Shown piece by piece: positions 1-64,000 of a stretch of DNA of 64,000 nt (the first letter of the stretch is position 1; each line of letters begins with the position of its first letter). Position numbers and translations under genes: made by a program. This DNA is from Balneolaceae bacterium (GTDB lineage: Bacteria; Bacteroidota; Rhodothermia; Balneolales; Balneolaceae): contig OZ271855.1 of NCBI GenBank assembly GCA_965601955.1, positions 2,675,553-2,739,552 on the forward strand, in the 5' to 3' direction. Under the pieces are notes generated by a model. That model made no database searches, was not told the DNA's origin, and saw nothing but the letters and a program-made list of their open reading frames with translations.

Positions 1-744
1 CGAAGAGATAGTTTCTTTACAGGCGTTTCGGAAGGCTCAGTAGGTATCAATCGCATTTTGAAGACCATGAGAGTGTTCAATGGCAATATTGTTATTGAGA
101 AGAAGGGAATTTATGCCGTAGAGAATTACATCATTTCCAGAAGGCTAATGTATATGCAGGTCTACCTACATAAAACAGTACTAAGTGGAGATGTATTACT
201 GAGGAAGGTTTTCCAACGAGTTAGAGACTTACTCGTTCTTGGTAAAAAAATTGATTTTGGATCATCGAACCTTGAATACTTCTTAAAGGAAGAACAATCC
301 GCTAAAAAAAGAATTACAAAAACGGTAATTGATCAGTATTTGTCTTTAGATGATTACGATATCTATCAAAACATAAAGGTTTGGCAACATGCTAAAGACC
401 CCGTTTTATCAGATTTGAGCTTTCGGTTCTTAACCCGCTCATTATTTCGAACAACTTTTTTGGATAAAGCCCCTACCGAAGATGAGATCGCGAATCTTGC
501 TAAAAAAACTACCCGCATTCTAAAGAAGAAAGGGATACCAATAGATTCTGAATCTGCTTCCTATTACTACAGCTTCCAGAATGATCAAACAGAAGCCTAT
601 AAACATCTTAACGATCGAATCTGGATTTTAGATGATGATGAAGCCATTGAATTTTCAAAAGCTGCTGACACAAAAAGTATTGTAGCATTGGCCCAGCCTG
701 TAGTAAGACACTATTGTGTGCATCTAAAAGAAATAGATATTTAA
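1..744 (+). CDS. HD-superfamily phosphohydrolase (dNTPase/SAMHD1-like), C-terminal portion; 5' end lies outside the window
   Basis: The frame of track ORF 58..744 stays open back to nt 1 (RRDSFFTGVSEGSVGINRILK...). RDSFFTGV and RRLMYMQVYLHKT are typical of the region following the HD motif in this family. Confidence 0.6.
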   Translation, partial: RRDSFFTGVSEGSVGINRILKTMRVFNGNIVIEKKGIYAVENYIISRRLMYMQVYLHKTVLSGDVLLRKVFQRVRDLLVLGKKIDFGSSNLEYFLKEEQSAKKRITKTVIDQYLSLDDYDIYQNIKVWQHAKDPVLSDLSFRFLTRSLFRTTFLDKAPTEDEIANLAKKTTRILKKKGIPIDSESASYYYSFQNDQTEAYKHLNDRIWILDDDEAIEFSKAADTKSIVALAQPVVRHYCVHLKEIDI

Positions 745-3065
745 CTCTCCTGAAGAACCTTTACTACTTTAGTAACCGTTAGATAATCATAGTCCTGGGC
801 TATAGATATCAGTTTATCGTACTCAGGGCCTGAGGCAACAGTCGCAAATTCTTTCGAAGAGATATAGTCCACTAAAAAATCGAAGTCCTGCATCTTCAAT
901 GCGGAGAACACTTTCTCCCGCTTTTCATCATCCATCGAATTTATGAAGGAAGCGATTTTTTCAGGGCTTACTTCTTCACTGCTTTCCGCCTCTCCGGCAA
1001 GTACTGGAACTTCAGCAACCCCTAGCAACATATCAATGGTTGAAAGTAAATCATCTGTCTTAAAAGGCTTTAGGATATACTCAGAAAAGCCCTGAGCCAT
1101 TAATTCATTTCGGTCTCCCTTGAATCCTCCGGCAGTAACAGCAATAATCGGAATATTAGCAAATTTACCTCCTGAAGCCCTAATCGTTAACATAGCCTCT
1201 AACCCGTCCATTACAGGCATATTGATGTCCATCAAAATTACATCAGGAGCAAAACTATCCAGCATATCGATGGCTTCCTGTCCATTCTCTGCTTCTTTAT
1301 ATTCAAAGCCTTTTTCTTTGAGCACTAAGCGAGTAATAGTTCGATTAGGCTCAATATCATCGACTATGAGTACCTTTACCTTCTTATTCCTTGTACCTAT
1401 ATCTGTAGAAAATGCGGTATTGCTTTCAACACCGGTTGATACTAGCTGAGCATCCAATGTTTTTATGGGAATTTGGACTCTTACAATAGTCCCTTTGTCC
1501 AATTTACTCTTTACCTCAATGTGACCTCCCATAAAATCAACAAGGCGCTGACATAACGTAAGCCCAAGTCCCGTTCCGTTATTTTTCAGGCTATCTAATT
1601 GCCAGAACGGCTCAAAAATATGTTGCAATGCATCCTCAGAAATACCGATTCCAGTATCTTTTACCTCTACTTTAAGAGTATCCTGCCCATCTACTTCAAT
1701 CACCGAATAGAAAAGTCCGACAGAGCCACTTTTTGTAAACTTAATTGCATTAGTGAGCAGGTTCTTAATAATTGTAGAAAGCTTATCAAGATCGGTTTCG
1801 ATTGCATTAGGCAATGCTCCTACAGCATCAAGTGAGAACTTCAATCCCTTTTCTTTTGCCTTCTTCGACAATTTTGTAGCCATATCTTTGAAGAATGCAT
1901 TAAGCGCTATTGATTCTACATCTAATCGTGTTCTATCTGAATCGAGTGTAGATAATTCAAGAATATCAGTCACCATGCCTAATAATTGCTCCCCGGCATT
2001 GGATATGGTTTGCACATGAATCTTATCCATATCCTTTAAAGCATCACTTTGCCCTAAAATCTGAGTGTATCCAAGAATTGCATTAAGCGGTGTTCTGAAC
2101 TCATGAGACATACTAGCAATGAATCCGGTTTTGGTCCTACTGGCTTCCTCTGCAATGTCTTTAGCTTTCTTCAGGTACTCCTCGGTATCCTTAGCAGCAG
2201 TGATATCCCTCGTTACAGCCTGAAAACCTACAATAACGCCATTTTCTTTGATGAAAGTGGCAGACTGTCCCAACCATTTGATTTCTCCGTCTTTTGTTAC
2301 CGCCCTGAATTCGATATAGGTACTGGGAGTTTCTTTATTGTATTGGTCGAAGTAAAACTTATCAACCCGATCGCGATCTCGTTCGGCAACAAGGTCTTTA
2401 AAGTTTTTAGAAAGAACCTCGAATTCTGAATACCCAATAATCTGCTCTACGATAGAATTGACAAAATTGAAGTTTCCATTCAGATCGATTTTAAAAATAA
2501 TATCTCTGGCTGATTCTACAAGCTGCTTGTATTCTGTTTGAGTATTGTACAACCGGTCCTCAACAAACTTTTTACCAGATACGTCTGCAGCTTCTGTGAG
2601 GATGTATTCCTTGCCTTTCTTCTCTGAAATAATGGTTCGTTTTTGAATTTGAAACCATTCTTCTTTCTCGCCTTTTGTAAATGTTGATTTATAAACAATA
2701 GAAGATGAACGCCTGGAAATGATATCATCATTATGCTTAAGAAAGGCCTTTTTCACAAATTCGTCGATGGGTAAGTCAGTAAAAGGCTTGCCAAAAACTT
2801 TACTTTTTTTCTCTCCGATTAGCTTGAGAAATTTATCGTTAGCAAAGATTATGTTCGAATCAAAGTCGAAAAAAACGATGTACTGATCCTGTTCATGAAC
2901 CAGAGAGTTCAGTAAAAAAGTATTTCGCTTACGTCTTAAAAACCTTCTTACAAGAACATAAGTGGTTATGAAAGTGAACACTATAACTACCGCAATAATA
3001 GTTAATTGCTCAGCACTTAAATCACTTATTTGCATACCTTTAGAATATCTACCTAGACCTTGCAT
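741..3065 (-). CDS. hybrid sensor histidine kinase / response regulator (TM anchor, PAS-like repeats, HisKA, HATPase_c, REC, C-terminal tail)
   Basis: 774-aa ORF. H-box SHEFRTPLNAILG, N box LLTNAIKFT, G boxes DTGIGI and GTGLGL. Receiver domain VLIVDD...DINMPVMDG...LKPF. N-terminal hydrophobic helix. Confidence 0.85.
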   Translation of the reverse strand: MQGLGRYSKGMQISDLSAEQLTIIAVVIVFTFITTYVLVRRFLRRKRNTFLLNSLVHEQDQYIVFFDFDSNIIFANDKFLKLIGEKKSKVFGKPFTDLPIDEFVKKAFLKHNDDIISRRSSSIVYKSTFTKGEKEEWFQIQKRTIISEKKGKEYILTEAADVSGKKFVEDRLYNTQTEYKQLVESARDIIFKIDLNGNFNFVNSIVEQIIGYSEFEVLSKNFKDLVAERDRDRVDKFYFDQYNKETPSTYIEFRAVTKDGEIKWLGQSATFIKENGVIVGFQAVTRDITAAKDTEEYLKKAKDIAEEASRTKTGFIASMSHEFRTPLNAILGYTQILGQSDALKDMDKIHVQTISNAGEQLLGMVTDILELSTLDSDRTRLDVESIALNAFFKDMATKLSKKAKEKGLKFSLDAVGALPNAIETDLDKLSTIIKNLLTNAIKFTKSGSVGLFYSVIEVDGQDTLKVEVKDTGIGISEDALQHIFEPFWQLDSLKNNGTGLGLTLCQRLVDFMGGHIEVKSKLDKGTIVRVQIPIKTLDAQLVSTGVESNTAFSTDIGTRNKKVKVLIVDDIEPNRTITRLVLKEKGFEYKEAENGQEAIDMLDSFAPDVILMDINMPVMDGLEAMLTIRASGGKFANIPIIAVTAGGFKGDRNELMAQGFSEYILKPFKTDDLLSTIDMLLGVAEVPVLAGEAESSEEVSPEKIASFINSMDDEKREKVFSALKMQDFDFLVDYISSKEFATVASGPEYDKLISIAQDYDYLTVTKVVKVLQES

Positions 3066-3130
3066 AATAATGAAATGCAGCTAAAAGTAAAGGAATTAGC
3101 CAGAAGATTAATCTTTCCTAATCGGGATTT

Positions 3131-3604
3131 TCAAATGGTAGACCTAAAATAGACTATAAAAGAAAGGTCGTCTTTTTCTTCTCTGGATTTCTCCACCCAG
3201 GTACTACCTATTTCATCCCTGTATTCCGGAAAGAAGGTATCACCTTCGTACTCCTTTTTAACTTCAGTTACAATCATCTTGTCAACAATAGGAAGTGTCT
3301 CTTTGTATAGAACTCCCCCACCGATAATAAATACTTCTTCGTCCTCAATTTTATTTAAAGCCTCTTCAAGGCTTGTATAAGTTTCTACTCCCTCATATTT
3401 CTTAGACCGGGACAGTACAATATTCCTTCTTCCCGGTAGCGGGGTTTCATTTAGTTCCTCAAACACCCCACGACCCATGATTATGGTATTTCCCAATGTG
3501 GTTGCTTTGAAGTGCTTAAGATCTTCGGGGTAGCGCCAGGGCAACTCTCCATTATTGCCAATTACCAGGTTTGGATCATGGGCAACAACAATAATTAAAA
3601 TCAT
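3131..3604 (-). CDS. folA: dihydrofolate reductase
   Basis: 157-aa ORF with IGNNGELPW and GRGVFEEL DHFR motifs. 4-nt overlap with the upstream thyA. Confidence 0.9.
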   Translation of the reverse strand: MILIIVVAHDPNLVIGNNGELPWRYPEDLKHFKATTLGNTIIMGRGVFEELNETPLPGRRNIVLSRSKKYEGVETYTSLEEALNKIEDEEVFIIGGGVLYKETLPIVDKMIVTEVKKEYEGDTFFPEYRDEIGSTWVEKSREEKDDLSFIVYFRSTI

Positions 3605-4449
3605 ACGGCTACCTCAAACCTGATCACCGGATCCGGATCGTAATTCTCCAGAGTGAAGTCATCAAAGGTAAGATCGTCAACGGGCTTATTAGCTATCTTA
3701 AGCGTTGGTAATGCTCTTGGGGTTCGTGTTAATTGTTCCTTCAAGCCATCTACATGGTTAACATAGATATGAGCATCTACAATAGTGTGAGCAAAAAACC
3801 CGGGCTCAAGACCTACTTCCTGTGCTATAGCCATGGTAAGGGCTGAATAGCAGGCAAGATTGAAAGGAATTCCAAGGGCGATATCTCCCGAGCGTTGGGT
3901 AAGGTGACAATTCAGCCTCCCATTAGCTACATTGAAAATGTACATCAAATGACATGGAGGTAGTGCCATTTCTCCCAAAAGTCCGGGGTGCCAGGTACTT
4001 ACTACAATTCTTCGACTATTTGGGTTTGTCTTGAGCATATCGATCGCTCTCTGAACCTGGTCAAATTCTTTACGAACCCAAACTTCTTTTTCAAGTTTTC
4101 CAGCCTGGCCTTCTAATTCAATCGTTTCTTTTTCGAGAGATGGAAACCTCCTCCATAGCACCGGGTAAATAGGTCCAACATACCCATCTTCATCAGCCCA
4201 AGCATCCCAGATATGGCAGTCATTTTCATCTCTTAACCATCTAATATGATCTTCACCTCTCAGGTACCATAAAAGCTCCAGGATAACTGACCGAAAATAA
4301 ACTTTCTTGGTTGTTAACAAAGGAAAGCCTTCTGCTAAATCTACTTTGTAATACTCAGCAAAATTAGAGATGGTATCGGTTCCTGTTCTATTCTCTTTTC
4401 TTACACCGTTTTCGAGTACGCTTCTGACCAGATCGTGATATGCTTTCAT
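3601..4449 (-). CDS. thyA: thymidylate synthase (ThyA type)
   Basis: 282-aa ORF with RRIVVSTWHP, LPPCHLMY (catalytic Cys) and DAHIY signatures. Confidence 0.95.
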   Translation of the reverse strand: MKAYHDLVRSVLENGVRKENRTGTDTISNFAEYYKVDLAEGFPLLTTKKVYFRSVILELLWYLRGEDHIRWLRDENDCHIWDAWADEDGYVGPIYPVLWRRFPSLEKETIELEGQAGKLEKEVWVRKEFDQVQRAIDMLKTNPNSRRIVVSTWHPGLLGEMALPPCHLMYIFNVANGRLNCHLTQRSGDIALGIPFNLACYSALTMAIAQEVGLEPGFFAHTIVDAHIYVNHVDGLKEQLTRTPRALPTLKIANKPVDDLTFDDFTLENYDPDPVIRFEVAV

Positions 4450-4464
4450 TAGTTACTTAAGGGG

Positions 4465-5883
4465 TTAGAGTAAAATTTTTCCTAGGAATATAATCGCGAT
4501 TGAAAAATAAATAATGATTCCACTTACATCCACTATTGTTGCAACAAAAGGGGCAGAAGAAACAGCGGGATCAAGACCCAATTTCGAAAGAATGAACGGA
4601 AGCATGGCTCCGATGAAATTTCCAAACACCACTATGCTTAATAAGCTGAGAGCGACTACCAACGCAGTAAGTAGCATTTCTTCTCCAAAAGGATTACCTG
4701 CTATAAGCTCCCAACTTATCAGGGTTATGAAACCCAACAATCCAATAAGGGTGCCTAAAATCAATCCTGAAAGGAATTCGCGTGCAAAAACCTTTTTCCA
4801 GTCATCAAATTTTATGTCATCAGTAGCGAGGGCACGAATAATAAGTGTAGCTGCCTGGGCTCCCGAATTTCCACCACTTGCGATAATGAGTGGCACGAAA
4901 AAAGATAGAAATACAACTTTGCTTAGCAATTCTTCATACTGCCCCATCGTCAACGCAGTAATAATTTGCCCAATAAATAAGATAATCAACCAACCTAATC
5001 TCTTCTTAACCATTGCCGAGATTGTCGTCTGAGAATAATAATCATCAAGCGCATCCATAGCGGCCATTTTCTGCATATCCTCAGTGGTCTCTTCTTCTGC
5101 CACATCGATTACATCATCAACCGTCACTATTCCTACAAGAATACCGTCCGAGTCTACAACCGGAAGGGCTATCCTGTCATATTTCGCAAACGTTTTCACA
5201 GCCTCTTCCTGATCATCATAAGCACTGAGGGTATTAAAGGTATTATCCATAACCGATGCGATAGTATCTTCCGGATCGGCTACTATAAGCTGTGTTATTT
5301 TAAGGTCATCGATGAGATGCTCTTTATCATCAACCACAAAAATAACGTTCAGGGTCTCAGCAACCTCCGCATACTTCCTGATATGAGCCATGCTCCTGGC
5401 GATCGTCCATTCAGACTTCACCCTCACATATCTTGGGGTCATTAATCGGCCAACACTATCTTCAGGATACCCGAGAAGTTTTTTGATCTGCTTTTGATCT
5501 TCCGGATTCATTGAATTCATCACACTTTGTGTGAGATGACCCGGCAGTTCTTCCAAAAGCGCAACCTGCTCGTCAGGTTCCAGGTTGCTCATTACATCGG
5601 AAAGCTGCTGGCGATTAAATAGCTCCAACAACTCCACTCCTTTCCCAGACGGAAGTTCTGCAAAAACATCAGCAGCTACGGGCTTTTTGAGCAATCGAAA
5701 AACAACTACAGCTATGCTTCCATCTAATTCGACCAAAAGCTCAGCAATATCTACAGGAGGAACATCGGCAAGTACCTCTTTCAATCCAACCCAATCTTTG
5801 GCCTCAATAAGTTCCTGAAATTCTGGTTTGATGAGCTGTACAAGCATAGTATGAGGTACTGAAGAAATTCTAGCCAATGCCAA
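4465..5883 (-). CDS. mgtE: magnesium transporter MgtE
   Basis: MgtE N-domain, CBS-pair region, and a C-terminal TM domain with the GGNSGAQ motif. The track start at 5883 is TTG; the first ATG is at 5847. Confidence 0.9.
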   Translation of the reverse strand: MALARISSVPHTMLVQLIKPEFQELIEAKDWVGLKEVLADVPPVDIAELLVELDGSIAVVVFRLLKKPVAADVFAELPSGKGVELLELFNRQQLSDVMSNLEPDEQVALLEELPGHLTQSVMNSMNPEDQKQIKKLLGYPEDSVGRLMTPRYVRVKSEWTIARSMAHIRKYAEVAETLNVIFVVDDKEHLIDDLKITQLIVADPEDTIASVMDNTFNTLSAYDDQEEAVKTFAKYDRIALPVVDSDGILVGIVTVDDVIDVAEEETTEDMQKMAAMDALDDYYSQTTISAMVKKRLGWLIILFIGQIITALTMGQYEELLSKVVFLSFFVPLIIASGGNSGAQAATLIIRALATDDIKFDDWKKVFAREFLSGLILGTLIGLLGFITLISWELIAGNPFGEEMLLTALVVALSLLSIVVFGNFIGAMLPFILSKLGLDPAVSSAPFVATIVDVSGIIIYFSIAIIFLGKILL

Positions 5884-5935
5884 GATGACGGGCTAAGAAT
5901 CGCGCTTAATCACTCAAAAAACAAGTGGTGCTTTG

Positions 5936-6685
5936 TTAATCTTCAGTAAGATTCAACACCTGAAGTGCAGCCTCGGCAGCTAGTTGCTCTGCCTTTTTCT
6001 TGCTCTTGCCAATGCCCGTTCCTAACTCTTCCTCTCCAATCATCACAGTAACTTCAAACGTGCGATTATGTCCGGGGCCAGATTCATTAATCATTTTATA
6101 GCGAGGAAGTGGGAGACGTTCGGCTTGTGTGTATTCCAGGAGGGCGCTTTTGTAGTTATCCACCGTATGTATAACTTCTTCGAAGTTCACAAACTTATCG
6201 AACACATATTCTACAAATTGAAAAGCGCTGGAATACCCTTTTGTTATGTAGATTGCTGCAATTATAGATTCAAACACATCCGCCAAGATACTTTTCGAAA
6301 TCTTTGTATTCCCTGACCGCTCCCCCATCTCCATCAGGTCATCTAATCCTAGCTGTGTGGAAAATTGAGCTAATGTTTCTCCCTTAACAAGTTTAGCCCT
6401 TATTTTGGTGAGAAATCCTTCGTCTTTTTTGGGGTACTTATTAAATAAAATCTCTGCGGCTATCAGGTCAAGGACAGCGTCTCCAAGAAACTCTAAGCGT
6501 TCGTACGAATCATACTTGGCATACTGTTCCTGGGTAAGCATCGACCGATGACGCAGGGCTCGCTGAAATAAAGAGGTATTCTCTATTTTAAGTCCGACAA
6601 TTTTTTCGAGATGGGCAATACGATCATCATGTAAAGCAGTCTCTTTGCTTTTACGGCTAAACAAAGATCTGATGATGGATCGCAT
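5936..6685 (-). CDS. rnc: ribonuclease III
   Basis: ERLEFLGDAVL RNase III signature plus a C-terminal dsRNA-binding domain. Starts immediately after the fabF stop. Confidence 0.9.
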   Translation of the reverse strand: MRSIIRSLFSRKSKETALHDDRIAHLEKIVGLKIENTSLFQRALRHRSMLTQEQYAKYDSYERLEFLGDAVLDLIAAEILFNKYPKKDEGFLTKIRAKLVKGETLAQFSTQLGLDDLMEMGERSGNTKISKSILADVFESIIAAIYITKGYSSAFQFVEYVFDKFVNFEEVIHTVDNYKSALLEYTQAERLPLPRYKMINESGPGHNRTFEVTVMIGEEELGTGIGKSKKKAEQLAAEAALQVLNLTED

Positions 6686-7930
6686 CTAGTTTTCGAACTT
6701 CTTGAATACTAATGTTGAATTATGTCCGCCAAATCCGAATGCATTATTCAACGCATATCTGATATCCCGTACTACAGGCTCATTAGCAGTATAATTTAAA
6801 TCACATTCCGGGTCTTGATTATCAATATTGATAGTGGGTGGAACTGTTCCATGATATACTGCAAGTAATGCAGCAACTGACTCTATAGCTCCGGCTGCCC
6901 CTAATGTGTGGCCAGTCATAGACTTAGTAGAGTTCAGGTTTATAGTTTTGGAGTGATCGCCAAACACTTTCTTTATCGAATTAGTCTCAGCAATATCTCC
7001 TAGTGGTGTAGAGGTTCCATGCATATTGATATGATCAACGTCTTCGACATTAATACCAGCTGCATTAAGTGCATTATTCATAGCAATTTGCACTCCTCCT
7101 CCATCAGGATCAGGAGCTGTAATGTGGTAGGCGTCAGCGGAATATCCATATCCAGCCAATTCACCATAAATACGGGCTCCTCTTTTCTTGGCCGATTCAA
7201 GCTCTTCCAATAAGAAAATACCTGCACCTTCTCCTAATACAAAGCCATCACGATCTATATCAAAAGGCCGTGAAGCTCTTTCGGGTTCATCATTCCTGGT
7301 CGACATAGCCTTCATCGCATTGAAACCTGAGATTCCAATCCTAGTAACCGGAGCTTCTGTGCCTCCGGTAACTGCCATATCCGCCTGACCATATTTTATC
7401 ATATCGTAGGCTATACCAATGTTATGAGAACCAGTAGCACATGCAGAAACTGCACAAAAATTTGGTCCCCTAAACCCATACCTAATCGAGATTTGGCCTG
7501 CTACCAAATCTGGAATAAGCATTGGTATGAAGAATGGGGAAACTCCCCTTGGCCCTCTTTCATGAAACGAAATAGATTGGTCGTAGAAGGTTTTCATACC
7601 ACCAATTCCTGTACCCACAATTACTGCTACTCGATCTTTATTGATCTTTTCCAGATCAATTCCAGAATCTTCAACAGCTTCTCTGGTAGCAACAATGGCA
7701 TATTGTGCCACCAAATCCAGACGACGCGCATCTTTATGCTCGAAATGGTCTTTAGGATTATAATCCTCAAGCTGTGCCGCAAATTTAGTTGGGAATTCGG
7801 AGGTATCGAAATGTTCAACAACCCGGGCACCACTCTTGCCGGATAGCATCCCATTCCAAAAAGCAGGAGCGCTCTCACCAATTGGGGTAAGAGCGCCAAT
7901 ACCTGTAATAACGACTCTACGTTCGCTCAT
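6686..7930 (-). CDS. fabF: 3-oxoacyl-ACP synthase II
   Basis: 414 aa. Active-site SACATGSH, HGTSTPLGD, GHTLGAAG. Confidence 0.95.
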   Translation of the reverse strand: MSERRVVITGIGALTPIGESAPAFWNGMLSGKSGARVVEHFDTSEFPTKFAAQLEDYNPKDHFEHKDARRLDLVAQYAIVATREAVEDSGIDLEKINKDRVAVIVGTGIGGMKTFYDQSISFHERGPRGVSPFFIPMLIPDLVAGQISIRYGFRGPNFCAVSACATGSHNIGIAYDMIKYGQADMAVTGGTEAPVTRIGISGFNAMKAMSTRNDEPERASRPFDIDRDGFVLGEGAGIFLLEELESAKKRGARIYGELAGYGYSADAYHITAPDPDGGGVQIAMNNALNAAGINVEDVDHINMHGTSTPLGDIAETNSIKKVFGDHSKTINLNSTKSMTGHTLGAAGAIESVAALLAVYHGTVPPTINIDNQDPECDLNYTANEPVVRDIRYALNNAFGFGGHNSTLVFKKFEN

Positions 7931-7948
7931 AAAAAAAGGAGAGGTTTT

Positions 7949-8188
7949 TTAAGATAATTTACCAGATAGATAACTTACCGCATCACCCACAGTTGCAATA
8001 TTCTCTGCGTCTTCATCAGGGATGCTTAAATCAAACTCTTTTTCGAATTCCATGATCAATTCCACAGTATCTAAAGAGTCTGCACCAAGATCGTTAGTGA
8101 AGTTTGCATCTGAAGTAACTTCAGATTCATCAACACCTAATTTATCAACGATAATGGCGGTTACTTTTGATTCGACATCTTGTGACAT
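7949..8188 (-). CDS. acpP: acyl carrier protein
   Basis: 79 aa. [12 protein letters not shown] phosphopantetheine-attachment motif. Confidence 0.95.
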
Positions 8189-8272
8189 AATTCGTCCTAT
8201 TGTATTTATTGGTAGTTAGATTAAATAAAAAACTTGTTTAACATAAAAATTCATTTGTGCATCTGCAATAGC

Positions 8273-9022
8273 TTACATTGCCATACCACCGTCAACACGA
8301 AGGGTTTCTCCGGTTATATAGCTGCTCATATCAGATGCTAAAAACGCCACTGCATCGGCGATCTCATCAGGGTTACCTGCCCTCCCAAGAGGGGTAGCAG
8401 CTTTAATTCCTTCCAGTACTTTCTCATCAAGAGAACCTGTCATATCTGTTGTTATATAACCAGGTGCTACTACATTAGCTCGAATATTTCTCGAAGCCAA
8501 TTCCTTTGCATAAGATTTTGTGAATCCAATGATCCCGGCTTTTGAAGCGGAGTAGTTGCTTTGGCCTGCATTACCGGTTAGGCCTACCACAGAGCTTATG
8601 TTGATGATGGAGCCCCCTCGATTTTTCATCATTGGGCGAGCTGCAACTTTTGAATAATTGAAGATACTTTTCAGGTTTGTGGTAATAACGTCATCCCACT
8701 GATCTTCTGCCATTCTAAGAATCAGGTTATCCTTTGTGATTCCCGCATTATTTACCAGGACATCAATTTTGCCCCAGTCGGCCACGAGTTCATTCACTAC
8801 TTTCTCTGCCTCGCCGAAATCAACCGCATCTGCCTGGATAGCTTTAGCTTTTCTTCCCATAGCTTCGATTTCAGCCTTCACTTCATTTGCTGCATCAGCT
8901 GAGCGAGCATATGTAACAGCAACATCGGCTCCCAGTTCTGCAAGCTTAAGGGCTATTGCTTTTCCTATTCCCCGGCTACCGCCGGTCACTAAACATGATT
9001 TTCCTTCTAGTGTTAATCCCAT
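8273..9022 (-). CDS. fabG: 3-oxoacyl-ACP reductase (SDR)
   Basis: TGGSRGIGKAIA cofactor motif and YSASKAG catalytic motif. Sits within the fab cluster. Confidence 0.9.
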   Translation of the reverse strand: MGLTLEGKSCLVTGGSRGIGKAIALKLAELGADVAVTYARSADAANEVKAEIEAMGRKAKAIQADAVDFGEAEKVVNELVADWGKIDVLVNNAGITKDNLILRMAEDQWDDVITTNLKSIFNYSKVAARPMMKNRGGSIINISSVVGLTGNAGQSNYSASKAGIIGFTKSYAKELASRNIRANVVAPGYITTDMTGSLDEKVLEGIKAATPLGRAGNPDEIADAVAFLASDMSSYITGETLRVDGGMAM

Positions 9023-9029
9023 TGTCTAT

Positions 9030-9917
9030 TTATTGATGTCCTGAAATTTCTGCTTTTCTATTAGTTCTTTTAACAAGTCCCTGAAGTACTTTTCCTGGCC
9101 CAACTTCTACAAACGATGAAGCTCCCTGCTCAATCATATTCTGAAGTGTTTGTGTCCATCTCACCGGGTTTAGAAGCTGATTCAAAAGGTTTGATCGTAT
9201 TGCTTCAGGGTCAGTGGTAGGATCAGCTGTATAATTGCTATAAATCGGACATGCAGGAATTGATATTTCCAACTGCTCAAGTTGATCTCTAAGTCCATCT
9301 AGTGCTGGTTGCATTAATGACGAATGAAATGCGCCACTAACTGGCAAAAGCATCGCCATTCTTGCCCCTTTCTCTTTAGCAATTTCGACAGCTTTTTCGA
9401 CAGCCTCTATATAGCCTGAAATAACGAGCTGCCCCGGGCAATTATAATTAGCAGCAATTACTTCTTTTCCCGTAGCTGAAGTAGCCTCCGAGCAAATATT
9501 CTCAACGGCTTCATCTTCCATTCCAATAATGGCCGCCATCGTTCCGGGATTCTCTGTTCCCGCCTGCTGCATTAACTCCCCTCTTCTGCGAACAATTTTC
9601 AGTGCATCTTCAAATTGTACAGCTCCACATGCTACCAGGGCAGAAAATTCCCCAAGGCTATGGCCTGCAACCATATCTGGTGTAGCATTTAGTGTTTTGA
9701 AAAGAGCTACTGAATGAAGGAAAATAGCTGGCTGGGTAAATTCGGTTTGCTTCAGTTTCTCTTCCGGACCATCGAACATGATTGAAGACAAATCGATACC
9801 AAGGATTTCATTTGCCTGATTCACATAGTTGGCAAAATCAGCGTTTGAATCATAATGATCCTTGCCCATACCAACAAACTGAGATCCCTGTCCAGGAAAT
9901 AGATAGGCAGTACTCAT
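9030..9917 (-). CDS. fabD: malonyl-CoA:ACP transacylase
   Basis: 295 aa. GQGSQ and GHSLGE motifs. Confidence 0.9.
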   Translation of the reverse strand: MSTAYLFPGQGSQFVGMGKDHYDSNADFANYVNQANEILGIDLSSIMFDGPEEKLKQTEFTQPAIFLHSVALFKTLNATPDMVAGHSLGEFSALVACGAVQFEDALKIVRRRGELMQQAGTENPGTMAAIIGMEDEAVENICSEATSATGKEVIAANYNCPGQLVISGYIEAVEKAVEIAKEKGARMAMLLPVSGAFHSSLMQPALDGLRDQLEQLEISIPACPIYSNYTADPTTDPEAIRSNLLNQLLNPVRWTQTLQNMIEQGASSFVEVGPGKVLQGLVKRTNRKAEISGHQ

Positions 9918-9918
9918 T

Positions 9919-10908
9919 TTAAATACTCCACTTTACGTAAGTAGCTCCCCAGGTAAATCCGCCTCCAAAAGCAGCCAGAACCAGGTTATCACCCTTATTT
10001 AAAGAATCCTTCCAGTCATAAAGACAAAGTGGAATGGTTGCAGCTGTGGTATTTCCATAGCGACCTATATTGATCATCACTTTGTCAGAAGAAATACCCA
10101 TACGATTTGCCGTAGCATCAATGATTCTCAAATTAGCCTGATGTGGAACTAACCAGGCAACATCATCGGCAGAAAGATTATTCTTTTCCATGATCTCTAA
10201 AGAAACGTCAGCCATTCCCATAGTAGCTTTTTTGAACACAGAACGACCATCTTGCCTGATTGAATGCATTCTCTTATCTACTGTTTCATGAGATGCCGGA
10301 AGTAGGCTACCACCTGCGGGTTGGTATAATGCACAGTTCGTATCACCTTCGGTATAGTGAATATTATCAATAATACCTGTTTCATCATCTGAAGCTTCTA
10401 AAAGTACTGCTCCTGCTCCATCACCAAAAAGAATGCAGGTAGTACGGTCGCTCCAGTCTAGAATTGAAGACATTTTATCTGCTCCAATCACCAGTACTTT
10501 TTCAGCATTACCACTTTCAATGAAGGAAGCACCTGTTGTAAGTGCATATAAAAACCCGGAACAAGCAGCCGAGATGTCAAAAGCGAAAGCATTTTTAGCT
10601 CCGATCTTTTCCTGAACAAGACATGCTGTAGCAGGAAACATATAATCAGGAGTAACAGTAGCTACAATAACGATATCAACCTCTTCAGGAGAAACGCCCG
10701 CCTGTTCTAATGCTTCTTTAGCTGCTTTTTGCCCCATGTATGAAGTTGCTTTATCAGGGTCTTTAAGAATTCGACGTTCGGAAATTCCCGTCCTTGTTCG
10801 AATCCATTCATCGTTTGTATCAACTATCTTTTCTAGATCGAAGTTTGTCAAACGATCTTCAGGTAGGAAATGCCCTACTGAAGAAATCTTAGCTCTTCTT
10901 ACTTCCAT
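9919..10908 (-). CDS. fabH: 3-oxoacyl-ACP synthase III
   Basis: AACSGF catalytic Cys, HQANLRI, GNTTAATIP. Confidence 0.9.
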   Translation of the reverse strand: MEVRRAKISSVGHFLPEDRLTNFDLEKIVDTNDEWIRTRTGISERRILKDPDKATSYMGQKAAKEALEQAGVSPEEVDIVIVATVTPDYMFPATACLVQEKIGAKNAFAFDISAACSGFLYALTTGASFIESGNAEKVLVIGADKMSSILDWSDRTTCILFGDGAGAVLLEASDDETGIIDNIHYTEGDTNCALYQPAGGSLLPASHETVDKRMHSIRQDGRSVFKKATMGMADVSLEIMEKNNLSADDVAWLVPHQANLRIIDATANRMGISSDKVMINIGRYGNTTAATIPLCLYDWKDSLNKGDNLVLAAFGGGFTWGATYVKWSI

Positions 10909-10918
10909 ATGGAATTTA

Positions 10919-11902
10919 TCAATTTAGAGATGCGACAATTTTGCCATTTACATCGTTTTCGATGCAGCTAATGGCACTTTTAATCATATTTTTTATTGCC
11001 AAAGGAGTACTTCCTCCGTGCCCAACAAGGCTCACTCCGTTTACCCCGAGAAAAGGTATTCCGCCAACGGTTTCATAGTTGAAGGGGCTCAATGCTGTTT
11101 TAAGAATCTTTTGTGCACCCATTACCTGTTCAGCTTCCATATTTAATTGCTGTACCGCTGATTTAACAAGTACCATGATAGTTTCAGGGATTGATTCACC
11201 AAACTTCAATAAAATATTCCCAACCAGACCGTCTGTCAGGTAAACATCTGCTTTTCCTGGAAATATATCTCTGCCTTCAACATTGCCCACAAAACCTTCT
11301 AAAGATTTTAGGTGTTTATTTATTTCTTTGAGAGCCTCTGTACCCTTTTCTTCTTCTTCCCCGACATTAAGAAGCCCTACTTTAGGGTTTTCAATACTCA
11401 ATATTTCTTCACAGAATATTTGCCCCATCTTTGCAAATTGAAAAGCCATTTCGGGACGCACTTCCAGGTTAGCTCCAGCATCAACCAACAGCCTAAAGCC
11501 TTTTAGTGTTGGGTAGTAAGAAGCGATAGTTGGCCGGGAAACTCCTTCCAATTTCCCAAGAATAAAGGTAGAAGCCGCAAGTAAAGCGCCGGTATTACCA
11601 GCACTTACGAAGCCATCACATTTACCCGCTTTATGTAAACCCAGTCCTATTGCAATAGAAGAATTCCTTTTGTTCTTAACAGCACTGGCAGGAGATTCTT
11701 CCATACCAATAACTTCAGGAGCATCTTGTACAAATACCCTGGACGAGTCGTACTCATGCTTAGCAAGTTCGCTGTTAATAATACCTTCCGGACCGACTAA
11801 AATAATAGACAGGGAGTCAATTTCACTTAGAGCAGAAAGAGCCCCTTCAACAGGATTTTTGGGAAAAAAATCACCACCTGCCGCATCTATTGCAATAATC
11901 AT
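10919..11902 (-). CDS. plsX: phosphate acyltransferase PlsX
   Basis: 327 aa. IAIDAAGGD and LLVDAGAN motifs. Canonical position between rpmF and fabH. Confidence 0.9.
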   Translation of the reverse strand: MIIAIDAAGGDFFPKNPVEGALSALSEIDSLSIILVGPEGIINSELAKHEYDSSRVFVQDAPEVIGMEESPASAVKNKRNSSIAIGLGLHKAGKCDGFVSAGNTGALLAASTFILGKLEGVSRPTIASYYPTLKGFRLLVDAGANLEVRPEMAFQFAKMGQIFCEEILSIENPKVGLLNVGEEEEKGTEALKEINKHLKSLEGFVGNVEGRDIFPGKADVYLTDGLVGNILLKFGESIPETIMVLVKSAVQQLNMEAEQVMGAQKILKTALSPFNYETVGGIPFLGVNGVSLVGHGGSTPLAIKNMIKSAISCIENDVNGKIVASLN

Positions 11903-11908
11903 AGGAGA

Positions 11909-12088
11909 TTAGTTAGCGATATTTATAACCTGTCTTCCTCTGTAATAGCCACACTCTGGGCAAGCATGGTGGTATCTGTGTAGCGTTCCGCAATTTGAAC
12001 ATTTTGCAAGCGTAACGTCTGCAATTGCATGATGAGATCTTCTTTTATCTCTTCTCGCTTTCGAAGTTTTTCGCTTTGGATGTGCCAT
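11909..12088 (-). CDS. rpmF: 50S ribosomal protein L32
   Basis: Absent from the ORF track (59 aa, below cutoff). My translation is MAHPKRKTSKARRDKRRSHHAIADVTLAKCSNCGTLHRYHHACPECGYYRGRQVINIAN. It has the L32 N-terminus and a CxxC...CxxC zinc ribbon, and lies between the yceD-like gene and plsX. Confidence 0.85.
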   Translation of the reverse strand: MAHPKRKTSKARRDKRRSHHAIADVTLAKCSNCGTLHRYHHACPECGYYRGRQVINIAN

Positions 12089-12105
12089 TTATCTTATGAA
12101 CTTAA

Positions 12106-12612
12106 TTATTTCTTTAATGCTTTTAATGCTTCCCATCTTGGATCAACGTAATCTTCATCATTTTCATCTGAGCTTTCTCCAAAAGTTTGAGAAAAGGACT
12201 CTTTAGGATTACCATCTTCATCCAAAAAACGGGGATGTAATTTCTTTGTAGGTACATTTACAAGAATTGTGTCGAGCACATCTTGTTCTATGTTTATCTG
12301 TTTAGATGCATGATCAATATTCCGAATAGCCGTCTGCTGATCTATCGACTCTTCTACTTGTTCTTGTTTGAATAAAACCTGGTATTCTGTTTTTACCTGG
12401 TAGGGATATTCGTCTAAAGAACGATCACAAGTTAGCACTACTGATATATCTAGTGCCAACTGCACCTGGATAAAGTGAGTGGTTCTGTTGAAATCGATAT
12501 GTATTGTTCCGGATTGAAGTGATACTTCACCGAGATCGAGATCACCTTTATTAAGCTGAACACTTCTCTCACTCTTACCTTCAGGAATTTCAAAGATCTT
12601 AAACTTAAACAT
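12106..12612 (-). CDS. YceD/DUF177 family protein
   Basis: 168-aa acidic protein in the conserved position directly upstream of rpmF-plsX. Confidence 0.7.
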   Translation of the reverse strand: MFKFKIFEIPEGKSERSVQLNKGDLDLGEVSLQSGTIHIDFNRTTHFIQVQLALDISVVLTCDRSLDEYPYQVKTEYQVLFKQEQVEESIDQQTAIRNIDHASKQINIEQDVLDTILVNVPTKKLHPRFLDEDGNPKESFSQTFGESSDENDEDYVDPRWEALKALKK

Positions 12613-12664
12613 AGCATGTCTCCGTACAGCCGCAAAAGATAAGGATAAAACGATTGTTGTACAA

Positions 12665-13300
12665 TCAATTAAACAAGCCGTAAAGTCGCTGTTCTATCAG
12701 GGCTATTATTTTCCCGAGATCTTCCGGATCGTTTACAAAATCGAGGTCATCGGTATCAATAATGAGCTTTTCGTAGGGGTACCGATCAATCCAATCTTCG
12801 TAAAGACGATTCAATCGCTCCAAATAATCAATCCGAATAGTATTCTCGTAATCTCTCCCGCGTTGCTGAATCTGCTTAACCAGCGTTGGAACTTGTGCTC
12901 TCAGGTATATTAACAAATCAGGTGGGCGTAGGTAATGGCTCATTTCTCTAAAAAGAGCTTCGTAGTTTTCGAAGTCACGATCGCTCATTAGATTCATTTC
13001 ATGAAGGTTCTTTGCGAATATCTCCACATCTTCATAAATGGTACGATCCTGAATGAGGCTTATCTCCTGTTGAAGCATTTCTTTTTGATGCCGGAATCGG
13101 CTAGACAAAAAATAAATCTGAAGATTAAAGCTCCATCGAAGCATGTCTTCGTAGAAGTCGGCCAGGTAAGGGTTATCCTCAACAGATTCGTAAAAGGCTT
13201 CCCAGTTAAAATGTTTAGAAAGCAACCCTGTCAGGGAGGATTTTCCAGCCCCAATGTTACCTGCTACTGCTATATATTTTGAATTTTTCTTTGTTCCCAA
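12665..13300 (-). CDS. deoxynucleoside kinase
   Basis: P-loop AGNIGAGKSS, DRTIYED, and RGRDYE lid-like motif. TTG start; no in-frame ATG near the 5' end. Confidence 0.8.
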   Translation of the reverse strand: MGTKKNSKYIAVAGNIGAGKSSLTGLLSKHFNWEAFYESVEDNPYLADFYEDMLRWSFNLQIYFLSSRFRHQKEMLQQEISLIQDRTIYEDVEIFAKNLHEMNLMSDRDFENYEALFREMSHYLRPPDLLIYLRAQVPTLVKQIQQRGRDYENTIRIDYLERLNRLYEDWIDRYPYEKLIIDTDDLDFVNDPEDLGKIIALIEQRLYGLFN

Positions 13301-13308
13301 AATTGGCC

Positions 13309-14598
13309 TTAACTTTCTTTTCCAAGAAGACGGTACATCGCTTTTTTGTAATCTTCAACCCCTGGTTGATTAAAAGGATTAACGCCGAGGCTATATACAA
13401 AAACTCCTGTCATTAGTTCAAAGAAGTAAATGAGCTCACCAATGTTTTGCTCGTTCAATGCTTCAATAGTAATGTTCACAATGGGAACATTGCCTTCCTG
13501 GTGGGCTTCTGTAGTACCTTCCCTGGCACTGGTATTAATTTCGTGAAAGGATTTTCCGGATAAATAATTCAGTTTATCATCATCCCCTTCCAGGCTTGTA
13601 ACTTCAATAGAAGAAAAGGATTTTTCAACGATGATGAAGGTTTCCATTACACTTCTCTTACCCTGCTGAATAAACTGCCCAAGGCTGTGCAAATCTGTTG
13701 AATAATTAGCTACTGCTGGAAATATCCCCTTTCCTTCTTTTCCTTCACTTTCTCCTAAAAGCTGCTGTATCCAACCTCCAAAGGATGAAAGCTCAGGCTC
13801 AAAACAAGCAAACACATCAATGGTTTTTCCCTCTTCATGAAGGGCATTTCTAAGTGTTGCATACTCCAGGATATCTTCGGCGTCATTCTCATACCTTTGG
13901 TATGCTGAAACCGCACCATAAAACAATGTTTTGATATCGATTCCTGATACAGCTATTGGGAGCAGACCTACCGGAGTCAATACAGAAAACCTTCCTCCTA
14001 CATCATCAGGAATAATAAACTTTCGATAACCCTTTGCTTCAATTTGGGGGTTAAGGACTCCCCCTTTTTCACTGGTAGTACAAATGATACGTTTTGTAGC
14101 ATCACCATACATCCCTTCTAATACTTCTCGAATGGCCCTAAATGAAAGTGCGGTCTCTAATGTCGAGCCCGATTTTGATATTACATTTATATAAATGCTT
14201 TTCTTCGAGCCATCAGCTTTAGGGGCTTTTAAATAGGAAAGAAGTTCTTCAAGATACTTACCTCCCATATGATGCCCGGCATATAATATTTCGGGGCCTG
14301 TTTTATCAAAATGGGGAGTTAATGCTTCTATCACTGCTTTAGCCCCAAGGTAAGAGCCGCCGATTCCGCACACGATAAATACATCCGCATTAGAACGAAT
14401 CTGACCAGCCAATTCCGATATTTGGGTTAGCTCCGCATCATTAGGGCTCGCTAAAATGTCTCGCCATCCCAACCACTCAGAACCGGGCCCGGTTTTTGTT
14501 TTAAGTTGCTCAAGACCTATATCCGCTCTTGTTCTTGCTCTTATGTAGGACTCATCTCTTAAAAATGAGCGCGCTATTCTAACATCTGCTGTAATCAT
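13309..14598 (-). CDS. pgi: glucose-6-phosphate isomerase (short ~430-aa type)
   Basis: 429 aa. GIGGSYLG and SKSGSTLET SIS-domain motifs. Confidence 0.85.
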   Translation of the reverse strand: MITADVRIARSFLRDESYIRARTRADIGLEQLKTKTGPGSEWLGWRDILASPNDAELTQISELAGQIRSNADVFIVCGIGGSYLGAKAVIEALTPHFDKTGPEILYAGHHMGGKYLEELLSYLKAPKADGSKKSIYINVISKSGSTLETALSFRAIREVLEGMYGDATKRIICTTSEKGGVLNPQIEAKGYRKFIIPDDVGGRFSVLTPVGLLPIAVSGIDIKTLFYGAVSAYQRYENDAEDILEYATLRNALHEEGKTIDVFACFEPELSSFGGWIQQLLGESEGKEGKGIFPAVANYSTDLHSLGQFIQQGKRSVMETFIIVEKSFSSIEVTSLEGDDDKLNYLSGKSFHEINTSAREGTTEAHQEGNVPIVNITIEALNEQNIGELIYFFELMTGVFVYSLGVNPFNQPGVEDYKKAMYRLLGKES

Positions 14599-14608
14599 TT
14601 TACTATTC

Positions 14609-15598
14609 TTATCGAAGTAACTTTGCTAATTCTATGAGGGTGTAGTCAAGTGTTTTCTTCTTGGAAACTGCTACACGCATCGGGGTAATTTTCAGAGCAT
14701 TATTTACAATACCTACCATAATCTCACTATGACCTTCTAGAAGTACTTTTACTGCTGAAGCTCCCAACCTGCTGGCTAACACTCGATCATGTGCCGAAGG
14801 TCTTCCCCCTCTTTGGATGTGCCCAAGGATACATACCTTCATATCATACTGTTGAAAATCTTCCTTAATATTTTCAGAAAGCTTCAACGCACCGCCGGTT
14901 TCATCTCCTTCTGCCACAACAATCAAACTGCTTCTTTTTTGTTCCTTAAGCATATTGTGAAGTTGCGATTTAATCTCTTTAAGATCAGTGAGCTCCTCTG
15001 GCAGTAGTACCAGTTCTGCGCCACATGCGATGGCTGTCTCTAAAGCAATAAATCCTGTATCCCGGCCCATTACTTCAACAAGAAACATACGTTCATGGGC
15101 ATCCGCGGTATCCCGGATTTTATCGATAGCTTCTAGTGCTGTATTCAGAGCCGTGTCGTATCCGATTGTTTCGTCAGTACCAATAATGTCATTATCAATG
15201 GTCCCGGGGATTCCTACCACATTTATACCATGCTCATTGCTGAGAATATTCGCTCCGGTAAATGTACCATCTCCTCCAATAACCACAAGAGCATCAATAT
15301 TTCTTTCTTTTAATTGCTCCGCAGCTTTTTGCCGACCTTCGGGAGTACGGAAATCATCAGAACGAGCAGATTTTAAAATAGTGCCCCCTCTCTGGATGAT
15401 ATTTGAAACAAAATTGGAATTTACTTTCTCGAATTCCCCTTCAATTAGCCCTTGATAGCCATGATAAACTGCGTAAACATTTACATCAAAAGCTTTGGCA
15501 GTGCGAACGACGGCTCTCACTGCTGCGTTCATTCCGGGAGAGTCTCCACCACTTGTAAGTACCGCAATGGTCTTAATTTCAGACAATGGTTGAATCAT
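14609..15598 (-). CDS. pfkA: ATP-dependent 6-phosphofructokinase
   Basis: TSGGDSPGMNAA, GGDGT, PGTIDND, MGR motifs. Confidence 0.9.
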   Translation of the reverse strand: MIQPLSEIKTIAVLTSGGDSPGMNAAVRAVVRTAKAFDVNVYAVYHGYQGLIEGEFEKVNSNFVSNIIQRGGTILKSARSDDFRTPEGRQKAAEQLKERNIDALVVIGGDGTFTGANILSNEHGINVVGIPGTIDNDIIGTDETIGYDTALNTALEAIDKIRDTADAHERMFLVEVMGRDTGFIALETAIACGAELVLLPEELTDLKEIKSQLHNMLKEQKRSSLIVVAEGDETGGALKLSENIKEDFQQYDMKVCILGHIQRGGRPSAHDRVLASRLGASAVKVLLEGHSEIMVGIVNNALKITPMRVAVSKKKTLDYTLIELAKLLR

Positions 15599-15704
15599 TT
15601 GGTTGTAAATACTATGAGTTGAGTGAGTAATTACCCTAAAATATTATGCTGGATAATAACTAATTTAAAGGGCACGCAAGTTTAAGAAAATTTGAACACT
15701 TTTA

Positions 15705-16724
15705 ATGATCGATAGTGTAGAACTACAAAGAATTAATACGGAGACGGTTTCAAGGAAATCTCTTTCGGAAATTACTGCTCCCGTTTCCTCTGATTTACAG
15801 GAGTTTAGAGACTTTTTTAAATCGACGATCCGATCAGATGTGTTCTTATTAGATCAGATTATTTCCTATTTGCTGAAGCAGAAAGGGAAAGAGATTCGCC
15901 CCACACTTGTATTCATGAGTGCTAACCTTTTCGGTGGGATAAATCAAAGGAGCCACATTGCTGCTACAATGATCGAGCTGTTGCACACAGCAACCCTTAT
16001 TCACGATGATGTGGTTGATGATGCTAATTCTCGCCGGGGTTTTGTAAGCATCAATAAGATCTGGAGAAATAAAGCCGGAGTATTATTGGGGGACTTTCTG
16101 CTTTCAAAAGGACTACTGATCGCACTGGAGAATGAGGAACACACCTTACTTAAAGTCCAATCGAAGGCCGTTCAAAAAATGAGTGAAGGGGAGCTTAGAC
16201 AGTTAAAAACAGCTGGCCTCTTCAATATGACTGAAGAACGATATTTCCAGATTATCTCTGAGAAAACTGCCAGTTTAATATCTACGTGCTGCGAGTGTGG
16301 AGCTGTTTCTGCAAGTGATGACCCAAAAATGCATACGCTGATGAGCAATATAGGAATGTGTATTGGTATTGCTTTCCAAATAAGAGACGACCTTTTTGAT
16401 TATGGTGTATACGATATTGGAAAACCAACCAGAAACGACATTCAGGAGCGAAAAGTAACACTACCCCTTATTAAAGCCCTTGAACACAGCCCTAAAAAAC
16501 AAGCGGCCCATATACGGGCATTGATGAAAAAACGGAAAAAGAAATCGCGGGAAGTAGACGAGATTGTGAATTTTGTACATGACAACGGAGGTATGGATTA
16601 TGCAAAATCCATCATGTATGACTATGCAAACAGAGCCATTTCTGAGCTAGAAAAGATTCCCTACTCCGATCGGATCCAGGATTTTGTCGACCTGATTCAT
16701 TTCATCATAACCAGAAAGAAGTAA
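15705..16724 (+). CDS. polyprenyl diphosphate synthase (IspB-like)
   Basis: First and second Asp-rich motifs LIHDDVVDD and FQIRDDLFD. Confidence 0.85.
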   Translation: MIDSVELQRINTETVSRKSLSEITAPVSSDLQEFRDFFKSTIRSDVFLLDQIISYLLKQKGKEIRPTLVFMSANLFGGINQRSHIAATMIELLHTATLIHDDVVDDANSRRGFVSINKIWRNKAGVLLGDFLLSKGLLIALENEEHTLLKVQSKAVQKMSEGELRQLKTAGLFNMTEERYFQIISEKTASLISTCCECGAVSASDDPKMHTLMSNIGMCIGIAFQIRDDLFDYGVYDIGKPTRNDIQERKVTLPLIKALEHSPKKQAAHIRALMKKRKKKSREVDEIVNFVHDNGGMDYAKSIMYDYANRAISELEKIPYSDRIQDFVDLIHFIITRKK

Positions 16725-16727
16725 TGG

Positions 16728-17507
16728 ATGACTGAACGCGAGCATTTGTTCATTTCAGACGTTCATTTAGGCGCCTTTTCACCATCAGAAGAAAAGGAAG
16801 TTGAACATCGCTTAATAACTCTCATTGATTATGCCATTAGAGAAAGGGCACAATTCTATATACTGGGAGATCTATTCGATTATTGGATGGAATATCCCCA
16901 TCTGAATTTTGTACCTGCTTTGGGTGAAGAGGTACTGGATAAATTTGAGGAATATAATAGAACCATCTCCCCTGCCATTTTTATAACCGGAAATCATGAT
17001 AACTGGGACTTTGGGCATTTCCGAAAAAAAGGATTTGATGTAGAACCCAATTACCGTATTGAGAGTATTAATGGAAAAAGGGTTTTATTAATGCATGGAG
17101 ATGGGCAGTTTGGAAAAAGAAGTGATTTCATTCGCCCAACCTATCACAGGTTTCTGCGAAATGTATCCTTTACAAAAATATATCAACGACTTTTTCCTCC
17201 TCCTTTGGGCCTAAGCCTTATGAGGAAATTTTCCAATCTAACCAGAACGAGGAATTACAGGAACCCTATACCTCTCTCAAACCACGCTAAAGAAATTTTG
17301 GCTTCAAGGGATATCGATCTTGTACTTTGTGGGCACGATCATATTCCACGAGTGGAAACTTTTTCGCGTGGCCAGTATATAAATCTTGGAACATTTTTTA
17401 ACCATGGTACATTGGTACGATATAAGAATGATGCTTTTGAACTCGTTACCTGGCACAAAGAAACTCAGGAATTCGTACCTTTTCTCGCAAATTCAGTAGA
17501 AGCATGA
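16728..17507 (+). CDS. lpxH: UDP-2,3-diacylglucosamine hydrolase-like metallophosphoesterase
   Basis: ISDVHLG, GDLFDYW, GNHD, HGD, GHDH calcineurin-like motifs in LpxH order and size (259 aa). Confidence 0.7.
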   Translation: MTEREHLFISDVHLGAFSPSEEKEVEHRLITLIDYAIRERAQFYILGDLFDYWMEYPHLNFVPALGEEVLDKFEEYNRTISPAIFITGNHDNWDFGHFRKKGFDVEPNYRIESINGKRVLLMHGDGQFGKRSDFIRPTYHRFLRNVSFTKIYQRLFPPPLGLSLMRKFSNLTRTRNYRNPIPLSNHAKEILASRDIDLVLCGHDHIPRVETFSRGQYINLGTFFNHGTLVRYKNDAFELVTWHKETQEFVPFLANSVEA

Positions 17508-19843
17508 GCAATTCGGAAAACAATCCTATAGATCATCATCGGTATTTCAACGATCCAGAGTACCGAAAGGAAATTCTAGCTCAGAAGAAATCCTCGACCC
17601 CTCCTCCCTCTTCAAAAAAAGATGCTGATCCAGCTATAGGAAAGAAAATACTTGGAGTACTTGGCATTATTTTGCTAGTAGGTATGATTGGTGTTGGCGG
17701 ATATGTGTACTTCCTTTTTCAAGGATTACCTTCTATTGCTCAATTAGAGAATCCAGAAACTGCTATTGCCACCGAGGTGCGCAGCCGGGACGGTGCAGTC
17801 TTAGACAAATACTATACACAAAACCGTACCTGGGTTCGATACGATCAAATATCACCTCATGCCGTTGACGCCCTGGTGGCTACTGAAGATCATCGATTTT
17901 ATGATCACTGGGGAATGGATATGATTAGGACACTAGCCATCCCCTACCATGTATTGAGAGGAGAGCCTCAAGGAGGTTCCACATTAAGCCAGCAATTAGC
18001 GAGAAACCTTTATAAAGAAATTGGGCTGGCTTTTTCGATTTCCAGGAAATTCCGGGAGATGATCACCGCTGTACAAATCGAACGGAATTACACAAAGCGA
18101 GAAATTATTGAGATGTACCTCAATACGGTAGAGTATCCGAACAGTGCCTTTGGTATTGAAGCAGCTTCGAGAACTCATTTCAATAAATCAGCAAGCGAGT
18201 TAACTCTTTCTGAATCAGCGACCCTTGTTGGCTCCGTTAATGCTGTGTATGCCTACAACCCCCGACTCTTCCCCGAGCGCTCAAAATCAAGAAGAGATAT
18301 CGTTTTGTATTTGATGAATCAACAAGGATTCATTTCTCAAGCTCAAAAAGAACAACTACAAGCCGTACCTATTCAGCTGGACTATCAACCCCCTTCAAAA
18401 GCAGGTAGAGTAAGCCGCTACTTTGGAGAATATGTACGACAAAAAGTATCTGGCTGGGCTGAAGAAAACGGGTATGATCTTTACACTGATGGGCTAGTCA
18501 TTTATACCACTATTGATTCTAAGCTTCAGGCTTATGCTGAAAAAGCGATGCGAACAAAGCTGGATTCTTTACAAAAGATTTTCGAATCCGAGTGGACTAC
18601 CAGAGGAAGTGGAATTTACATGGATAAGCTTTGGGAAGAATTTCCAGGGTTTAAAGACAGCTTTTTAAGAGATACCGATGAGTATAAAAACGGATTCCAA
18701 AAATGGGATACCAAAATTGAACGGGTAGTGTTCGACAGCCTAAAGGCAGATTCCATGTTTGTGGATTCAGTGATGAAATCGCGAACTCGCCTGGAAGCAG
18801 GATTTGTGGCCATAGAACCTTCTAATGGCAATATTCTTGCCTGGGTAGGCGGTTCCAACTATGGGAATGTGCAATTTGATCATGTATACCAATCGCGCCG
18901 GCAAGCTGGATCAACCTTCAAACCATTTGTTTACTCGGTAGCTATCGATAATGGCTTTAAACCCTATCATAAATTCTCAAAATACCCCACCAAATATTAT
19001 GACCGATCTGGTAATGTATGGGCTCCCAAAGACCAAACTGTATCAGATGGGCCTATAATGGTACCCCTTCGGCAAGCTTTGGCTCGTAGCCTGAACAATA
19101 TAACTGTTCGTCTGCTTCCTGAGATTGCCGGATACCCTGGAACGAACAAATTGTGGGAGCTTGACCCGGCAGCTCGAAAGATTAAGCAAATGGCTTCTAA
19201 TCTTGGTATCGACATGAGTAATACCCCAGCCTACCCTTCTATTGCATTGGGAACGGCAGAAGTCAGCTTGCTTGAAATTACAAGTGCCTATACTACTTTT
19301 GCTAATGCAGGTGTTCATATAGACCCAATAGCCATTACCAGGATCGAAGATAAAGAAGGAAATATTTTAGTGGAGTATTTCCCTGAATACCGCCAGGAGG
19401 TAATTAGTCCGGAAACTGCGTATATCATGACTGATATGATGCGTGGTGTGATTCGAGGTGGAGATGGTTACCATGGCACCGGGGTAAGATTAAGGAATGT
19501 ATATGGCGTTCGACAAGATATTGCCGGTAAAACCGGAACCACACAAAACTCAGCAGATAACTGGTTTGTTGGCATGACCCCTCATATTGTGATGGGTGCA
19601 TGGGTAGGTGGAGAAGACCGCAGAATCCGCTTCCCAACCGATAACCCAAACAGTATCGGACAGGGTGCTCGCTCTGCCCTCCCTATTGTTGGCCAGTTTA
19701 TCAATTTTGTTACTGCTGATAAAGATGCTTATTGGGGATATGACGCTTTTGAACCTCCTCCTGGTTTTGTGATGCCAGAAGATCCAGAGGCTACCCAAAA
19801 TGAGTTGTTAAGAGATAACAACCGGGGTAGGATTGGGTGGTAA
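17504..19843 (+). CDS. mrcA: bifunctional penicillin-binding protein 1A (glycosyltransferase/transpeptidase)
   Basis: GT51 motifs EDHRFYDHWG and GGSTLSQQLARN. Transpeptidase motifs STFK, SLN, KTGTT. 4-nt overlap with lpxH. Confidence 0.9.
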   Translation: MSNSENNPIDHHRYFNDPEYRKEILAQKKSSTPPPSSKKDADPAIGKKILGVLGIILLVGMIGVGGYVYFLFQGLPSIAQLENPETAIATEVRSRDGAVLDKYYTQNRTWVRYDQISPHAVDALVATEDHRFYDHWGMDMIRTLAIPYHVLRGEPQGGSTLSQQLARNLYKEIGLAFSISRKFREMITAVQIERNYTKREIIEMYLNTVEYPNSAFGIEAASRTHFNKSASELTLSESATLVGSVNAVYAYNPRLFPERSKSRRDIVLYLMNQQGFISQAQKEQLQAVPIQLDYQPPSKAGRVSRYFGEYVRQKVSGWAEENGYDLYTDGLVIYTTIDSKLQAYAEKAMRTKLDSLQKIFESEWTTRGSGIYMDKLWEEFPGFKDSFLRDTDEYKNGFQKWDTKIERVVFDSLKADSMFVDSVMKSRTRLEAGFVAIEPSNGNILAWVGGSNYGNVQFDHVYQSRRQAGSTFKPFVYSVAIDNGFKPYHKFSKYPTKYYDRSGNVWAPKDQTVSDGPIMVPLRQALARSLNNITVRLLPEIAGYPGTNKLWELDPAARKIKQMASNLGIDMSNTPAYPSIALGTAEVSLLEITSAYTTFANAGVHIDPIAITRIEDKEGNILVEYFPEYRQEVISPETAYIMTDMMRGVIRGGDGYHGTGVRLRNVYGVRQDIAGKTGTTQNSADNWFVGMTPHIVMGAWVGGEDRRIRFPTDNPNSIGQGARSALPIVGQFINFVTADKDAYWGYDAFEPPPGFVMPEDPEATQNELLRDNNRGRIGW

Positions 19844-19880
19844 GCACTACACTTCCTTTTTCAGTAAAATCTTTAGGGGT

Positions 19881-20870
19881 ATGAAGTCTATTGCATCAAT
19901 CTCTTTGATAGCATTTATTGTTTTTTTGACAGGTTGTAGGGATACCAATAGTGATTCTGAAATAGAAACAACATTTGGAATTCGACATGATAAGGTGCTT
20001 TCTGACTATGAAGGTATAGTAACCAGTAATGATCCGGGTCTCCCAAATTTTTCATCAGTAGTTTTTTTCAGCTACAGCCTAGATGGAAGTGATAATGAAG
20101 AATTTGTTGCAACTGGAACTCTAATCGATGAAGAATGGATTTTAACCGCTGGGCATAATTTTTATGATAGTGCAGAACAAGAAAACCCTGCTCCTGTAAG
20201 TGGGATTACTGTGTTAACAGGTAATGATCCTAATAATCCCGGTGGAGAATACACTGTTTCGCAAATTGTATTACACCCTACCTGGCTTGCTGGTGATCAA
20301 GAATATGGTGATGCCAATGATCTATGCTTAGTAAAGCTTTCAACTCCTATTATTACACTGACTCCTGTACCTCTTCACACCTCTGGTGAGGAACCAATCG
20401 GAAGTACGGTTTGGTTTGCTGGTTTTGGAGATTACTCCAGTACAGCTGGACAGAACCCTGAACTATTCTCAAAAAAGCACGCCCTGGAAAATGTTTTGGA
20501 CAGGGAAGCTGACGGTTTTCAAACCTCGTCAAACGGAATTACTTACGAAGGAGGCTTATTAGCTTTTGATTTTGATGACCCTTCTGGGAGTATTAATTCA
20601 TTGGGAGATAACACTATTAATGAAGATGAAAATCTATTAGGAGATGGCTCTAGTTCGCCGGACGCTTTAGAGTTTGAAGGAACTACGGTAGAGGGTGATA
20701 GCGGTGGACCGTTATTTATTTTTCATCAAGGGAGATGGGAGCTAGCAGGTGTATTATCAGGTGGAGCCTCGGAGCCTATAAATAATCATGTCGACAGTAG
20801 TTATGGTGACATAAGCATATTTACCAGGGTATCAACTGCCTCAGAATGGATTCAGTCGATCATTGATTGA
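19881..20870 (+). CDS. trypsin-fold (S1 family) serine protease, probable lipoprotein
   Basis: Triad contexts WILTAGHNF, NDLCLVKL, EGDSGGPLF. Signal peptide with lipobox LTGC. The track ORF starts at 19833 on a non-ATG codon; the first ATG is at 19881. Confidence 0.75.
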   Translation: MKSIASISLIAFIVFLTGCRDTNSDSEIETTFGIRHDKVLSDYEGIVTSNDPGLPNFSSVVFFSYSLDGSDNEEFVATGTLIDEEWILTAGHNFYDSAEQENPAPVSGITVLTGNDPNNPGGEYTVSQIVLHPTWLAGDQEYGDANDLCLVKLSTPIITLTPVPLHTSGEEPIGSTVWFAGFGDYSSTAGQNPELFSKKHALENVLDREADGFQTSSNGITYEGGLLAFDFDDPSGSINSLGDNTINEDENLLGDGSSSPDALEFEGTTVEGDSGGPLFIFHQGRWELAGVLSGGASEPINNHVDSSYGDISIFTRVSTASEWIQSIID

Positions 20871-21086
20871 TACTACTGTAAGTTTTAGAAGGCTCACAGT
20901 TGCCCATCAGTTTTTAGCCTTTTCTTATGCCCACTAGAGAGATGTAAAACTACGATCATTTAAAGATGAATTAATTTCATCAATTAAATTGATTAAAGTC
21001 TATAAAATCCCTTTTATAGCCGTAGCTAATGTTTTGGTCTGTAATAACTAACATCAGGTCCGATCCTCAAAAATCTCTTACAACTC

Positions 21087-23333
21087 ATGGAAAAAAACTT
21101 GTTTAGACTCCTTCCTTGCATAATCATTCTGGCTCTTCTTTTTACTCCCAAATTATCACTCGCTCAAACCGCTTATTATGACCTGGATACCCTTATTGAG
21201 TCAATCATTGACAAGATGACCATTGAAGAAAAGGTAGGTCAACTAGCCTTAAGGGGAAGAAGCAGTAGAGAAAGAGGGGCACTACCTGAAGAGTTATTGG
21301 CAAGTGTAAGGAATGGTGAGATTGGTGCTTTTTTGAACGTGATGGATACCTCCCATGTGCGGAAACTCCAGGAAGTAGCGGTAAACGAAAGTAAGCATGG
21401 TATTCCACTTCTTTTTGCACGGGACGTTATTCATGGATTTAAAACTATCTTCCCAATTCCCCTAGGACAGGCAGCCAGCTGGAACCCGGACATGGTTGAA
21501 GAAGGAAGCAGAATTGCTGCTCTAGAAGCTAGTTCTGTGGGTATTAGATGGACATTCGCTCCTATGCTGGATATCACCCAGGACAGCCGCTGGGGACGGA
21601 TTGCTGAATCCCCGGGCGAGGACCCTTACCTTGCTGGCCAACTGGCAAGAGCCTATATACGTGGATTCCAGGGGGACGATCTTACTGACCCAACACGAAT
21701 GGCTGCCACTGCAAAACACTTTATTGCGTACGGTGCAGCTATTGGCGGTCGGGATTATAACACCACTATTGTAAGCGATGAACAACTCTACAACTTATTC
21801 CTCCCTCCTTTTAAGGAAGCCATTGAAGAAAATGTTGCTACACTAATGTCTTCATTTAATGAAGTAAATGGAGTACCAGCTACCGGAAACAAAAAGATTT
21901 TAACAGACATCCTTCGCGGGGAATTTGGCTTTGATGGTTTTGTAGTCTCTGACTGGAATTCAGTGATCGAAATGATTGCTCATGGTTTTGCTGAAGATTA
22001 TAAACATGCCGCAGAACTAGCAGCTAATGCAGGGTTGGATATGGAAATGACTTCCACTGCTTATGAAGACTTTTTGGTTGAGTTAGTTAGAGAAGGTGCT
22101 GTTCCGGAATCTCAACTAGATTTCTATGTACGCAATATTCTTCGGATCAAATTCAGGCTAAATTTGTTTGCAGCTCCCTTCATTCCACAAAATCATCCGG
22201 GCACCTTCTATGCCGAAGAGCATTTAGAAAAAGCCAAAGAAGCTGCCATAGAAAGTAGTGTGCTTCTTACAAATGATGGCGTTCTCCCTTTGAAGTCCAA
22301 CCAAAAGATATTGCTAACCGGGCCTTTGGCTGATAAGGGGCGGGAACAGTTAGGAACATGGACCTTTGATGGTGAGGGCGACCCTTCCATTACTCCTAAA
22401 GAAGCGATGGAAGAAGCTGTATTTGTAGAAGGTCTTAACTTTAGCCGGGATAAGGACCAGAGTAATTTTCAACGTGTGCTTGATGCTGCTCAGGAGGCTG
22501 ATGTTATCGTATTTGTAGGCGGTGAAGAAGCCATTCTTTCCGGGGAAGCGCACTCACGTGCAAATATACAGCTACCGGGAGCACAGGAAGAATTAATAGC
22601 GGAATTAGTCAAGCTTGATAAGCCAGTCATTTTAGTATTAATGGCAGGTAGGCCAATTAATATTACAAACTATGTATCGGACCTAAATGCCGTGCTTATG
22701 ATGTGGCATCCTGGTACAATGGGCGGTCCGGCATTAAAAGAAATGCTATTGGGCATTGCTGAACCTTCCGGCCGTTTACCTGTAAGCTGGCCCAAAGCAG
22801 CGGGACAGCTTCCTTATTTTTATAACCATAAAAATACAGGCAGGCCTGCAAACCCTGAGTCCTTTGTGGGAATAGATGATATACCCATTGGAGCATGGCA
22901 AAGTAGCCTTGGTAATGAATCTCACTACTTAGATTTAGGCTTCACCCCTCTCTTCCCTTTCGGTTATGGACTTTCCTTCAGTGAAGTTGAATATGGAGAG
23001 ATAAATATCTCCGATTCCAATTTGGGAGAAGGCGAAAGTATTACAGTGGAAATAGAGGTTTCTAACACCGGAGAACGCACCACTTCAGAAGTCGTACAGC
23101 TTTATATTCGTGATAAAGTTGGAAGAATCACCCGCCCTGTTCGCCAGCTGAAACGGTTTGAAAAGGTAAACCTTGCTCCAGGTGAAAATAGAACCATAAC
23201 CTTCTCGCTGAGCTATGAAGACTTCAAATATTATGACAACGATGAAATTTTTGCTGTAGAGCCCGGAGAGATTGACATCTATGTGGGAAGTAATTCCACA
23301 GCTGATAAAAAGGTGACTATAGAGATTGAATAA
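21087..23333 (+). CDS. bglX: GH3 beta-glucosidase, secreted
   Basis: 748 aa with an N-terminal signal peptide. GH3 nucleophile context GFVVSDW. C-terminal Fn3-like domain. Confidence 0.85.
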   Translation: MEKNLFRLLPCIIILALLFTPKLSLAQTAYYDLDTLIESIIDKMTIEEKVGQLALRGRSSRERGALPEELLASVRNGEIGAFLNVMDTSHVRKLQEVAVNESKHGIPLLFARDVIHGFKTIFPIPLGQAASWNPDMVEEGSRIAALEASSVGIRWTFAPMLDITQDSRWGRIAESPGEDPYLAGQLARAYIRGFQGDDLTDPTRMAATAKHFIAYGAAIGGRDYNTTIVSDEQLYNLFLPPFKEAIEENVATLMSSFNEVNGVPATGNKKILTDILRGEFGFDGFVVSDWNSVIEMIAHGFAEDYKHAAELAANAGLDMEMTSTAYEDFLVELVREGAVPESQLDFYVRNILRIKFRLNLFAAPFIPQNHPGTFYAEEHLEKAKEAAIESSVLLTNDGVLPLKSNQKILLTGPLADKGREQLGTWTFDGEGDPSITPKEAMEEAVFVEGLNFSRDKDQSNFQRVLDAAQEADVIVFVGGEEAILSGEAHSRANIQLPGAQEELIAELVKLDKPVILVLMAGRPINITNYVSDLNAVLMMWHPGTMGGPALKEMLLGIAEPSGRLPVSWPKAAGQLPYFYNHKNTGRPANPESFVGIDDIPIGAWQSSLGNESHYLDLGFTPLFPFGYGLSFSEVEYGEINISDSNLGEGESITVEIEVSNTGERTTSEVVQLYIRDKVGRITRPVRQLKRFEKVNLAPGENRTITFSLSYEDFKYYDNDEIFAVEPGEIDIYVGSNSTADKKVTIEIE

Positions 23334-23390
23334 AGTCTTGGTTCTTTAATAATACGTACTTCGATACACCCTTCAGTAAATCTATAAAAG

Positions 23391-23411
23391 TTATCCACAT
23401 ACCGTTGATAA
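23391..23411. promoter_or_regulatory. perfect DnaA-box consensus TTATCCACA (23391-23399, + strand), plus an inverted 7/9 match TTATCAACG on the minus strand (complement of 23403-23411)
   Basis: Direct reading of agTTATCCACAtaccgTTGATAAct, about 300 nt upstream of nrdB. Confidence 0.35.
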
Positions 23412-23418
23412 CTTGATG

Positions 23419-23448
23419 TTGTTTTCGAGTTTTTTATTAATACCTTTG
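23419..23448 (+). promoter_or_regulatory. candidate Bacteroidota-type promoter (TTG-N19-TAccTTTG) for the riboswitch-nrdBA transcript
   Basis: TTG at 23419-23421, a 19-nt spacer, and TACCTTTG at 23441-23448. This lies just upstream of the riboswitch core. Confidence 0.3.
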
Positions 23449-23464
23449 TTTCTAATTAAACACT

Positions 23465-23600
23465 CCAAGGTGGTTTTTTATAAAACCAAAAGAGGGGAAT
23501 CACGTGAGAATCGTGAGCTGTTGCGCAACTGTAAGTGATTGTTATACAATCATAAGCCAGATTACCTTCCTTGACAGTGTGGATATTGCTTCGCATCAAA
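23465..23600 (+). promoter_or_regulatory. cobalamin (B12) riboswitch; boundaries approximate
   Basis: Core string aGAGGGGAAtcacGTGaGAAtCGtgaGCTGttGCGCAACTGTAAg, followed by a B12-box-like AAGCCAGAttACCttCC. Both are in the 5' leader of nrdB. Confidence 0.75.
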
Positions 23601-23710
23601 AGCAAGTGTCCGGATTCTGAATGGATAGTTAGTATTTCTATAAGCTGTTACTGACTTCACTTTCGTTCACGCTGCTTTTGAGTATCCCACAACTAAAAAA
23701 CAAAGGCGGC

Positions 23711-24685
23711 ATGAGTATTTTTGAAAAACGAATTAACTATAAACCATTTGAATATCCTGAGGTCTTACAATTCACCGAGGCTATCAATAAATCTTTTTGG
23801 GTACATTCCGAAATAGATTTTACAGCTGACGTACAGGACTTCCACTCTCATCTACAAGAACACGAAAAACAGGCAGTAAAAAGAAGCTTATTAGCTATCG
23901 CTCAAATCGAGGTAGCTGTAAAATCATTCTGGGGAAATTTATATCACCATTTGCCAAAGCCGGAATTCAATGGTTTGGGCAGTACATTTGCTGAATGCGA
24001 ATTCAGACATTCTGAAGCATATTCTCGTCTGTTAGAGGTATTGGGCTACAATGACGAGTTTAAATATCTGATTGAAACTCCAGTAATCCGAAAGCGAGTA
24101 GATTACTTATCTCAGGCTCTTGCTCACTCAAAATCTGAAGATAAGGAGAGATATATCTTTTCACTTATTCTTTTTTCAATACTTATCGAAAACGTTTCCC
24201 TCTTCAGCCAGTTTGCTATCATCCTCTCCTTCACGCGTTTTAAAGGAGCATTAAAAAACATTAGCAATATCATTGCATGGACTTCGGTTGATGAGCAGAT
24301 TCATGCGAATGCCGGCATTTATATTGTAAATACATTTCGCTCAGAATTCCCAGATTTCTTCAACGAGCAAACAGTTGCAGAAGTAAAAGAGATTGTATCC
24401 CATTCCATAGAAGTTGAATCTGAAATTCTGGATTGGATATTTGAGGAAGGTGAGATTGAGAACATTACGAAAAAGAATCTGCTCGACTTCATGAAATTCA
24501 GAGCAGATGAAAGCCTATCACAGATTGGTATAGAAAAACTGTTTTTTATTTCTGAATACGATTACCAGCCTGTTTCATGGTTCGAAGAAGAAGTATTTGC
24601 AAATAGTCTGGATGATTTTTTTGCAAAACGCCCTGTTGATTACACCAAGCATGATAAAAGCATCACGGCTGACGACCTGTTCTGA
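23711..24685 (+). CDS. nrdB: ribonucleotide reductase small (beta) subunit
   Basis: Metal-ligand pattern E (IAQIEVAV), ExxH with Tyr (ECEFRHSEAY), E (ENVSLF), ExxH (DEQIHANAG). The track start 23678 is TTG; the first ATG is at 23711. Confidence 0.9.
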   Translation: MSIFEKRINYKPFEYPEVLQFTEAINKSFWVHSEIDFTADVQDFHSHLQEHEKQAVKRSLLAIAQIEVAVKSFWGNLYHHLPKPEFNGLGSTFAECEFRHSEAYSRLLEVLGYNDEFKYLIETPVIRKRVDYLSQALAHSKSEDKERYIFSLILFSILIENVSLFSQFAIILSFTRFKGALKNISNIIAWTSVDEQIHANAGIYIVNTFRSEFPDFFNEQTVAEVKEIVSHSIEVESEILDWIFEEGEIENITKKNLLDFMKFRADESLSQIGIEKLFFISEYDYQPVSWFEEEVFANSLDDFFAKRPVDYTKHDKSITADDLF

Positions 24686-24738
24686 TCTTTTCAGAATCAT
24701 TGACCTAAAACTCCCTTCACAATAAAAACTAAAGTAAT

Positions 24739-26385
24739 ATGGAAAGATTATGGTGGCTTAATGATGAAAGCCAAAACATGCTGAAACGAGGTTACCTGCT
24801 AAAAGGTGAAACTGTTGAAACAGCCATTGAACGGATAGCTACTGCTGCTGCAAAAAGATTATATAAACCAGAACTCACCGAATCATTCATTGAGATGATA
24901 GAAAAAGGCTGGATGAGTTTAAGTTCTCCTATATGGGCAAATATGGGTACCGAAAGAGGACTTCCTATTTCCTGTTTTAATGTATATGTGCCGGACAATA
25001 TCGAAGGCATTACGCATAAACTGGGAGAGGTTATTATGCAGACAAAACTTGGCGGAGGGACGTCCGGTTATTTTGGCGAATTGAGAGAAAGAGGCAGCGC
25101 TGTAACGGACAACGGAAAAAGTAGTGGAGCTGTGAGCTTTATGAAGCTATTCGATACTGCTATGGATACCATATCCCAGGGTGGAGTTCGAAGAGGTGCT
25201 TTTGCTGCTTATCTTGATATTGATCACCCTGATATTGCAGAATTTTTGGAGATTAAAAATATCGGTAGTCCTATTCAAAACCTCTTCTTTGGGGTTTGTA
25301 TCCCCGATTACTGGATGAACGAAATGATAGAAGGAGACCAGGAAAAACGAACTATCTGGGCTAAAGTCCTTGAAAGTAGGCAGCAAAAAGGCCTCCCCTA
25401 CCTGTTCTTTTCCGATAACATAAACAGGTTTAAACCTGATGTATATATAGACAAGAATATGACCATCAGCTCAAGCAATTTATGCTCAGAAATAGCTCTT
25501 CCATCCAATCATGACGAGTCTTTTATTTGCTGTTTATCCTCTATGAATTTAGAACTATATGACGAGTGGAAAGACACAGATGCAGTAAAGAGAGCCACCT
25601 TTTTCCTAGATGCTGTTCTGCAAGAATTCATCATAAAAACGGAAGATGACCATTATCTCGCCTCAGCGAACAAATTTGCAAAACGACATCGGGCTCTCGG
25701 TTTAGGAGTATTGGGCTGGCATTCCTATCTGCAAAAAAATATGATTCCGTTTGAAGGCTTGCGTGCAAAATCCCTCACAAATGAAATCTTCAAGCATATT
25801 AGTGAACAGGCTAATGAGGCAAGTAAGGAACTGGCGACTATATATGGAGAACCTGAATTACTACAGGAATATGGCAGACGGAACACTACACTGATGGCCA
25901 TAGCTCCTACTACTTCCTCTTCAGCGATTCTTGGCCAGGCATCACCCGGAATTGAGCCATTCAGTAGTAATTACTACAAAGCGGGGCTAGCTAAAGGTAA
26001 TTTCATGAGAAAGAATAAATACCTTCGAGAATTATTAATTGAAAAAGGTCTGGATACAGAGGAAACCTGGAGAAGCATTATGCTGAATCAGGGTAGCGTT
26101 CAACATCTGGATCAATTAACAACCGAAGAAAAAGAAGTATTCAAAACATTCAAAGAAATCAGTCAACTGGAGATTATCCAGCAAGCTTCTATACGGCAAA
26201 AATATATCGACCAGGCACAGAGCTTAAATCTGAATATACCTCATAATCTTCCGGTTAAAGAAGTAAATAAGTTGATCATTGAGGCATGGGAACTAGGGGT
26301 TAAAACCTTGTATTACCAACGTAGCCAAAGCGTATCAAAAGAGTTTGTTTCTAATATAGTCTCCTGCTCAAGCTGTGAAGCATAA
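24739..26385 (+). CDS. nrdA: ribonucleotide reductase large (alpha) subunit, short form without ATP-cone
   Basis: 548 aa. PISCFN, SNLCSEI (thiyl Cys context), and a C-terminal CSSCEA redox pair. No VxKRDG-type cone at the N-terminus. Confidence 0.9.
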   Translation: MERLWWLNDESQNMLKRGYLLKGETVETAIERIATAAAKRLYKPELTESFIEMIEKGWMSLSSPIWANMGTERGLPISCFNVYVPDNIEGITHKLGEVIMQTKLGGGTSGYFGELRERGSAVTDNGKSSGAVSFMKLFDTAMDTISQGGVRRGAFAAYLDIDHPDIAEFLEIKNIGSPIQNLFFGVCIPDYWMNEMIEGDQEKRTIWAKVLESRQQKGLPYLFFSDNINRFKPDVYIDKNMTISSSNLCSEIALPSNHDESFICCLSSMNLELYDEWKDTDAVKRATFFLDAVLQEFIIKTEDDHYLASANKFAKRHRALGLGVLGWHSYLQKNMIPFEGLRAKSLTNEIFKHISEQANEASKELATIYGEPELLQEYGRRNTTLMAIAPTTSSSAILGQASPGIEPFSSNYYKAGLAKGNFMRKNKYLRELLIEKGLDTEETWRSIMLNQGSVQHLDQLTTEEKEVFKTFKEISQLEIIQQASIRQKYIDQAQSLNLNIPHNLPVKEVNKLIIEAWELGVKTLYYQRSQSVSKEFVSNIVSCSSCEA

Positions 26386-26625
26386 TTATGAGGAAGTTTA
26401 CCCGATTACTTAATGAGAGCAGTCCGTCTGTAGTCTTGAATTCAGAGCTATAGTTGGGACAGCAAGTTTCTGGTCTATAACTGTTAACAGCAATGGATGA
26501 AAGATCAACTAGGAATTACTGAATCAAATGTTCAATTCACCTTCCAATTTGTTCAACTCACTTTATTTCTGGCATTAAAATTCTCGAAATCATTGTTCAT
26601 TTGTATTGAATTTCAAATCAATACA

Positions 26626-27306
26626 ATGAATAAAATGAAAACTAAGCTAATAATCGTATGGCTTTGTACAGCTGTCATTTATTTTCTGTTTCTAACATGG
26701 AATGGGTTATTCACAAACCCATTATCAGAACAGGAGATAGAAAAATACATTGAAGTCTTAAAAAAGAATGCCTCTGAAGATGACTTAGAAAACAATTACT
26801 CTGAAGGTGACTTGGAAGAGATACTATCATTCATGCAGGAAGATGACGGTAAACCTATAATTATGGTAAACGCAATCAAACTATATGATACTCCAAAAAT
26901 TGTGAATGGAAAAACTTTCAGTTCCTCCGAAGAAGCTCTTGCCGATTATACGAGTTTTGTAGGACCATATTTACTCAAGAGGGGTAGTTATCCAATATTT
27001 AGTGGAACATCACTAATGGATGCTCCTACAGTGTGGGGAATTGAAAACGCAAAAGAATGGACTACAGCTTCGCTGGTAAGATATAAAAGCCGAAGAGTAA
27101 TGATGGAATTATCTACGGATCCTGTTTTTCAACAATTCCATGATAGTAAAGTAGCAGCTATGGAAAAGACAATGGCTTTTCCAGTACGTTCTGATATTCA
27201 TCTTGTTAATTTAAGCCTGTTTGTAGGACTGTTTTTGACGGTTATTGGATTGGCTATTTCATTGTTTATAGTAAGAAGAAACATTGCTCCTTTTGAAACG
27301 CAATAG
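26626..27306 (+). CDS. hypothetical membrane-anchored protein (N- and C-terminal TM helices)
   Basis: The track ORF starts at 26497. The ATG at 26626 (MNKMKTKLIIVWL...) gives a plausible signal/anchor N-terminus. No recognisable family. Confidence 0.55.
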   Translation: MNKMKTKLIIVWLCTAVIYFLFLTWNGLFTNPLSEQEIEKYIEVLKKNASEDDLENNYSEGDLEEILSFMQEDDGKPIIMVNAIKLYDTPKIVNGKTFSSSEEALADYTSFVGPYLLKRGSYPIFSGTSLMDAPTVWGIENAKEWTTASLVRYKSRRVMMELSTDPVFQQFHDSKVAAMEKTMAFPVRSDIHLVNLSLFVGLFLTVIGLAISLFIVRRNIAPFETQ

Positions 27307-27324
27307 TCTTATATATCTCTATAT

Positions 27325-27357
27325 AAAAAAAGCCCTGATAATATCAGGGCTTTAAAA
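27325..27357. terminator. intrinsic terminator between convergent genes, strongest for atpC on the minus strand
   Basis: aaaaaaAGCCCTGATaatATCAGGGCTtt: a 9-bp stem (27331-27339 / 27343-27351) flanked by an A-run, which is a U-run on the minus strand. Confidence 0.7.
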
Positions 27358-27378
27358 TCTCAAAGAAGCAATATTATC

Positions 27379-27636
27379 TTATTCTTCTACAACCGATTCA
27401 GCAAGAAGCGTCAATTTGTTCTTAACTACTTCAACAAAACCACCTGAGATATTGTAGGTGGTATCGCCATCAGCCTTTCGAACAAGAACCGTTCCTTCAT
27501 CCAATGCAGATACAATAGGAGCGTGGTTTGCTTTTACTTCAAAACTACCCATCACACCAGGCATCTGAACACCAGACACATCTCCTTCAAATAAGGAGCC
27601 ATCCGGAGTTAGAATTTGAGCTTTAAATGTACTCAT
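27379..27636 (-). CDS. atpC: F0F1 ATP synthase subunit epsilon (short form)
   Basis: 85-aa beta-sandwich-type sequence directly downstream of atpD. Confidence 0.85.
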   Translation of the reverse strand: MSTFKAQILTPDGSLFEGDVSGVQMPGVMGSFEVKANHAPIVSALDEGTVLVRKADGDTTYNISGGFVEVVKNKLTLLAESVVEE

Positions 27637-27655
27637 GCGTTTCTACCTTGATGAA

Positions 27656-29167
<1,512 letters not shown>

Positions 29168-29380
29168 TTATTTTAAAATTTCTGAGTAATTAGCTTTCGA
29201 AAACTTGCACTGCTGCAAAGGCTGATAAAGATAGGCAGATATAGAAACAGAGGCAATCATTTCGTGCACGGTTTATTTAATACAAAATCAACCAACACTG
29301 CCCGAACCAATCTGCATCTTCATAAAATCTTCACATAGTAGTTGTTTGTTTTGCGCTTTGTTAAATAACTATTCGTCTTA

Positions 29381-30082
29381 ATGCCTTTAGTAGCATATAT
29401 CCCTATTTCAACTACCCTTTTCTGTGTGTATTTCTTTTATGTGATTTACAATCACTGGAGAAGTAAACCTGAAGCGCTCTACTTACTTTGGTGGACGATA
29501 GGAGTTGTTACTTATGCTGCCGGTACGACGGTTGAGAGTCTACATACCATTTTTGGGTGGAACCCTGTACTTTTTAAAACCTGGTATATCGCAGGGGCTT
29601 TCCTGGGAGGAGTTCCATTAGCACAAGGAACCATTTACCTGTTGATGAAAAAGAAAACCGCTCACATAATGACCTCCGTTCTGGTTGTTGTGCTTATAAT
29701 ATCGAGTATCCTGGTAATCCTTTCTCCACTTGACGAATCCGTTGTTACGGAGAAATTAAATGGGAATGTACTTGAGTGGAGTTTCATCCGCCTGATAACT
29801 CCTTTTGTCAATATTTACGCGGTTATCTTTCTTGTAGGTGGTGCATTTTACTCAGCATTTAAGTATTTCGGGAATAATGAATTCAAAGGCCGCTTTTGGG
29901 GAAATGTACTCATTGCTGTTGGTGGGATTTTGCCGGGGATTGGAGGCACTGCCACTAAGTTTGGATATACTTATGTATTGTATGTAACCGAGCTTCTGGG
30001 AATCCTGCTCATATTCTGGGGATATATGATTATAAAAAGTGACCATTCCCTTTCAGTGCATCAAAACCAGGTTTCAACTTAA
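29381..30082 (+). CDS. hypothetical polytopic membrane protein (about 6-7 TM)
   Basis: 233-aa hydrophobic ORF. No family recognised. Confidence 0.6.
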   Translation: MPLVAYIPISTTLFCVYFFYVIYNHWRSKPEALYLLWWTIGVVTYAAGTTVESLHTIFGWNPVLFKTWYIAGAFLGGVPLAQGTIYLLMKKKTAHIMTSVLVVVLIISSILVILSPLDESVVTEKLNGNVLEWSFIRLITPFVNIYAVIFLVGGAFYSAFKYFGNNEFKGRFWGNVLIAVGGILPGIGGTATKFGYTYVLYVTELLGILLIFWGYMIIKSDHSLSVHQNQVST

Positions 30083-30138
30083 TTTCTTTTTTTTTCATAT
30101 TTGGGAGCTTGCTATTCAAAAAGAGCAACTCTTTTGTG

Positions 30139-31488
30139 ATGAAAAAAATATATCTGGTTTTATTTTTACTTCCGCTTTTAGTGTCGGTGGGCTGTACACA
30201 GCTTTATACTACTACCATCAACGTGAATAAAGCTCCCTTGCCGGATTCAGCTGAGGTATTCACCTACATAGCAGGAACAGATATTTTCGGGGAGATTGAG
30301 GTTATTGGTTCTATTGAGGTAAATACTAATGCACAAAGGGACTGTAATATGCAGAAGTTTGAGACGGATGCACATGATATTGCCAGGTCGGCAGGTGGAA
30401 ATGCCCTTATCGTTCAGGAAATTGATCTTAAGTATAGCTGCCTGAACTTTACTGGACATATCGCAAGAATTACCTACGCCGAAGATACCGCATTAATTGA
30501 CAGAGAGAATTTGAAGAGAACATGGAGCAACCGTTTCGACCCTATTGAAGGCATTTATGAAAGTACGGGACCTAACCTCCGAAACATGGAAGTTGGGGTT
30601 CTGAAGAATAACACAGGCGGTTATTCACTGATCTATCTAAACGGAACTAATAATGAATACAGGACCCTATGGAAAGAAGGAAATCTAAAGGCAAAACTTT
30701 CTAATACAGGTGCTGTCAATACCTTTAAAACCACATGGTTGGAGCACAACAGAACCTATGGCACCGACTACCTTATATCATTTTCCGAAGGGATTATGAG
30801 CCTGATTAACACAGAAGCAGAGATAAACCAGCCTTTCCTGAAGATGTATCCCACTCAAAATTCTTTTACTTCTGCTTCGGGATCAGGTTTTGCCATTTCC
30901 CAAAAAGGCTACATCGTAACCAACCATCATGTAGTTGAAGGGGCTGAAAGCATTACTGTTAAAGGAATTAATGGGAACTTCAATCAAAGCTACACTGCCG
31001 AGGTGATTGTAACAGATCAGCGAAATGATTTAGCCATTATAAAAATCGATATAGAAGATGAAACTATAGGAACCATCCCCTTCCAGTTAAAAAAGGACCT
31101 TTCCCAGGTAGGAAATGAAGTATTTGTACTGGGCTACCCTTTAAGGGCCACGATGGGAGATGAACTAAAACTGACAACCGGTATAATAAGCTCCAGAACC
31201 GGTTTCCAGGGAGACATCACTTCCTACCAGATATCAGCGCCCGTACAGCCGGGAAATAGCGGTGGTCCAACCTTCGATATGGATGGAAACCTGATTGGAA
31301 TTGTAAATGCCAAGCATGCAGGTGCTGAAAATGCCAGCTATTCAGTAAAAGCAAACTACCTGATCAATTTATTTGAGCTGCTCCCCGAAGAAGTCCGGCT
31401 TGAACTTGCGGAAGATACTCCCAATGCTTCGCTTGCCGATCTGGTAGAATCTGTTCGAAATCATGTCTACATCATTGAAGTAGATTAG
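30139..31488 (+). CDS. S1C-like (trypsin-like peptidase domain) serine protease lipoprotein with an uncharacterised N-terminal domain of ~250 aa
   Basis: Lipobox LVSVGC. Triad contexts TNHHVV, NDLAIIKI, PGNSGGP. The track ORF starts at 30109 (non-ATG); the ATG is at 30139. Confidence 0.75.
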   Translation: MKKIYLVLFLLPLLVSVGCTQLYTTTINVNKAPLPDSAEVFTYIAGTDIFGEIEVIGSIEVNTNAQRDCNMQKFETDAHDIARSAGGNALIVQEIDLKYSCLNFTGHIARITYAEDTALIDRENLKRTWSNRFDPIEGIYESTGPNLRNMEVGVLKNNTGGYSLIYLNGTNNEYRTLWKEGNLKAKLSNTGAVNTFKTTWLEHNRTYGTDYLISFSEGIMSLINTEAEINQPFLKMYPTQNSFTSASGSGFAISQKGYIVTNHHVVEGAESITVKGINGNFNQSYTAEVIVTDQRNDLAIIKIDIEDETIGTIPFQLKKDLSQVGNEVFVLGYPLRATMGDELKLTTGIISSRTGFQGDITSYQISAPVQPGNSGGPTFDMDGNLIGIVNAKHAGAENASYSVKANYLINLFELLPEEVRLELAEDTPNASLADLVESVRNHVYIIEVD

Positions 31489-31594
31489 ACTTCTCAACTG
31501 CTATTCACTGTTTATTTAAAAAGCTGATCAATTCTTTTAATTTCAGCATCTAGAACTAGCAAATCCCCTCTTAAAATTCTATCTTTGTTTTTCT

Positions 31595-31625
31595 TGAGCC
31601 GATCTAATCCATCGGCTCATTTTTA
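31595..31625 (+). terminator. rho-independent terminator of the protease gene
   Basis: TGAGCCGATctaatccATCGGCTCAttttta: a 9-bp stem, 7-nt loop and T-run. Confidence 0.7.
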
Positions 31626-31644
31626 TAGATATACACGATAAAAG

Positions 31645-33030
31645 GTGACCGAAAAAATCACCTTTTTTCATAGCAAGAACCTTACACTTTTTAAACCCAG
31701 CAGTCCCGTGGAAACCGAATTTTCAGAGCGCTCAGCCAGCATCGACATACTTATTGAATTTGATATCAATCAGAACCTGGATTATTCCATTGCGGATGAA
31801 CTGGATACAAGAGAAAAAGCCCAGGTTCGAGAATATGTACAAAACATCTTCCGCCGCAGAAGCTACCTGGACTTTTTGATCGATCATTATTCAAGTATCA
31901 GCGTGGAAGAAATGAAAGCTGAGCTAAAAAACATCCTTCGCCTTGGGATTTACGACATGCTGTTTATGGATAGCACTCCTGATTACGCAGCCATTAATGA
32001 AGCGGTTGAGATCGCAAAGTTCAAACTAGGCTCAAAAACAGGTGACCTGGTTAATGCGATCATGCGCAACCTGCAGCGAGATATTGAGAACCTTCCAAAG
32101 CCCGCCTATCCGGATCGAACTAAATTGGTTGCAGCCACTTTTTCTCACCCTGAATGGATGGTAGCACGATGGAGCAAGCGTTTTGGTGAACGAGAAGCAT
32201 TCCAGTTAATGCAAGCCAATAACTCTCGCCCGAATTACTATGTGAGAGTTAACACACTTCGAACCAAGCCTGAAAACTTCGAGCTTCGAATGGATAAAAT
32301 GGGTGTTGAATTCGAAGAAAGTGAGTGGCTTCCAAATTTCTATAAAGTAGATTCAGTACAGCCATTCATCGAAAAAGGACTGCTTTCTAAAGGTTTATGC
32401 CAGGTACAGGATATTGCTGCAGGACTTGCTCCTTTCGTCTTAGATCCGCAACCAGGTGAAAGCATCTATGATTTATGCGCAGCACCAGGCACAAAGTCTA
32501 TCATGATTGCTGATTTGACGGAAGCGAACAGTGATATCCTTGCTGTTGATATTTCCGGGGAACGATTAGAAAAGCTTGCCGAAAGCGCCCTAAGCTTTGG
32601 TGCAGAAAACATCAAAATTCGCCGCGGAGATGTATTGGAACTTTCCCTTCCGTTAGCTGATGCTGTTCTACTAGATGCCCCATGTACTGGAACTGGTGTA
32701 TTGAGTAAGCGAGCTGACTTACGCTGGAGAAGAGATGAAGAAGGACTTAAAAATGCAGTAGCACTTCAAGAACAACTTCTTGAAGAAGCGGCCAATATGG
32801 TTAAACTTGGCGGTCGTCTAGTATACAGCACCTGTTCTATCGAGCCTGAAGAGAATATGGAACAGGTAACCAAGCTCCTTGAAAAGATGGATGACAATTT
32901 TGAGCTTGAACCACTAGAAGATTATGTACCAGAAGAAGTACTCGCTGAAGACGGCAAAGCTTACCAAACCTTCCCTCATATCCATGGATGTGATGGACAC
33001 TTCGGAGTTCTGCTAAAACGAGTCAAATGA
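31645..33030 (+). CDS. rsmB: 16S rRNA (cytosine-C5) methyltransferase RsmB/Sun family
   Basis: NusB-like N-terminal domain. DLCAAPGTKS (SAM binding), DAPCTGTG and YSTCSIEPEEN catalytic Cys motifs. The GTG start is uncertain. Confidence 0.8.
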   Translation: MTEKITFFHSKNLTLFKPSSPVETEFSERSASIDILIEFDINQNLDYSIADELDTREKAQVREYVQNIFRRRSYLDFLIDHYSSISVEEMKAELKNILRLGIYDMLFMDSTPDYAAINEAVEIAKFKLGSKTGDLVNAIMRNLQRDIENLPKPAYPDRTKLVAATFSHPEWMVARWSKRFGEREAFQLMQANNSRPNYYVRVNTLRTKPENFELRMDKMGVEFEESEWLPNFYKVDSVQPFIEKGLLSKGLCQVQDIAAGLAPFVLDPQPGESIYDLCAAPGTKSIMIADLTEANSDILAVDISGERLEKLAESALSFGAENIKIRRGDVLELSLPLADAVLLDAPCTGTGVLSKRADLRWRRDEEGLKNAVALQEQLLEEAANMVKLGGRLVYSTCSIEPEENMEQVTKLLEKMDDNFELEPLEDYVPEEVLAEDGKAYQTFPHIHGCDGHFGVLLKRVK

Positions 33031-33168
33031 GTTTCTAAGTAGCAGAGTGGCAAAGTACCAAAGTGGTTGAGTGGAACAACACTACTTTGGTACTTTGATA
33101 CTTAGTTACTCTGCCACTTTACGACCAGCTGCCCGCCATCAAAAATTCAGACACAGATAAGAAAAGAA

Positions 33169-35847
33169 GTGACTCAAAAATCCCAAATTCCTTCAAAATA
33201 TGATCCTGCTCTAGTTGAGGATAAATGGTATGCCTACTGGATGGAACATAATTATTTCCATTCTGAGGTTGATCATTCTAAAGAACCATTCACCATTGTA
33301 ATCCCCCCTCCTAACGTAACAGGTGTTCTCCATATGGGGCATATGCTCAATAACACTATCCAAGATGTGTTAACCAGACGAGCGCGTATGCAGGGTAAGA
33401 ATGCTCTATGGGTTCCGGGAACAGATCACGCTTCTATTGCTACTGAGGCAAAAGTAGTACGAAAGCTCCGTGAAGAAGGCATCAAAAAAAGTGATTTGTC
33501 ACGCGATGAATTTCTTGAGCATGCATGGGAATGGACTCATAAACATGGCGGGATTATCCTTGAGCAATTAAAAAAGCTTGGCGCTAGCTGCGATTGGGAC
33601 CGCACTGCTTTCACCATGGATGAAAAATATTCCGAAAGTGTTATAGACACCTTCATTGATCTGTACAGCAAGGGAAAGATTTACCGTGGTGCCAGGATGA
33701 TTAATTGGGACCCTGCTGCACTAACGGCTTTAAGTGATGAAGAGGTAATCCACAAAGAAGTTCAGTCCAAGCTTTATTACGTTCGATACCAGGTTTCTGG
33801 AACCAACGATTTTGTAACTATTGCCACAACACGGCCTGAGACTATCCTTGGAGATACAGCAGTATGTATCAACCCTAAAGATAAGCGCTATACTCACCTG
33901 CATGGTAAAAAGGCGATCGTACCATTAGTAAATCGCGAGATCCCCATCATTCTGGATGATTATGTAGATATTGAATTCGGTACTGGTTGCCTAAAGGTTA
34001 CCCCTGCTCACGATGTAAATGATTACGAACTCGGAGAAAAACACAACCTGGAAACCATCAACATGATGAATGCGGATGGTACCATTAGTGAAGAAGGTGA
34101 ACTCTACATCGGTATGGACCGCTTCGAGGTTCGAAAGCAAATCACTAAGGATTTGGAAGAAGCCGGCCACATGGTAAAGGTTGAAGACTATGCAAACAAA
34201 GTCGGTTACTCAGAAAGAACCGACGCTGTAATTGAACCTCGTCTCTCCCTTCAGTGGTGGGTGGCCATGAAAGAACTTTCTCAGCCTGCCCTTGAGAATG
34301 TGATGAATGACAATGTTCAATTCCATCCGGCTAAGTTTAAGAACACCTATCGCCACTGGATGGAAAATGTTAAAGACTGGTGCATAAGCAGGCAGCTTTG
34401 GTGGGGACATCGTATTCCTGCTTATTACTACGGAGAAGGTGACGATGATTTTGTAGTTGCAAAAACGTTGGAAGAGGCTGTTCAGCTTGCTCAGGAGAAA
34501 TCAGGAAATGCTTCACTAACTGCATCCGATCTATCTCAGGACGAAGATGTACTTGATACCTGGTTTTCCTCCTGGTTATGGCCTATTTCTGTATTTGATG
34601 GGTTTTATACCGAAGAGGAAGTGGATTACTACTACCCTACCAATGACCTGGTAACTGCCCCGGAGATTATGTTCTTTTGGGTAGCACGTATGATTATCGC
34701 AGGTTATGAATACCGAGGAGACCTCCCCTTCCGAAATGTGTATTACACCGGGATCGTACGGGACAAAATAGGCCGGAAAATGAGTAAGAGCCTTGGAAAC
34801 TCACCAGAACCTTTAGAGCTGATTTCAGAATATGGAGCAGACGGAGTTCGAATGGGCATGCTCTTCTCCACCCCTGCTGGAAATGATTTACCTTTTGACC
34901 CGGCTATTTGTGAGCAGGGAAAGAAATTCTCCAATAAAATCTGGAATGCCTTCCGCTTCCTAACTATGAATATGGAAGAAGGGGTCGAGTATTCCCCAAC
35001 ATTAGATATCGACTCTGATAACCTAGTTGACCGGTGGATGATGGCTCGTATCCAACAGACCATTTCCGGTGTTAATGATGATTTTGAGAACTATAAGCTG
35101 AATGATGCCCTCAAAAAGGTGTACTCTTTGATTTGGGATGATTTCTGTGACTGGTATATCGAATTAGCGAAGCCAGATAATTATGGGGATTCTTTTGATC
35201 CACAAAAAATGAATGTGGCCCTTGGCTTCTTTGAACAGTTGATGAAGCTTCTCCATCCTTTTATGCCATTTATTTCGGAAGAAATCTGGCAGTACATCCA
35301 GGATAGAAAGCCTGAAGAAGCCCTGGTAATCTCGGAATGGCCTGTTTATGATTCTTCTTTCGATAGCCAGGAAGATGTTAAGCTATTCCAGACTATGCAG
35401 GAAATGGTTTCATCATTGAGGAATATTCGTGCTGAAATGGGAGTCTCTCCAAAAGAAGAATTAGAGTTGCTCATCAAAACGAAAGATGCTCCAATTGCTG
35501 AGGCATTATCGAGCAATGAATGGGTATTCAACAAGCTTCAAAGCTTGAAGTCTATTGATATCTCCGAAAGCATCGAAAAGCCAAAAGCATGTTCATCTGC
35601 CATTGTGAATGGTCACGAGCTTTATGTTCCTCTTGCTGGTTTAATTGATGTAGAAAAAGAACGTGAGCGTATTCAAAAAGAGATTGATAGGATCGAAGGA
35701 TGGCTCAAAGGAGTGAATGGAAAGCTCAGCAACAAGAATTTTGTTGACAATGCCCCGGAAGCTGTTGTTGAAAATGAGCGGAACAAAAAACGTGATGGTG
35801 AGGCAAATCTTTCTAAATTGCGTGAGCAATTGAAGGATTTTGAATAA
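33169..35847 (+). CDS. valS: valine-tRNA ligase
   Basis: 892 aa. HMGH (HIGH-type) and KMSKS motifs, C-terminal coiled coil. GTG start. Confidence 0.95.
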   Translation: MTQKSQIPSKYDPALVEDKWYAYWMEHNYFHSEVDHSKEPFTIVIPPPNVTGVLHMGHMLNNTIQDVLTRRARMQGKNALWVPGTDHASIATEAKVVRKLREEGIKKSDLSRDEFLEHAWEWTHKHGGIILEQLKKLGASCDWDRTAFTMDEKYSESVIDTFIDLYSKGKIYRGARMINWDPAALTALSDEEVIHKEVQSKLYYVRYQVSGTNDFVTIATTRPETILGDTAVCINPKDKRYTHLHGKKAIVPLVNREIPIILDDYVDIEFGTGCLKVTPAHDVNDYELGEKHNLETINMMNADGTISEEGELYIGMDRFEVRKQITKDLEEAGHMVKVEDYANKVGYSERTDAVIEPRLSLQWWVAMKELSQPALENVMNDNVQFHPAKFKNTYRHWMENVKDWCISRQLWWGHRIPAYYYGEGDDDFVVAKTLEEAVQLAQEKSGNASLTASDLSQDEDVLDTWFSSWLWPISVFDGFYTEEEVDYYYPTNDLVTAPEIMFFWVARMIIAGYEYRGDLPFRNVYYTGIVRDKIGRKMSKSLGNSPEPLELISEYGADGVRMGMLFSTPAGNDLPFDPAICEQGKKFSNKIWNAFRFLTMNMEEGVEYSPTLDIDSDNLVDRWMMARIQQTISGVNDDFENYKLNDALKKVYSLIWDDFCDWYIELAKPDNYGDSFDPQKMNVALGFFEQLMKLLHPFMPFISEEIWQYIQDRKPEEALVISEWPVYDSSFDSQEDVKLFQTMQEMVSSLRNIRAEMGVSPKEELELLIKTKDAPIAEALSSNEWVFNKLQSLKSIDISESIEKPKACSSAIVNGHELYVPLAGLIDVEKERERIQKEIDRIEGWLKGVNGKLSNKNFVDNAPEAVVENERNKKRDGEANLSKLREQLKDFE

Positions 35848-35873
35848 TCACTCCATGTTTGGGTGCTCGACCT

Positions 35874-38171
35874 ATGAAAACATTTTCTCTTCAACCTGAA
35901 GAACAAGGGCAATCTCCCGATTTTCTAACCGGGCTTAACAAACAGCAGCACGAAGCGGTTACGCATACCAAAGGCCCATTGCTGATTGTAGCGGGAGCTG
36001 GATCAGGAAAGACCAGGGTACTTACCTATCGCATTGCCTATCTGCTGCAACAGTTTAAAGCTGCTCCTCACGAGATTCTGGCCCTTACTTTTACTAATAA
36101 GGCTGCCAGGGAAATGAAAGACCGGATCAAAAACCTGATCGGTGATAAAGCTCAAAAATTATGGATGGGCACCTTCCATTCCATCTTTTCGAAAATACTT
36201 CGTTTTGAAGCTGAAAAACTTGGATATGGTCAGGATTTCACGATTTATGACACCAGTGATTCAGAAACAGTCATTAAGCAAATTCTCCAGGAACTGAATT
36301 TCGATCCCAGGGAAATCAAGCCTAAGACCATTCGGAATAAAATCAGTGATGCCAAGAACCAGTTGATCGATCCGGATAACTACCAGGAACGCTTTGTGAG
36401 CTCTACTCTCGATGACATCACTGCAAGGGTATATGCCATTTACGTGAATCGCCTAAAGCAAAGCAACGCAATGGATTTTGATGATTTACTTGTCAAGCCT
36501 ATTGAGCTTTTTGAAGAACATCCAGATATCCTAGAGAAGTACCAGGATCGTTTTAAATACATCTTAATTGATGAGTACCAGGATACCAATCACGCCCAGT
36601 ACAAAGTGACTAAAATGCTGGCTAATAAGTATAAAAATATCTGCGTGGTTGGGGATGATGCACAAAGTATTTACTCATTCAGAGGTGCAGACATTACCAA
36701 TATCCTTTCTTTCCAGGAGGATTATGACAATGCAAAACAGGTACCATTAGAACAAAATTATCGCTCAACACGAGCTATTCTACAGTGTGCAGATTCTATC
36801 ATCAAAAAGAATAAGAAACAGCTGGAAAAGACGCTCTGGACAGAAAAGGAGCTTGGAGAACCAATCATCCTGCTCAAGAATTATGACGACAGGGATGAAG
36901 CAAACCGGGTAGCCCAATACATCCTGGAGTTGAAAATGCGGCATGGCTATAAAAATAATGAGTTTGCCATCCTGTACCGTACCAATTATCAATCTCGTGT
37001 TTTTGAAGAAGCACTTCGGCGCCACGATATAGCTTACCAGCTCATTGGAGGCCTCTCCTTCTATCAACGAAAAGAGATTAAAGATGTATTAGCCTATCTC
37101 ACGCTCCTGGTCAACAAGCACGATGAAACCAACCTTATTCGAATCATCAATGAGCCTTCGAGAGGAATTGGCAACAAGAGCATCAATGATTTAAGAAATA
37201 CAGCCAGAGAACAGGGAGTTTCTATCTGGAGTATGCTTGAACGGGTTGAGCAAACCGATGTATACAAACCTGCCAAAGTTCGAATCCGTGAATTCGTCAA
37301 TATGATGAATGCCCTGAGCAAGGACTTAAAAGAAGGAAGAAGCCTAACTGAAGTTACCAGATCGGTATTAGAACAAAGTGGATATATGAAGGCTTTGGTA
37401 GAAGAAAATTCTCACGATTCCATGATGCGTAGAGAGAACGTGCTGGAATTTCAGAACGCCATCTCTTATTACGAAAAAGGAGCTTCTAATCCTTCTCTAA
37501 GTGCATTCCTGCAGGAAATCAGCTTGATAACCGACGGCGATAAATTTGACGAAAACAAACCAGCAGTCACATTAATGACCGTTCACGGTTCGAAAGGGCT
37601 GGAATTCCCTGTGGTGTTCGTGGTTGGTTTGGAAGAAAACCTCTTCCCTGTTGGAGCCAGAGATGGTTTTGATGCAGATATTGAAGAAGAACGACGTTTG
37701 TTTTATGTGGCCATCACCAGGGCTGAACAAAGATTGTATTTCAGCTATTGCCAGACCCGTTTCAAGTTTGGAGAAGAGCAACAGCAATTGCGGTCTCGGT
37801 TTCTGGATGAAGTAGATCCTGGCATAGTAAGAACCGAAACGGGAGCAACAATTAGTCAGAGGAAAGATCGTTTCACTCTCGACAATGCATCAACAGAGAA
37901 GAAATCCGGTTTTGCAGATATTGAATATGATTGGGACAAACCCATTACGAAGAAGACAACTTCTTCAGCTACGACAACCATACAATATGACTATCAGGAT
38001 GGAGAGGATCCTTTCCAGGTTGGCGCCCAGGTACTCCATGCCAAGTTTGGTCCTGGAAAAATAATCAGCAGGAGTGGATTAGGAATGGATGCAAAAGTTG
38101 TCGTATTTTTTAAATCAAGAGGACAAAAAAAGCTTATGTTGAGGGCTGCCCCTCTTCAAATCATCGAATAG
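35874..38171 (+). CDS. uvrD: UvrD/PcrA-type SF1 DNA helicase
   Basis: AGAGSGKT, DEYQDTN, VGDDAQSIY, QNYRS, TVHGSKGLEF motifs. The track start 35859 is TTG; the first ATG is at 35874. Confidence 0.9.
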   Translation: MKTFSLQPEEQGQSPDFLTGLNKQQHEAVTHTKGPLLIVAGAGSGKTRVLTYRIAYLLQQFKAAPHEILALTFTNKAAREMKDRIKNLIGDKAQKLWMGTFHSIFSKILRFEAEKLGYGQDFTIYDTSDSETVIKQILQELNFDPREIKPKTIRNKISDAKNQLIDPDNYQERFVSSTLDDITARVYAIYVNRLKQSNAMDFDDLLVKPIELFEEHPDILEKYQDRFKYILIDEYQDTNHAQYKVTKMLANKYKNICVVGDDAQSIYSFRGADITNILSFQEDYDNAKQVPLEQNYRSTRAILQCADSIIKKNKKQLEKTLWTEKELGEPIILLKNYDDRDEANRVAQYILELKMRHGYKNNEFAILYRTNYQSRVFEEALRRHDIAYQLIGGLSFYQRKEIKDVLAYLTLLVNKHDETNLIRIINEPSRGIGNKSINDLRNTAREQGVSIWSMLERVEQTDVYKPAKVRIREFVNMMNALSKDLKEGRSLTEVTRSVLEQSGYMKALVEENSHDSMMRRENVLEFQNAISYYEKGASNPSLSAFLQEISLITDGDKFDENKPAVTLMTVHGSKGLEFPVVFVVGLEENLFPVGARDGFDADIEEERRLFYVAITRAEQRLYFSYCQTRFKFGEEQQQLRSRFLDEVDPGIVRTETGATISQRKDRFTLDNASTEKKSGFADIEYDWDKPITKKTTSSATTTIQYDYQDGEDPFQVGAQVLHAKFGPGKIISRSGLGMDAKVVVFFKSRGQKKLMLRAAPLQIIE

Positions 38172-38188
38172 ACGGTAAATTAAAGATT

Positions 38189-39709
38189 GTGATTAGGATA
38201 GTAAGTGCCATATTAATGGTTCTGGCGGGAATGGTATCTGTCGTAGCTCAGCCTGTGCTTACGCCCAGAAATGTTGCTTTGGGGGGTGGTGGAAGTTCTT
38301 ATCTAACCGACTATTCTGCCAATTTCTATAACCCAGCAAACCTTCTCATCCAGGACAGGCAACGAAATGTTGATTTCGGGCTTTTTATTACAGGCACCTA
38401 TTTCAATGCCGTTCAAAACTTTCGGGATATTGATCAACAATCAGGAAACTTATCTGATTACCTCTCAGCCTTCGAACCTGGTAGATATGCTATTACTGCG
38501 ACCGACAGAGAAGAAATACTGGACGAAAATTATATCCGAGATAGAAATACCTCCCTTCATCAGACACGTTTAGACCTAATATTACTAGGCTTTAAATGGA
38601 GAAATGATGACCGGGCCTTTTCGTTGGCTATTCGCAATCGGATATCATCCAGCTTTGAAGTAGGCCGTGGCTGGTATTCCAATGAATTACAGGAAATTGA
38701 TGGGCTGGAAAGCCTTGATCTCAGTCTTACCCACCGATATCAATCTTTATATGAAGTTTCTTTGGGATACTCAGAGTCTTTTGACTTCTTTTCTGATATG
38801 ACCCCACGATTGGATGAGTTTTACTTCGGAATAGCTCCAAAGCTTGTACTCGGTGGAGCTTACCAGGACGCAAAATGGAAAAATGTGTACTCTTCTACCG
38901 GCGGTACTAATCAATTGATAGAAGAATTTAGATATAATGCATCCGGGAACTTTGGAATAGCTACTGAGCAATACCTGGGTGGAGTAGCTGCAGAAACCGC
39001 GCTGACTCAGAATATCTCGGATGAAATTTTTAATCCCTATGGCATTGGAGCCGGAATCGACATTGGCTTCACTTACCTCGTTACTTTGGGGAGCGATTTA
39101 TCAACTATTAGCGAGAATAATCAGCAAACCAATAAATCCCTGAGGCTCTCCTTCTCCATCACAGATATTGGTTTTGTAAACTATACCGAAAATGGCATTG
39201 ATCTAACTACAGCAAGGGATACTTCTTCGGCACTGTCTATCCCTACTGGAATATCTAATGACGCATTTGTTGGAGCTCCCGGACAGTTTATCGATTACAT
39301 TGACAAATATGTTAGAGAAAATGCTGAAATACAAAACCCCTTCGATCTTGCTCAACGGGAAACAGGCAGTTTTTCGGTATTACTCCCAACCGCTATCCAT
39401 GCCGGGGCTCTCCTGGAAATCAACCGGATTAAATTGATGGGTGATTTAAGCATTGGTTTAACCAATAATGCCTTCAATTCTACAAAACTTGTGGCTTCAG
39501 CGGGAATTGAGATTCGTCCCCTGAAGTTTTTACCCATTCGAGCAGGAACTCAATTAGCTACCGAACTACCCAACTACTTCAGCTTTGGTACTGCCATCGA
39601 AACCCGGCTTTGGGACTTATCCATTGCTACGCAATTTGTTTCCAGGACATTTAGCGACAACCCTACCATCACCGGGGTCACCGTGGCAGCGCTGCAATTT
39701 CATTTCTAA
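38189..39709 (+). CDS. hypothetical outer-membrane beta-barrel protein
   Basis: Signal peptide, alternating beta-strand-like pattern, and a C-terminal aromatic residue (..LQFHF). Confidence 0.55.
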   Translation: MIRIVSAILMVLAGMVSVVAQPVLTPRNVALGGGGSSYLTDYSANFYNPANLLIQDRQRNVDFGLFITGTYFNAVQNFRDIDQQSGNLSDYLSAFEPGRYAITATDREEILDENYIRDRNTSLHQTRLDLILLGFKWRNDDRAFSLAIRNRISSSFEVGRGWYSNELQEIDGLESLDLSLTHRYQSLYEVSLGYSESFDFFSDMTPRLDEFYFGIAPKLVLGGAYQDAKWKNVYSSTGGTNQLIEEFRYNASGNFGIATEQYLGGVAAETALTQNISDEIFNPYGIGAGIDIGFTYLVTLGSDLSTISENNQQTNKSLRLSFSITDIGFVNYTENGIDLTTARDTSSALSIPTGISNDAFVGAPGQFIDYIDKYVRENAEIQNPFDLAQRETGSFSVLLPTAIHAGALLEINRIKLMGDLSIGLTNNAFNSTKLVASAGIEIRPLKFLPIRAGTQLATELPNYFSFGTAIETRLWDLSIATQFVSRTFSDNPTITGVTVAALQFHF

Positions 39710-39825
39710 GCCTGACAGTTTGCCTTGCATCTCTGACAGGAATCGTTTTTCCTGACTCTTTGTAGCAACTCGTAATTATGGCTTCGTGTTTGCGTTTTGG
39801 ATTTCAAATGCTAAAAAAGGACTGA

Positions 39826-42351
39826 ATGAAATTAAGATTAGATTTCGTAGACGATTTTGATCAAAATGATGATAGCTTCGAAGACTTCGAAACATCCATC
39901 CCCTTACTTTCTGAAGAGGAAGAACAAGCCTTAAGCGAGGCAAAAGTACCAGAAACACTTCCTATCCTCCCTCTGAAGAATACCGTTCTTTTCCCCGGAG
40001 TTGTTGTACCCATTACGGTTGGGAGAGACCGTTCACTTGCACTGGTAAAAGAAGCCTATGCTGGTGATAAGACTATTGGGGTGGTTACTCAAAAGGATAT
40101 GGATGTGGAGGAACCGAACTATGAAGATCTATATACTATCGGTACCGTAGCTCAAATCTTAAAGCTCATCAAGATGCCGGATGGCTCCCGAAGCATCGTA
40201 ATCCAGGGGAAATCAGTATTTGAAGTCGAAGAATTCACCCAGGATCAACCGTATTTCCAGGCAAAGGTAAAGCCCTTTCCAAAAGAAATGGATATCCAGG
40301 GTCTTGAACTAAGTGCCTCCATCCGAAATGTGAAGGAAACCGCCGTAGATATCATCAACAAATCTCCCAACATCCCTTCTGAAGCGGCTGTAGCATTAAG
40401 CAACATCAACAGCCCTACTTTTCTGCTCAACTTCATTGCATCCAACCTGAATGTGGATTTGGATGAGAAACAAGACTTACTCGAAACCCCAAAGTTCTCC
40501 ATGAACCTTGAGAAGATCATGGAATTCCTGGAGCAGGAACTCCAGGTTCTAAATATGAGCGAGAAAATCCGAACGAAGGTTAAATCGGATATTGATGATC
40601 AGCAGCGAGAGTTTTACCTGCGTCAGCAAATGAAAGCCATCCAGGAAGAACTGGGTGAAGGTGCTGAACAACAGGAAGTAGATAAGCTTAGAAAAAAGCT
40701 TGAGGAAAAAAAGCTTCCGGATTATGCTCGTGAAGTAGCTGAGAAAGAGCTTCAACGATTGGAGATGACTCCAAATGCTTCTCCAAATTATGGAATTATC
40801 CATGGCTACCTGGAATGGATTTTAGATCTGCCGTGGGAAGAGTATTCTGAAGATAAGCTCGACCTCGAGTTTGCGCGAGCTGTTTTGGATGAAGATCACT
40901 ACGGGTTGGAGAAAGTTAAAAAGAGAATTATTGAGTATCTGGCTGTCCTAAAGCTAAAGCAGGACATGAAAGCCCCAATTTTGTGTTTCTACGGCCCTCC
41001 GGGTGTTGGTAAGACGTCACTTGGTAAATCGATTGCACGTGCCTTAAACAGGGAATTTGAGCGCTTCAGCTTAGGAGGAATCCGTGATGAGGCTGAAATC
41101 CGTGGACACCGAAGAACTTACATTGGCGCCCTTCCTGGTCGAATTATCCGATCGATGAAAAAAGCCGGGAAAGGAAACCCAGTAATTATGCTGGATGAGA
41201 TTGATAAAGTAGGTGCCGATTATCGAGGGGATCCTACCTCTGCCCTGCTTGAAGTATTGGACCCCGAGCAAAACGATACCTTCAGTGACAACTACCTGGA
41301 ACTGGAATATGATCTGTCCAGGGTACTCTTTATTGCTACCGCTAATTCTTTGGAAACTATCCCTGGTCCATTGAGGGACCGTATGGAGATCATTAACATT
41401 AGTGGTTACACGCTTGAGGAGAAATCGGAAATCGCCAAGAAGTACCTGATTCCAAAGCAGATCAAAGAAAACGGGCTAAAAGACGAGCAGATTGAAATCT
41501 CTGAGAAGGCTATTAAGAAAATCATTGATGAATACACCCGTGAATCCGGAGTTCGTAACCTAGACCGCCAGGTTGGAGCCGTTTGCCGCGCAGTAGCAGC
41601 AAAAGTCGCTTCCGGTGAGCTGGAGCAATATAGCGTTGACGTTCCCGATATCGAGGACTTCCTGGGCAAACAAAAGTTCTATAGTGATATAGCGGAACGC
41701 ACCACGGTTCCCGGTGTGGCTACCGGACTAGCCTGGACTCCTTTTGGTGGAGATATCCTTTTCATTGAAGCCAGTGTTTCAAGAGGATCAGGAAAGCTAA
41801 ATATTACCGGTCAGCTTGGAGATGTGATGAAGGAATCGGCCATGCTTGCCATCTCTTACCTGAAAGCCCACGCTGAAACCACTGGTATTCCAGAAGAAGC
41901 CTTCAAATATTGGGATTTACATATCCATGTGCCCGCAGGAGCCGTTCCTAAAGACGGCCCTAGCGCTGGTGTCTCGTTGATGAGCGCGATTGCTTCCATC
42001 TTCACCCAGAGAAAAGTAAAAGGAACGGTTGCCCTTACCGGTGAGATCACCTTGAGAGGCCTTGTTCTTCCTGTTGGAGGGATTAAGGAAAAAGTATTGG
42101 CAGCCAAGCGTGCCGGCATCAAAAAAGTCCTTCTGCCTAAAAAGAATGAAAAAGATGTATCCGAAATAGAAACGGATGTAATCGGCAACCTGGAAGTGGA
42201 CTACCTCGAACGAATGGATTCGTTACTGGATATCATCCTCGAAAAAGACGCCGTACGAGATGTGAAAGAGTTCTTCAAAGTGAGTGATGCCCATCGAAAA
42301 GCGGTGGCGGGCAAGAATGGAAAAGAGGAAGTGAGTAAAGTGGAGAGTTGA
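39826..42351 (+). CDS. lon: ATP-dependent Lon protease
   Basis: 841 aa. Walker A GPPGVGKTS and catalytic-Ser context PKDGPSAG. Confidence 0.95.
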   Translation: MKLRLDFVDDFDQNDDSFEDFETSIPLLSEEEEQALSEAKVPETLPILPLKNTVLFPGVVVPITVGRDRSLALVKEAYAGDKTIGVVTQKDMDVEEPNYEDLYTIGTVAQILKLIKMPDGSRSIVIQGKSVFEVEEFTQDQPYFQAKVKPFPKEMDIQGLELSASIRNVKETAVDIINKSPNIPSEAAVALSNINSPTFLLNFIASNLNVDLDEKQDLLETPKFSMNLEKIMEFLEQELQVLNMSEKIRTKVKSDIDDQQREFYLRQQMKAIQEELGEGAEQQEVDKLRKKLEEKKLPDYAREVAEKELQRLEMTPNASPNYGIIHGYLEWILDLPWEEYSEDKLDLEFARAVLDEDHYGLEKVKKRIIEYLAVLKLKQDMKAPILCFYGPPGVGKTSLGKSIARALNREFERFSLGGIRDEAEIRGHRRTYIGALPGRIIRSMKKAGKGNPVIMLDEIDKVGADYRGDPTSALLEVLDPEQNDTFSDNYLELEYDLSRVLFIATANSLETIPGPLRDRMEIINISGYTLEEKSEIAKKYLIPKQIKENGLKDEQIEISEKAIKKIIDEYTRESGVRNLDRQVGAVCRAVAAKVASGELEQYSVDVPDIEDFLGKQKFYSDIAERTTVPGVATGLAWTPFGGDILFIEASVSRGSGKLNITGQLGDVMKESAMLAISYLKAHAETTGIPEEAFKYWDLHIHVPAGAVPKDGPSAGVSLMSAIASIFTQRKVKGTVALTGEITLRGLVLPVGGIKEKVLAAKRAGIKKVLLPKKNEKDVSEIETDVIGNLEVDYLERMDSLLDIILEKDAVRDVKEFFKVSDAHRKAVAGKNGKEEVSKVES

Positions 42352-42394
42352 TTAGTTAGGCTCTCTCATGAGCTATTTGTAACTATACAAAAAA

Positions 42395-44320
42395 ATGAGA
42401 ATTACGAAAGTTGATATCCCAAAATCTGAAAAGGATCTAGATGGACTCGAAGAGATAAAAATGTCCCGGTTAGGACAAATCGTTCTCTTGGCTGGAAAGA
42501 ATGGCTCTGGAAAGACACGGATACTCGATAAGATCCTGAACAGATTAGCCTTAAAGCCGTCGAAGAACGATTTAGAAAATGCAAGAAAACAGATCGAAAA
42601 TTCAAAAGACCGTATTACATCGCTAGAGAACGCTATTGAATCATTAGAATCTGAACTAAAAAGAGCAATAGACCCTACTCAAATTTACTCTATCAATCGG
42701 GATATCAAGAATTTTTCCGATTCAATTGCAAACTATGAGCAACAAGTTGAAAAGCACTATACTACTTTAAGTTGGAAACAAATAGAAACAAAAGGATTAA
42801 AAGAGAGATATACAGCTGTACATTTTGTCCCTAAAGAATTAAACCTCTATGACAGCAATAATTATAACAAAACTCAAATCCTAAGAGAAGCTAATACTGT
42901 TAGTAATGTTGGAGTTGATGGACTATCACGTGGCACGTTTGCTAAAATTCAGGTTATACAAGACCGTTGGTTCAATGCGACACATCACAGATCACAAGTT
43001 AATGAGGAGGAAAAAAACAAGGCAATTAGTGAATATGAAAAACTTAATGATCTAGTTTCCATATTCTTAAATACCTCGATAGGGCGTACAATTAATGATG
43101 AAGCTACACTTTTTGGCTTTCCACTTGGGAAATCAAAACTATCTGATGGACAGAAAATATTACTTCAATTTTGCTTAGCAATCTATGGTCAAGAGACAAA
43201 ACTTAAAGATTTAGTCCTAATAATGGATGAGCCTGAAAATCATCTCCACCCTTCTGCAATTATTGAGACTCTAGATCGAATCGCCAAGTACGTTTCTAAT
43301 GGTCAGATATGGATTGCAACCCACTCCGTCCCCCTACTTGCACATTACGATCCATCACTAATCTGGTTTGTTGAAAACAACAAAGTAAGTTATGGAGGAA
43401 GAATAACTGAAAAGGTTTTAAGAAGTTTGCTTGGTGATGAAAACGAAATAGCTAGACTTCAAGATTTCGTAAGTCTCCCCGCTCAGTTTGCAACTTCTAG
43501 ATATGCTTTTGAATGTTTGTTTGAACCAAAAACACTCCAAACTGATTCAAATGACCCACAATCAGTTCAAATAAGGGAAGAGTTACTTAAACTAACAACT
43601 ACTGGAAAAATTCGTGTTCTTGATTTCGGTGCAGGTAAAGGTAGAATTATATCGAATCTTATCGATCTTGATAGCGAAACGCAAAAGCATCTTGTAGATC
43701 AATTGGACTATATCGCCTTTGATCCTGATTCCAAAGACAAAGAGTATTGTGAGAGTGCTATTTCAAAGGCATATGGAAACTGTAACAATCGATATTTTAA
43801 CTCACTTGATAAGCTGCTTGAGATTTATGACAAAGAGTCTTTCAATGTAGTAATACTGTGTAATGTCTTACATGAAATTGATCCTAAGGAATGGCTTAAG
43901 CTTTTTTCTCCAGAAGGTAGTATTTCACAATTATTAGGTAGTAAAGGATTTCTTTTGCTTGTGGAAGATCACCAAATTTCGATTGGTGAAAAAGCTTATC
44001 AAAAAGGATTTTTGGTATTGGACACGCTACAACTAAAAGAAATATTTAAAATAACAGAACAGGATGAAGGCTTTACTTTTGTAGATGCCCGAAAAGATGG
44101 GAGATTAAAAGCTCATTTAATCGCAAAAGAGTATTTGATGAGAATAGATGAAAACTCACGCCTAGATGCATTGAAGTCAATTTGTCAAACTGCAAAAAGT
44201 AAAATACTTGAGATTAGAGAGGATGAAAAAAACTACAGGAATGGAAAAAAACATGGATTCTGGGTTCAACAACTTGCGAATGCACAGTTGAATCTAGACG
44301 AGTTTACAACAAAAAAGTAA
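42395..44320 (+). CDS. ABC/SMC-type (AAA_15/AAA_21-like) ATPase fused to a class I SAM-dependent methyltransferase; function unknown
   Basis: Walker A GKNGSGKT (aa 34-41), LSDGQ (aa 249-253), LVLIMDEPENHLHP (aa 273-286), IATHS. MTase motif I VLDFGAGKG (aa 408-416), IAFD, VVILCNVLHEI. AT-rich relative to its neighbours. Confidence 0.65.
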   Translation: MRITKVDIPKSEKDLDGLEEIKMSRLGQIVLLAGKNGSGKTRILDKILNRLALKPSKNDLENARKQIENSKDRITSLENAIESLESELKRAIDPTQIYSINRDIKNFSDSIANYEQQVEKHYTTLSWKQIETKGLKERYTAVHFVPKELNLYDSNNYNKTQILREANTVSNVGVDGLSRGTFAKIQVIQDRWFNATHHRSQVNEEEKNKAISEYEKLNDLVSIFLNTSIGRTINDEATLFGFPLGKSKLSDGQKILLQFCLAIYGQETKLKDLVLIMDEPENHLHPSAIIETLDRIAKYVSNGQIWIATHSVPLLAHYDPSLIWFVENNKVSYGGRITEKVLRSLLGDENEIARLQDFVSLPAQFATSRYAFECLFEPKTLQTDSNDPQSVQIREELLKLTTTGKIRVLDFGAGKGRIISNLIDLDSETQKHLVDQLDYIAFDPDSKDKEYCESAISKAYGNCNNRYFNSLDKLLEIYDKESFNVVILCNVLHEIDPKEWLKLFSPEGSISQLLGSKGFLLLVEDHQISIGEKAYQKGFLVLDTLQLKEIFKITEQDEGFTFVDARKDGRLKAHLIAKEYLMRIDENSRLDALKSICQTAKSKILEIREDEKNYRNGKKHGFWVQQLANAQLNLDEFTTKK

Positions 44321-44509
44321 GGAGTGATTTTCCAATTTCGACTCGTAACGTAGCTCTGCTGCGTGACACTATTGATAAAGCTCTGCTCCAGGCACTACTA
44401 CCCTTCTCCACAGATGCTGATCCTGAAAACTTTCGGGACAGCATTACAACCTCCAAATCAGAAGGCTAACCCATACGTAAATCAATAGGCTCCTGCCCTA
44501 CCCTTAGCC

Positions 44510-46189
44510 TCAGAACAAACCTGATATTACTCCATCTTCATCTACCGTCATATTAACTGCTGCAGGTACTTTAGGCAGGCCTGGCATCAGCATCATATTT
44601 CCACAAATAATTACAAGGAACCCTGCTCCTGCAGAAAGTTGTACATCGCTAACTGTGAATGTGAATCCTTTCGGAGCTCCTCGCAAAGCAGGATTGTCTG
44701 AAAATGAAGATTGTGTTTTGGCAATACACACCGGAAGATCTCCATAACCAAGATCCTTAAACCGCTTCAGATTTTGTAAGGCTTTCTTTTCGAAATAAAC
44801 TACAGCTGCTCCATAGACTTTTCGGGCTACAGCTTTGATTTTATCTTCAATAGAGTCAGCTGCTTCATATAAGGTTCTCGTATCTGGAGATGGATTGCGA
44901 TCTACTGCATTCACGACCAGTTTGGCGAGACCGGTTACTCCCTCTCCTCCTTTCGCAAAAGCTTCATGGGTAGCGCAAGGCACATTCAACGACGCACAAA
45001 AGTTTTCTACATAAGAAAGCTCATCGGGATTATCGACTTCAAAACGATTAACAGCTACCACTACGGGTACATTAAATAATTTCAAATGATGTATATGTGC
45101 CTCCAGGTTCTTTAAGCCTTCTGTGAGCGCTTCATGATCCGGGGTTCCACCTGAAGCTTCCTCTACTGATAAACCCCCGTGGTATTTTAAGGCCTTAATC
45201 GTAGCCACCAGTACTACTGCTGAAGGCCATATTCCCGAAACGGGACTCACTATATCGAAGAACTTCTCTGCTCCAAGATCTGCACCAAAACCAGCTTCAG
45301 TAATCACATAATCAGCTAGTTTAAGCCCTATTCGGTTGGCTATTATACTGCTTGTTCCATGCGCTATATTTGCGAAAGGCCCACCATGAACCAGTGCAGG
45401 AACATGTTCCATGGTTTGCACCAGGTTAGGCATGATTGCTTCATTCAACACAACGGCCATTGCTTCATGTGCGCCCAGGTCCTTGGCTTGAACTGCCTCT
45501 CCTTTTCGGTTATACCCAACTACAATCCGCCCAAGCCGTTCTTTAAGATCTGCACGGGAAGATGATAGCGAAAGAATGGCCATAATCTCTGAAGCTGCGG
45601 TAATAAGAAACCCTGATTCCCTTGGTATACCATTTACTCTACCCCCAAGACCCACTACGATCTGCCTCAAAGCACGATCATTCATATCCATAGCCCGGTT
45701 CCAAAGCGGGTTTGTTACATCAATATCCAACTCATTTCCTTTGAAAATATGATTATCGAGCATGGCCGCCAGCAAATTATGTGCTGTTCCAATCGCATGA
45801 ATATCTCCATTAAAATGCAGGTTGATCCGTTCCATAGGAATCACCTGGGAATAACCTCCACCTGCCGCACCCCCTTTTATCCCAAAAACGGGTCCCAATG
45901 ATGGTTCCCGGAGTGTTACCATCACCTTTTTCCCGATCTTTGCCATACCCTGGCTTAGTCCAATGGATGTAAGGGTCTTTCCCTCACCAGTCGGGGTTGG
46001 AGTAATCGCCGTTACAAGGATAAGTTTGCCATTGGGCCTGTTTTCAAATTTCTCTAGAACATTCAGCCTTATCTTCCCGGTGTATTTTCCATAGAACTCA
46101 AAATTTTCCTCGTCCAGCTCAAGTTGCGACATAAAATGACGCATGTGTTTCATAGGCGCCTGCTGCGCCAATTTTATGCTGTCAGTCAT
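44510..46189 (-). CDS. fhs: formate-tetrahydrofolate ligase
   Basis: 559 aa. PTPTGEGKT P-loop-like motif and overall FTHFS-type sequence. Confidence 0.95.
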   Translation of the reverse strand: MTDSIKLAQQAPMKHMRHFMSQLELDEENFEFYGKYTGKIRLNVLEKFENRPNGKLILVTAITPTPTGEGKTLTSIGLSQGMAKIGKKVMVTLREPSLGPVFGIKGGAAGGGYSQVIPMERINLHFNGDIHAIGTAHNLLAAMLDNHIFKGNELDIDVTNPLWNRAMDMNDRALRQIVVGLGGRVNGIPRESGFLITAASEIMAILSLSSSRADLKERLGRIVVGYNRKGEAVQAKDLGAHEAMAVVLNEAIMPNLVQTMEHVPALVHGGPFANIAHGTSSIIANRIGLKLADYVITEAGFGADLGAEKFFDIVSPVSGIWPSAVVLVATIKALKYHGGLSVEEASGGTPDHEALTEGLKNLEAHIHHLKLFNVPVVVAVNRFEVDNPDELSYVENFCASLNVPCATHEAFAKGGEGVTGLAKLVVNAVDRNPSPDTRTLYEAADSIEDKIKAVARKVYGAAVVYFEKKALQNLKRFKDLGYGDLPVCIAKTQSSFSDNPALRGAPKGFTFTVSDVQLSAGAGFLVIICGNMMLMPGLPKVPAAVNMTVDEDGVISGLF

Positions 46190-46281
46190 GATATTTTCCG
46201 GTTATTCGTAGTAGTTTCAAGATGAAAACAATATGATACTCTGATATGAATTTTTGATAAACCCAAACAAGACCCTGGATT

Positions 46282-46302
46282 ATTCAAGTCTGTGACTTGA
46301 AT
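46282..46302. repeat. perfect 9-bp-stem palindrome ATTCAAGTC-tgt-GACTTGAAT (copy 1 of a shared element)
   Basis: Read directly. Contains AGTCtgtGACT. Confidence 0.7.
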
Positions 46303-46315
46303 GAATGAGCCCAGG

Positions 46316-46361
46316 AAGTCTCTGACTCCCATTACTTTATTCGAGTAATAGTCTCAGACTT
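46316..46361. repeat. long imperfect hairpin; each arm carries an AGTC-N3-GACT palindrome
   Basis: Positions 46316-46327 pair with 46350-46361 (10/12). Positions 46331-46336 pair with 46344-46349 (6/6). 3-nt bulge and 7-nt loop. Confidence 0.65.
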
Positions 46362-46418
46362 GTTTATCTTCACGCTTAATCTCCGTTATGTAACAGCCAA
46401 TAAAACCACAGAGGAACC

Positions 46419-46808
46419 ATGAGTGAAGAAACAACAAACTACATAGATGGCTTTGTACTTCCTGTTCCACGAATTCACCTGGACGAATACAAGAATGTGG
46501 CTTCTCAAGTAGCCGAAATTTGGAAGGAGTATGGTGCACTCTCCTACTTTGAATATGTTGGTGAGGACTTGACGTTGGAAGGCATTCGTTCATTCATAGA
46601 AGCTGTAGATGCAAAAGAAGATGAAGTCGTTGTATTTGGCTGGGTCGTCTTTCCTTCAAAAGAGATTCGTGATTTAGCGAATCAACAAGTTCCAGCCGAC
46701 CCAAGAATGACTGAATTGGTTACTCCACTACTTGATCCTCAAAGATTAATTTTTGATGCCGCTCGTATGGTCTATGGAGGATTTGAACCCCTTGTTCAAT
46801 CGAATTAA
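46419..46808 (+). CDS. DUF1428 family protein
   Basis: 129 aa. N-terminal YIDGFVLPVP and overall resemblance to YbaA/DUF1428 proteins. Confidence 0.65.
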   Translation: MSEETTNYIDGFVLPVPRIHLDEYKNVASQVAEIWKEYGALSYFEYVGEDLTLEGIRSFIEAVDAKEDEVVVFGWVVFPSKEIRDLANQQVPADPRMTELVTPLLDPQRLIFDAARMVYGGFEPLVQSN

Positions 46809-46827
46809 TAACTAATCAAACAAAGAT

Positions 46828-47343
46828 ATGGAGCAAATACGGTGGTTTGATCGGAAGTTCGATTTTTCGTTTCAGCAAAATATTTTTCCTTCAATTTTCG
46901 AACGGCTTAGTGGAACCTATGTACGGTTAACATCAAAGATTGAAGGCATTTCTCCCGAGTTATTGGAAATCAAGCCAAACGAAACATGGTCTATAAAGGA
47001 GAATATTGGACACTTATGCGATTTAGAACCATTATGGCAAGGTAGACTGGAAGACATTATACATGGAGAGAAGTATTTAAGACCCACCGATCTGGAAAAC
47101 AAGAAAACCGATTTTGCACAACACAACAAAACGAGTATTGAGGATTTGTTGATGCAATTTCGAGAAGTACGAGAAGAGACTCTACAACAATTATCAAAGC
47201 TTGAGGAGGCAGATGTGTTTAAATCTGCACTGCACCCTCGACTAGAGCAGCCCATGCGAACTATGGACTTATTCCTATTTGTTGCTGAACACGATGATCA
47301 CCACCTGGCAAGGATTACTGAGATTAAAGCCGGCCACTACTGA
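46828..47343 (+). CDS. DinB-family (DinB_2) metal-dependent protein
   Basis: 171-aa four-helix-type sequence with IGHLCD and EHDDHH His motifs. Confidence 0.7.
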   Translation: MEQIRWFDRKFDFSFQQNIFPSIFERLSGTYVRLTSKIEGISPELLEIKPNETWSIKENIGHLCDLEPLWQGRLEDIIHGEKYLRPTDLENKKTDFAQHNKTSIEDLLMQFREVREETLQQLSKLEEADVFKSALHPRLEQPMRTMDLFLFVAEHDDHHLARITEIKAGHY

Positions 47344-47367
47344 GGCGCAGTAATTAACTCCCACCCT

Positions 47368-47394
47368 ATTCATTCAAGTGTGACTGGAATGAAT
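47368..47394. repeat. palindrome ATTCATTCAAGT-gtg-ACTGGAATGAAT (copy 2 of the shared element)
   Basis: 11/12-bp stem. 24 of 27 positions match copy 1 at 46282, with a 2-nt loop indel. Confidence 0.65.
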
Positions 47395-47462
47395 AAGTAC
47401 TATACCTCCATTCCCTTTTTTATATTCGACTAATCAGAACTAAGACATAAAGGGACCTGAAC

Positions 47463-47927
47463 ATGTACCATGTACTTTTAGTGAGTCATTCCGTATTCCG
47501 TTGGCTGGTATTGATCAGCTTAATCATCTCCATCATTCTTGCGATTAGGGGCTGGGTAACTAAAAAGAAGTTCGATACCCTGGATAACCGGTTCAGGAAT
47601 TGGACAGTCTCGTTAGTACACATTCAATTCTTAATCGGGATCGTCTTATATAGCATAAGCCCAATCATCCATTACTTTTTTGAAAACTTCGGGGAAGCCG
47701 TCAAGATTAGTGATATTCGTTTTTTTGCAATGGAGCATAGCCTTATGATGATATTGGCTGTTGGGTTAATCACTTTTGGGTCCTCCTCTGCAAAAAGAAA
47801 AACCGAGGATATAGCCAAGTTCAAAACAATGACCATTTGGTTTCTCATAGGGCTCATTGTCATCCTGGTAAATATTCCGTGGGAGTTTTCGCCATATGTA
47901 AGCCGTCCTCATTTTAGATTCTTCTAG
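47463..47927 (+). CDS. hypothetical 4-TM membrane protein
   Basis: 154-aa hydrophobic ORF. Its stop directly abuts the start of the next gene. Confidence 0.55.
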   Translation: MYHVLLVSHSVFRWLVLISLIISIILAIRGWVTKKKFDTLDNRFRNWTVSLVHIQFLIGIVLYSISPIIHYFFENFGEAVKISDIRFFAMEHSLMMILAVGLITFGSSSAKRKTEDIAKFKTMTIWFLIGLIVILVNIPWEFSPYVSRPHFRFF

Positions 47928-48446
47928 ATGGAAACCCGGCGGCTAAAGCTAAGGCTCATTACTGAAGATGATGCGTACTTCCTCTTCAGATTGATGAACA
48001 CAGAAAAATGGCACCTCAACATTGGAGATAGAAATATCACTAATGACGATCGTGCTAGGGAGTATATCAAAGATCGTATGAGCCCAAAATTAGAGGAAAA
48101 AGGTTTTATTAATCACGTTATGATTGAGAAGAAATCAGGAGAAGCTGTGGGCACATGCAGTATCCACGATAGAAAAGGAGTAGAAGGTTTGGATATCGGG
48201 TATGCCCTTCTTTCAGAATATGAAGGGCAAGGATATGCTACAGAAGGTGCTTCTTTGATGGTAGAAATGGCTTTTGAGAGATTCAACCAACAGGAAATAA
48301 GTGCCATTACTACTGATGGAAATATTGGCTCCTGTAAAGTGTTAGAGAGATTAGGCTTTCAACACCACTCTTATATTAAACTTCCTAATAGCAATGAGGA
48401 GATTAAGCTTTATGTGTTAGGGAGAAAAGAGTTTGAAGAGGGCTAA
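47928..48446 (+). CDS. GNAT family N-acetyltransferase (RimJ/RimL-like)
   Basis: 172 aa. Acetyl-CoA motif context YEGQGYATEGA. Confidence 0.75.
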   Translation: METRRLKLRLITEDDAYFLFRLMNTEKWHLNIGDRNITNDDRAREYIKDRMSPKLEEKGFINHVMIEKKSGEAVGTCSIHDRKGVEGLDIGYALLSEYEGQGYATEGASLMVEMAFERFNQQEISAITTDGNIGSCKVLERLGFQHHSYIKLPNSNEEIKLYVLGRKEFEEG

Positions 48447-48495
48447 TCAGTTTCGGTCATTCCGTCCCGACCCTCTTTTATTCCAGTGACCTCAA

Positions 48496-48969
48496 TCACT
48501 CTAACTCATACCACTCCTCTTCGGTAGCCATCTTAACCTGGTATTCCATCATCATTTTCCATGAGCCCGAAGCTTTTGAGCTAAGGGATTCGAAATGGAT
48601 ATACACTGTTTGAGCTTCCTGCCCTTCGTTCTGAGAGGAATATTTAAAAATCCCGGTTTCATGTGCCGTCATCGGACTGATCAGTCTTTCTGAAAACCTG
48701 AACTCTACACTGGCCTTCATTTTTCCGGCTTTGGTATCATCAAAACCCTGTTTCCAGCCGCTTAATGCATTGGCAATTGGATAACTATTTTTAGCTATGC
48801 CATTAACAAGGATGGCATCCGTGTGAAAAGTGGCGCTATAACCCTCAAAATCTCCCTCTGCTACTGTTCTTGAGACTTCCTTCCAAAACTCATCAATATC
48901 AGTTTGAGCTAATAATCCTGTTCCTGTGATTAGTAACGTGAAAATGATTGAAGAAATAATCCGCTTCAT
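48496..48969 (-). CDS. secreted NTF2/SnoaL-like (DUF4440-like) protein
   Basis: Signal peptide plus a domain of about 130 aa with an NTF2-like pattern. The assignment is weak. Confidence 0.45.
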   Translation of the reverse strand: MKRIISSIIFTLLITGTGLLAQTDIDEFWKEVSRTVAEGDFEGYSATFHTDAILVNGIAKNSYPIANALSGWKQGFDDTKAGKMKASVEFRFSERLISPMTAHETGIFKYSSQNEGQEAQTVYIHFESLSSKASGSWKMMMEYQVKMATEEEWYELE

Positions 48970-49042
48970 AAAACCCCATTTTTTTGCTGAATATAGCAGA
49001 ATAGGATTTAATTCCTGCTTTTCTTTGCCTTATTTTCAGCCC

Positions 49043-49948
49043 ATGCAAAAAGGCCGAGTCATACAATCAACCGGAAGCTGGTATAAAATTGATACCGGAG
49101 AAACTATTATTGAGAGCCGGTTACCCGGAAGATTCAGGCTTGAGGAGAAAGAAGTCACCAATCCTATTGCCGTCGGAGATTGGGTAACCATATCAGTAAA
49201 TGATGACGATACCGGCACTATTGAAGAAATCCATGAACGAACAAATTATATCACCCGGCAGGCTACTCATGGCCGAAGAGGTGAACATATCCTCGTTTCT
49301 AACCTGGATATAGCTTTTGTGGTTCAATCGGTGAAACGGCCCAAGTTAAAAGAAGGGTTTATCGATCGGTTTTTAGTCACTTGCGAAGCCTATGAGGTAC
49401 AAGGTGCTATTATTATCAATAAACTGGATTTGGCTACTCAAAGAGATGAAAGTATGATCGAAGATATCCAGGATATTTATGAAGAGCTTGGATACCCTGT
49501 ATTTACTACTGTGGCTCATGATCCAGAGTGTCTACATACTCTAAGAGAAACACTGACTGGGAAAACATCTGTGTTTATTGGCCCTTCCGGGGTTGGAAAG
49601 ACCAGCCTCTTAAATGCACTAGACTCCAATTATTCTGAAAAAGTGGGTGAAGTTTCTTCTTACTCTAATAAAGGAAAACACACGACTACCTTTGCCAAGC
49701 TGATCAGGCTTTCGAATGGTGGATACCTGGCAGATACCCCAGGAATACGAGAGTTTGGGCTGTATAATATTGAGCCCTGGGAGCTTTCTCTTTATTTCCC
49801 GGAAATGCTTGAACCCAGAAAGCATTGCAAATTCAATAACTGTACTCACCTTCATGAACCCAATTGCGGAGTTATAGAAGCATTTGAGCGTGGAGAGATC
49901 GAGCCGAGCCGCTACGATTCATACATTAGAATGCTGGAATCTTTATAA
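49043..49948 (+). CDS. rsgA: ribosome small-subunit-dependent GTPase A
   Basis: Circularly permuted GTPase: NKLD then GPSGVGKTSLLNAL. Zinc knuckle CKFNNCTHLHEPNCGV. The track ORF start 48926 overlaps the neighbouring gene; the ATG at 49043 gives the MQKGRVIQSTG OB-fold N-terminus. Confidence 0.85.
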   Translation: MQKGRVIQSTGSWYKIDTGETIIESRLPGRFRLEEKEVTNPIAVGDWVTISVNDDDTGTIEEIHERTNYITRQATHGRRGEHILVSNLDIAFVVQSVKRPKLKEGFIDRFLVTCEAYEVQGAIIINKLDLATQRDESMIEDIQDIYEELGYPVFTTVAHDPECLHTLRETLTGKTSVFIGPSGVGKTSLLNALDSNYSEKVGEVSSYSNKGKHTTTFAKLIRLSNGGYLADTPGIREFGLYNIEPWELSLYFPEMLEPRKHCKFNNCTHLHEPNCGVIEAFERGEIEPSRYDSYIRMLESL

Positions 49949-50041
49949 AGCATAATCATATCCCTCAAATTGGGTATTCTATTTCGGAATTTTATTGCTA
50001 ATATTGTGCAAATCTTAAAACGATAACCCGGAGGTTTATTT

Positions 50042-51037
50042 ATGTACTCTCGTTTGTCAAATAAAATCGTAGCACTCTTAACCTTTCTAGTTGCTGCACT
50101 GATTGCTAATCCTGCACAGGCTCAGTTGGAAGAGATTGAGGCTTTTCTTGAATCAGGTTCAGATAATGCCACTGCTTTAACAAAAGCTTATTTATCTCCT
50201 CTCCCAACAGGATTAAGTACCACCCTAAACTCAGGATGGGCCACAAAAGCTTCCCCAACAAAAAAGCTGGGTTTCAGCTTACAAATCAGAGGAGCAATTG
50301 CTGCTGTTCCTAGTAGTGGTCAGTCTTTTGATGCTTCTACACTTGGACTGTCCAATGTTAATGTTAGCGCCGGAACTTCCAATACCATTTCTGGTGGTGA
50401 AGGATCTGGCCAAACTATTTCTTCAACCGATCCATTGAATGCGTTTAACTTCACTCTTCCTGGTGGAACAGGCTTTGAATATGTACCTATTGCCATGATT
50501 CAGGGTAATGTTGGATTGATTAAAGGTACCGACGTTACTATTAGATATATCCCGGAAACCAATCTCGGAGACTTTGGAGATCTTTCTCTCTTGGGCTTAG
50601 GTATCAAACACGGATTAAACCAATGGATTCCCGGAGGCAAGCTTCTTCCCGTTGATATCTCTTTAATGGCAGCATTCACTCAGGTTGAATTAAATGCTGA
50701 TCTTGAGTTTAACGCAGGTGCAACTGACCAGGTAGTTGAAACAACCACTGATACTTTTGTACTAAACGCTCTTGTTGGGAAAACACTCCCATTTATCTCT
50801 GCTTATGCGGGACTAGGAATCCAGACAGGAAGTTTTGAATTAAATATGCTTGGAGATTATGATTTAGGAGGAGCTGTAATCTCTGACCCAGTTTCTTATT
50901 CCCAGGATAGTGATGCTTCTGTTCATGCTTTAGCAGGTTTACAATTCAAGATAGCTATCCTTAGAATTTACGCTGAAGCTACTATAGCCGAATACACTAC
51001 GGTAAATGCAGGTATTGGTATCGGTTTTAGAAATTAA
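50042..51037 (+). CDS. hypothetical outer-membrane beta-barrel protein
   Basis: Signal peptide (..NPAQA/QL) and a Gly/Thr/Ser-rich sequence with an alternating pattern. Confidence 0.55.
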   Translation: MYSRLSNKIVALLTFLVAALIANPAQAQLEEIEAFLESGSDNATALTKAYLSPLPTGLSTTLNSGWATKASPTKKLGFSLQIRGAIAAVPSSGQSFDASTLGLSNVNVSAGTSNTISGGEGSGQTISSTDPLNAFNFTLPGGTGFEYVPIAMIQGNVGLIKGTDVTIRYIPETNLGDFGDLSLLGLGIKHGLNQWIPGGKLLPVDISLMAAFTQVELNADLEFNAGATDQVVETTTDTFVLNALVGKTLPFISAYAGLGIQTGSFELNMLGDYDLGGAVISDPVSYSQDSDASVHALAGLQFKIAILRIYAEATIAEYTTVNAGIGIGFRN

Positions 51038-51057
51038 TCTGGTAAACAGGTTTCAAT

Positions 51058-51085
51058 AAAAAAGGCGCTCATGAGCGCCTTTTCT
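51058..51085. terminator. bidirectional intrinsic terminator
   Basis: aaaaaaGGCGCTCATGAGCGCCtttt: a 16-nt perfect palindrome flanked by A- and T-runs, between convergent genes. Confidence 0.75.
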
Positions 51086-51090
51086 GTTTG

Positions 51091-51816
51091 TTAGACTAAT
51101 TCCTTATTGGAAAGTGTGGGATTCTCCACTACAGTATCTGTTTCAATCAACCCATCGCGAAGCCTTACTATTCGCCGTGAATAATTAGCAATATCGTTTT
51201 CGTGCGTTACCAGGATAATGGTATTGCCCTGACGATAGAGTTCTTCAAACAGGATCATAATCTCATCTCCTGTTTTAGAATCCAGGTTACCGGTGGGCTC
51301 ATCCGCAAGAAGAATGGAAGGATTGTTAACCAGAGCCCGAGCAATAGCAACACGCTGGCGCTGACCACCGGAGAGCTCATTAGGTTTATGATCCATGCGA
51401 TCACCCAAACCTACTTTATCCAAAACTTCTGCTGCTTGTTCTTTTCTTTCGGAAGATTTCATCCCTGCATAGATAAGAGGTAATTCTACGTTAGCCAGGC
51501 AGCTTGTTCTAGGAAGCAGATTAAAGGTTTGAAATACGAATCCGATTTCCCGATTTCTAACCTCAGCCAATTCGGCGTCATCCATTTGGCTAACCTGGTT
51601 ACCATTCAATACATATTCACCTGAAGTAGGAGTATCCAGGCAACCGATCATATTCATTAAGGTGGACTTCCCTGAACCTGAAGGCCCCATAATGGCAATG
51701 TACTCGTTCCTATTCACATTGAATGAAACCCCATCTAGTGCCCTAACAAGGGTCTCCCCCATTTTATAGTGACGTTTCAGGTCGGTAATTTGGATTACTG
51801 CTTCTTTTTCGCTCAT
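51091..51816 (-). CDS. ABC transporter ATP-binding protein (MacB/LolD-type)
   Basis: [35 protein letters not shown]. Confidence 0.9.
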
Positions 51817-51833
51817 GATGCCCTTTTATTTAA

Positions 51834-53225
51834 TTAGTTACTGGATGGAGTACTGTTGGATACTTCTACTTTATCTCCATCACCTAAAGTTCTTGAAAGA
51901 GTACGATAGCTTCCGATTACAATTTCGTCTCCCACTTCCAACCCGGCGGTAATTTGAATATGGGTGTTGTCACTGATACCCGTCTCGACAGGAATTCGAG
52001 TTACTTCTCCTTCGGATACCATAAATACAACTTTTCTGAAATCTTCTTTTTGGATAATCAAATCGTCGTCATTGGTAGTAGCAGAAGCCATTTCAACCTG
52101 AGCTTCGTCGTCTGTTCCTTCAACACCTTCGACTTCCTCTGGTTTATCCTTAGCAAAATCACGTACTGTAACCGCCTGGATAGGAATAGAAACTACATTA
52201 ATTGCTGTTTCAGTTTCAACATCAACGGTAGCAGACATTCCTGGTTTAAAATTAGGAACAAAACCTTCCTCTGGGTTTTCAGGAAAATCGGTTCGTACCA
52301 GTTGCTCTCCGGTACTTCCGAGATTGTGAGGAGTAACGATTCGAACTTTAACTTGGTAGTTGGTTACCTGCTCATTAGAACCAGCACCCGTTATCCTCGC
52401 AGAGTTGGCAATTTCAGTTACCACACCATTGAACAAACGCTCAGGATAAGCATCCACTTCAATTCTGGCTGTATCGGCTACGGATACATTTACAATATCG
52501 TTTTCATTTACTTCAACAAGCACTTCCATACGATCTAGCAGGGAGACTCGCATCATCTCTGTTCCAGCCATTTGGGAGTTACCAAGTACTCGTTCTCCTT
52601 CTTCGACGGCTAATCCAGTAACGGTTCCATCTTGTGGAGCTCTAATCACTGTTTGCTCAAGCTCTTCTTGCGCCTGGCGTAACTGTGCTTCGGCACTTTC
52701 TACCTGGTATTCAGCTGCTTTTAGATTCGCTTTCTGAGAGTCCCAACTGGATTTGGTTTGAATGTAATCCATTTCAGAGATCACCTTCTTCTCAAATAAT
52801 TCTTTGTCACGCTCATGAGCGGCTTCCGCCTGGATCAGGCTTGCCTTGGTTTGCTCATGACGAGCCTTTTGAGTCAGAAGAGCAGCGTTCAGGTTGTCTA
52901 TTCTTGCCTGGTAGATATCTGGCTTGATACGCAATAGAAGGTCTCCTCTTCTAACGAAATCACCTTCTTTTACTGCCAGCTCAATAATCTCTCCTGATAC
53001 ATCAGGACGAATGATTACTTCAACCTCAGGCTGAATCTTACCAGAAGCAGAAACTACCTGTGTAATAGTCTTAAGTTTTGCTTGTGCAGTTTCTACAGAA
53101 GTTCCTTTTGCTTCACTTCCAAGAACTCCTGTTTGTTTTAATACAAAGCCGCCCACGAAAAGTACCAGTACAACTCCTAAAATCCAGTACAGGGTTTTCT
53201 TTGATGATTTTTTCTTTTTAGCCAT
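51834..53225 (-). CDS. efflux periplasmic adaptor (MacA/HlyD family)
   Basis: N-terminal anchor, lipoyl/coiled-coil hairpin region, and beta-barrel region typical of membrane fusion proteins. Confidence 0.8.
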   Translation of the reverse strand: MAKKKKSSKKTLYWILGVVLVLFVGGFVLKQTGVLGSEAKGTSVETAQAKLKTITQVVSASGKIQPEVEVIIRPDVSGEIIELAVKEGDFVRRGDLLLRIKPDIYQARIDNLNAALLTQKARHEQTKASLIQAEAAHERDKELFEKKVISEMDYIQTKSSWDSQKANLKAAEYQVESAEAQLRQAQEELEQTVIRAPQDGTVTGLAVEEGERVLGNSQMAGTEMMRVSLLDRMEVLVEVNENDIVNVSVADTARIEVDAYPERLFNGVVTEIANSARITGAGSNEQVTNYQVKVRIVTPHNLGSTGEQLVRTDFPENPEEGFVPNFKPGMSATVDVETETAINVVSIPIQAVTVRDFAKDKPEEVEGVEGTDDEAQVEMASATTNDDDLIIQKEDFRKVVFMVSEGEVTRIPVETGISDNTHIQITAGLEVGDEIVIGSYRTLSRTLGDGDKVEVSNSTPSSN

Positions 53226-53248
53226 GATTTACCCCTCAGTAACTAATG

Positions 53249-54619
53249 TTAAAATTCTACGGTTTCGCCACCAAGCTTTCCTAAATAGAAATCCAGAAGT
53301 TTCTCCTGGAAGATCAGGTTGTATAAAGCTTGTGTGTAATTTGATTGTGCGCTTACAAAATTAGCCTGTGCCTGGCTTAATTCGATTAAAGTACTTGCTC
53401 CAACATTGTAGCGCTCCTGTTGGGTTTCAAATGCTTTCTCAGAAGCAATTCTTGATTTTTCTGATGCCTCCAATTGCTTCACATATGAAGAGTAATCATT
53501 AAATGCCTGAGTAACTTCCTGGATTACCTGGAGCTTTGTATTGTCCAGTGCGAGTTCAGCATTCTTCAATTGAACCTGCTGTGACTGGATGTTATAAATT
53601 CTACTCCAGTTGTTGAAAATTGGAATATTAAGCGAAAGGCCGAGCGAACGGTTTATCTGTTGATCGAAGAACTGATCAGAAAAGTTCACCTTCTCTCCTG
53701 CTACAGCATATTGATCACTATATCGTGAAGAAATACCAGCGGTAGCTCTTAAAGTAGGTAGCAACGATCCTCTAGCGATTTGGAGCTGCAATTCTTGTGC
53801 ACTTATACTTGCCTCTTCACTCCGAATATCTGAACGGCCAGATAGTGCTTCGTTGATTAAACTTCTTAACGAATAAGAAGCTTGCCCTGCGCTTTCTCCA
53901 TCAATTTCAGGAACTACAAACTCATAATTACCTAGTGGGTCGATTTGTAATTGCCGAATTAGGGTAAGCCTGTTAAGGTTAAGGCTGTTCTCCTGTTGAG
54001 TTACAGATAACTCATCATTAGCAACTTGTGCTTCCTGGTTATACTGATCTACTGCTGGCCTGGAACCTACTTCAACCTGCGCAGTAACTTGTTCCAATTG
54101 AGTTCGGGAGGTTTCCAGGTTTTCCTCGGCAATTTCTAGAAGTTCGATCGAGAGTAATACCTGTAAATACCTGGTTGCTGCGTTAAAAATCACACTCTCG
54201 CGAGCCCTTATCAAACTCTCTTCCCTGGATAGTTTGGTAAGCTGGCTGGCTCGAAGGCTGTTAATATTCTCGAAACCCGAAAAAATGTCTATTCCTAAAT
54301 TCAAACTCCCCGAAAAGGATTGTGAGGTAAGATCTACAAAAGGATCTAATCCATCATTAAAACGCTCAAAAATGAACTGCTGACCCGTTGTCCTGGATCC
54401 ACTCAAACTTCCGTTCACTGATGGCAGGAAGTCCCCATATTCACTAGTAATGCTTTTTTCAGCTAAATCAAGGTTGTTTTCAGCCTGCTTAAGGAGGTAA
54501 TTATTCTCCAATGCTATTTCTATTGCGTCCTGAAGTGTTATGGTTTGTACTGCTTGCCCTAAAGTTGTTGCCGTAGTAATTAGTGTTATTAGAAGTGCTA
54601 GCGATAAGATTCGTTTCAT
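53249..54619 (-). CDS. tolC: TolC-family outer-membrane efflux protein
   Basis: Signal peptide and two internally repeated OEP-type helical/beta segments; 456 aa. Confidence 0.8.
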   Translation of the reverse strand: MKRILSLALLITLITTATTLGQAVQTITLQDAIEIALENNYLLKQAENNLDLAEKSITSEYGDFLPSVNGSLSGSRTTGQQFIFERFNDGLDPFVDLTSQSFSGSLNLGIDIFSGFENINSLRASQLTKLSREESLIRARESVIFNAATRYLQVLLSIELLEIAEENLETSRTQLEQVTAQVEVGSRPAVDQYNQEAQVANDELSVTQQENSLNLNRLTLIRQLQIDPLGNYEFVVPEIDGESAGQASYSLRSLINEALSGRSDIRSEEASISAQELQLQIARGSLLPTLRATAGISSRYSDQYAVAGEKVNFSDQFFDQQINRSLGLSLNIPIFNNWSRIYNIQSQQVQLKNAELALDNTKLQVIQEVTQAFNDYSSYVKQLEASEKSRIASEKAFETQQERYNVGASTLIELSQAQANFVSAQSNYTQALYNLIFQEKLLDFYLGKLGGETVEF

Positions 54620-54746
54620 ATCTAAAATATATCTTGGTTTAATTGCGGTGTGCTTGCACGTTAGACACTTAAAATAGTTACAGAATTTTCTTCGCCTGTT
54701 AAGTTTTATATCCTTTTACTTATTCAGACCCTATGAGAAGACGACT

Positions 54747-55082
54747 CTAATCCTCTTTCCGGTTTAAAAATTTTTCATCAACGTAGTCTAGCGCTGTATC
54801 AATCATTTTTTGAGTGAGCTTTTTTCTGATTGATTTACCTACTGACTGGGCAATTCCCTCTTTTGAAGATTTTCCTCCTCCCGAACCTAACAGATACCCT
54901 ACCAGAATAGAGACTCCTAATAACGGAAGAGGATGTCGCCTAACAATTTCTTTTGGAGTAAGGCTTTCTGCCACTTCTTCCCGGACTTCAGAGATAGACT
55001 GATCCAAATCATCCTGAATTCTAACCAGGTTCGCTTTCAGCTCTTCCTTCTTCTTAGTAATAGGATTGTTTGACTTACTCAT
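54747..55082 (-). CDS. small membrane-anchored protein (DUF883/YtxH-like helix plus a central TM)
   Basis: 111 aa. Charged helical N-terminus then RRHPLPLLGVSILVGYLLG. 4-nt overlap with the upstream gene. Confidence 0.6.
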   Translation of the reverse strand: MSKSNNPITKKKEELKANLVRIQDDLDQSISEVREEVAESLTPKEIVRRHPLPLLGVSILVGYLLGSGGGKSSKEGIAQSVGKSIRKKLTQKMIDTALDYVDEKFLNRKED

Positions 55083-55498
55083 TTCTTGAGCTCCTTCTTA
55101 TCTGCGCCTTCTGTTAATTGAGGAACCTGCTTTTCCTTTACATCTCCTTCTTCTATAGATTCTATGACTCCTGACATTAGTTGCCTTTGTATGGATTTAG
55201 CAATTCCGAAAGGCTTTGAAAGCGCAAAAATAACCCCAATAAGTAACAATGGCAGCGATACTACTAAAAAGCCTAGTGCATCATTTTCGAGCAGGTCACC
55301 CAGATAAAAAGCTAATGCAAAAGCAGCAAAAAAGAGACCGCACCCTAATATGGAGTAGCCTATGATTTTTTGAGTGGTGATACCTACCCAACCTGTGACC
55401 TGTTCTCCAACATTAAGAACAAGGAGGTTTATACGGGTTTCAAGATATTCTTTTAGTTCACCCGTGATCTGCTTTAATCTGGAGTTAAGCTGATCCAT
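55079..55498 (-). CDS. YqjE/DUF1469-like (phage-holin-family annotation class) 2-TM protein
   Basis: LETRINLLVLNVGEQ resembles the E. coli YqjE segment VETRLRLAVVELEEE. Two TM helices. The track start 55531 is TTG; the ATG is at 55498. Confidence 0.6.
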   Translation of the reverse strand: MDQLNSRLKQITGELKEYLETRINLLVLNVGEQVTGWVGITTQKIIGYSILGCGLFFAAFALAFYLGDLLENDALGFLVVSLPLLLIGVIFALSKPFGIAKSIQRQLMSGVIESIEEGDVKEKQVPQLTEGADKKELKK

Positions 55499-55502
55499 AC
55501 TG

Positions 55503-55715
55503 CTAATCGTCGGAACTGAAGATTTTTCCAATAAGAAATCCGACTGCTACTCCAACCGCTATGCTCAAAAGAGGTCGTTCTCGAATGGTCTCTTCTGCCT
55601 GATCTTTTAGTTCTCTTAACCGGATTTGGAGCTCTTCATCAGAAAGAATATCTCTTCCTTTTTCAATGGCGAGATCTAAACGTTCGTTTAAATTTTGAAT
55701 TATTTCTTCATTCAT
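55503..55715 (-). CDS. YqjD/ElaB-like (DUF883) tail-anchored protein
   Basis: 70 aa. Helical charged N-terminus and C-terminal anchor RERPLLSIAVGVAVGFLIGKIF, comparable to the YqjD segment RENPWTGVGIGAAIGVVLGVLL. Confidence 0.6.
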   Translation of the reverse strand: MNEEIIQNLNERLDLAIEKGRDILSDEELQIRLRELKDQAEETIRERPLLSIAVGVAVGFLIGKIFSSDD

Positions 55716-55784
55716 AAAAATGCCCTGCTAATTTCTTGCACTTAAATAATATACAAGAATCAAAAATTCGTTCCGCACTAATTA

Positions 55785-57008
55785 TTATTCGTAGCGTAAA
55801 CTCTCTATCGGATCTAGTTTGGAAGCTTTGAAAGCCGGATATACTCCAAAAAGTAATCCGATTATCGTCATACCAACAAAGCTACCTATCACTGACCAAA
55901 GTGGGACTACAGGCTCAGTGTCAATGAGTATCGCAACATAATTCCCTGCCAAAACCCCAAGAATCATCCCAATAATACCACCAATCTGGCATACGAAAAT
56001 AGCTTCCATCAAAAACTGGTTAACGATCACTTTTCGAGTAGCTCCAACTGATTTTCTCACTCCTATTTCCCTGGTTCGTTCGGTTACCGAAACGAGCATA
56101 ATATTCATAACACCGATACCAGCTCCAAGTAAAGTAATAAACCCAATTACGAAGCCAGCCGCATAGAGCACTCCTGTAAATGCGTCAAATGTACCCCCAA
56201 GGGAATCATTAGTAATAATTTCGAAGTCATTGTCATCAAGCGGGTTTACTCCACGGATTACCCGCATTATCCCGGTTACTTCTTCAATAGTATCATCCAG
56301 TTTGGCTATCTCCGGAGCTCTTAGCTGGATACCTATACCCCGGTCTCCGCCATAATTTTTGATCCCAGTTGTATAGGGAATAATCACAACGTTATCGAAG
56401 GAAGACCCAAAAATCTGTCCTTTTTTATCCAAAAGACCAACTACCAGATATGGTTTCCCATCAATCCTGACTGTTTTGCCAAGAGGATATTCGTTTTCAA
56501 ATAGCTCAACCTGAACATCTTTACCGAGTATGACTACGTTTCTCGCGTACTGTACATCTTCTTCATTGATATTCCTCCCGTCGCCAAGGGTAAAGGCATT
56601 GTTCTCAATAAATTCACTGTTACTTCCTCTAACCCGAACATCTGGATCTGTTTCTTCATCGCCATAAGTAATTCTTGTGAAGCTAAACGTGGTAGCCGGT
56701 GCTATACCCTCCGCAATTTGTGCCCGATCTTCTAAATCCTCAGCATCCTCAAACTTAATATTCTTCCTATTTCTCAGGCTCGGATCATTTGGCCCCATCT
56801 GAACGGCCGGATTTTTCTGCACGGTGATTACATCACTTCCTAGAATGCTCATTGTATTGGTGAAGAAATTGTCCAGTACGGCTACAGCTGTAGTAGATAC
56901 GATGACAGAAAACACTCCAATTACAAGTGCCAATAGTGTAAGAAAAGAGCGGATTTTATTTGCTCTAAGTGAGTCAGATGCTTGCTTAAAAACTTCAGAA
57001 AACTGCAT
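55785..57008 (-). CDS. ABC transporter permease (MacB/FtsX family)
   Basis: 407 aa. N-terminal TM, periplasmic MacB_PCD-like domain, and a C-terminal FtsX 3-TM bundle ending ..DPIESLRYE. TAATG stop/start overlap with the upstream paralogue. Confidence 0.85.
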   Translation of the reverse strand: MQFSEVFKQASDSLRANKIRSFLTLLALVIGVFSVIVSTTAVAVLDNFFTNTMSILGSDVITVQKNPAVQMGPNDPSLRNRKNIKFEDAEDLEDRAQIAEGIAPATTFSFTRITYGDEETDPDVRVRGSNSEFIENNAFTLGDGRNINEEDVQYARNVVILGKDVQVELFENEYPLGKTVRIDGKPYLVVGLLDKKGQIFGSSFDNVVIIPYTTGIKNYGGDRGIGIQLRAPEIAKLDDTIEEVTGIMRVIRGVNPLDDNDFEIITNDSLGGTFDAFTGVLYAAGFVIGFITLLGAGIGVMNIMLVSVTERTREIGVRKSVGATRKVIVNQFLMEAIFVCQIGGIIGMILGVLAGNYVAILIDTEPVVPLWSVIGSFVGMTIIGLLFGVYPAFKASKLDPIESLRYE

Positions 57009-58234
57009 TATTCAAACCTCAAAGATTCAATTGGGTCGGATTTTGCTGCTTTATAAGCAGGGATAAATCCGAATAGAACTCCAACAAATGTACATATCAT
57101 AAACGCCACAAAAACAACCGACATATTCATGGTTGCTGTAAATACCTGATCTATGAAAACTGTGATTAGGCCGGCCAAAGCAACTCCGAACAACCCTCCC
57201 ATTATACAGATCATCACCGCTTCAATGAGGAACTGTGTCAGTATTTCCCATGACTTAGCCCCCACTGCTTTTCGAATTCCAATTTCCTTAGTTCGCTCCC
57301 TCACAGATACGAACATGATATTCATAATTCCGATACCACCGATCAGAAGAGAAAGCCCCACTAATAAGAAGCCTCCCATATATAGTCCACTTTTAAAGCT
57401 TGCGAGCTGCTCTTCAAAAGCCTGAGGTTTGTTGATCGCAAAATCATTGTCCTCCGCAGCATCGATATTCCGAACCCGGCGCATCAGCCCTTCTATCTCA
57501 TATTCTCCATCTATTGCACTTTGTTCATCAGGGAATTTCACTCCGATCTGAATTCCCCATCTTAAACCGTAAATAGTTCCATAGGCAGAAATTGGGATAA
57601 TCGCTCTATTGTCGGCATCTCCTAGGCCCAGGAAGCTCCCTTGTTTTTCGAGAATCCCAATAACTGTGAATTTCTGGCCACCCATCCGAATTTCTTTGCC
57701 GAGGGGATCTTCTTCTTCAAATAATCCTTCTAAGAGAGATTGACCTATAATGGCCACCTTTACTCCTGACCGGGCTTCTTCTTCAGTAAACATTCTGCCA
57801 CGTTCAATATTCAATCCCTGGATGTTCAAATAGTTTGCAGTGGCCCCATTTATACCCACCTGTTCTGCGCTTCTATCTTTATATCGTACAGATACATTTC
57901 TATTTGCTGATGCTGCCACATCACTGGCAAGGCGGCTATTCTCGTCAAGAAATTTAACGTAATCAAGCTGCATTTCTTTACGACCAGCGATTTCCCACCA
58001 TTCTAAATCTCCCCAGTCCCAGGGCCATTTTTCAACATATACCACATTACGGCCTAGCATCGCCATACTACTTTCAAAGTTTTCATCCATGCCTGTTGTT
58101 ACCGAATCAACAACAGTAACCATAGTTATCCCGATAATGATACAGAGTGCTGTTAGTACAGATCGGACTTTATTAATTGCAAGGGCCCGAAGAGCTACCC
58201 GAAGCCCTTCAAAAAAGCTATTTAAAAATCTCAT
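57008..58234 (-). CDS. ABC transporter permease (MacB/FtsX family), paralogue
   Basis: Same architecture, ending ..DPIESLRFE. The track ORF extends to 58345, but the ATG at 58234 (MRFLNSFFEGL) matches the paralogue's length. Confidence 0.85.
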   Translation of the reverse strand: MRFLNSFFEGLRVALRALAINKVRSVLTALCIIIGITMVTVVDSVTTGMDENFESSMAMLGRNVVYVEKWPWDWGDLEWWEIAGRKEMQLDYVKFLDENSRLASDVAASANRNVSVRYKDRSAEQVGINGATANYLNIQGLNIERGRMFTEEEARSGVKVAIIGQSLLEGLFEEEDPLGKEIRMGGQKFTVIGILEKQGSFLGLGDADNRAIIPISAYGTIYGLRWGIQIGVKFPDEQSAIDGEYEIEGLMRRVRNIDAAEDNDFAINKPQAFEEQLASFKSGLYMGGFLLVGLSLLIGGIGIMNIMFVSVRERTKEIGIRKAVGAKSWEILTQFLIEAVMICIMGGLFGVALAGLITVFIDQVFTATMNMSVVFVAFMICTFVGVLFGFIPAYKAAKSDPIESLRFE

Positions 58235-58380
58235 AGTGGAAAGAATGTTGAACAATGCGGAAACCGTACGAAATAAATTCACGTTCGTTTCATCGAATTC
58301 AAAATTAAAAGATATAAAAGAGTGAATACCGAAATTTAGGTTCATCTTTAAATCTTCTTACTTTCTCAGAAAAAATATTT

Positions 58381-59118
58381 ATGCACACTGATGTACTTGT
58401 ATTTGGGGCTCATCCCGATGATGTGGAATTGAATTGCGGGGGAGTGGTATCAAAACTTGTATCTGAAGGATACCGGGTGGGAATAATAGACCTTACGAAA
58501 GGAGAGATGGGAACCCGCGGCACATCTGAGACAAGAGCTCAGGAAGTCAAAAGCGCCTCTGTCATTCTGGGTGTTATCTACCGCTCTAACCTTGATTTAG
58601 GAGATTCTGTGATCGAGAACTCCCAGCAAAATCAACTGAGCATAATTAAAGAAGTTCGAAAGTGCAGGCCACAGCTGTGCATTATTGGAGCATCCTACGA
58701 CCGGCATCCGGACCATGGAAAAGCAACGCAATTATGTATCGATGCTTTATTCTACTCTGGTTTATCTAAGCTTGAAAGTGTAGATGATAGCGGAAGCCAA
58801 CAAGCTCCTTGGAGACCCAAACATATTATCCAGTATATGCAGGATCGACCTTTTGAACCTGATTTTATTATGGATATTTCTGCACACTGGGAGCAAAAAA
58901 AGAAAGCCATTCTTGCTTATGAAACTCAGTTTAATGTCTCAAATACTGAAGACGAACCTGAGACCTACATTTCTTCCACCAGGTACTTTAAACAAGTAGA
59001 ATCCAGAGCTCGCTATTTTGGGCATTTAGGTGGCTTCGAATTCGGAGAGCCATTTAAAGTGGTCAATGGCCCATTGGGTGTTCCTTCTTTTGAAGGTATT
59101 TTCCCAAAAGATTCTTAA
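58381..59118 (+). CDS. bshB1: PIG-L/LmbE family deacetylase, BshB1-like
   Basis: VFGAHPDDVELNCGG zinc-binding motif and HPDH; 245 aa. Confidence 0.7.
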   Translation: MHTDVLVFGAHPDDVELNCGGVVSKLVSEGYRVGIIDLTKGEMGTRGTSETRAQEVKSASVILGVIYRSNLDLGDSVIENSQQNQLSIIKEVRKCRPQLCIIGASYDRHPDHGKATQLCIDALFYSGLSKLESVDDSGSQQAPWRPKHIIQYMQDRPFEPDFIMDISAHWEQKKKAILAYETQFNVSNTEDEPETYISSTRYFKQVESRARYFGHLGGFEFGEPFKVVNGPLGVPSFEGIFPKDS

Positions 59119-60878
59119 ACGTTTTCTAGCTCTGTATTTCGGATAATCTCCAGTCCGTTATCAATAAGCTTTTTAACAGATTCGTCCTGTTTCAGATTTT
59201 TTAAATAGGCCAATAATGCATCCTGAATATCCAATTCATACTTAGAAGCGAGTTCATAAAGCTCCAGGGGAAGAAGCCAGTCATTAGGAAACTCAGCACT
59301 TACTCTTTCAAAAATCTCTTTTAATCTTTCTGAAGTAACCGATTCGTTTTCTCTTAACACCCTTACCTGATTGTAGTAGTCGAACAGAATTTTTTCTGAA
59401 TCAGAATAAATGATTTTATGAGTTTTAGTTTCGGATACTTTGCCTACATCCTCAAAGGAATTTACATCAGCTGGCCCTGCAAAAGCGGAAACCACCTCTT
59501 TGCCTATTGCCATATCATAAATTCCCCATTCGGGCTTAAAAAGTACCTGGTCCTGGTAGGTAACGGTACATTCATCAAATGTGATCAGTAAGATTTTGCC
59601 TCTGATATCTCTGGTTCCTGTAATTATTCTACCTTCTACCTTTACTCCACTCTCAAACTCCAGGGAAACCGTTTTACCCTCATAAATGCCATAAGCCTCC
59701 AAATCCCGCGGAGACATATTCTCTATGGGCAGATTAATTCCTTTTAAGCTCCCTACCGGGCTTCCAAAACCATCTTTATGATAAAAGGTCCCATGTTTTA
59801 TGAGTTCTTTATCTCTATTGGCTAATGCTGTTGAACCTGTTGTTTGCAGGTATGCTACCTCCCCTCTTTCATCTTTAATCACGTTGGTAAATGTCCCGGA
59901 AATCTGGATTCCAGTACTTAATTCAACCGTACCCAGGTTCTTAGAGTCAACTAACTTTTCTACCCCTTTATAGCCACCAGTTCTTAGTGCCATAGTATTT
60001 GCAAATTCTTCCAGTACCTGGCTTAGGAAAGCAAAATCCGGGGTTACAAAAAGCTGAGGTTGTGGTTTGGTGATATCAAAATTCTGAAACACAGCATCCA
60101 AAGAATAGGGTACTTTTTTGACCTCAGGTTGTAAACACCATTTGCTTTCTCCAATAGACGATAGCAGTCCCGCTCCATAAATCTTTGGATCGTCAAGGTT
60201 GCCTATTAGCCCATACTCTACCGTCCACCAGTGGAGATTCCTGATCATTGCCATTTCAGAAAGTTCACCCATATTTTCCTGTAGATGCTCTACCTGCTCC
60301 TGGGCTTTATCAATCTCTTCCTCCGAAGAATTTGGATCCTCCTTTAATATGGATAGTAAGCGAATGGCCTCATACATCTCATAATCTTTGGCAGATGAGA
60401 TCGCCTTACTCCCGATTTCCCCAAATCTACGCAGGTATTCAGCATATTCAGGATTAGCGATGATTGGGGCATGTCCTGCGGCTTCATGGATAATATCCGG
60501 AGCAGGGGTATATTCAATATGATCAATGGTTCTCATTTCTGAGGCGATAACCAGTACGTTGTATGCCTGAAATTCCATGAATGCATTAGGAGGAATAAAC
60601 CCATCTACCGATACTGCTGCCCATCCAATATCCTTGAGGATTCGGTTCATCCCTTCCATACGGGGGATGTAATCCACAAAAATTCCTGTTTTAGCCAAAC
60701 CATCTATATAAGAGCCATGTGCCACTTTACTTAGATAATCAACATTCATGCGCATTACATAACGCCATACCGCCTGATTTTGAAATGTGTACTCTTCATA
60801 AGGCTGCCGAACGATGAATTTATGTAGGTGTTTGGGAAGTTTGGAGGTAACTTCGTTTAATTCAAAATGAGCATCCAT
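59115..60878 (-). CDS. aromatic amino acid (phenylalanine-4-) hydroxylase-like protein with a C-terminal extension of ~290 aa
   Basis: Iron ligands in PAH-like contexts IIHEAAGHAPI (H131, H136) and WWTVEYGLI (E221). 587 aa in total. Confidence 0.7.
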   Translation of the reverse strand: MDAHFELNEVTSKLPKHLHKFIVRQPYEEYTFQNQAVWRYVMRMNVDYLSKVAHGSYIDGLAKTGIFVDYIPRMEGMNRILKDIGWAAVSVDGFIPPNAFMEFQAYNVLVIASEMRTIDHIEYTPAPDIIHEAAGHAPIIANPEYAEYLRRFGEIGSKAISSAKDYEMYEAIRLLSILKEDPNSSEEEIDKAQEQVEHLQENMGELSEMAMIRNLHWWTVEYGLIGNLDDPKIYGAGLLSSIGESKWCLQPEVKKVPYSLDAVFQNFDITKPQPQLFVTPDFAFLSQVLEEFANTMALRTGGYKGVEKLVDSKNLGTVELSTGIQISGTFTNVIKDERGEVAYLQTTGSTALANRDKELIKHGTFYHKDGFGSPVGSLKGINLPIENMSPRDLEAYGIYEGKTVSLEFESGVKVEGRIITGTRDIRGKILLITFDECTVTYQDQVLFKPEWGIYDMAIGKEVVSAFAGPADVNSFEDVGKVSETKTHKIIYSDSEKILFDYYNQVRVLRENESVTSERLKEIFERVSAEFPNDWLLPLELYELASKYELDIQDALLAYLKNLKQDESVKKLIDNGLEIIRNTELENV

Positions 60879-61073
60879 TGGCTATGTTTTACTGTAATTA
60901 GAGACGAAATTAAGATACTATTTTTTGGTAGCGCTTTTTTGTTAAAGTTTTGATGATGAATGATAGAATTAAAAAACTGATCATTGTCTAAAGCATTTCT
61001 GAAATACTTCACTTCTGGCTATTTTCGTTGAATGTTTTATTTAGTTGTTTAAAAAAAATCATCATAGATCATA

Positions 61074-62285
61074 ATGAGCTATTCGAATTTTTTTATAGGA
61101 TTATTAATTGTACTCCTTACTCAATCCAACGCATCAAATGCACAACAACCTTATTTATTGACAATCTTTCCTGATGCGGAAACTGTGATTTCTTCAGGCA
61201 CGTTTACTGCGCTTCCATCGGATATACCATCTTCCTTTTTTTATAATCCGGCTCAACTGGGAAATTTTGGAGCAATACAGAAGGTCTCTTTACAGTATTT
61301 ACCTGGTGGAAATCAATGGCTTTTTGATGGTATCAGAATGGAAAATTTTGCTTTAACTGGAGGATATTCAATCCCAAATACTCCATTAAATTTTGGTATC
61401 GGTATCATCAGGAATGAGATTGATTTTGGCAAAATCGATGTTAGGGCACCTGATTTGGAAATCATTGACAGGTTATCAACTTTTGATCGTCATACTACGT
61501 TTGGGATGGGTATTCAGCTCGACCATATACTGAAATTAAATGTTGGATATTCCTATAAAGTTATCCGCATACATCGTGATGTAGACGATACAAGAACTTC
61601 TGGGCATGACCTAGGAATTCAAGCAGGATATACAAAAAAAATAAATGATTTTTCTTTAGTAGTTAATCTTGGCTATTCAATCAGAAATGAAGGAAAATCT
61701 TTTATCCAGAGTAACGAAGGTTTGATTGAGCTCTATAGAAATGCGGGATATGATTACCCGGATGATTTCACCGGATTTACTCACTATTTACCTCGAACAC
61801 AGACACTAGGATACTCTTTAGGCTTCGATTATTCCGGCAATATTTTTAACAGAGAAAAAACGATTATTTCTCTAAACTGGACCGTGGACGCCACTAAAGA
61901 TGTACTTCGGCCTTTTACAAACGAACCAGCAATAAGAAACCTGAATTTAAAAGATTTAGCTGGAAATCTCATCGAAGCATCTACTGATATTGACACAGAA
62001 ATAAATATGGGAATAAGGATTGGTTTGATGGAAAGTCTGACTATCGGAGGCGGGAGGAACCTGAAATATAGGTTTCAAAACCCAGTTTATACTGCTGGTT
62101 TTTCAATCAATGTGCTTGAGATAGCTCAGTTCTTTTATGACCCCTCGCCTAATAAACCCATGAGCTATGTCTTAAAGCATTTTGACGCAAGTTTCAGTTA
62201 TGCTGTTTATATAGAAAATGAGGATAGATCTGGTCTTGATGGTCAAAATTTGAGCAGCATTGTAATTCGATATTCATTCTTTTAG
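61074..62285 (+). CDS. hypothetical outer-membrane beta-barrel protein
   Basis: Signal peptide (..SNASNA/QQ) and the C-terminal aromatic signature ..IRYSFF. Confidence 0.5.
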   Translation: MSYSNFFIGLLIVLLTQSNASNAQQPYLLTIFPDAETVISSGTFTALPSDIPSSFFYNPAQLGNFGAIQKVSLQYLPGGNQWLFDGIRMENFALTGGYSIPNTPLNFGIGIIRNEIDFGKIDVRAPDLEIIDRLSTFDRHTTFGMGIQLDHILKLNVGYSYKVIRIHRDVDDTRTSGHDLGIQAGYTKKINDFSLVVNLGYSIRNEGKSFIQSNEGLIELYRNAGYDYPDDFTGFTHYLPRTQTLGYSLGFDYSGNIFNREKTIISLNWTVDATKDVLRPFTNEPAIRNLNLKDLAGNLIEASTDIDTEINMGIRIGLMESLTIGGGRNLKYRFQNPVYTAGFSINVLEIAQFFYDPSPNKPMSYVLKHFDASFSYAVYIENEDRSGLDGQNLSSIVIRYSFF

Positions 62286-62288
62286 GGC

Positions 62289-62843
62289 ATGGCAAAAATA
62301 CCCGACTGGATACGAGCAAGCAGAAATAAATGGGAATATCGAGGTCAAAAGCGTCCACCCTTTGCCATTGAACCCAAACCTGGACAAGAATCAGTTTGGG
62401 ATTACACACGCCCTCCGGCCATTGTGACTGATCCACGAACCGTAGTTGTACAACTTGATGGGGTAATCATTGCAGAAACGAAGAAGGCTATTCGAATCCT
62501 CGAAACTGCCAGCCCTCCTACTTTCTATCTTCCGCCAGGTTCATTAAATATGGAATACCTCAGAAGAGCAGATGGATCATCTTTATGCGAATGGAAAGGA
62601 AATGCCCAATACTGGGATGTAACTGTGGGCTCTAATCTTCTCAGAAAAGTCGCATGGAGTTATCCCGATCCTTTTGAAGATTTTGGTGAAATAGCAGGAT
62701 ATCTCTCCTTTTACCCTTCCCGGTTAGATTGTTCTATTGATGGAGAAAAAGTACTTCCTCAGCCAGGCGGCTTTTATGGAGGTTGGATTACTTCAGAAAT
62801 TGTTGGGCCAGTAAAAGGAGAAATCCAGGAAGCTTCTCTTTAG
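62289..62843 (+). CDS. DUF427 domain protein
   Basis: CEWKGNAQYW motif and YLSFYP, typical of DUF427. Confidence 0.7.
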   Translation: MAKIPDWIRASRNKWEYRGQKRPPFAIEPKPGQESVWDYTRPPAIVTDPRTVVVQLDGVIIAETKKAIRILETASPPTFYLPPGSLNMEYLRRADGSSLCEWKGNAQYWDVTVGSNLLRKVAWSYPDPFEDFGEIAGYLSFYPSRLDCSIDGEKVLPQPGGFYGGWITSEIVGPVKGEIQEASL

Positions 62844-62903
62844 TTTTTTGAATTTTTGATTAATCCATCATAGCAATAACTTTGGTATCCAAACACTTAC
62901 GCT

Positions 62904-63524
62904 ATGACCAATAATCCAAAATATCGAGTTGTACAAATCCCTGAGAAAGATATCGACCTGGTAGTAGACACCTTTTGTGATGCTTTTTCTGAATACCCTG
63001 TCATGAAATATGTTCTGGGAGATACCGATAACTATGATGCGAAGTACAGAAAGCTTATCCATTTTTTTGTATTGAACCGGGTACTGAAAAAAGAATACAT
63101 GTTTGGTGTTTTTGATCAGGGCGATATTAAAGCTGTAGCTACTGTTTCTTTACCGTTTAAATATGTAGATGTACCTGAACTGGAAATAGCGCGAAAGCAG
63201 ATTTGGCAGGAACTGGGTGAAGAAGCCCGCACCAGGTACGAACAATTTGGCACAGTTTGTTCACAATTTGATATTGATGAACCACATATCCATTTAAATA
63301 TGCTGGGGGTAAAAAAGGAAGCTCAGGGCTTAGGTCAGGGTAGAATTCTTCTGGAATATGTACATCACTTCTCAACACAAATCGACGAATCCCAGGGAGT
63401 CACTTTATCCACTGAAATGGCTAAGAATGTACCTTTCTACGAATATTTCGGGTACAAATTATTGGGAAAGGCCTCTGTTGATTCCGTCTTCACTACCTGG
63501 AATTTTTATCGGCCAAATAACTAA
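62904..63524 (+). CDS. GNAT family acetyltransferase
   Basis: 206 aa. The QGLGQGRILLEY motif A region. Confidence 0.65.
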   Translation: MTNNPKYRVVQIPEKDIDLVVDTFCDAFSEYPVMKYVLGDTDNYDAKYRKLIHFFVLNRVLKKEYMFGVFDQGDIKAVATVSLPFKYVDVPELEIARKQIWQELGEEARTRYEQFGTVCSQFDIDEPHIHLNMLGVKKEAQGLGQGRILLEYVHHFSTQIDESQGVTLSTEMAKNVPFYEYFGYKLLGKASVDSVFTTWNFYRPNN

Positions 63525-63682
63525 GCTAATCAACCCGATAGATTCTTCTTATCAGAGTTAACGGTTATTTAGCACGGTGTTTGTGTAAATCCACCTGGAT
63601 TTTGATTTAATTATTTCATGAATCAAAAAGCAGTTCAATCTGCACCATTATTCAATAAACCAAACAACAAATTATTATTACA

Positions 63683-64000
63683 ATGAAAAAGATACTTATT
63701 ACAGGAACCAGCTCCGGATTTGGCTTTGACGCCTCAAAATATTTAGCTGAAACGGGACATCATATATACGCTACCATGCGTAATGTTGAAGGAAAAAATG
63801 CTGAAGCTGCTACCGCTCTAAGGACATTTGCCGAAGAAAATAACGTAGCGATCGAGGTATTAGAATTAGATGTGCTTTCAGATGAAAGTATTAAAGCTGC
63901 ACTTGCTCAGACTGATGGTATTGATGTATTAATTAACAATGCCGGTTCTGGATTTGGTGGGCCTATCGAAGCATTTAGCGGAGATGATGTACTCACTCAA
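63683..64000 (+). CDS. short-chain dehydrogenase/reductase, N-terminal part (3' end outside the window)
   Basis: Not in the track. ATG at 63683, then MKKILITGTSSGFGFD (TGxxxGxG) and NNAG. The frame is open to the window end. Confidence 0.8.
   Translation, partial: MKKILITGTSSGFGFDASKYLAETGHHIYATMRNVEGKNAEAATALRTFAEENNVAIEVLELDVLSDESIKAALAQTDGIDVLINNAGSGFGGPIEAFSGDDVLTQ

Follow-up and report, generated by a model that had tools for sequence, protein, structure and literature searches.

What does a protein do that joins an ABC-type ATPase to a methyltransferase, and how did its gene come to lie between lon and fhs? Both questions are raised by an open reading frame of 641 codons in a 64,000-nt stretch (hereafter the window) of the genome of a Balneolaceae bacterium, a relative of Balneola. 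Its product combines an ABC-ATPase N-terminal half and a class I SAM methyltransferase C-terminal half in a single polypeptide, and arithmetic on the translation placed every motif named in a preliminary description of this DNA where that description had put it (Table 1). The gene starts 43 nt downstream of the lon stop codon and is convergent with fhs. Its G+C content had been described as low relative to its surroundings, which we confirmed with sliding-window GC, per-gene GC and GC3. GC is 0.33-0.38 across 42.5-44.2 kb versus 0.42-0.50 in the flanks, the gene as a whole has a GC of 0.351 (z = -2.3 relative to 50 window genes with a mean of 0.411), and its GC3 of 0.268 is the lowest among these 50 genes. 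Because two further genes of the window are comparably AT-rich, composition alone is only suggestive of an insertion; the insertion is established by the comparison with related genomes.

Table 1. Features of the lon-fhs region and of the fusion gene (window coordinates; aa, residues of the fusion protein).
Feature	Position	Strand	Basis or remark
lon	39826..42351	+	conserved upstream anchor; product 98% identical to P0241
Inserted segment, fusion gene and fhs	42347..46322 (3,976 bp)	.	56 bp in its place in closest relative L088
Fusion gene	42395..44320	+	ATG start, 641 aa; ORF list
ATPase head, N-terminal lobe including Walker A	42395..42556, aa 1-54	+	AAA_21/AAA_15 Pfam matches
Walker A, GKNGSGKT	42494-42517, aa 34-41	+	translation
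Hypervariable antiparallel coiled-coil hairpin	42557..42784, aa 55-130	+	AF2, conservation
ATPase head, rest	42785..43399, aa 131-335	+	signature, Walker B/D-loop, H-loop; Foldseek
ABC signature, LSDGQ	43139-43153, aa 249-253	+	translation
Walker B/D-loop, LVLIMDEPENHLHP	43211-43252, aa 273-286	+	translation
H-loop, IATHS	43313-43327, aa 307-311	+	translation
Conserved interdomain linker	43400..43579, aa 336-395	+	conservation; predicted disordered in monomer
Class I SAM-dependent methyltransferase domain	43580..44134, aa 396-580	+	model, Foldseek, family profile
Methyltransferase motif I, VLDFGAGKG	43616-43642, aa 408-416	+	translation
Acidic beta2 end, IAFD	aa 440-443	+	translation
VVILCNVLHEI	aa 485-495	+	translation
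Post-beta4 motif, LCNVLHEIDP	43856-43885	+	translation
Conserved C-terminal helical hairpin	44135..44317, aa 581-641	+	AF2, conservation; no Pfam family
Spacer between convergent stops	44321..44509 (189 nt)	.	no similarity found
fhs, formate-tetrahydrofolate ligase	44510..46189	-	native-like composition, displaced
DUF1428 gene	46419-46808		window
DinB gene	46828-47343		window

The order uvrD-DUF5723-lon is common to the window and three related loci (L088, L089 and L090). The three closest genomes, whose Lon proteins are 98%, 90% and 89% identical to that of the window, lack the fusion gene, and in them the DNA following lon is hypervariable. In L088, the gene order is lon-DUF1428-DinB, and blastn aligned its positions 4067-10521 with 35874-42346 of the window and 10578-11565 with 46323-47335 at ~85% nucleotide identity. 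This comparison shows that the fusion gene was acquired horizontally, and the relatives give no indication of a housekeeping locus. The preliminary description had proposed a single-gene islet: the insertion itself holds, based on the absence of the gene in relatives and its low GC, but the inserted segment is not limited to a single gene since it also contains fhs. The latter has a GC of 0.449 and encodes a protein 94% identical to that of a Balneola MAG; in relatives, fhs adjoins an icmF-like mutase gene (L085-L087) or a DAO gene (L091) and never lon. In the window it is displaced into the spot downstream of lon. The spacer between the two convergent genes showed similarity neither to the homologous or related loci compared nor to other parts of the window, and no convincing terminator was found in it, nor was any terminator found between lon and the fusion gene. 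Promoter and terminator predictions across 42000-46600 were no more numerous than in shuffled sequence, the search for target-site duplications and terminal inverted repeats across 42200-46500 yielded only short repeats at chance level, and no integrase flanks the fusion gene in the window.

The N-terminal half had been assigned to the AAA_15/AAA_21 ATPases of the PtuA/AriA type, and Pfam, PADLOC and Foldseek all agree with this assignment. AAA_21 matched with 52.2 bits (cut-off 27, E 1.3e-13) and AAA_15 with 40.9 bits (cut-off 32.1, E 2.6e-10), while SMC_N yielded a weak match. The motifs GKNGSGKT, LSDGQ, DEPENHLHP and ATHS follow one another in the canonical order, in accordance with membership of the AAA_21/AAA_15 group of the ABC superfamily. 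Across 70 family members from many phyla, the residues of Walker A, signature, Walker B and H-loop are 98-100% conserved. G34, G39 and K40 of Walker A reach 100%, as do S250, G252, D278, E279, P280, E281, H285, T309, H310 and S311; conservation is lower (70-72%) at Q186 and Q189, the glutamines proposed for the Q-loop. The best PADLOC matches were AriA (1.7e-18, spanning aa 30-315), PtuA (2e-17) and mad3 (5e-16), all restricted to the ATPase part (aa 1-330), followed by GajA (E 1.8e-11) and Old (E 2.3e-9). The top Foldseek matches were PtuA structures from the retrons Ec83, Ec78 and Eco7 and from Septu (E 3.5e-7 to 1e-4 over ~400-500 columns, at 12-17% sequence identity), and a sequence search of the PDB returned a weak match to AriA (8ux9/8v45, E 0.06).

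A charged, coiled-coil-looking stretch had been noted around aa 55-130, and the AF2 model resolves it into a hairpin inserted in the ABC head, formed by helices 57-90 and 94-125 with pLDDT >90. This hairpin is the most variable part of the protein: its mean pairwise identity is 0.21, versus 0.53-0.78 in the other regions. Profile alignments split at the coiled coil in many family members, and its DNA cannot be aligned with that of a homologous gene encoding a protein of 66% amino acid identity (P0005, locus L092), even though the sequence on either side of it is ~71% identical. Such variability suggests that the coiled coil may be sensor-like, as judged from the alignments; coiled coils also evolve fast without diversifying selection. 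The interdomain linker is well conserved (mean pairwise identity 0.71) and has a pLDDT <50 at aa 349-382 in the AF2 model. It may act as an interface or as an autoinhibitory element.

The C-terminal half adopts a class I Rossmann fold (pLDDT 87.7, pTM 0.87 for the domain model). At E<=1e-3, Foldseek returned 238 matches in the PDB; the best 50 of these are all SAM-dependent methyltransferases or proteins of the class I methyltransferase fold, among them AprA MT2, TrmK, METTL6, Trm14, TcaB9/KijD1, UbiG and Kmr. The model and these 50 neighbours exclude a non-methyltransferase fold, which would have overturned the original call. The nearest structures, again among the best 50 of 238, are a mixture of methyltransferases acting on small molecules, tRNA and rRNA, with TM ~0.45. 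The family profile matched AprA MT2 among PDB sequences (E 4e-4), and several Pfam methyltransferase families scored under their gathering cut-offs (Methyltransf_23, 24.2/27; Methyltransf_12, 22.9/30; Methyltransf_31, 21.1/27; Methyltransf_25, 19.9/27); homologues bear precomputed matches to PF13489, PF08242 and PF13847. Both domain calls, ATPase and methyltransferase, are far beyond chance. Among the 70 sequences, G412, G414, R417, V491, E494, E524, G531, E532 and G538 are 100% conserved, N490, H493 and H574 98%, and D443 at the end of beta2 85%, with motif I, N490/H493/E494 and E524/D525 together in the range of 95-100%; a conserved loop, GEKAxxxGF, is specific to the family. The residue conservation shows that both domains are predicted to be catalytically competent.

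As the preliminary description had observed, the protein presents no DNA-methyltransferase catalytic motif: neither DPPY/NPPY nor PCQ occurs at the post-beta4 position, which is instead occupied by a near-invariant NVLHE (CNVLHEIDP in the window protein). A target-recognition domain is likewise absent from the protein, and none of the 50 PDB matches listed is a DNA methyltransferase. With the catalytic motif and target-recognition domain missing, we ruled out assignment to the DNA methyltransferases. The uncharacterised tail of ~110 aa described earlier proved to be composite. Its first part belongs to the methyltransferase fold, whereas aa ~586-638 do form an additional conserved element, a hairpin of helices 586-608 and 614-638 in the AF2 model. 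Conservation in this hairpin reaches 95% at R608, 98% at G617, 90% at F622, 91% at W623, 91% at Q626, 95% at A628 and 98% at N629 (n=70), and the Pfam scan detected nothing over it.

The protein had been called an orphan, which it is not. A profile search at E<=1e-30 identified 807 representative clusters at 50% identity, with 271 further matches between E 1e-30 and 1e-10, and more than 120 full-length homologues share 53-71% identity. The best 150 of the 807 clusters all match both halves of the fusion, some of them being incomplete, and none of these 150 joins the ATPase to another effector or represents a split form. Across 185,579 species genomes, at least 238 pattern-matched stretches encode relatives, in species of Bacteroidota, Ignavibacteria, Acidobacteriota, Pseudomonadota, Campylobacterota, Verrucomicrobiota, Planctomycetota, Myxococcota, Fibrobacterota and Bacillota, a scatter across phyla that suggests the distribution typical of defence genes. 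Two MAGs carry two copies each, which are divergent paralogues (~45% identity) and not recent duplicates. JGI labels some of the homologues as ABC transporter ATPase. No full-length match to the family was found in PADLOC, and all NCBIfam matches fall far under their cut-offs. We did not find the fusion described in PADLOC, NCBIfam, Pfam or the accessible full-text literature, with a possible exception in the classification of ABC ATPases by Krishnan et al. (2020); its designation as an undescribed family stands so far for these sources.

The earlier impression that the gene has no partner extends to the family. We clustered all ORFs of 81 homologous loci all against all: no conserved partner gene emerged, the best neighbour cluster being present in 10 of the 81 loci, and scans of 138 immediate neighbours with Pfam, PADLOC and PHROGs likewise revealed none. 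These neighbours include mad3/mad8 of MADS, NsnA/B of Menshen, DRT, GajA, ThsB and genes of type I and type II RM systems, as well as GmrSD, ResIII, TIR_2 and AlwI genes. A true mad3 adjoins the family gene in three loci, and at one locus GmrSD lies on one side of it and two AbiEi/AbiEii pairs on the other. Because ordinary housekeeping genes flank most loci, the association with defence islands is only partial, as read from a raw listing of neighbours. In two prophages (L094 and L096), the gene lies directly 3' of the tail module, which is the position of a moron. Homologues were detected by tblastn in none of 72,556 plasmids and none of 50,697 phage records, and a homologue is present on 4 of the 2.9 million contigs of IMG/VR. 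The similarity of the window gene to homologues at other loci stops at the ORF boundaries, and no flanks are conserved.

Several known systems resemble parts of this protein. Its best structural match, PtuA (from Septu and the type I-A retrons Ec78/Eco7 and Ec83), shares an ABC head with a coiled-coil insertion and is expected to share a role as ATP-regulated scaffold or sensor of an effector. The window protein, in contrast, carries its effector within one polypeptide, as a methyltransferase in place of a nuclease; the NCBIfam model of PtuA (NF041760) scores 20.1 bits versus a cut-off of 500, no gene for the PtuB HNH nuclease of Septu was found in the window or in the 81 homologous loci, and the 25 Pfam families listed for the genes directly on either side (±1) include no HNH family. 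The PtuAB of Retron-Eco7 degrades tRNA-Tyr (PMC12673091). PARIS consists of the AriA ATPase and the AriB nuclease and is neutralised by a viral tRNA (PMC11464382). AriA, the best PADLOC match, shares the DEPExHLHP type of Walker B/D-loop as well as the concept of a trigger-sensing ATPase that releases or activates an effector (PMC11464382), but the window protein is a single polypeptide whose predicted effector chemistry is methyl transfer, and no TOPRIM or AriB was detected in the protein (Pfam) or among its neighbours in the window. Like OLD and GajA of Gabija, it carries an AAA_15/AAA_21-type ATPase and a C-terminal enzymatic effector in one protein, with a Rossmann methyltransferase instead of TOPRIM and no GajB-like helicase partner. 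The MADS operon comprises several genes, and its DNA methyltransferase and nuclease components, none of which the window carries, are separate. Its MAD3 shares a weak ATPase similarity with the window protein (PADLOC E 5e-16, NCBIfam E 4e-13) and a thematic link between ATPase and methylation, but the corresponding NF047739 scores 49.2 bits versus an equivalog cut-off of 420, and the window holds no mad genes.

With their defining partner genes or domains absent, membership of Septu, PARIS, Gabija and MADS was ruled out. We also rejected a subunit of an ABC transporter: the head is of the coiled-coil AAA_21 type, no permease gene is present, ABC_tran scores 24.3 bits versus 25 over aa 26-135 only, and no neighbour, permease or other, recurs in more than 10 of the 81 loci. 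ABC-F ribosome-protection proteins comprise two tandem ABC domains and a linker that interacts with the P-site tRNA; the single ABC domain of our protein, with 27-33 bits versus NCBIfam cut-offs of 380-680, rules out this identity as well. On the side of the methyltransferase, the Methyltransf_11/12/23/25/31 group (AprA MT2, UbiG, TcaB9, TrmK, METTL6) shares the Rossmann fold, the GxGxG of motif I and the acidic end of beta2, and the NVLH motif after beta4 aligns with that of AprA MT2. Sub-threshold Pfam scores, the GEKAxxxGF loop, the helical hairpin and the fusion to an ABC ATPase set the family apart from this group.

With little better than even confidence, we favor the view that the family constitutes a single-protein conflict system directed against phages or mobile elements, with the ATPase as sensor and the methyltransferase as effector. 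The preliminary description had put forward a single-protein system as plausible, and our results support it: of three findings that would speak against it (a housekeeping locus, a non-methyltransferase fold, an already characterised family), none was made. We infer the defence role, the direction of regulation and the substrate. The PtuA/AriA-like ATPase would form ATP-dependent head-to-head dimers or higher oligomers, and the hypervariable coiled-coil arm may provide a surveillance surface for trigger sensing or serve oligomerisation. The fused methyltransferase, together with the conserved C-terminal hairpin, would be the effector, restrained at rest by the conserved linker and the state of the ATPase. 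Upon sensing a cue from the invader, the protein would methylate its target and infection would be halted. This target may be RNA of the translation apparatus, as the tRNA-cleaving effectors of PtuAB and PARIS would suggest by analogy, or else a phage component or a small molecule. We know of no established defence system with a non-DNA class I methyltransferase as effector, and in the ABC-ATPase immune systems known to us (Septu, PARIS, Gabija, OLD and type I-A retrons) the effector is always a nuclease. It is possible, albeit unlikely, that the family is the first case of an ABC-ATPase immune sensor with an effector arm based on methylation, detecting infection by means of its hypervariable coiled coil and ATPase cycle, methylating tRNA, rRNA or a phage macromolecule and providing many phyla with a nuclease-free, reversible or non-destructive form of abortive infection.

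Alternatively, the protein could be an accessory enzyme of cellular modification outside immunity, a reading that we consider rather unlikely. The ATPase would then engage or remodel the ribosome, tRNA or a protein complex, or gate a small molecule, for the methyltransferase to modify, and a niche benefit such as tolerance to antibiotics or stress would drive its horizontal spread. The PDB neighbours are consistent with such a role, as they include 16S rRNA methyltransferases of aminoglycoside resistance (Kmr, A1408 N1-methyltransferase), tRNA methyltransferases (TrmK, METTL6, Trm14) and small-molecule enzymes; so are the weak NCBIfam matches to ABC-F ribosome-protection proteins, the many loci among housekeeping genes and the position of the gene shortly after lon with no terminator found between. 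The ATPase, however, belongs to the PtuA/AriA/AAA_21 clade and not to ABC-F, with a single ABC domain and a coiled coil and with ABC-F scores far under their cut-offs, and the hypervariable coiled coil, the defence neighbours and the prophage-moron position would be unexpected for an enzyme of metabolism or resistance.

The same coiled-coil head could also point toward DNA, on which coiled-coil ABC ATPases commonly act: an SMC/ABC-like head would bind or scan DNA for an atypical DNA methyltransferase, with an orphan epigenetic or anti-restriction role that protects a mobile element or the host genome. Although the weak SMC_N match, the weak similarity to mad3 of a methylation-associated defence system and the three loci where mad3 adjoins the family gene are in line with this scenario, we think it quite improbable given NVLHE in place of DPPY/NPPY or PCQ, the missing target-recognition domain, the 50 listed PDB neighbours and the lack of a conserved cognate nuclease nearby in the 81 loci. 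We regard it as equally doubtful that the gene serves mobile elements in a selfish or counter-defence role instead of host immunity. It would then persist through carriage on prophages and islands, and its product would modify a host factor to the advantage of the element, for instance to disable an immune pathway of the host or to exclude competitors. The moron position in two prophages, the sporadic distribution and the loci that have the ORF alone in common, with no conserved flanks, would fit such a gene, but the near-absence from viral contigs, the absence from the plasmid and phage collections, and the lack of an integrase, terminal repeats or target-site duplication flanking the gene in the window argue against it. 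Because such morons in prophages usually serve defence against superinfection, this last scenario merges into the conflict system that we favor.

For Balneolaceae, the locus documents a hypervariable spot after lon to which a housekeeping gene, fhs, has unusually relocated. More broadly, the family appears, from sequence conservation, to keep a sensor-type ATPase hard-wired to a SAM methyltransferase that looks catalytically intact and is not of the DNA type. Should it not serve defence, it would still be an uncharacterised, widely transferred and predicted ATP-gated methyltransferase with a substrate worth identifying. Should its role be in defence, it would bring a new effector chemistry to bacterial immunity in a compact, one-gene format that is easily tested and possibly engineerable, with the coiled coil setting specificity and the methyltransferase giving the output, and a function would be assigned to hundreds of proteins labelled only 'AAA family ATPase'.

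All ATPase and methyltransferase motifs listed in the preliminary description were recovered at the residue and nucleotide positions claimed when the 641-aa fusion gene was translated, and the gap of 43 nt between the lon stop codon and the start of the gene was confirmed. The low GC content attributed to the gene was also observed in sliding windows, with values of 0.33-0.38 within the gene vs 0.42-0.50 in the flanking regions. Overall GC is 0.351 (z = -2.3 relative to 50 genes of the window), and no other gene among these 50 has a GC3 as low as its 0.268. Because two other genes of the window are about equally AT-rich, composition alone is only suggestive of acquisition. Three AT-rich genes may themselves represent further acquisitions: 26497-27306 (GC 0.340) and 61074-62285 (GC 0.363), both without a Pfam match, and 58-744 (GC 0.355), with a weak match to HD_assoc_2.

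Features of the fusion gene, of its encoded protein and of the lon-rsgA interval in the window and in close relatives
Feature	Location	Strand	Basis or content
lon, upstream neighbour of the fusion gene	39826..42351	+	
Fusion gene (641 aa)	42395..44320	+	ORF list
ABC head	N-terminal half		AlphaFold model
Long antiparallel coiled-coil hairpin	helices 57-90 and 94-125		AlphaFold model
Interdomain linker segment, low confidence	aa 349-382 (window 43439-43540)		AlphaFold model, pLDDT <50
Rossmann domain	aa ~388-577		AlphaFold model
C-terminal helical hairpin	aa 586-638		AlphaFold model
fhs, convergent with the fusion gene	44510..46189	-	189 nt separate the two stops
lon-rsgA cargo, window	42347-49050		ATPase-methyltransferase gene, fhs, DUF1428, DinB, GNAT
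lon-rsgA cargo, L088 (closest relative)			DUF1428, DinB, short-chain dehydrogenase, hypothetical gene, AraC, GNAT
lon-rsgA cargo, L089 (close relative)			PF10136 site-specific recombinase, APH, DUF3667, inositol phosphatase, GIY-YIG
lon-rsgA cargo, L090 (close relative)			one small gene only

In Pfam, the N-terminal half (aa 31-315) is assigned to AAA_21 and AAA_15, with scores that exceed the gathering threshold of each family. The best PADLOC matches were AriA (the PARIS ATPase), PtuA (the Septu/retron ATPase), mad3, AbiLi and GajA, each of them spanning the ATPase only, and every NCBIfam model scored far under its cut-off. Structure comparison of the full-length AlphaFold model (mean pLDDT 82.8) yielded PtuA chains as the top PDB matches, namely those of retrons Ec83, Ec78 and Eco7 and of Septu. 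Across 70 diverse members of the family, the catalytic residues are 95-100% conserved (the G and K of Walker A, S250/G252, D278-E281, H285 and T309-S311). The mean pairwise identity of the coiled coil, in contrast, is 21% vs 53-78% in every other region, and this segment cannot be aligned at the DNA level with the gene of a homologue sharing 66% amino acid identity (P0005, encoded in locus L092), for which both flanks are ~71% identical. The protein possesses a PtuA/AriA-type ABC ATPase with every catalytic motif intact and a diversifying coiled-coil arm. The linker presents a conservation of 0.71, on par with the catalytic cores, despite its predicted disorder; it may constitute an interface or a regulatory/autoinhibitory element whose ordering is confined to an assembled, oligomeric or inhibited state.

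Four class I methyltransferase families of Pfam match aa 397-524, all slightly under threshold. For the C-terminal half modelled alone (pLDDT 87.7, pTM 0.87), 238 PDB chains matched at E <= 1e-3. Each of the best 50 is either a SAM-dependent methyltransferase or a protein with the methyltransferase fold, including AprA MT2, TrmK, METTL6, TcaB9/KijD1, UbiG, phosphoethanolamine methyltransferases, Trm14 and Kmr-type 16S rRNA methyltransferases. The family profile also matched the AprA MT2 sequence (E 4e-4), with motif I and the NVLH motif aligned. No DNA methyltransferase was present among the 50 listed matches, and assignment to that class was rejected; together with the fold model and the AprA MT2 match, this agrees with the preliminary description of a class I methyltransferase that is not of the DNA type. 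Conservation of 95-100% across the same 70 members extends to G412/G414, R417, N490, V491, H493, E494, E524, D525, G531/E532, G538 and H574 of the methyltransferase and to G617 and N629 of the C-terminal hairpin. Judging from these residues, the methyltransferase is predicted to be catalytically intact, with a family-specific loop and a lid-like hairpin.

Although the gene had been presented as an orphan, homologue and profile searches place its product in a large, uncharacterised family. In a word-indexed search, more than 120 proteins of ~640 aa proved homologous over the full length, with 53-71% identity; where named, these are called "AAA family ATPase", "predicted ATPase", "hypothetical protein" or an ABC-transport ATPase, some names adding "SAM-dependent methyltransferase". 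In an exhaustive profile search, representatives of 807 clusters (50% identity) reached E <= 1e-30, and the best 150 of these all present the fused architecture, many alignments breaking exactly at the coiled coil. A further 271 hits fell between E 1e-30 and 1e-10. With one genome per species, at least 238 pattern-matched stretches encode a relative, and their hosts belong to Bacteroidota, Ignavibacteria, Acidobacteriota, Alpha-, Beta- and Gammaproteobacteria, Campylobacterota, Verrucomicrobiota, Planctomycetota, Myxococcota, Fibrobacterota and Bacillota. This patchy distribution across phyla points to frequent horizontal transfer. Two MAGs, one of Noviherbaspirillum (loci L080 and L083) and one of a rumen alphaproteobacterium (L071 and L084), each contain two divergent copies with ~45% identity, which suggests independent acquisitions unless these are binning artefacts.

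The history of the locus was traced in Balneolaceae, the window being placed in Balneola/Balneolaceae by fhs and lon. L088 and the window are collinear, with ~85% nucleotide identity, and their Lon proteins are 98% identical. The stretch from the lon end to the DUF1428 gene measures 56 bp in L088 vs 3,976 bp (42347-46322) in the window. The gene had been described as a single-gene islet, which stands insofar as it is inserted relative to L088 but not insofar as the inserted segment also holds fhs. The lon-fhs interval had further been regarded as a horizontally acquired-looking slot; in agreement, the fusion gene is absent from L088, L089 and L090, and the latter two carry very different cargo between lon and rsgA. 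This interval is a hypervariable spot in Balneolaceae. The composition of fhs is native-like (GC 0.449), yet fhs and its upstream region (44510-46322) lie within the segment missing from L088. Four relatives carry fhs elsewhere, adjoining an icmF-like MM_CoA_mutase/MeaB gene or a DAO gene, and their similarity to the fhs of the window ends at its stop codon and ~70 nt 5' of its start. It is possible that fhs was relocated first or that fhs and the fusion gene moved jointly. Neither repeats, nor an integrase, nor a tRNA were found at the junctions of the inserted segment. The Balneola MAG that is the closest relative by fhs (L085) carries a 481-aa AAA_13/SMC_N ATPase gene (5299-6744, minus strand) between the icmF-like gene and fhs. 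This ATPase gene is missing in loci L086 and L087 and constitutes a second, distinct ABC-type ATPase insertion adjoining fhs. L089 (CP051242) also carries a DUF559/MTES_1575 gene (3597-3974; Vsr-like endonuclease fold) inserted between valS and uvrD, which is missing from the window and L088.

Clustering of all ORFs over 81 loci identified no conserved neighbour, the top cluster being found in 10 of the 81, which bears out the earlier claim that the gene has no partner and indicates that the unit is a single gene. Nucleotide similarity between loci stops at the ORF boundaries. Some immediate neighbours are housekeeping genes (ribonucleotide reductase, H+-pyrophosphatase, AdoHcy hydrolase and a tRNA synthetase). 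Others are defence genes: mad3 (three times), mad8 (twice), NsnA/NsnB (twice), type I RM S and R subunits, a DRT reverse transcriptase, GajA, ThsB, type II RM genes, GmrSD, ResIII, TIR_2 and AlwI. One homologue, whose locus adjoins a VapE primase, is flanked by a GmrSD gene on one side and two AbiEi/AbiEii pairs on the other; another adjoins umuDC and excisionase-like genes. These neighbour counts, uncorrected for background, are suggestive of an association with defence islands. The family was not found in the plasmid and phage collections searched, and four IMG/VR contigs carry a member. In two of these, the gene follows tape measure, tail assembly and tail protein genes ~2.5 kb from the contig end, which is the classic position of a prophage moron.

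The fusion gene is horizontally mobile and partner-free, with some defence and prophage context, and on balance we infer that it encodes a one-gene defence or conflict system. An accessory ATP-gated modification enzyme is a less likely alternative. It is improbable that the gene serves the mobile element itself, and equally improbable that the enzyme is an atypical DNA-directed methyltransferase. The JGI label of ABC transporter subunit carried by some homologues was rejected, as was an ABC-F protein, whose curated models score far below cut-off.

As a defence system, the protein would sense an invader cue by means of its coiled coil and of heads that engage in an ATP-dependent manner; the signal would then be relayed by the conserved linker, unleashing the methyltransferase. 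The ATPases of related two-gene systems serve as scaffolds for nucleases directed against tRNA. PtuAB of Retron-Eco7 degrades tRNA-Tyr (PMC12673091) and a viral tRNA neutralises PARIS (PMC11464382). Given a defence role, RNA of the translation apparatus would be our tentative choice of target, because tRNA and rRNA methyltransferases are among the structural neighbours and by analogy with PtuAB and PARIS.

The protein belongs to the AAA_21/AAA_15 group of ABC ATPases and to the class I methyltransferase fold. Its ATPase-plus-effector working is likened to that of Septu, PARIS, Gabija/OLD and type I-A retron effectors, but it belongs to none of these systems: PtuB HNH, AriB TOPRIM, a fused TOPRIM and a mad operon were looked for and none is present, and all curated family models score far under their cut-offs. 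No description of the fusion was found in PADLOC v2, NCBIfam r20 or the literature searched, although the main survey of ABC ATPases (Krishnan et al. 2020) may list it. The ABC-ATPase sensor-effector arrangement is of a known kind, whereas its fused methyltransferase effector would be unprecedented.
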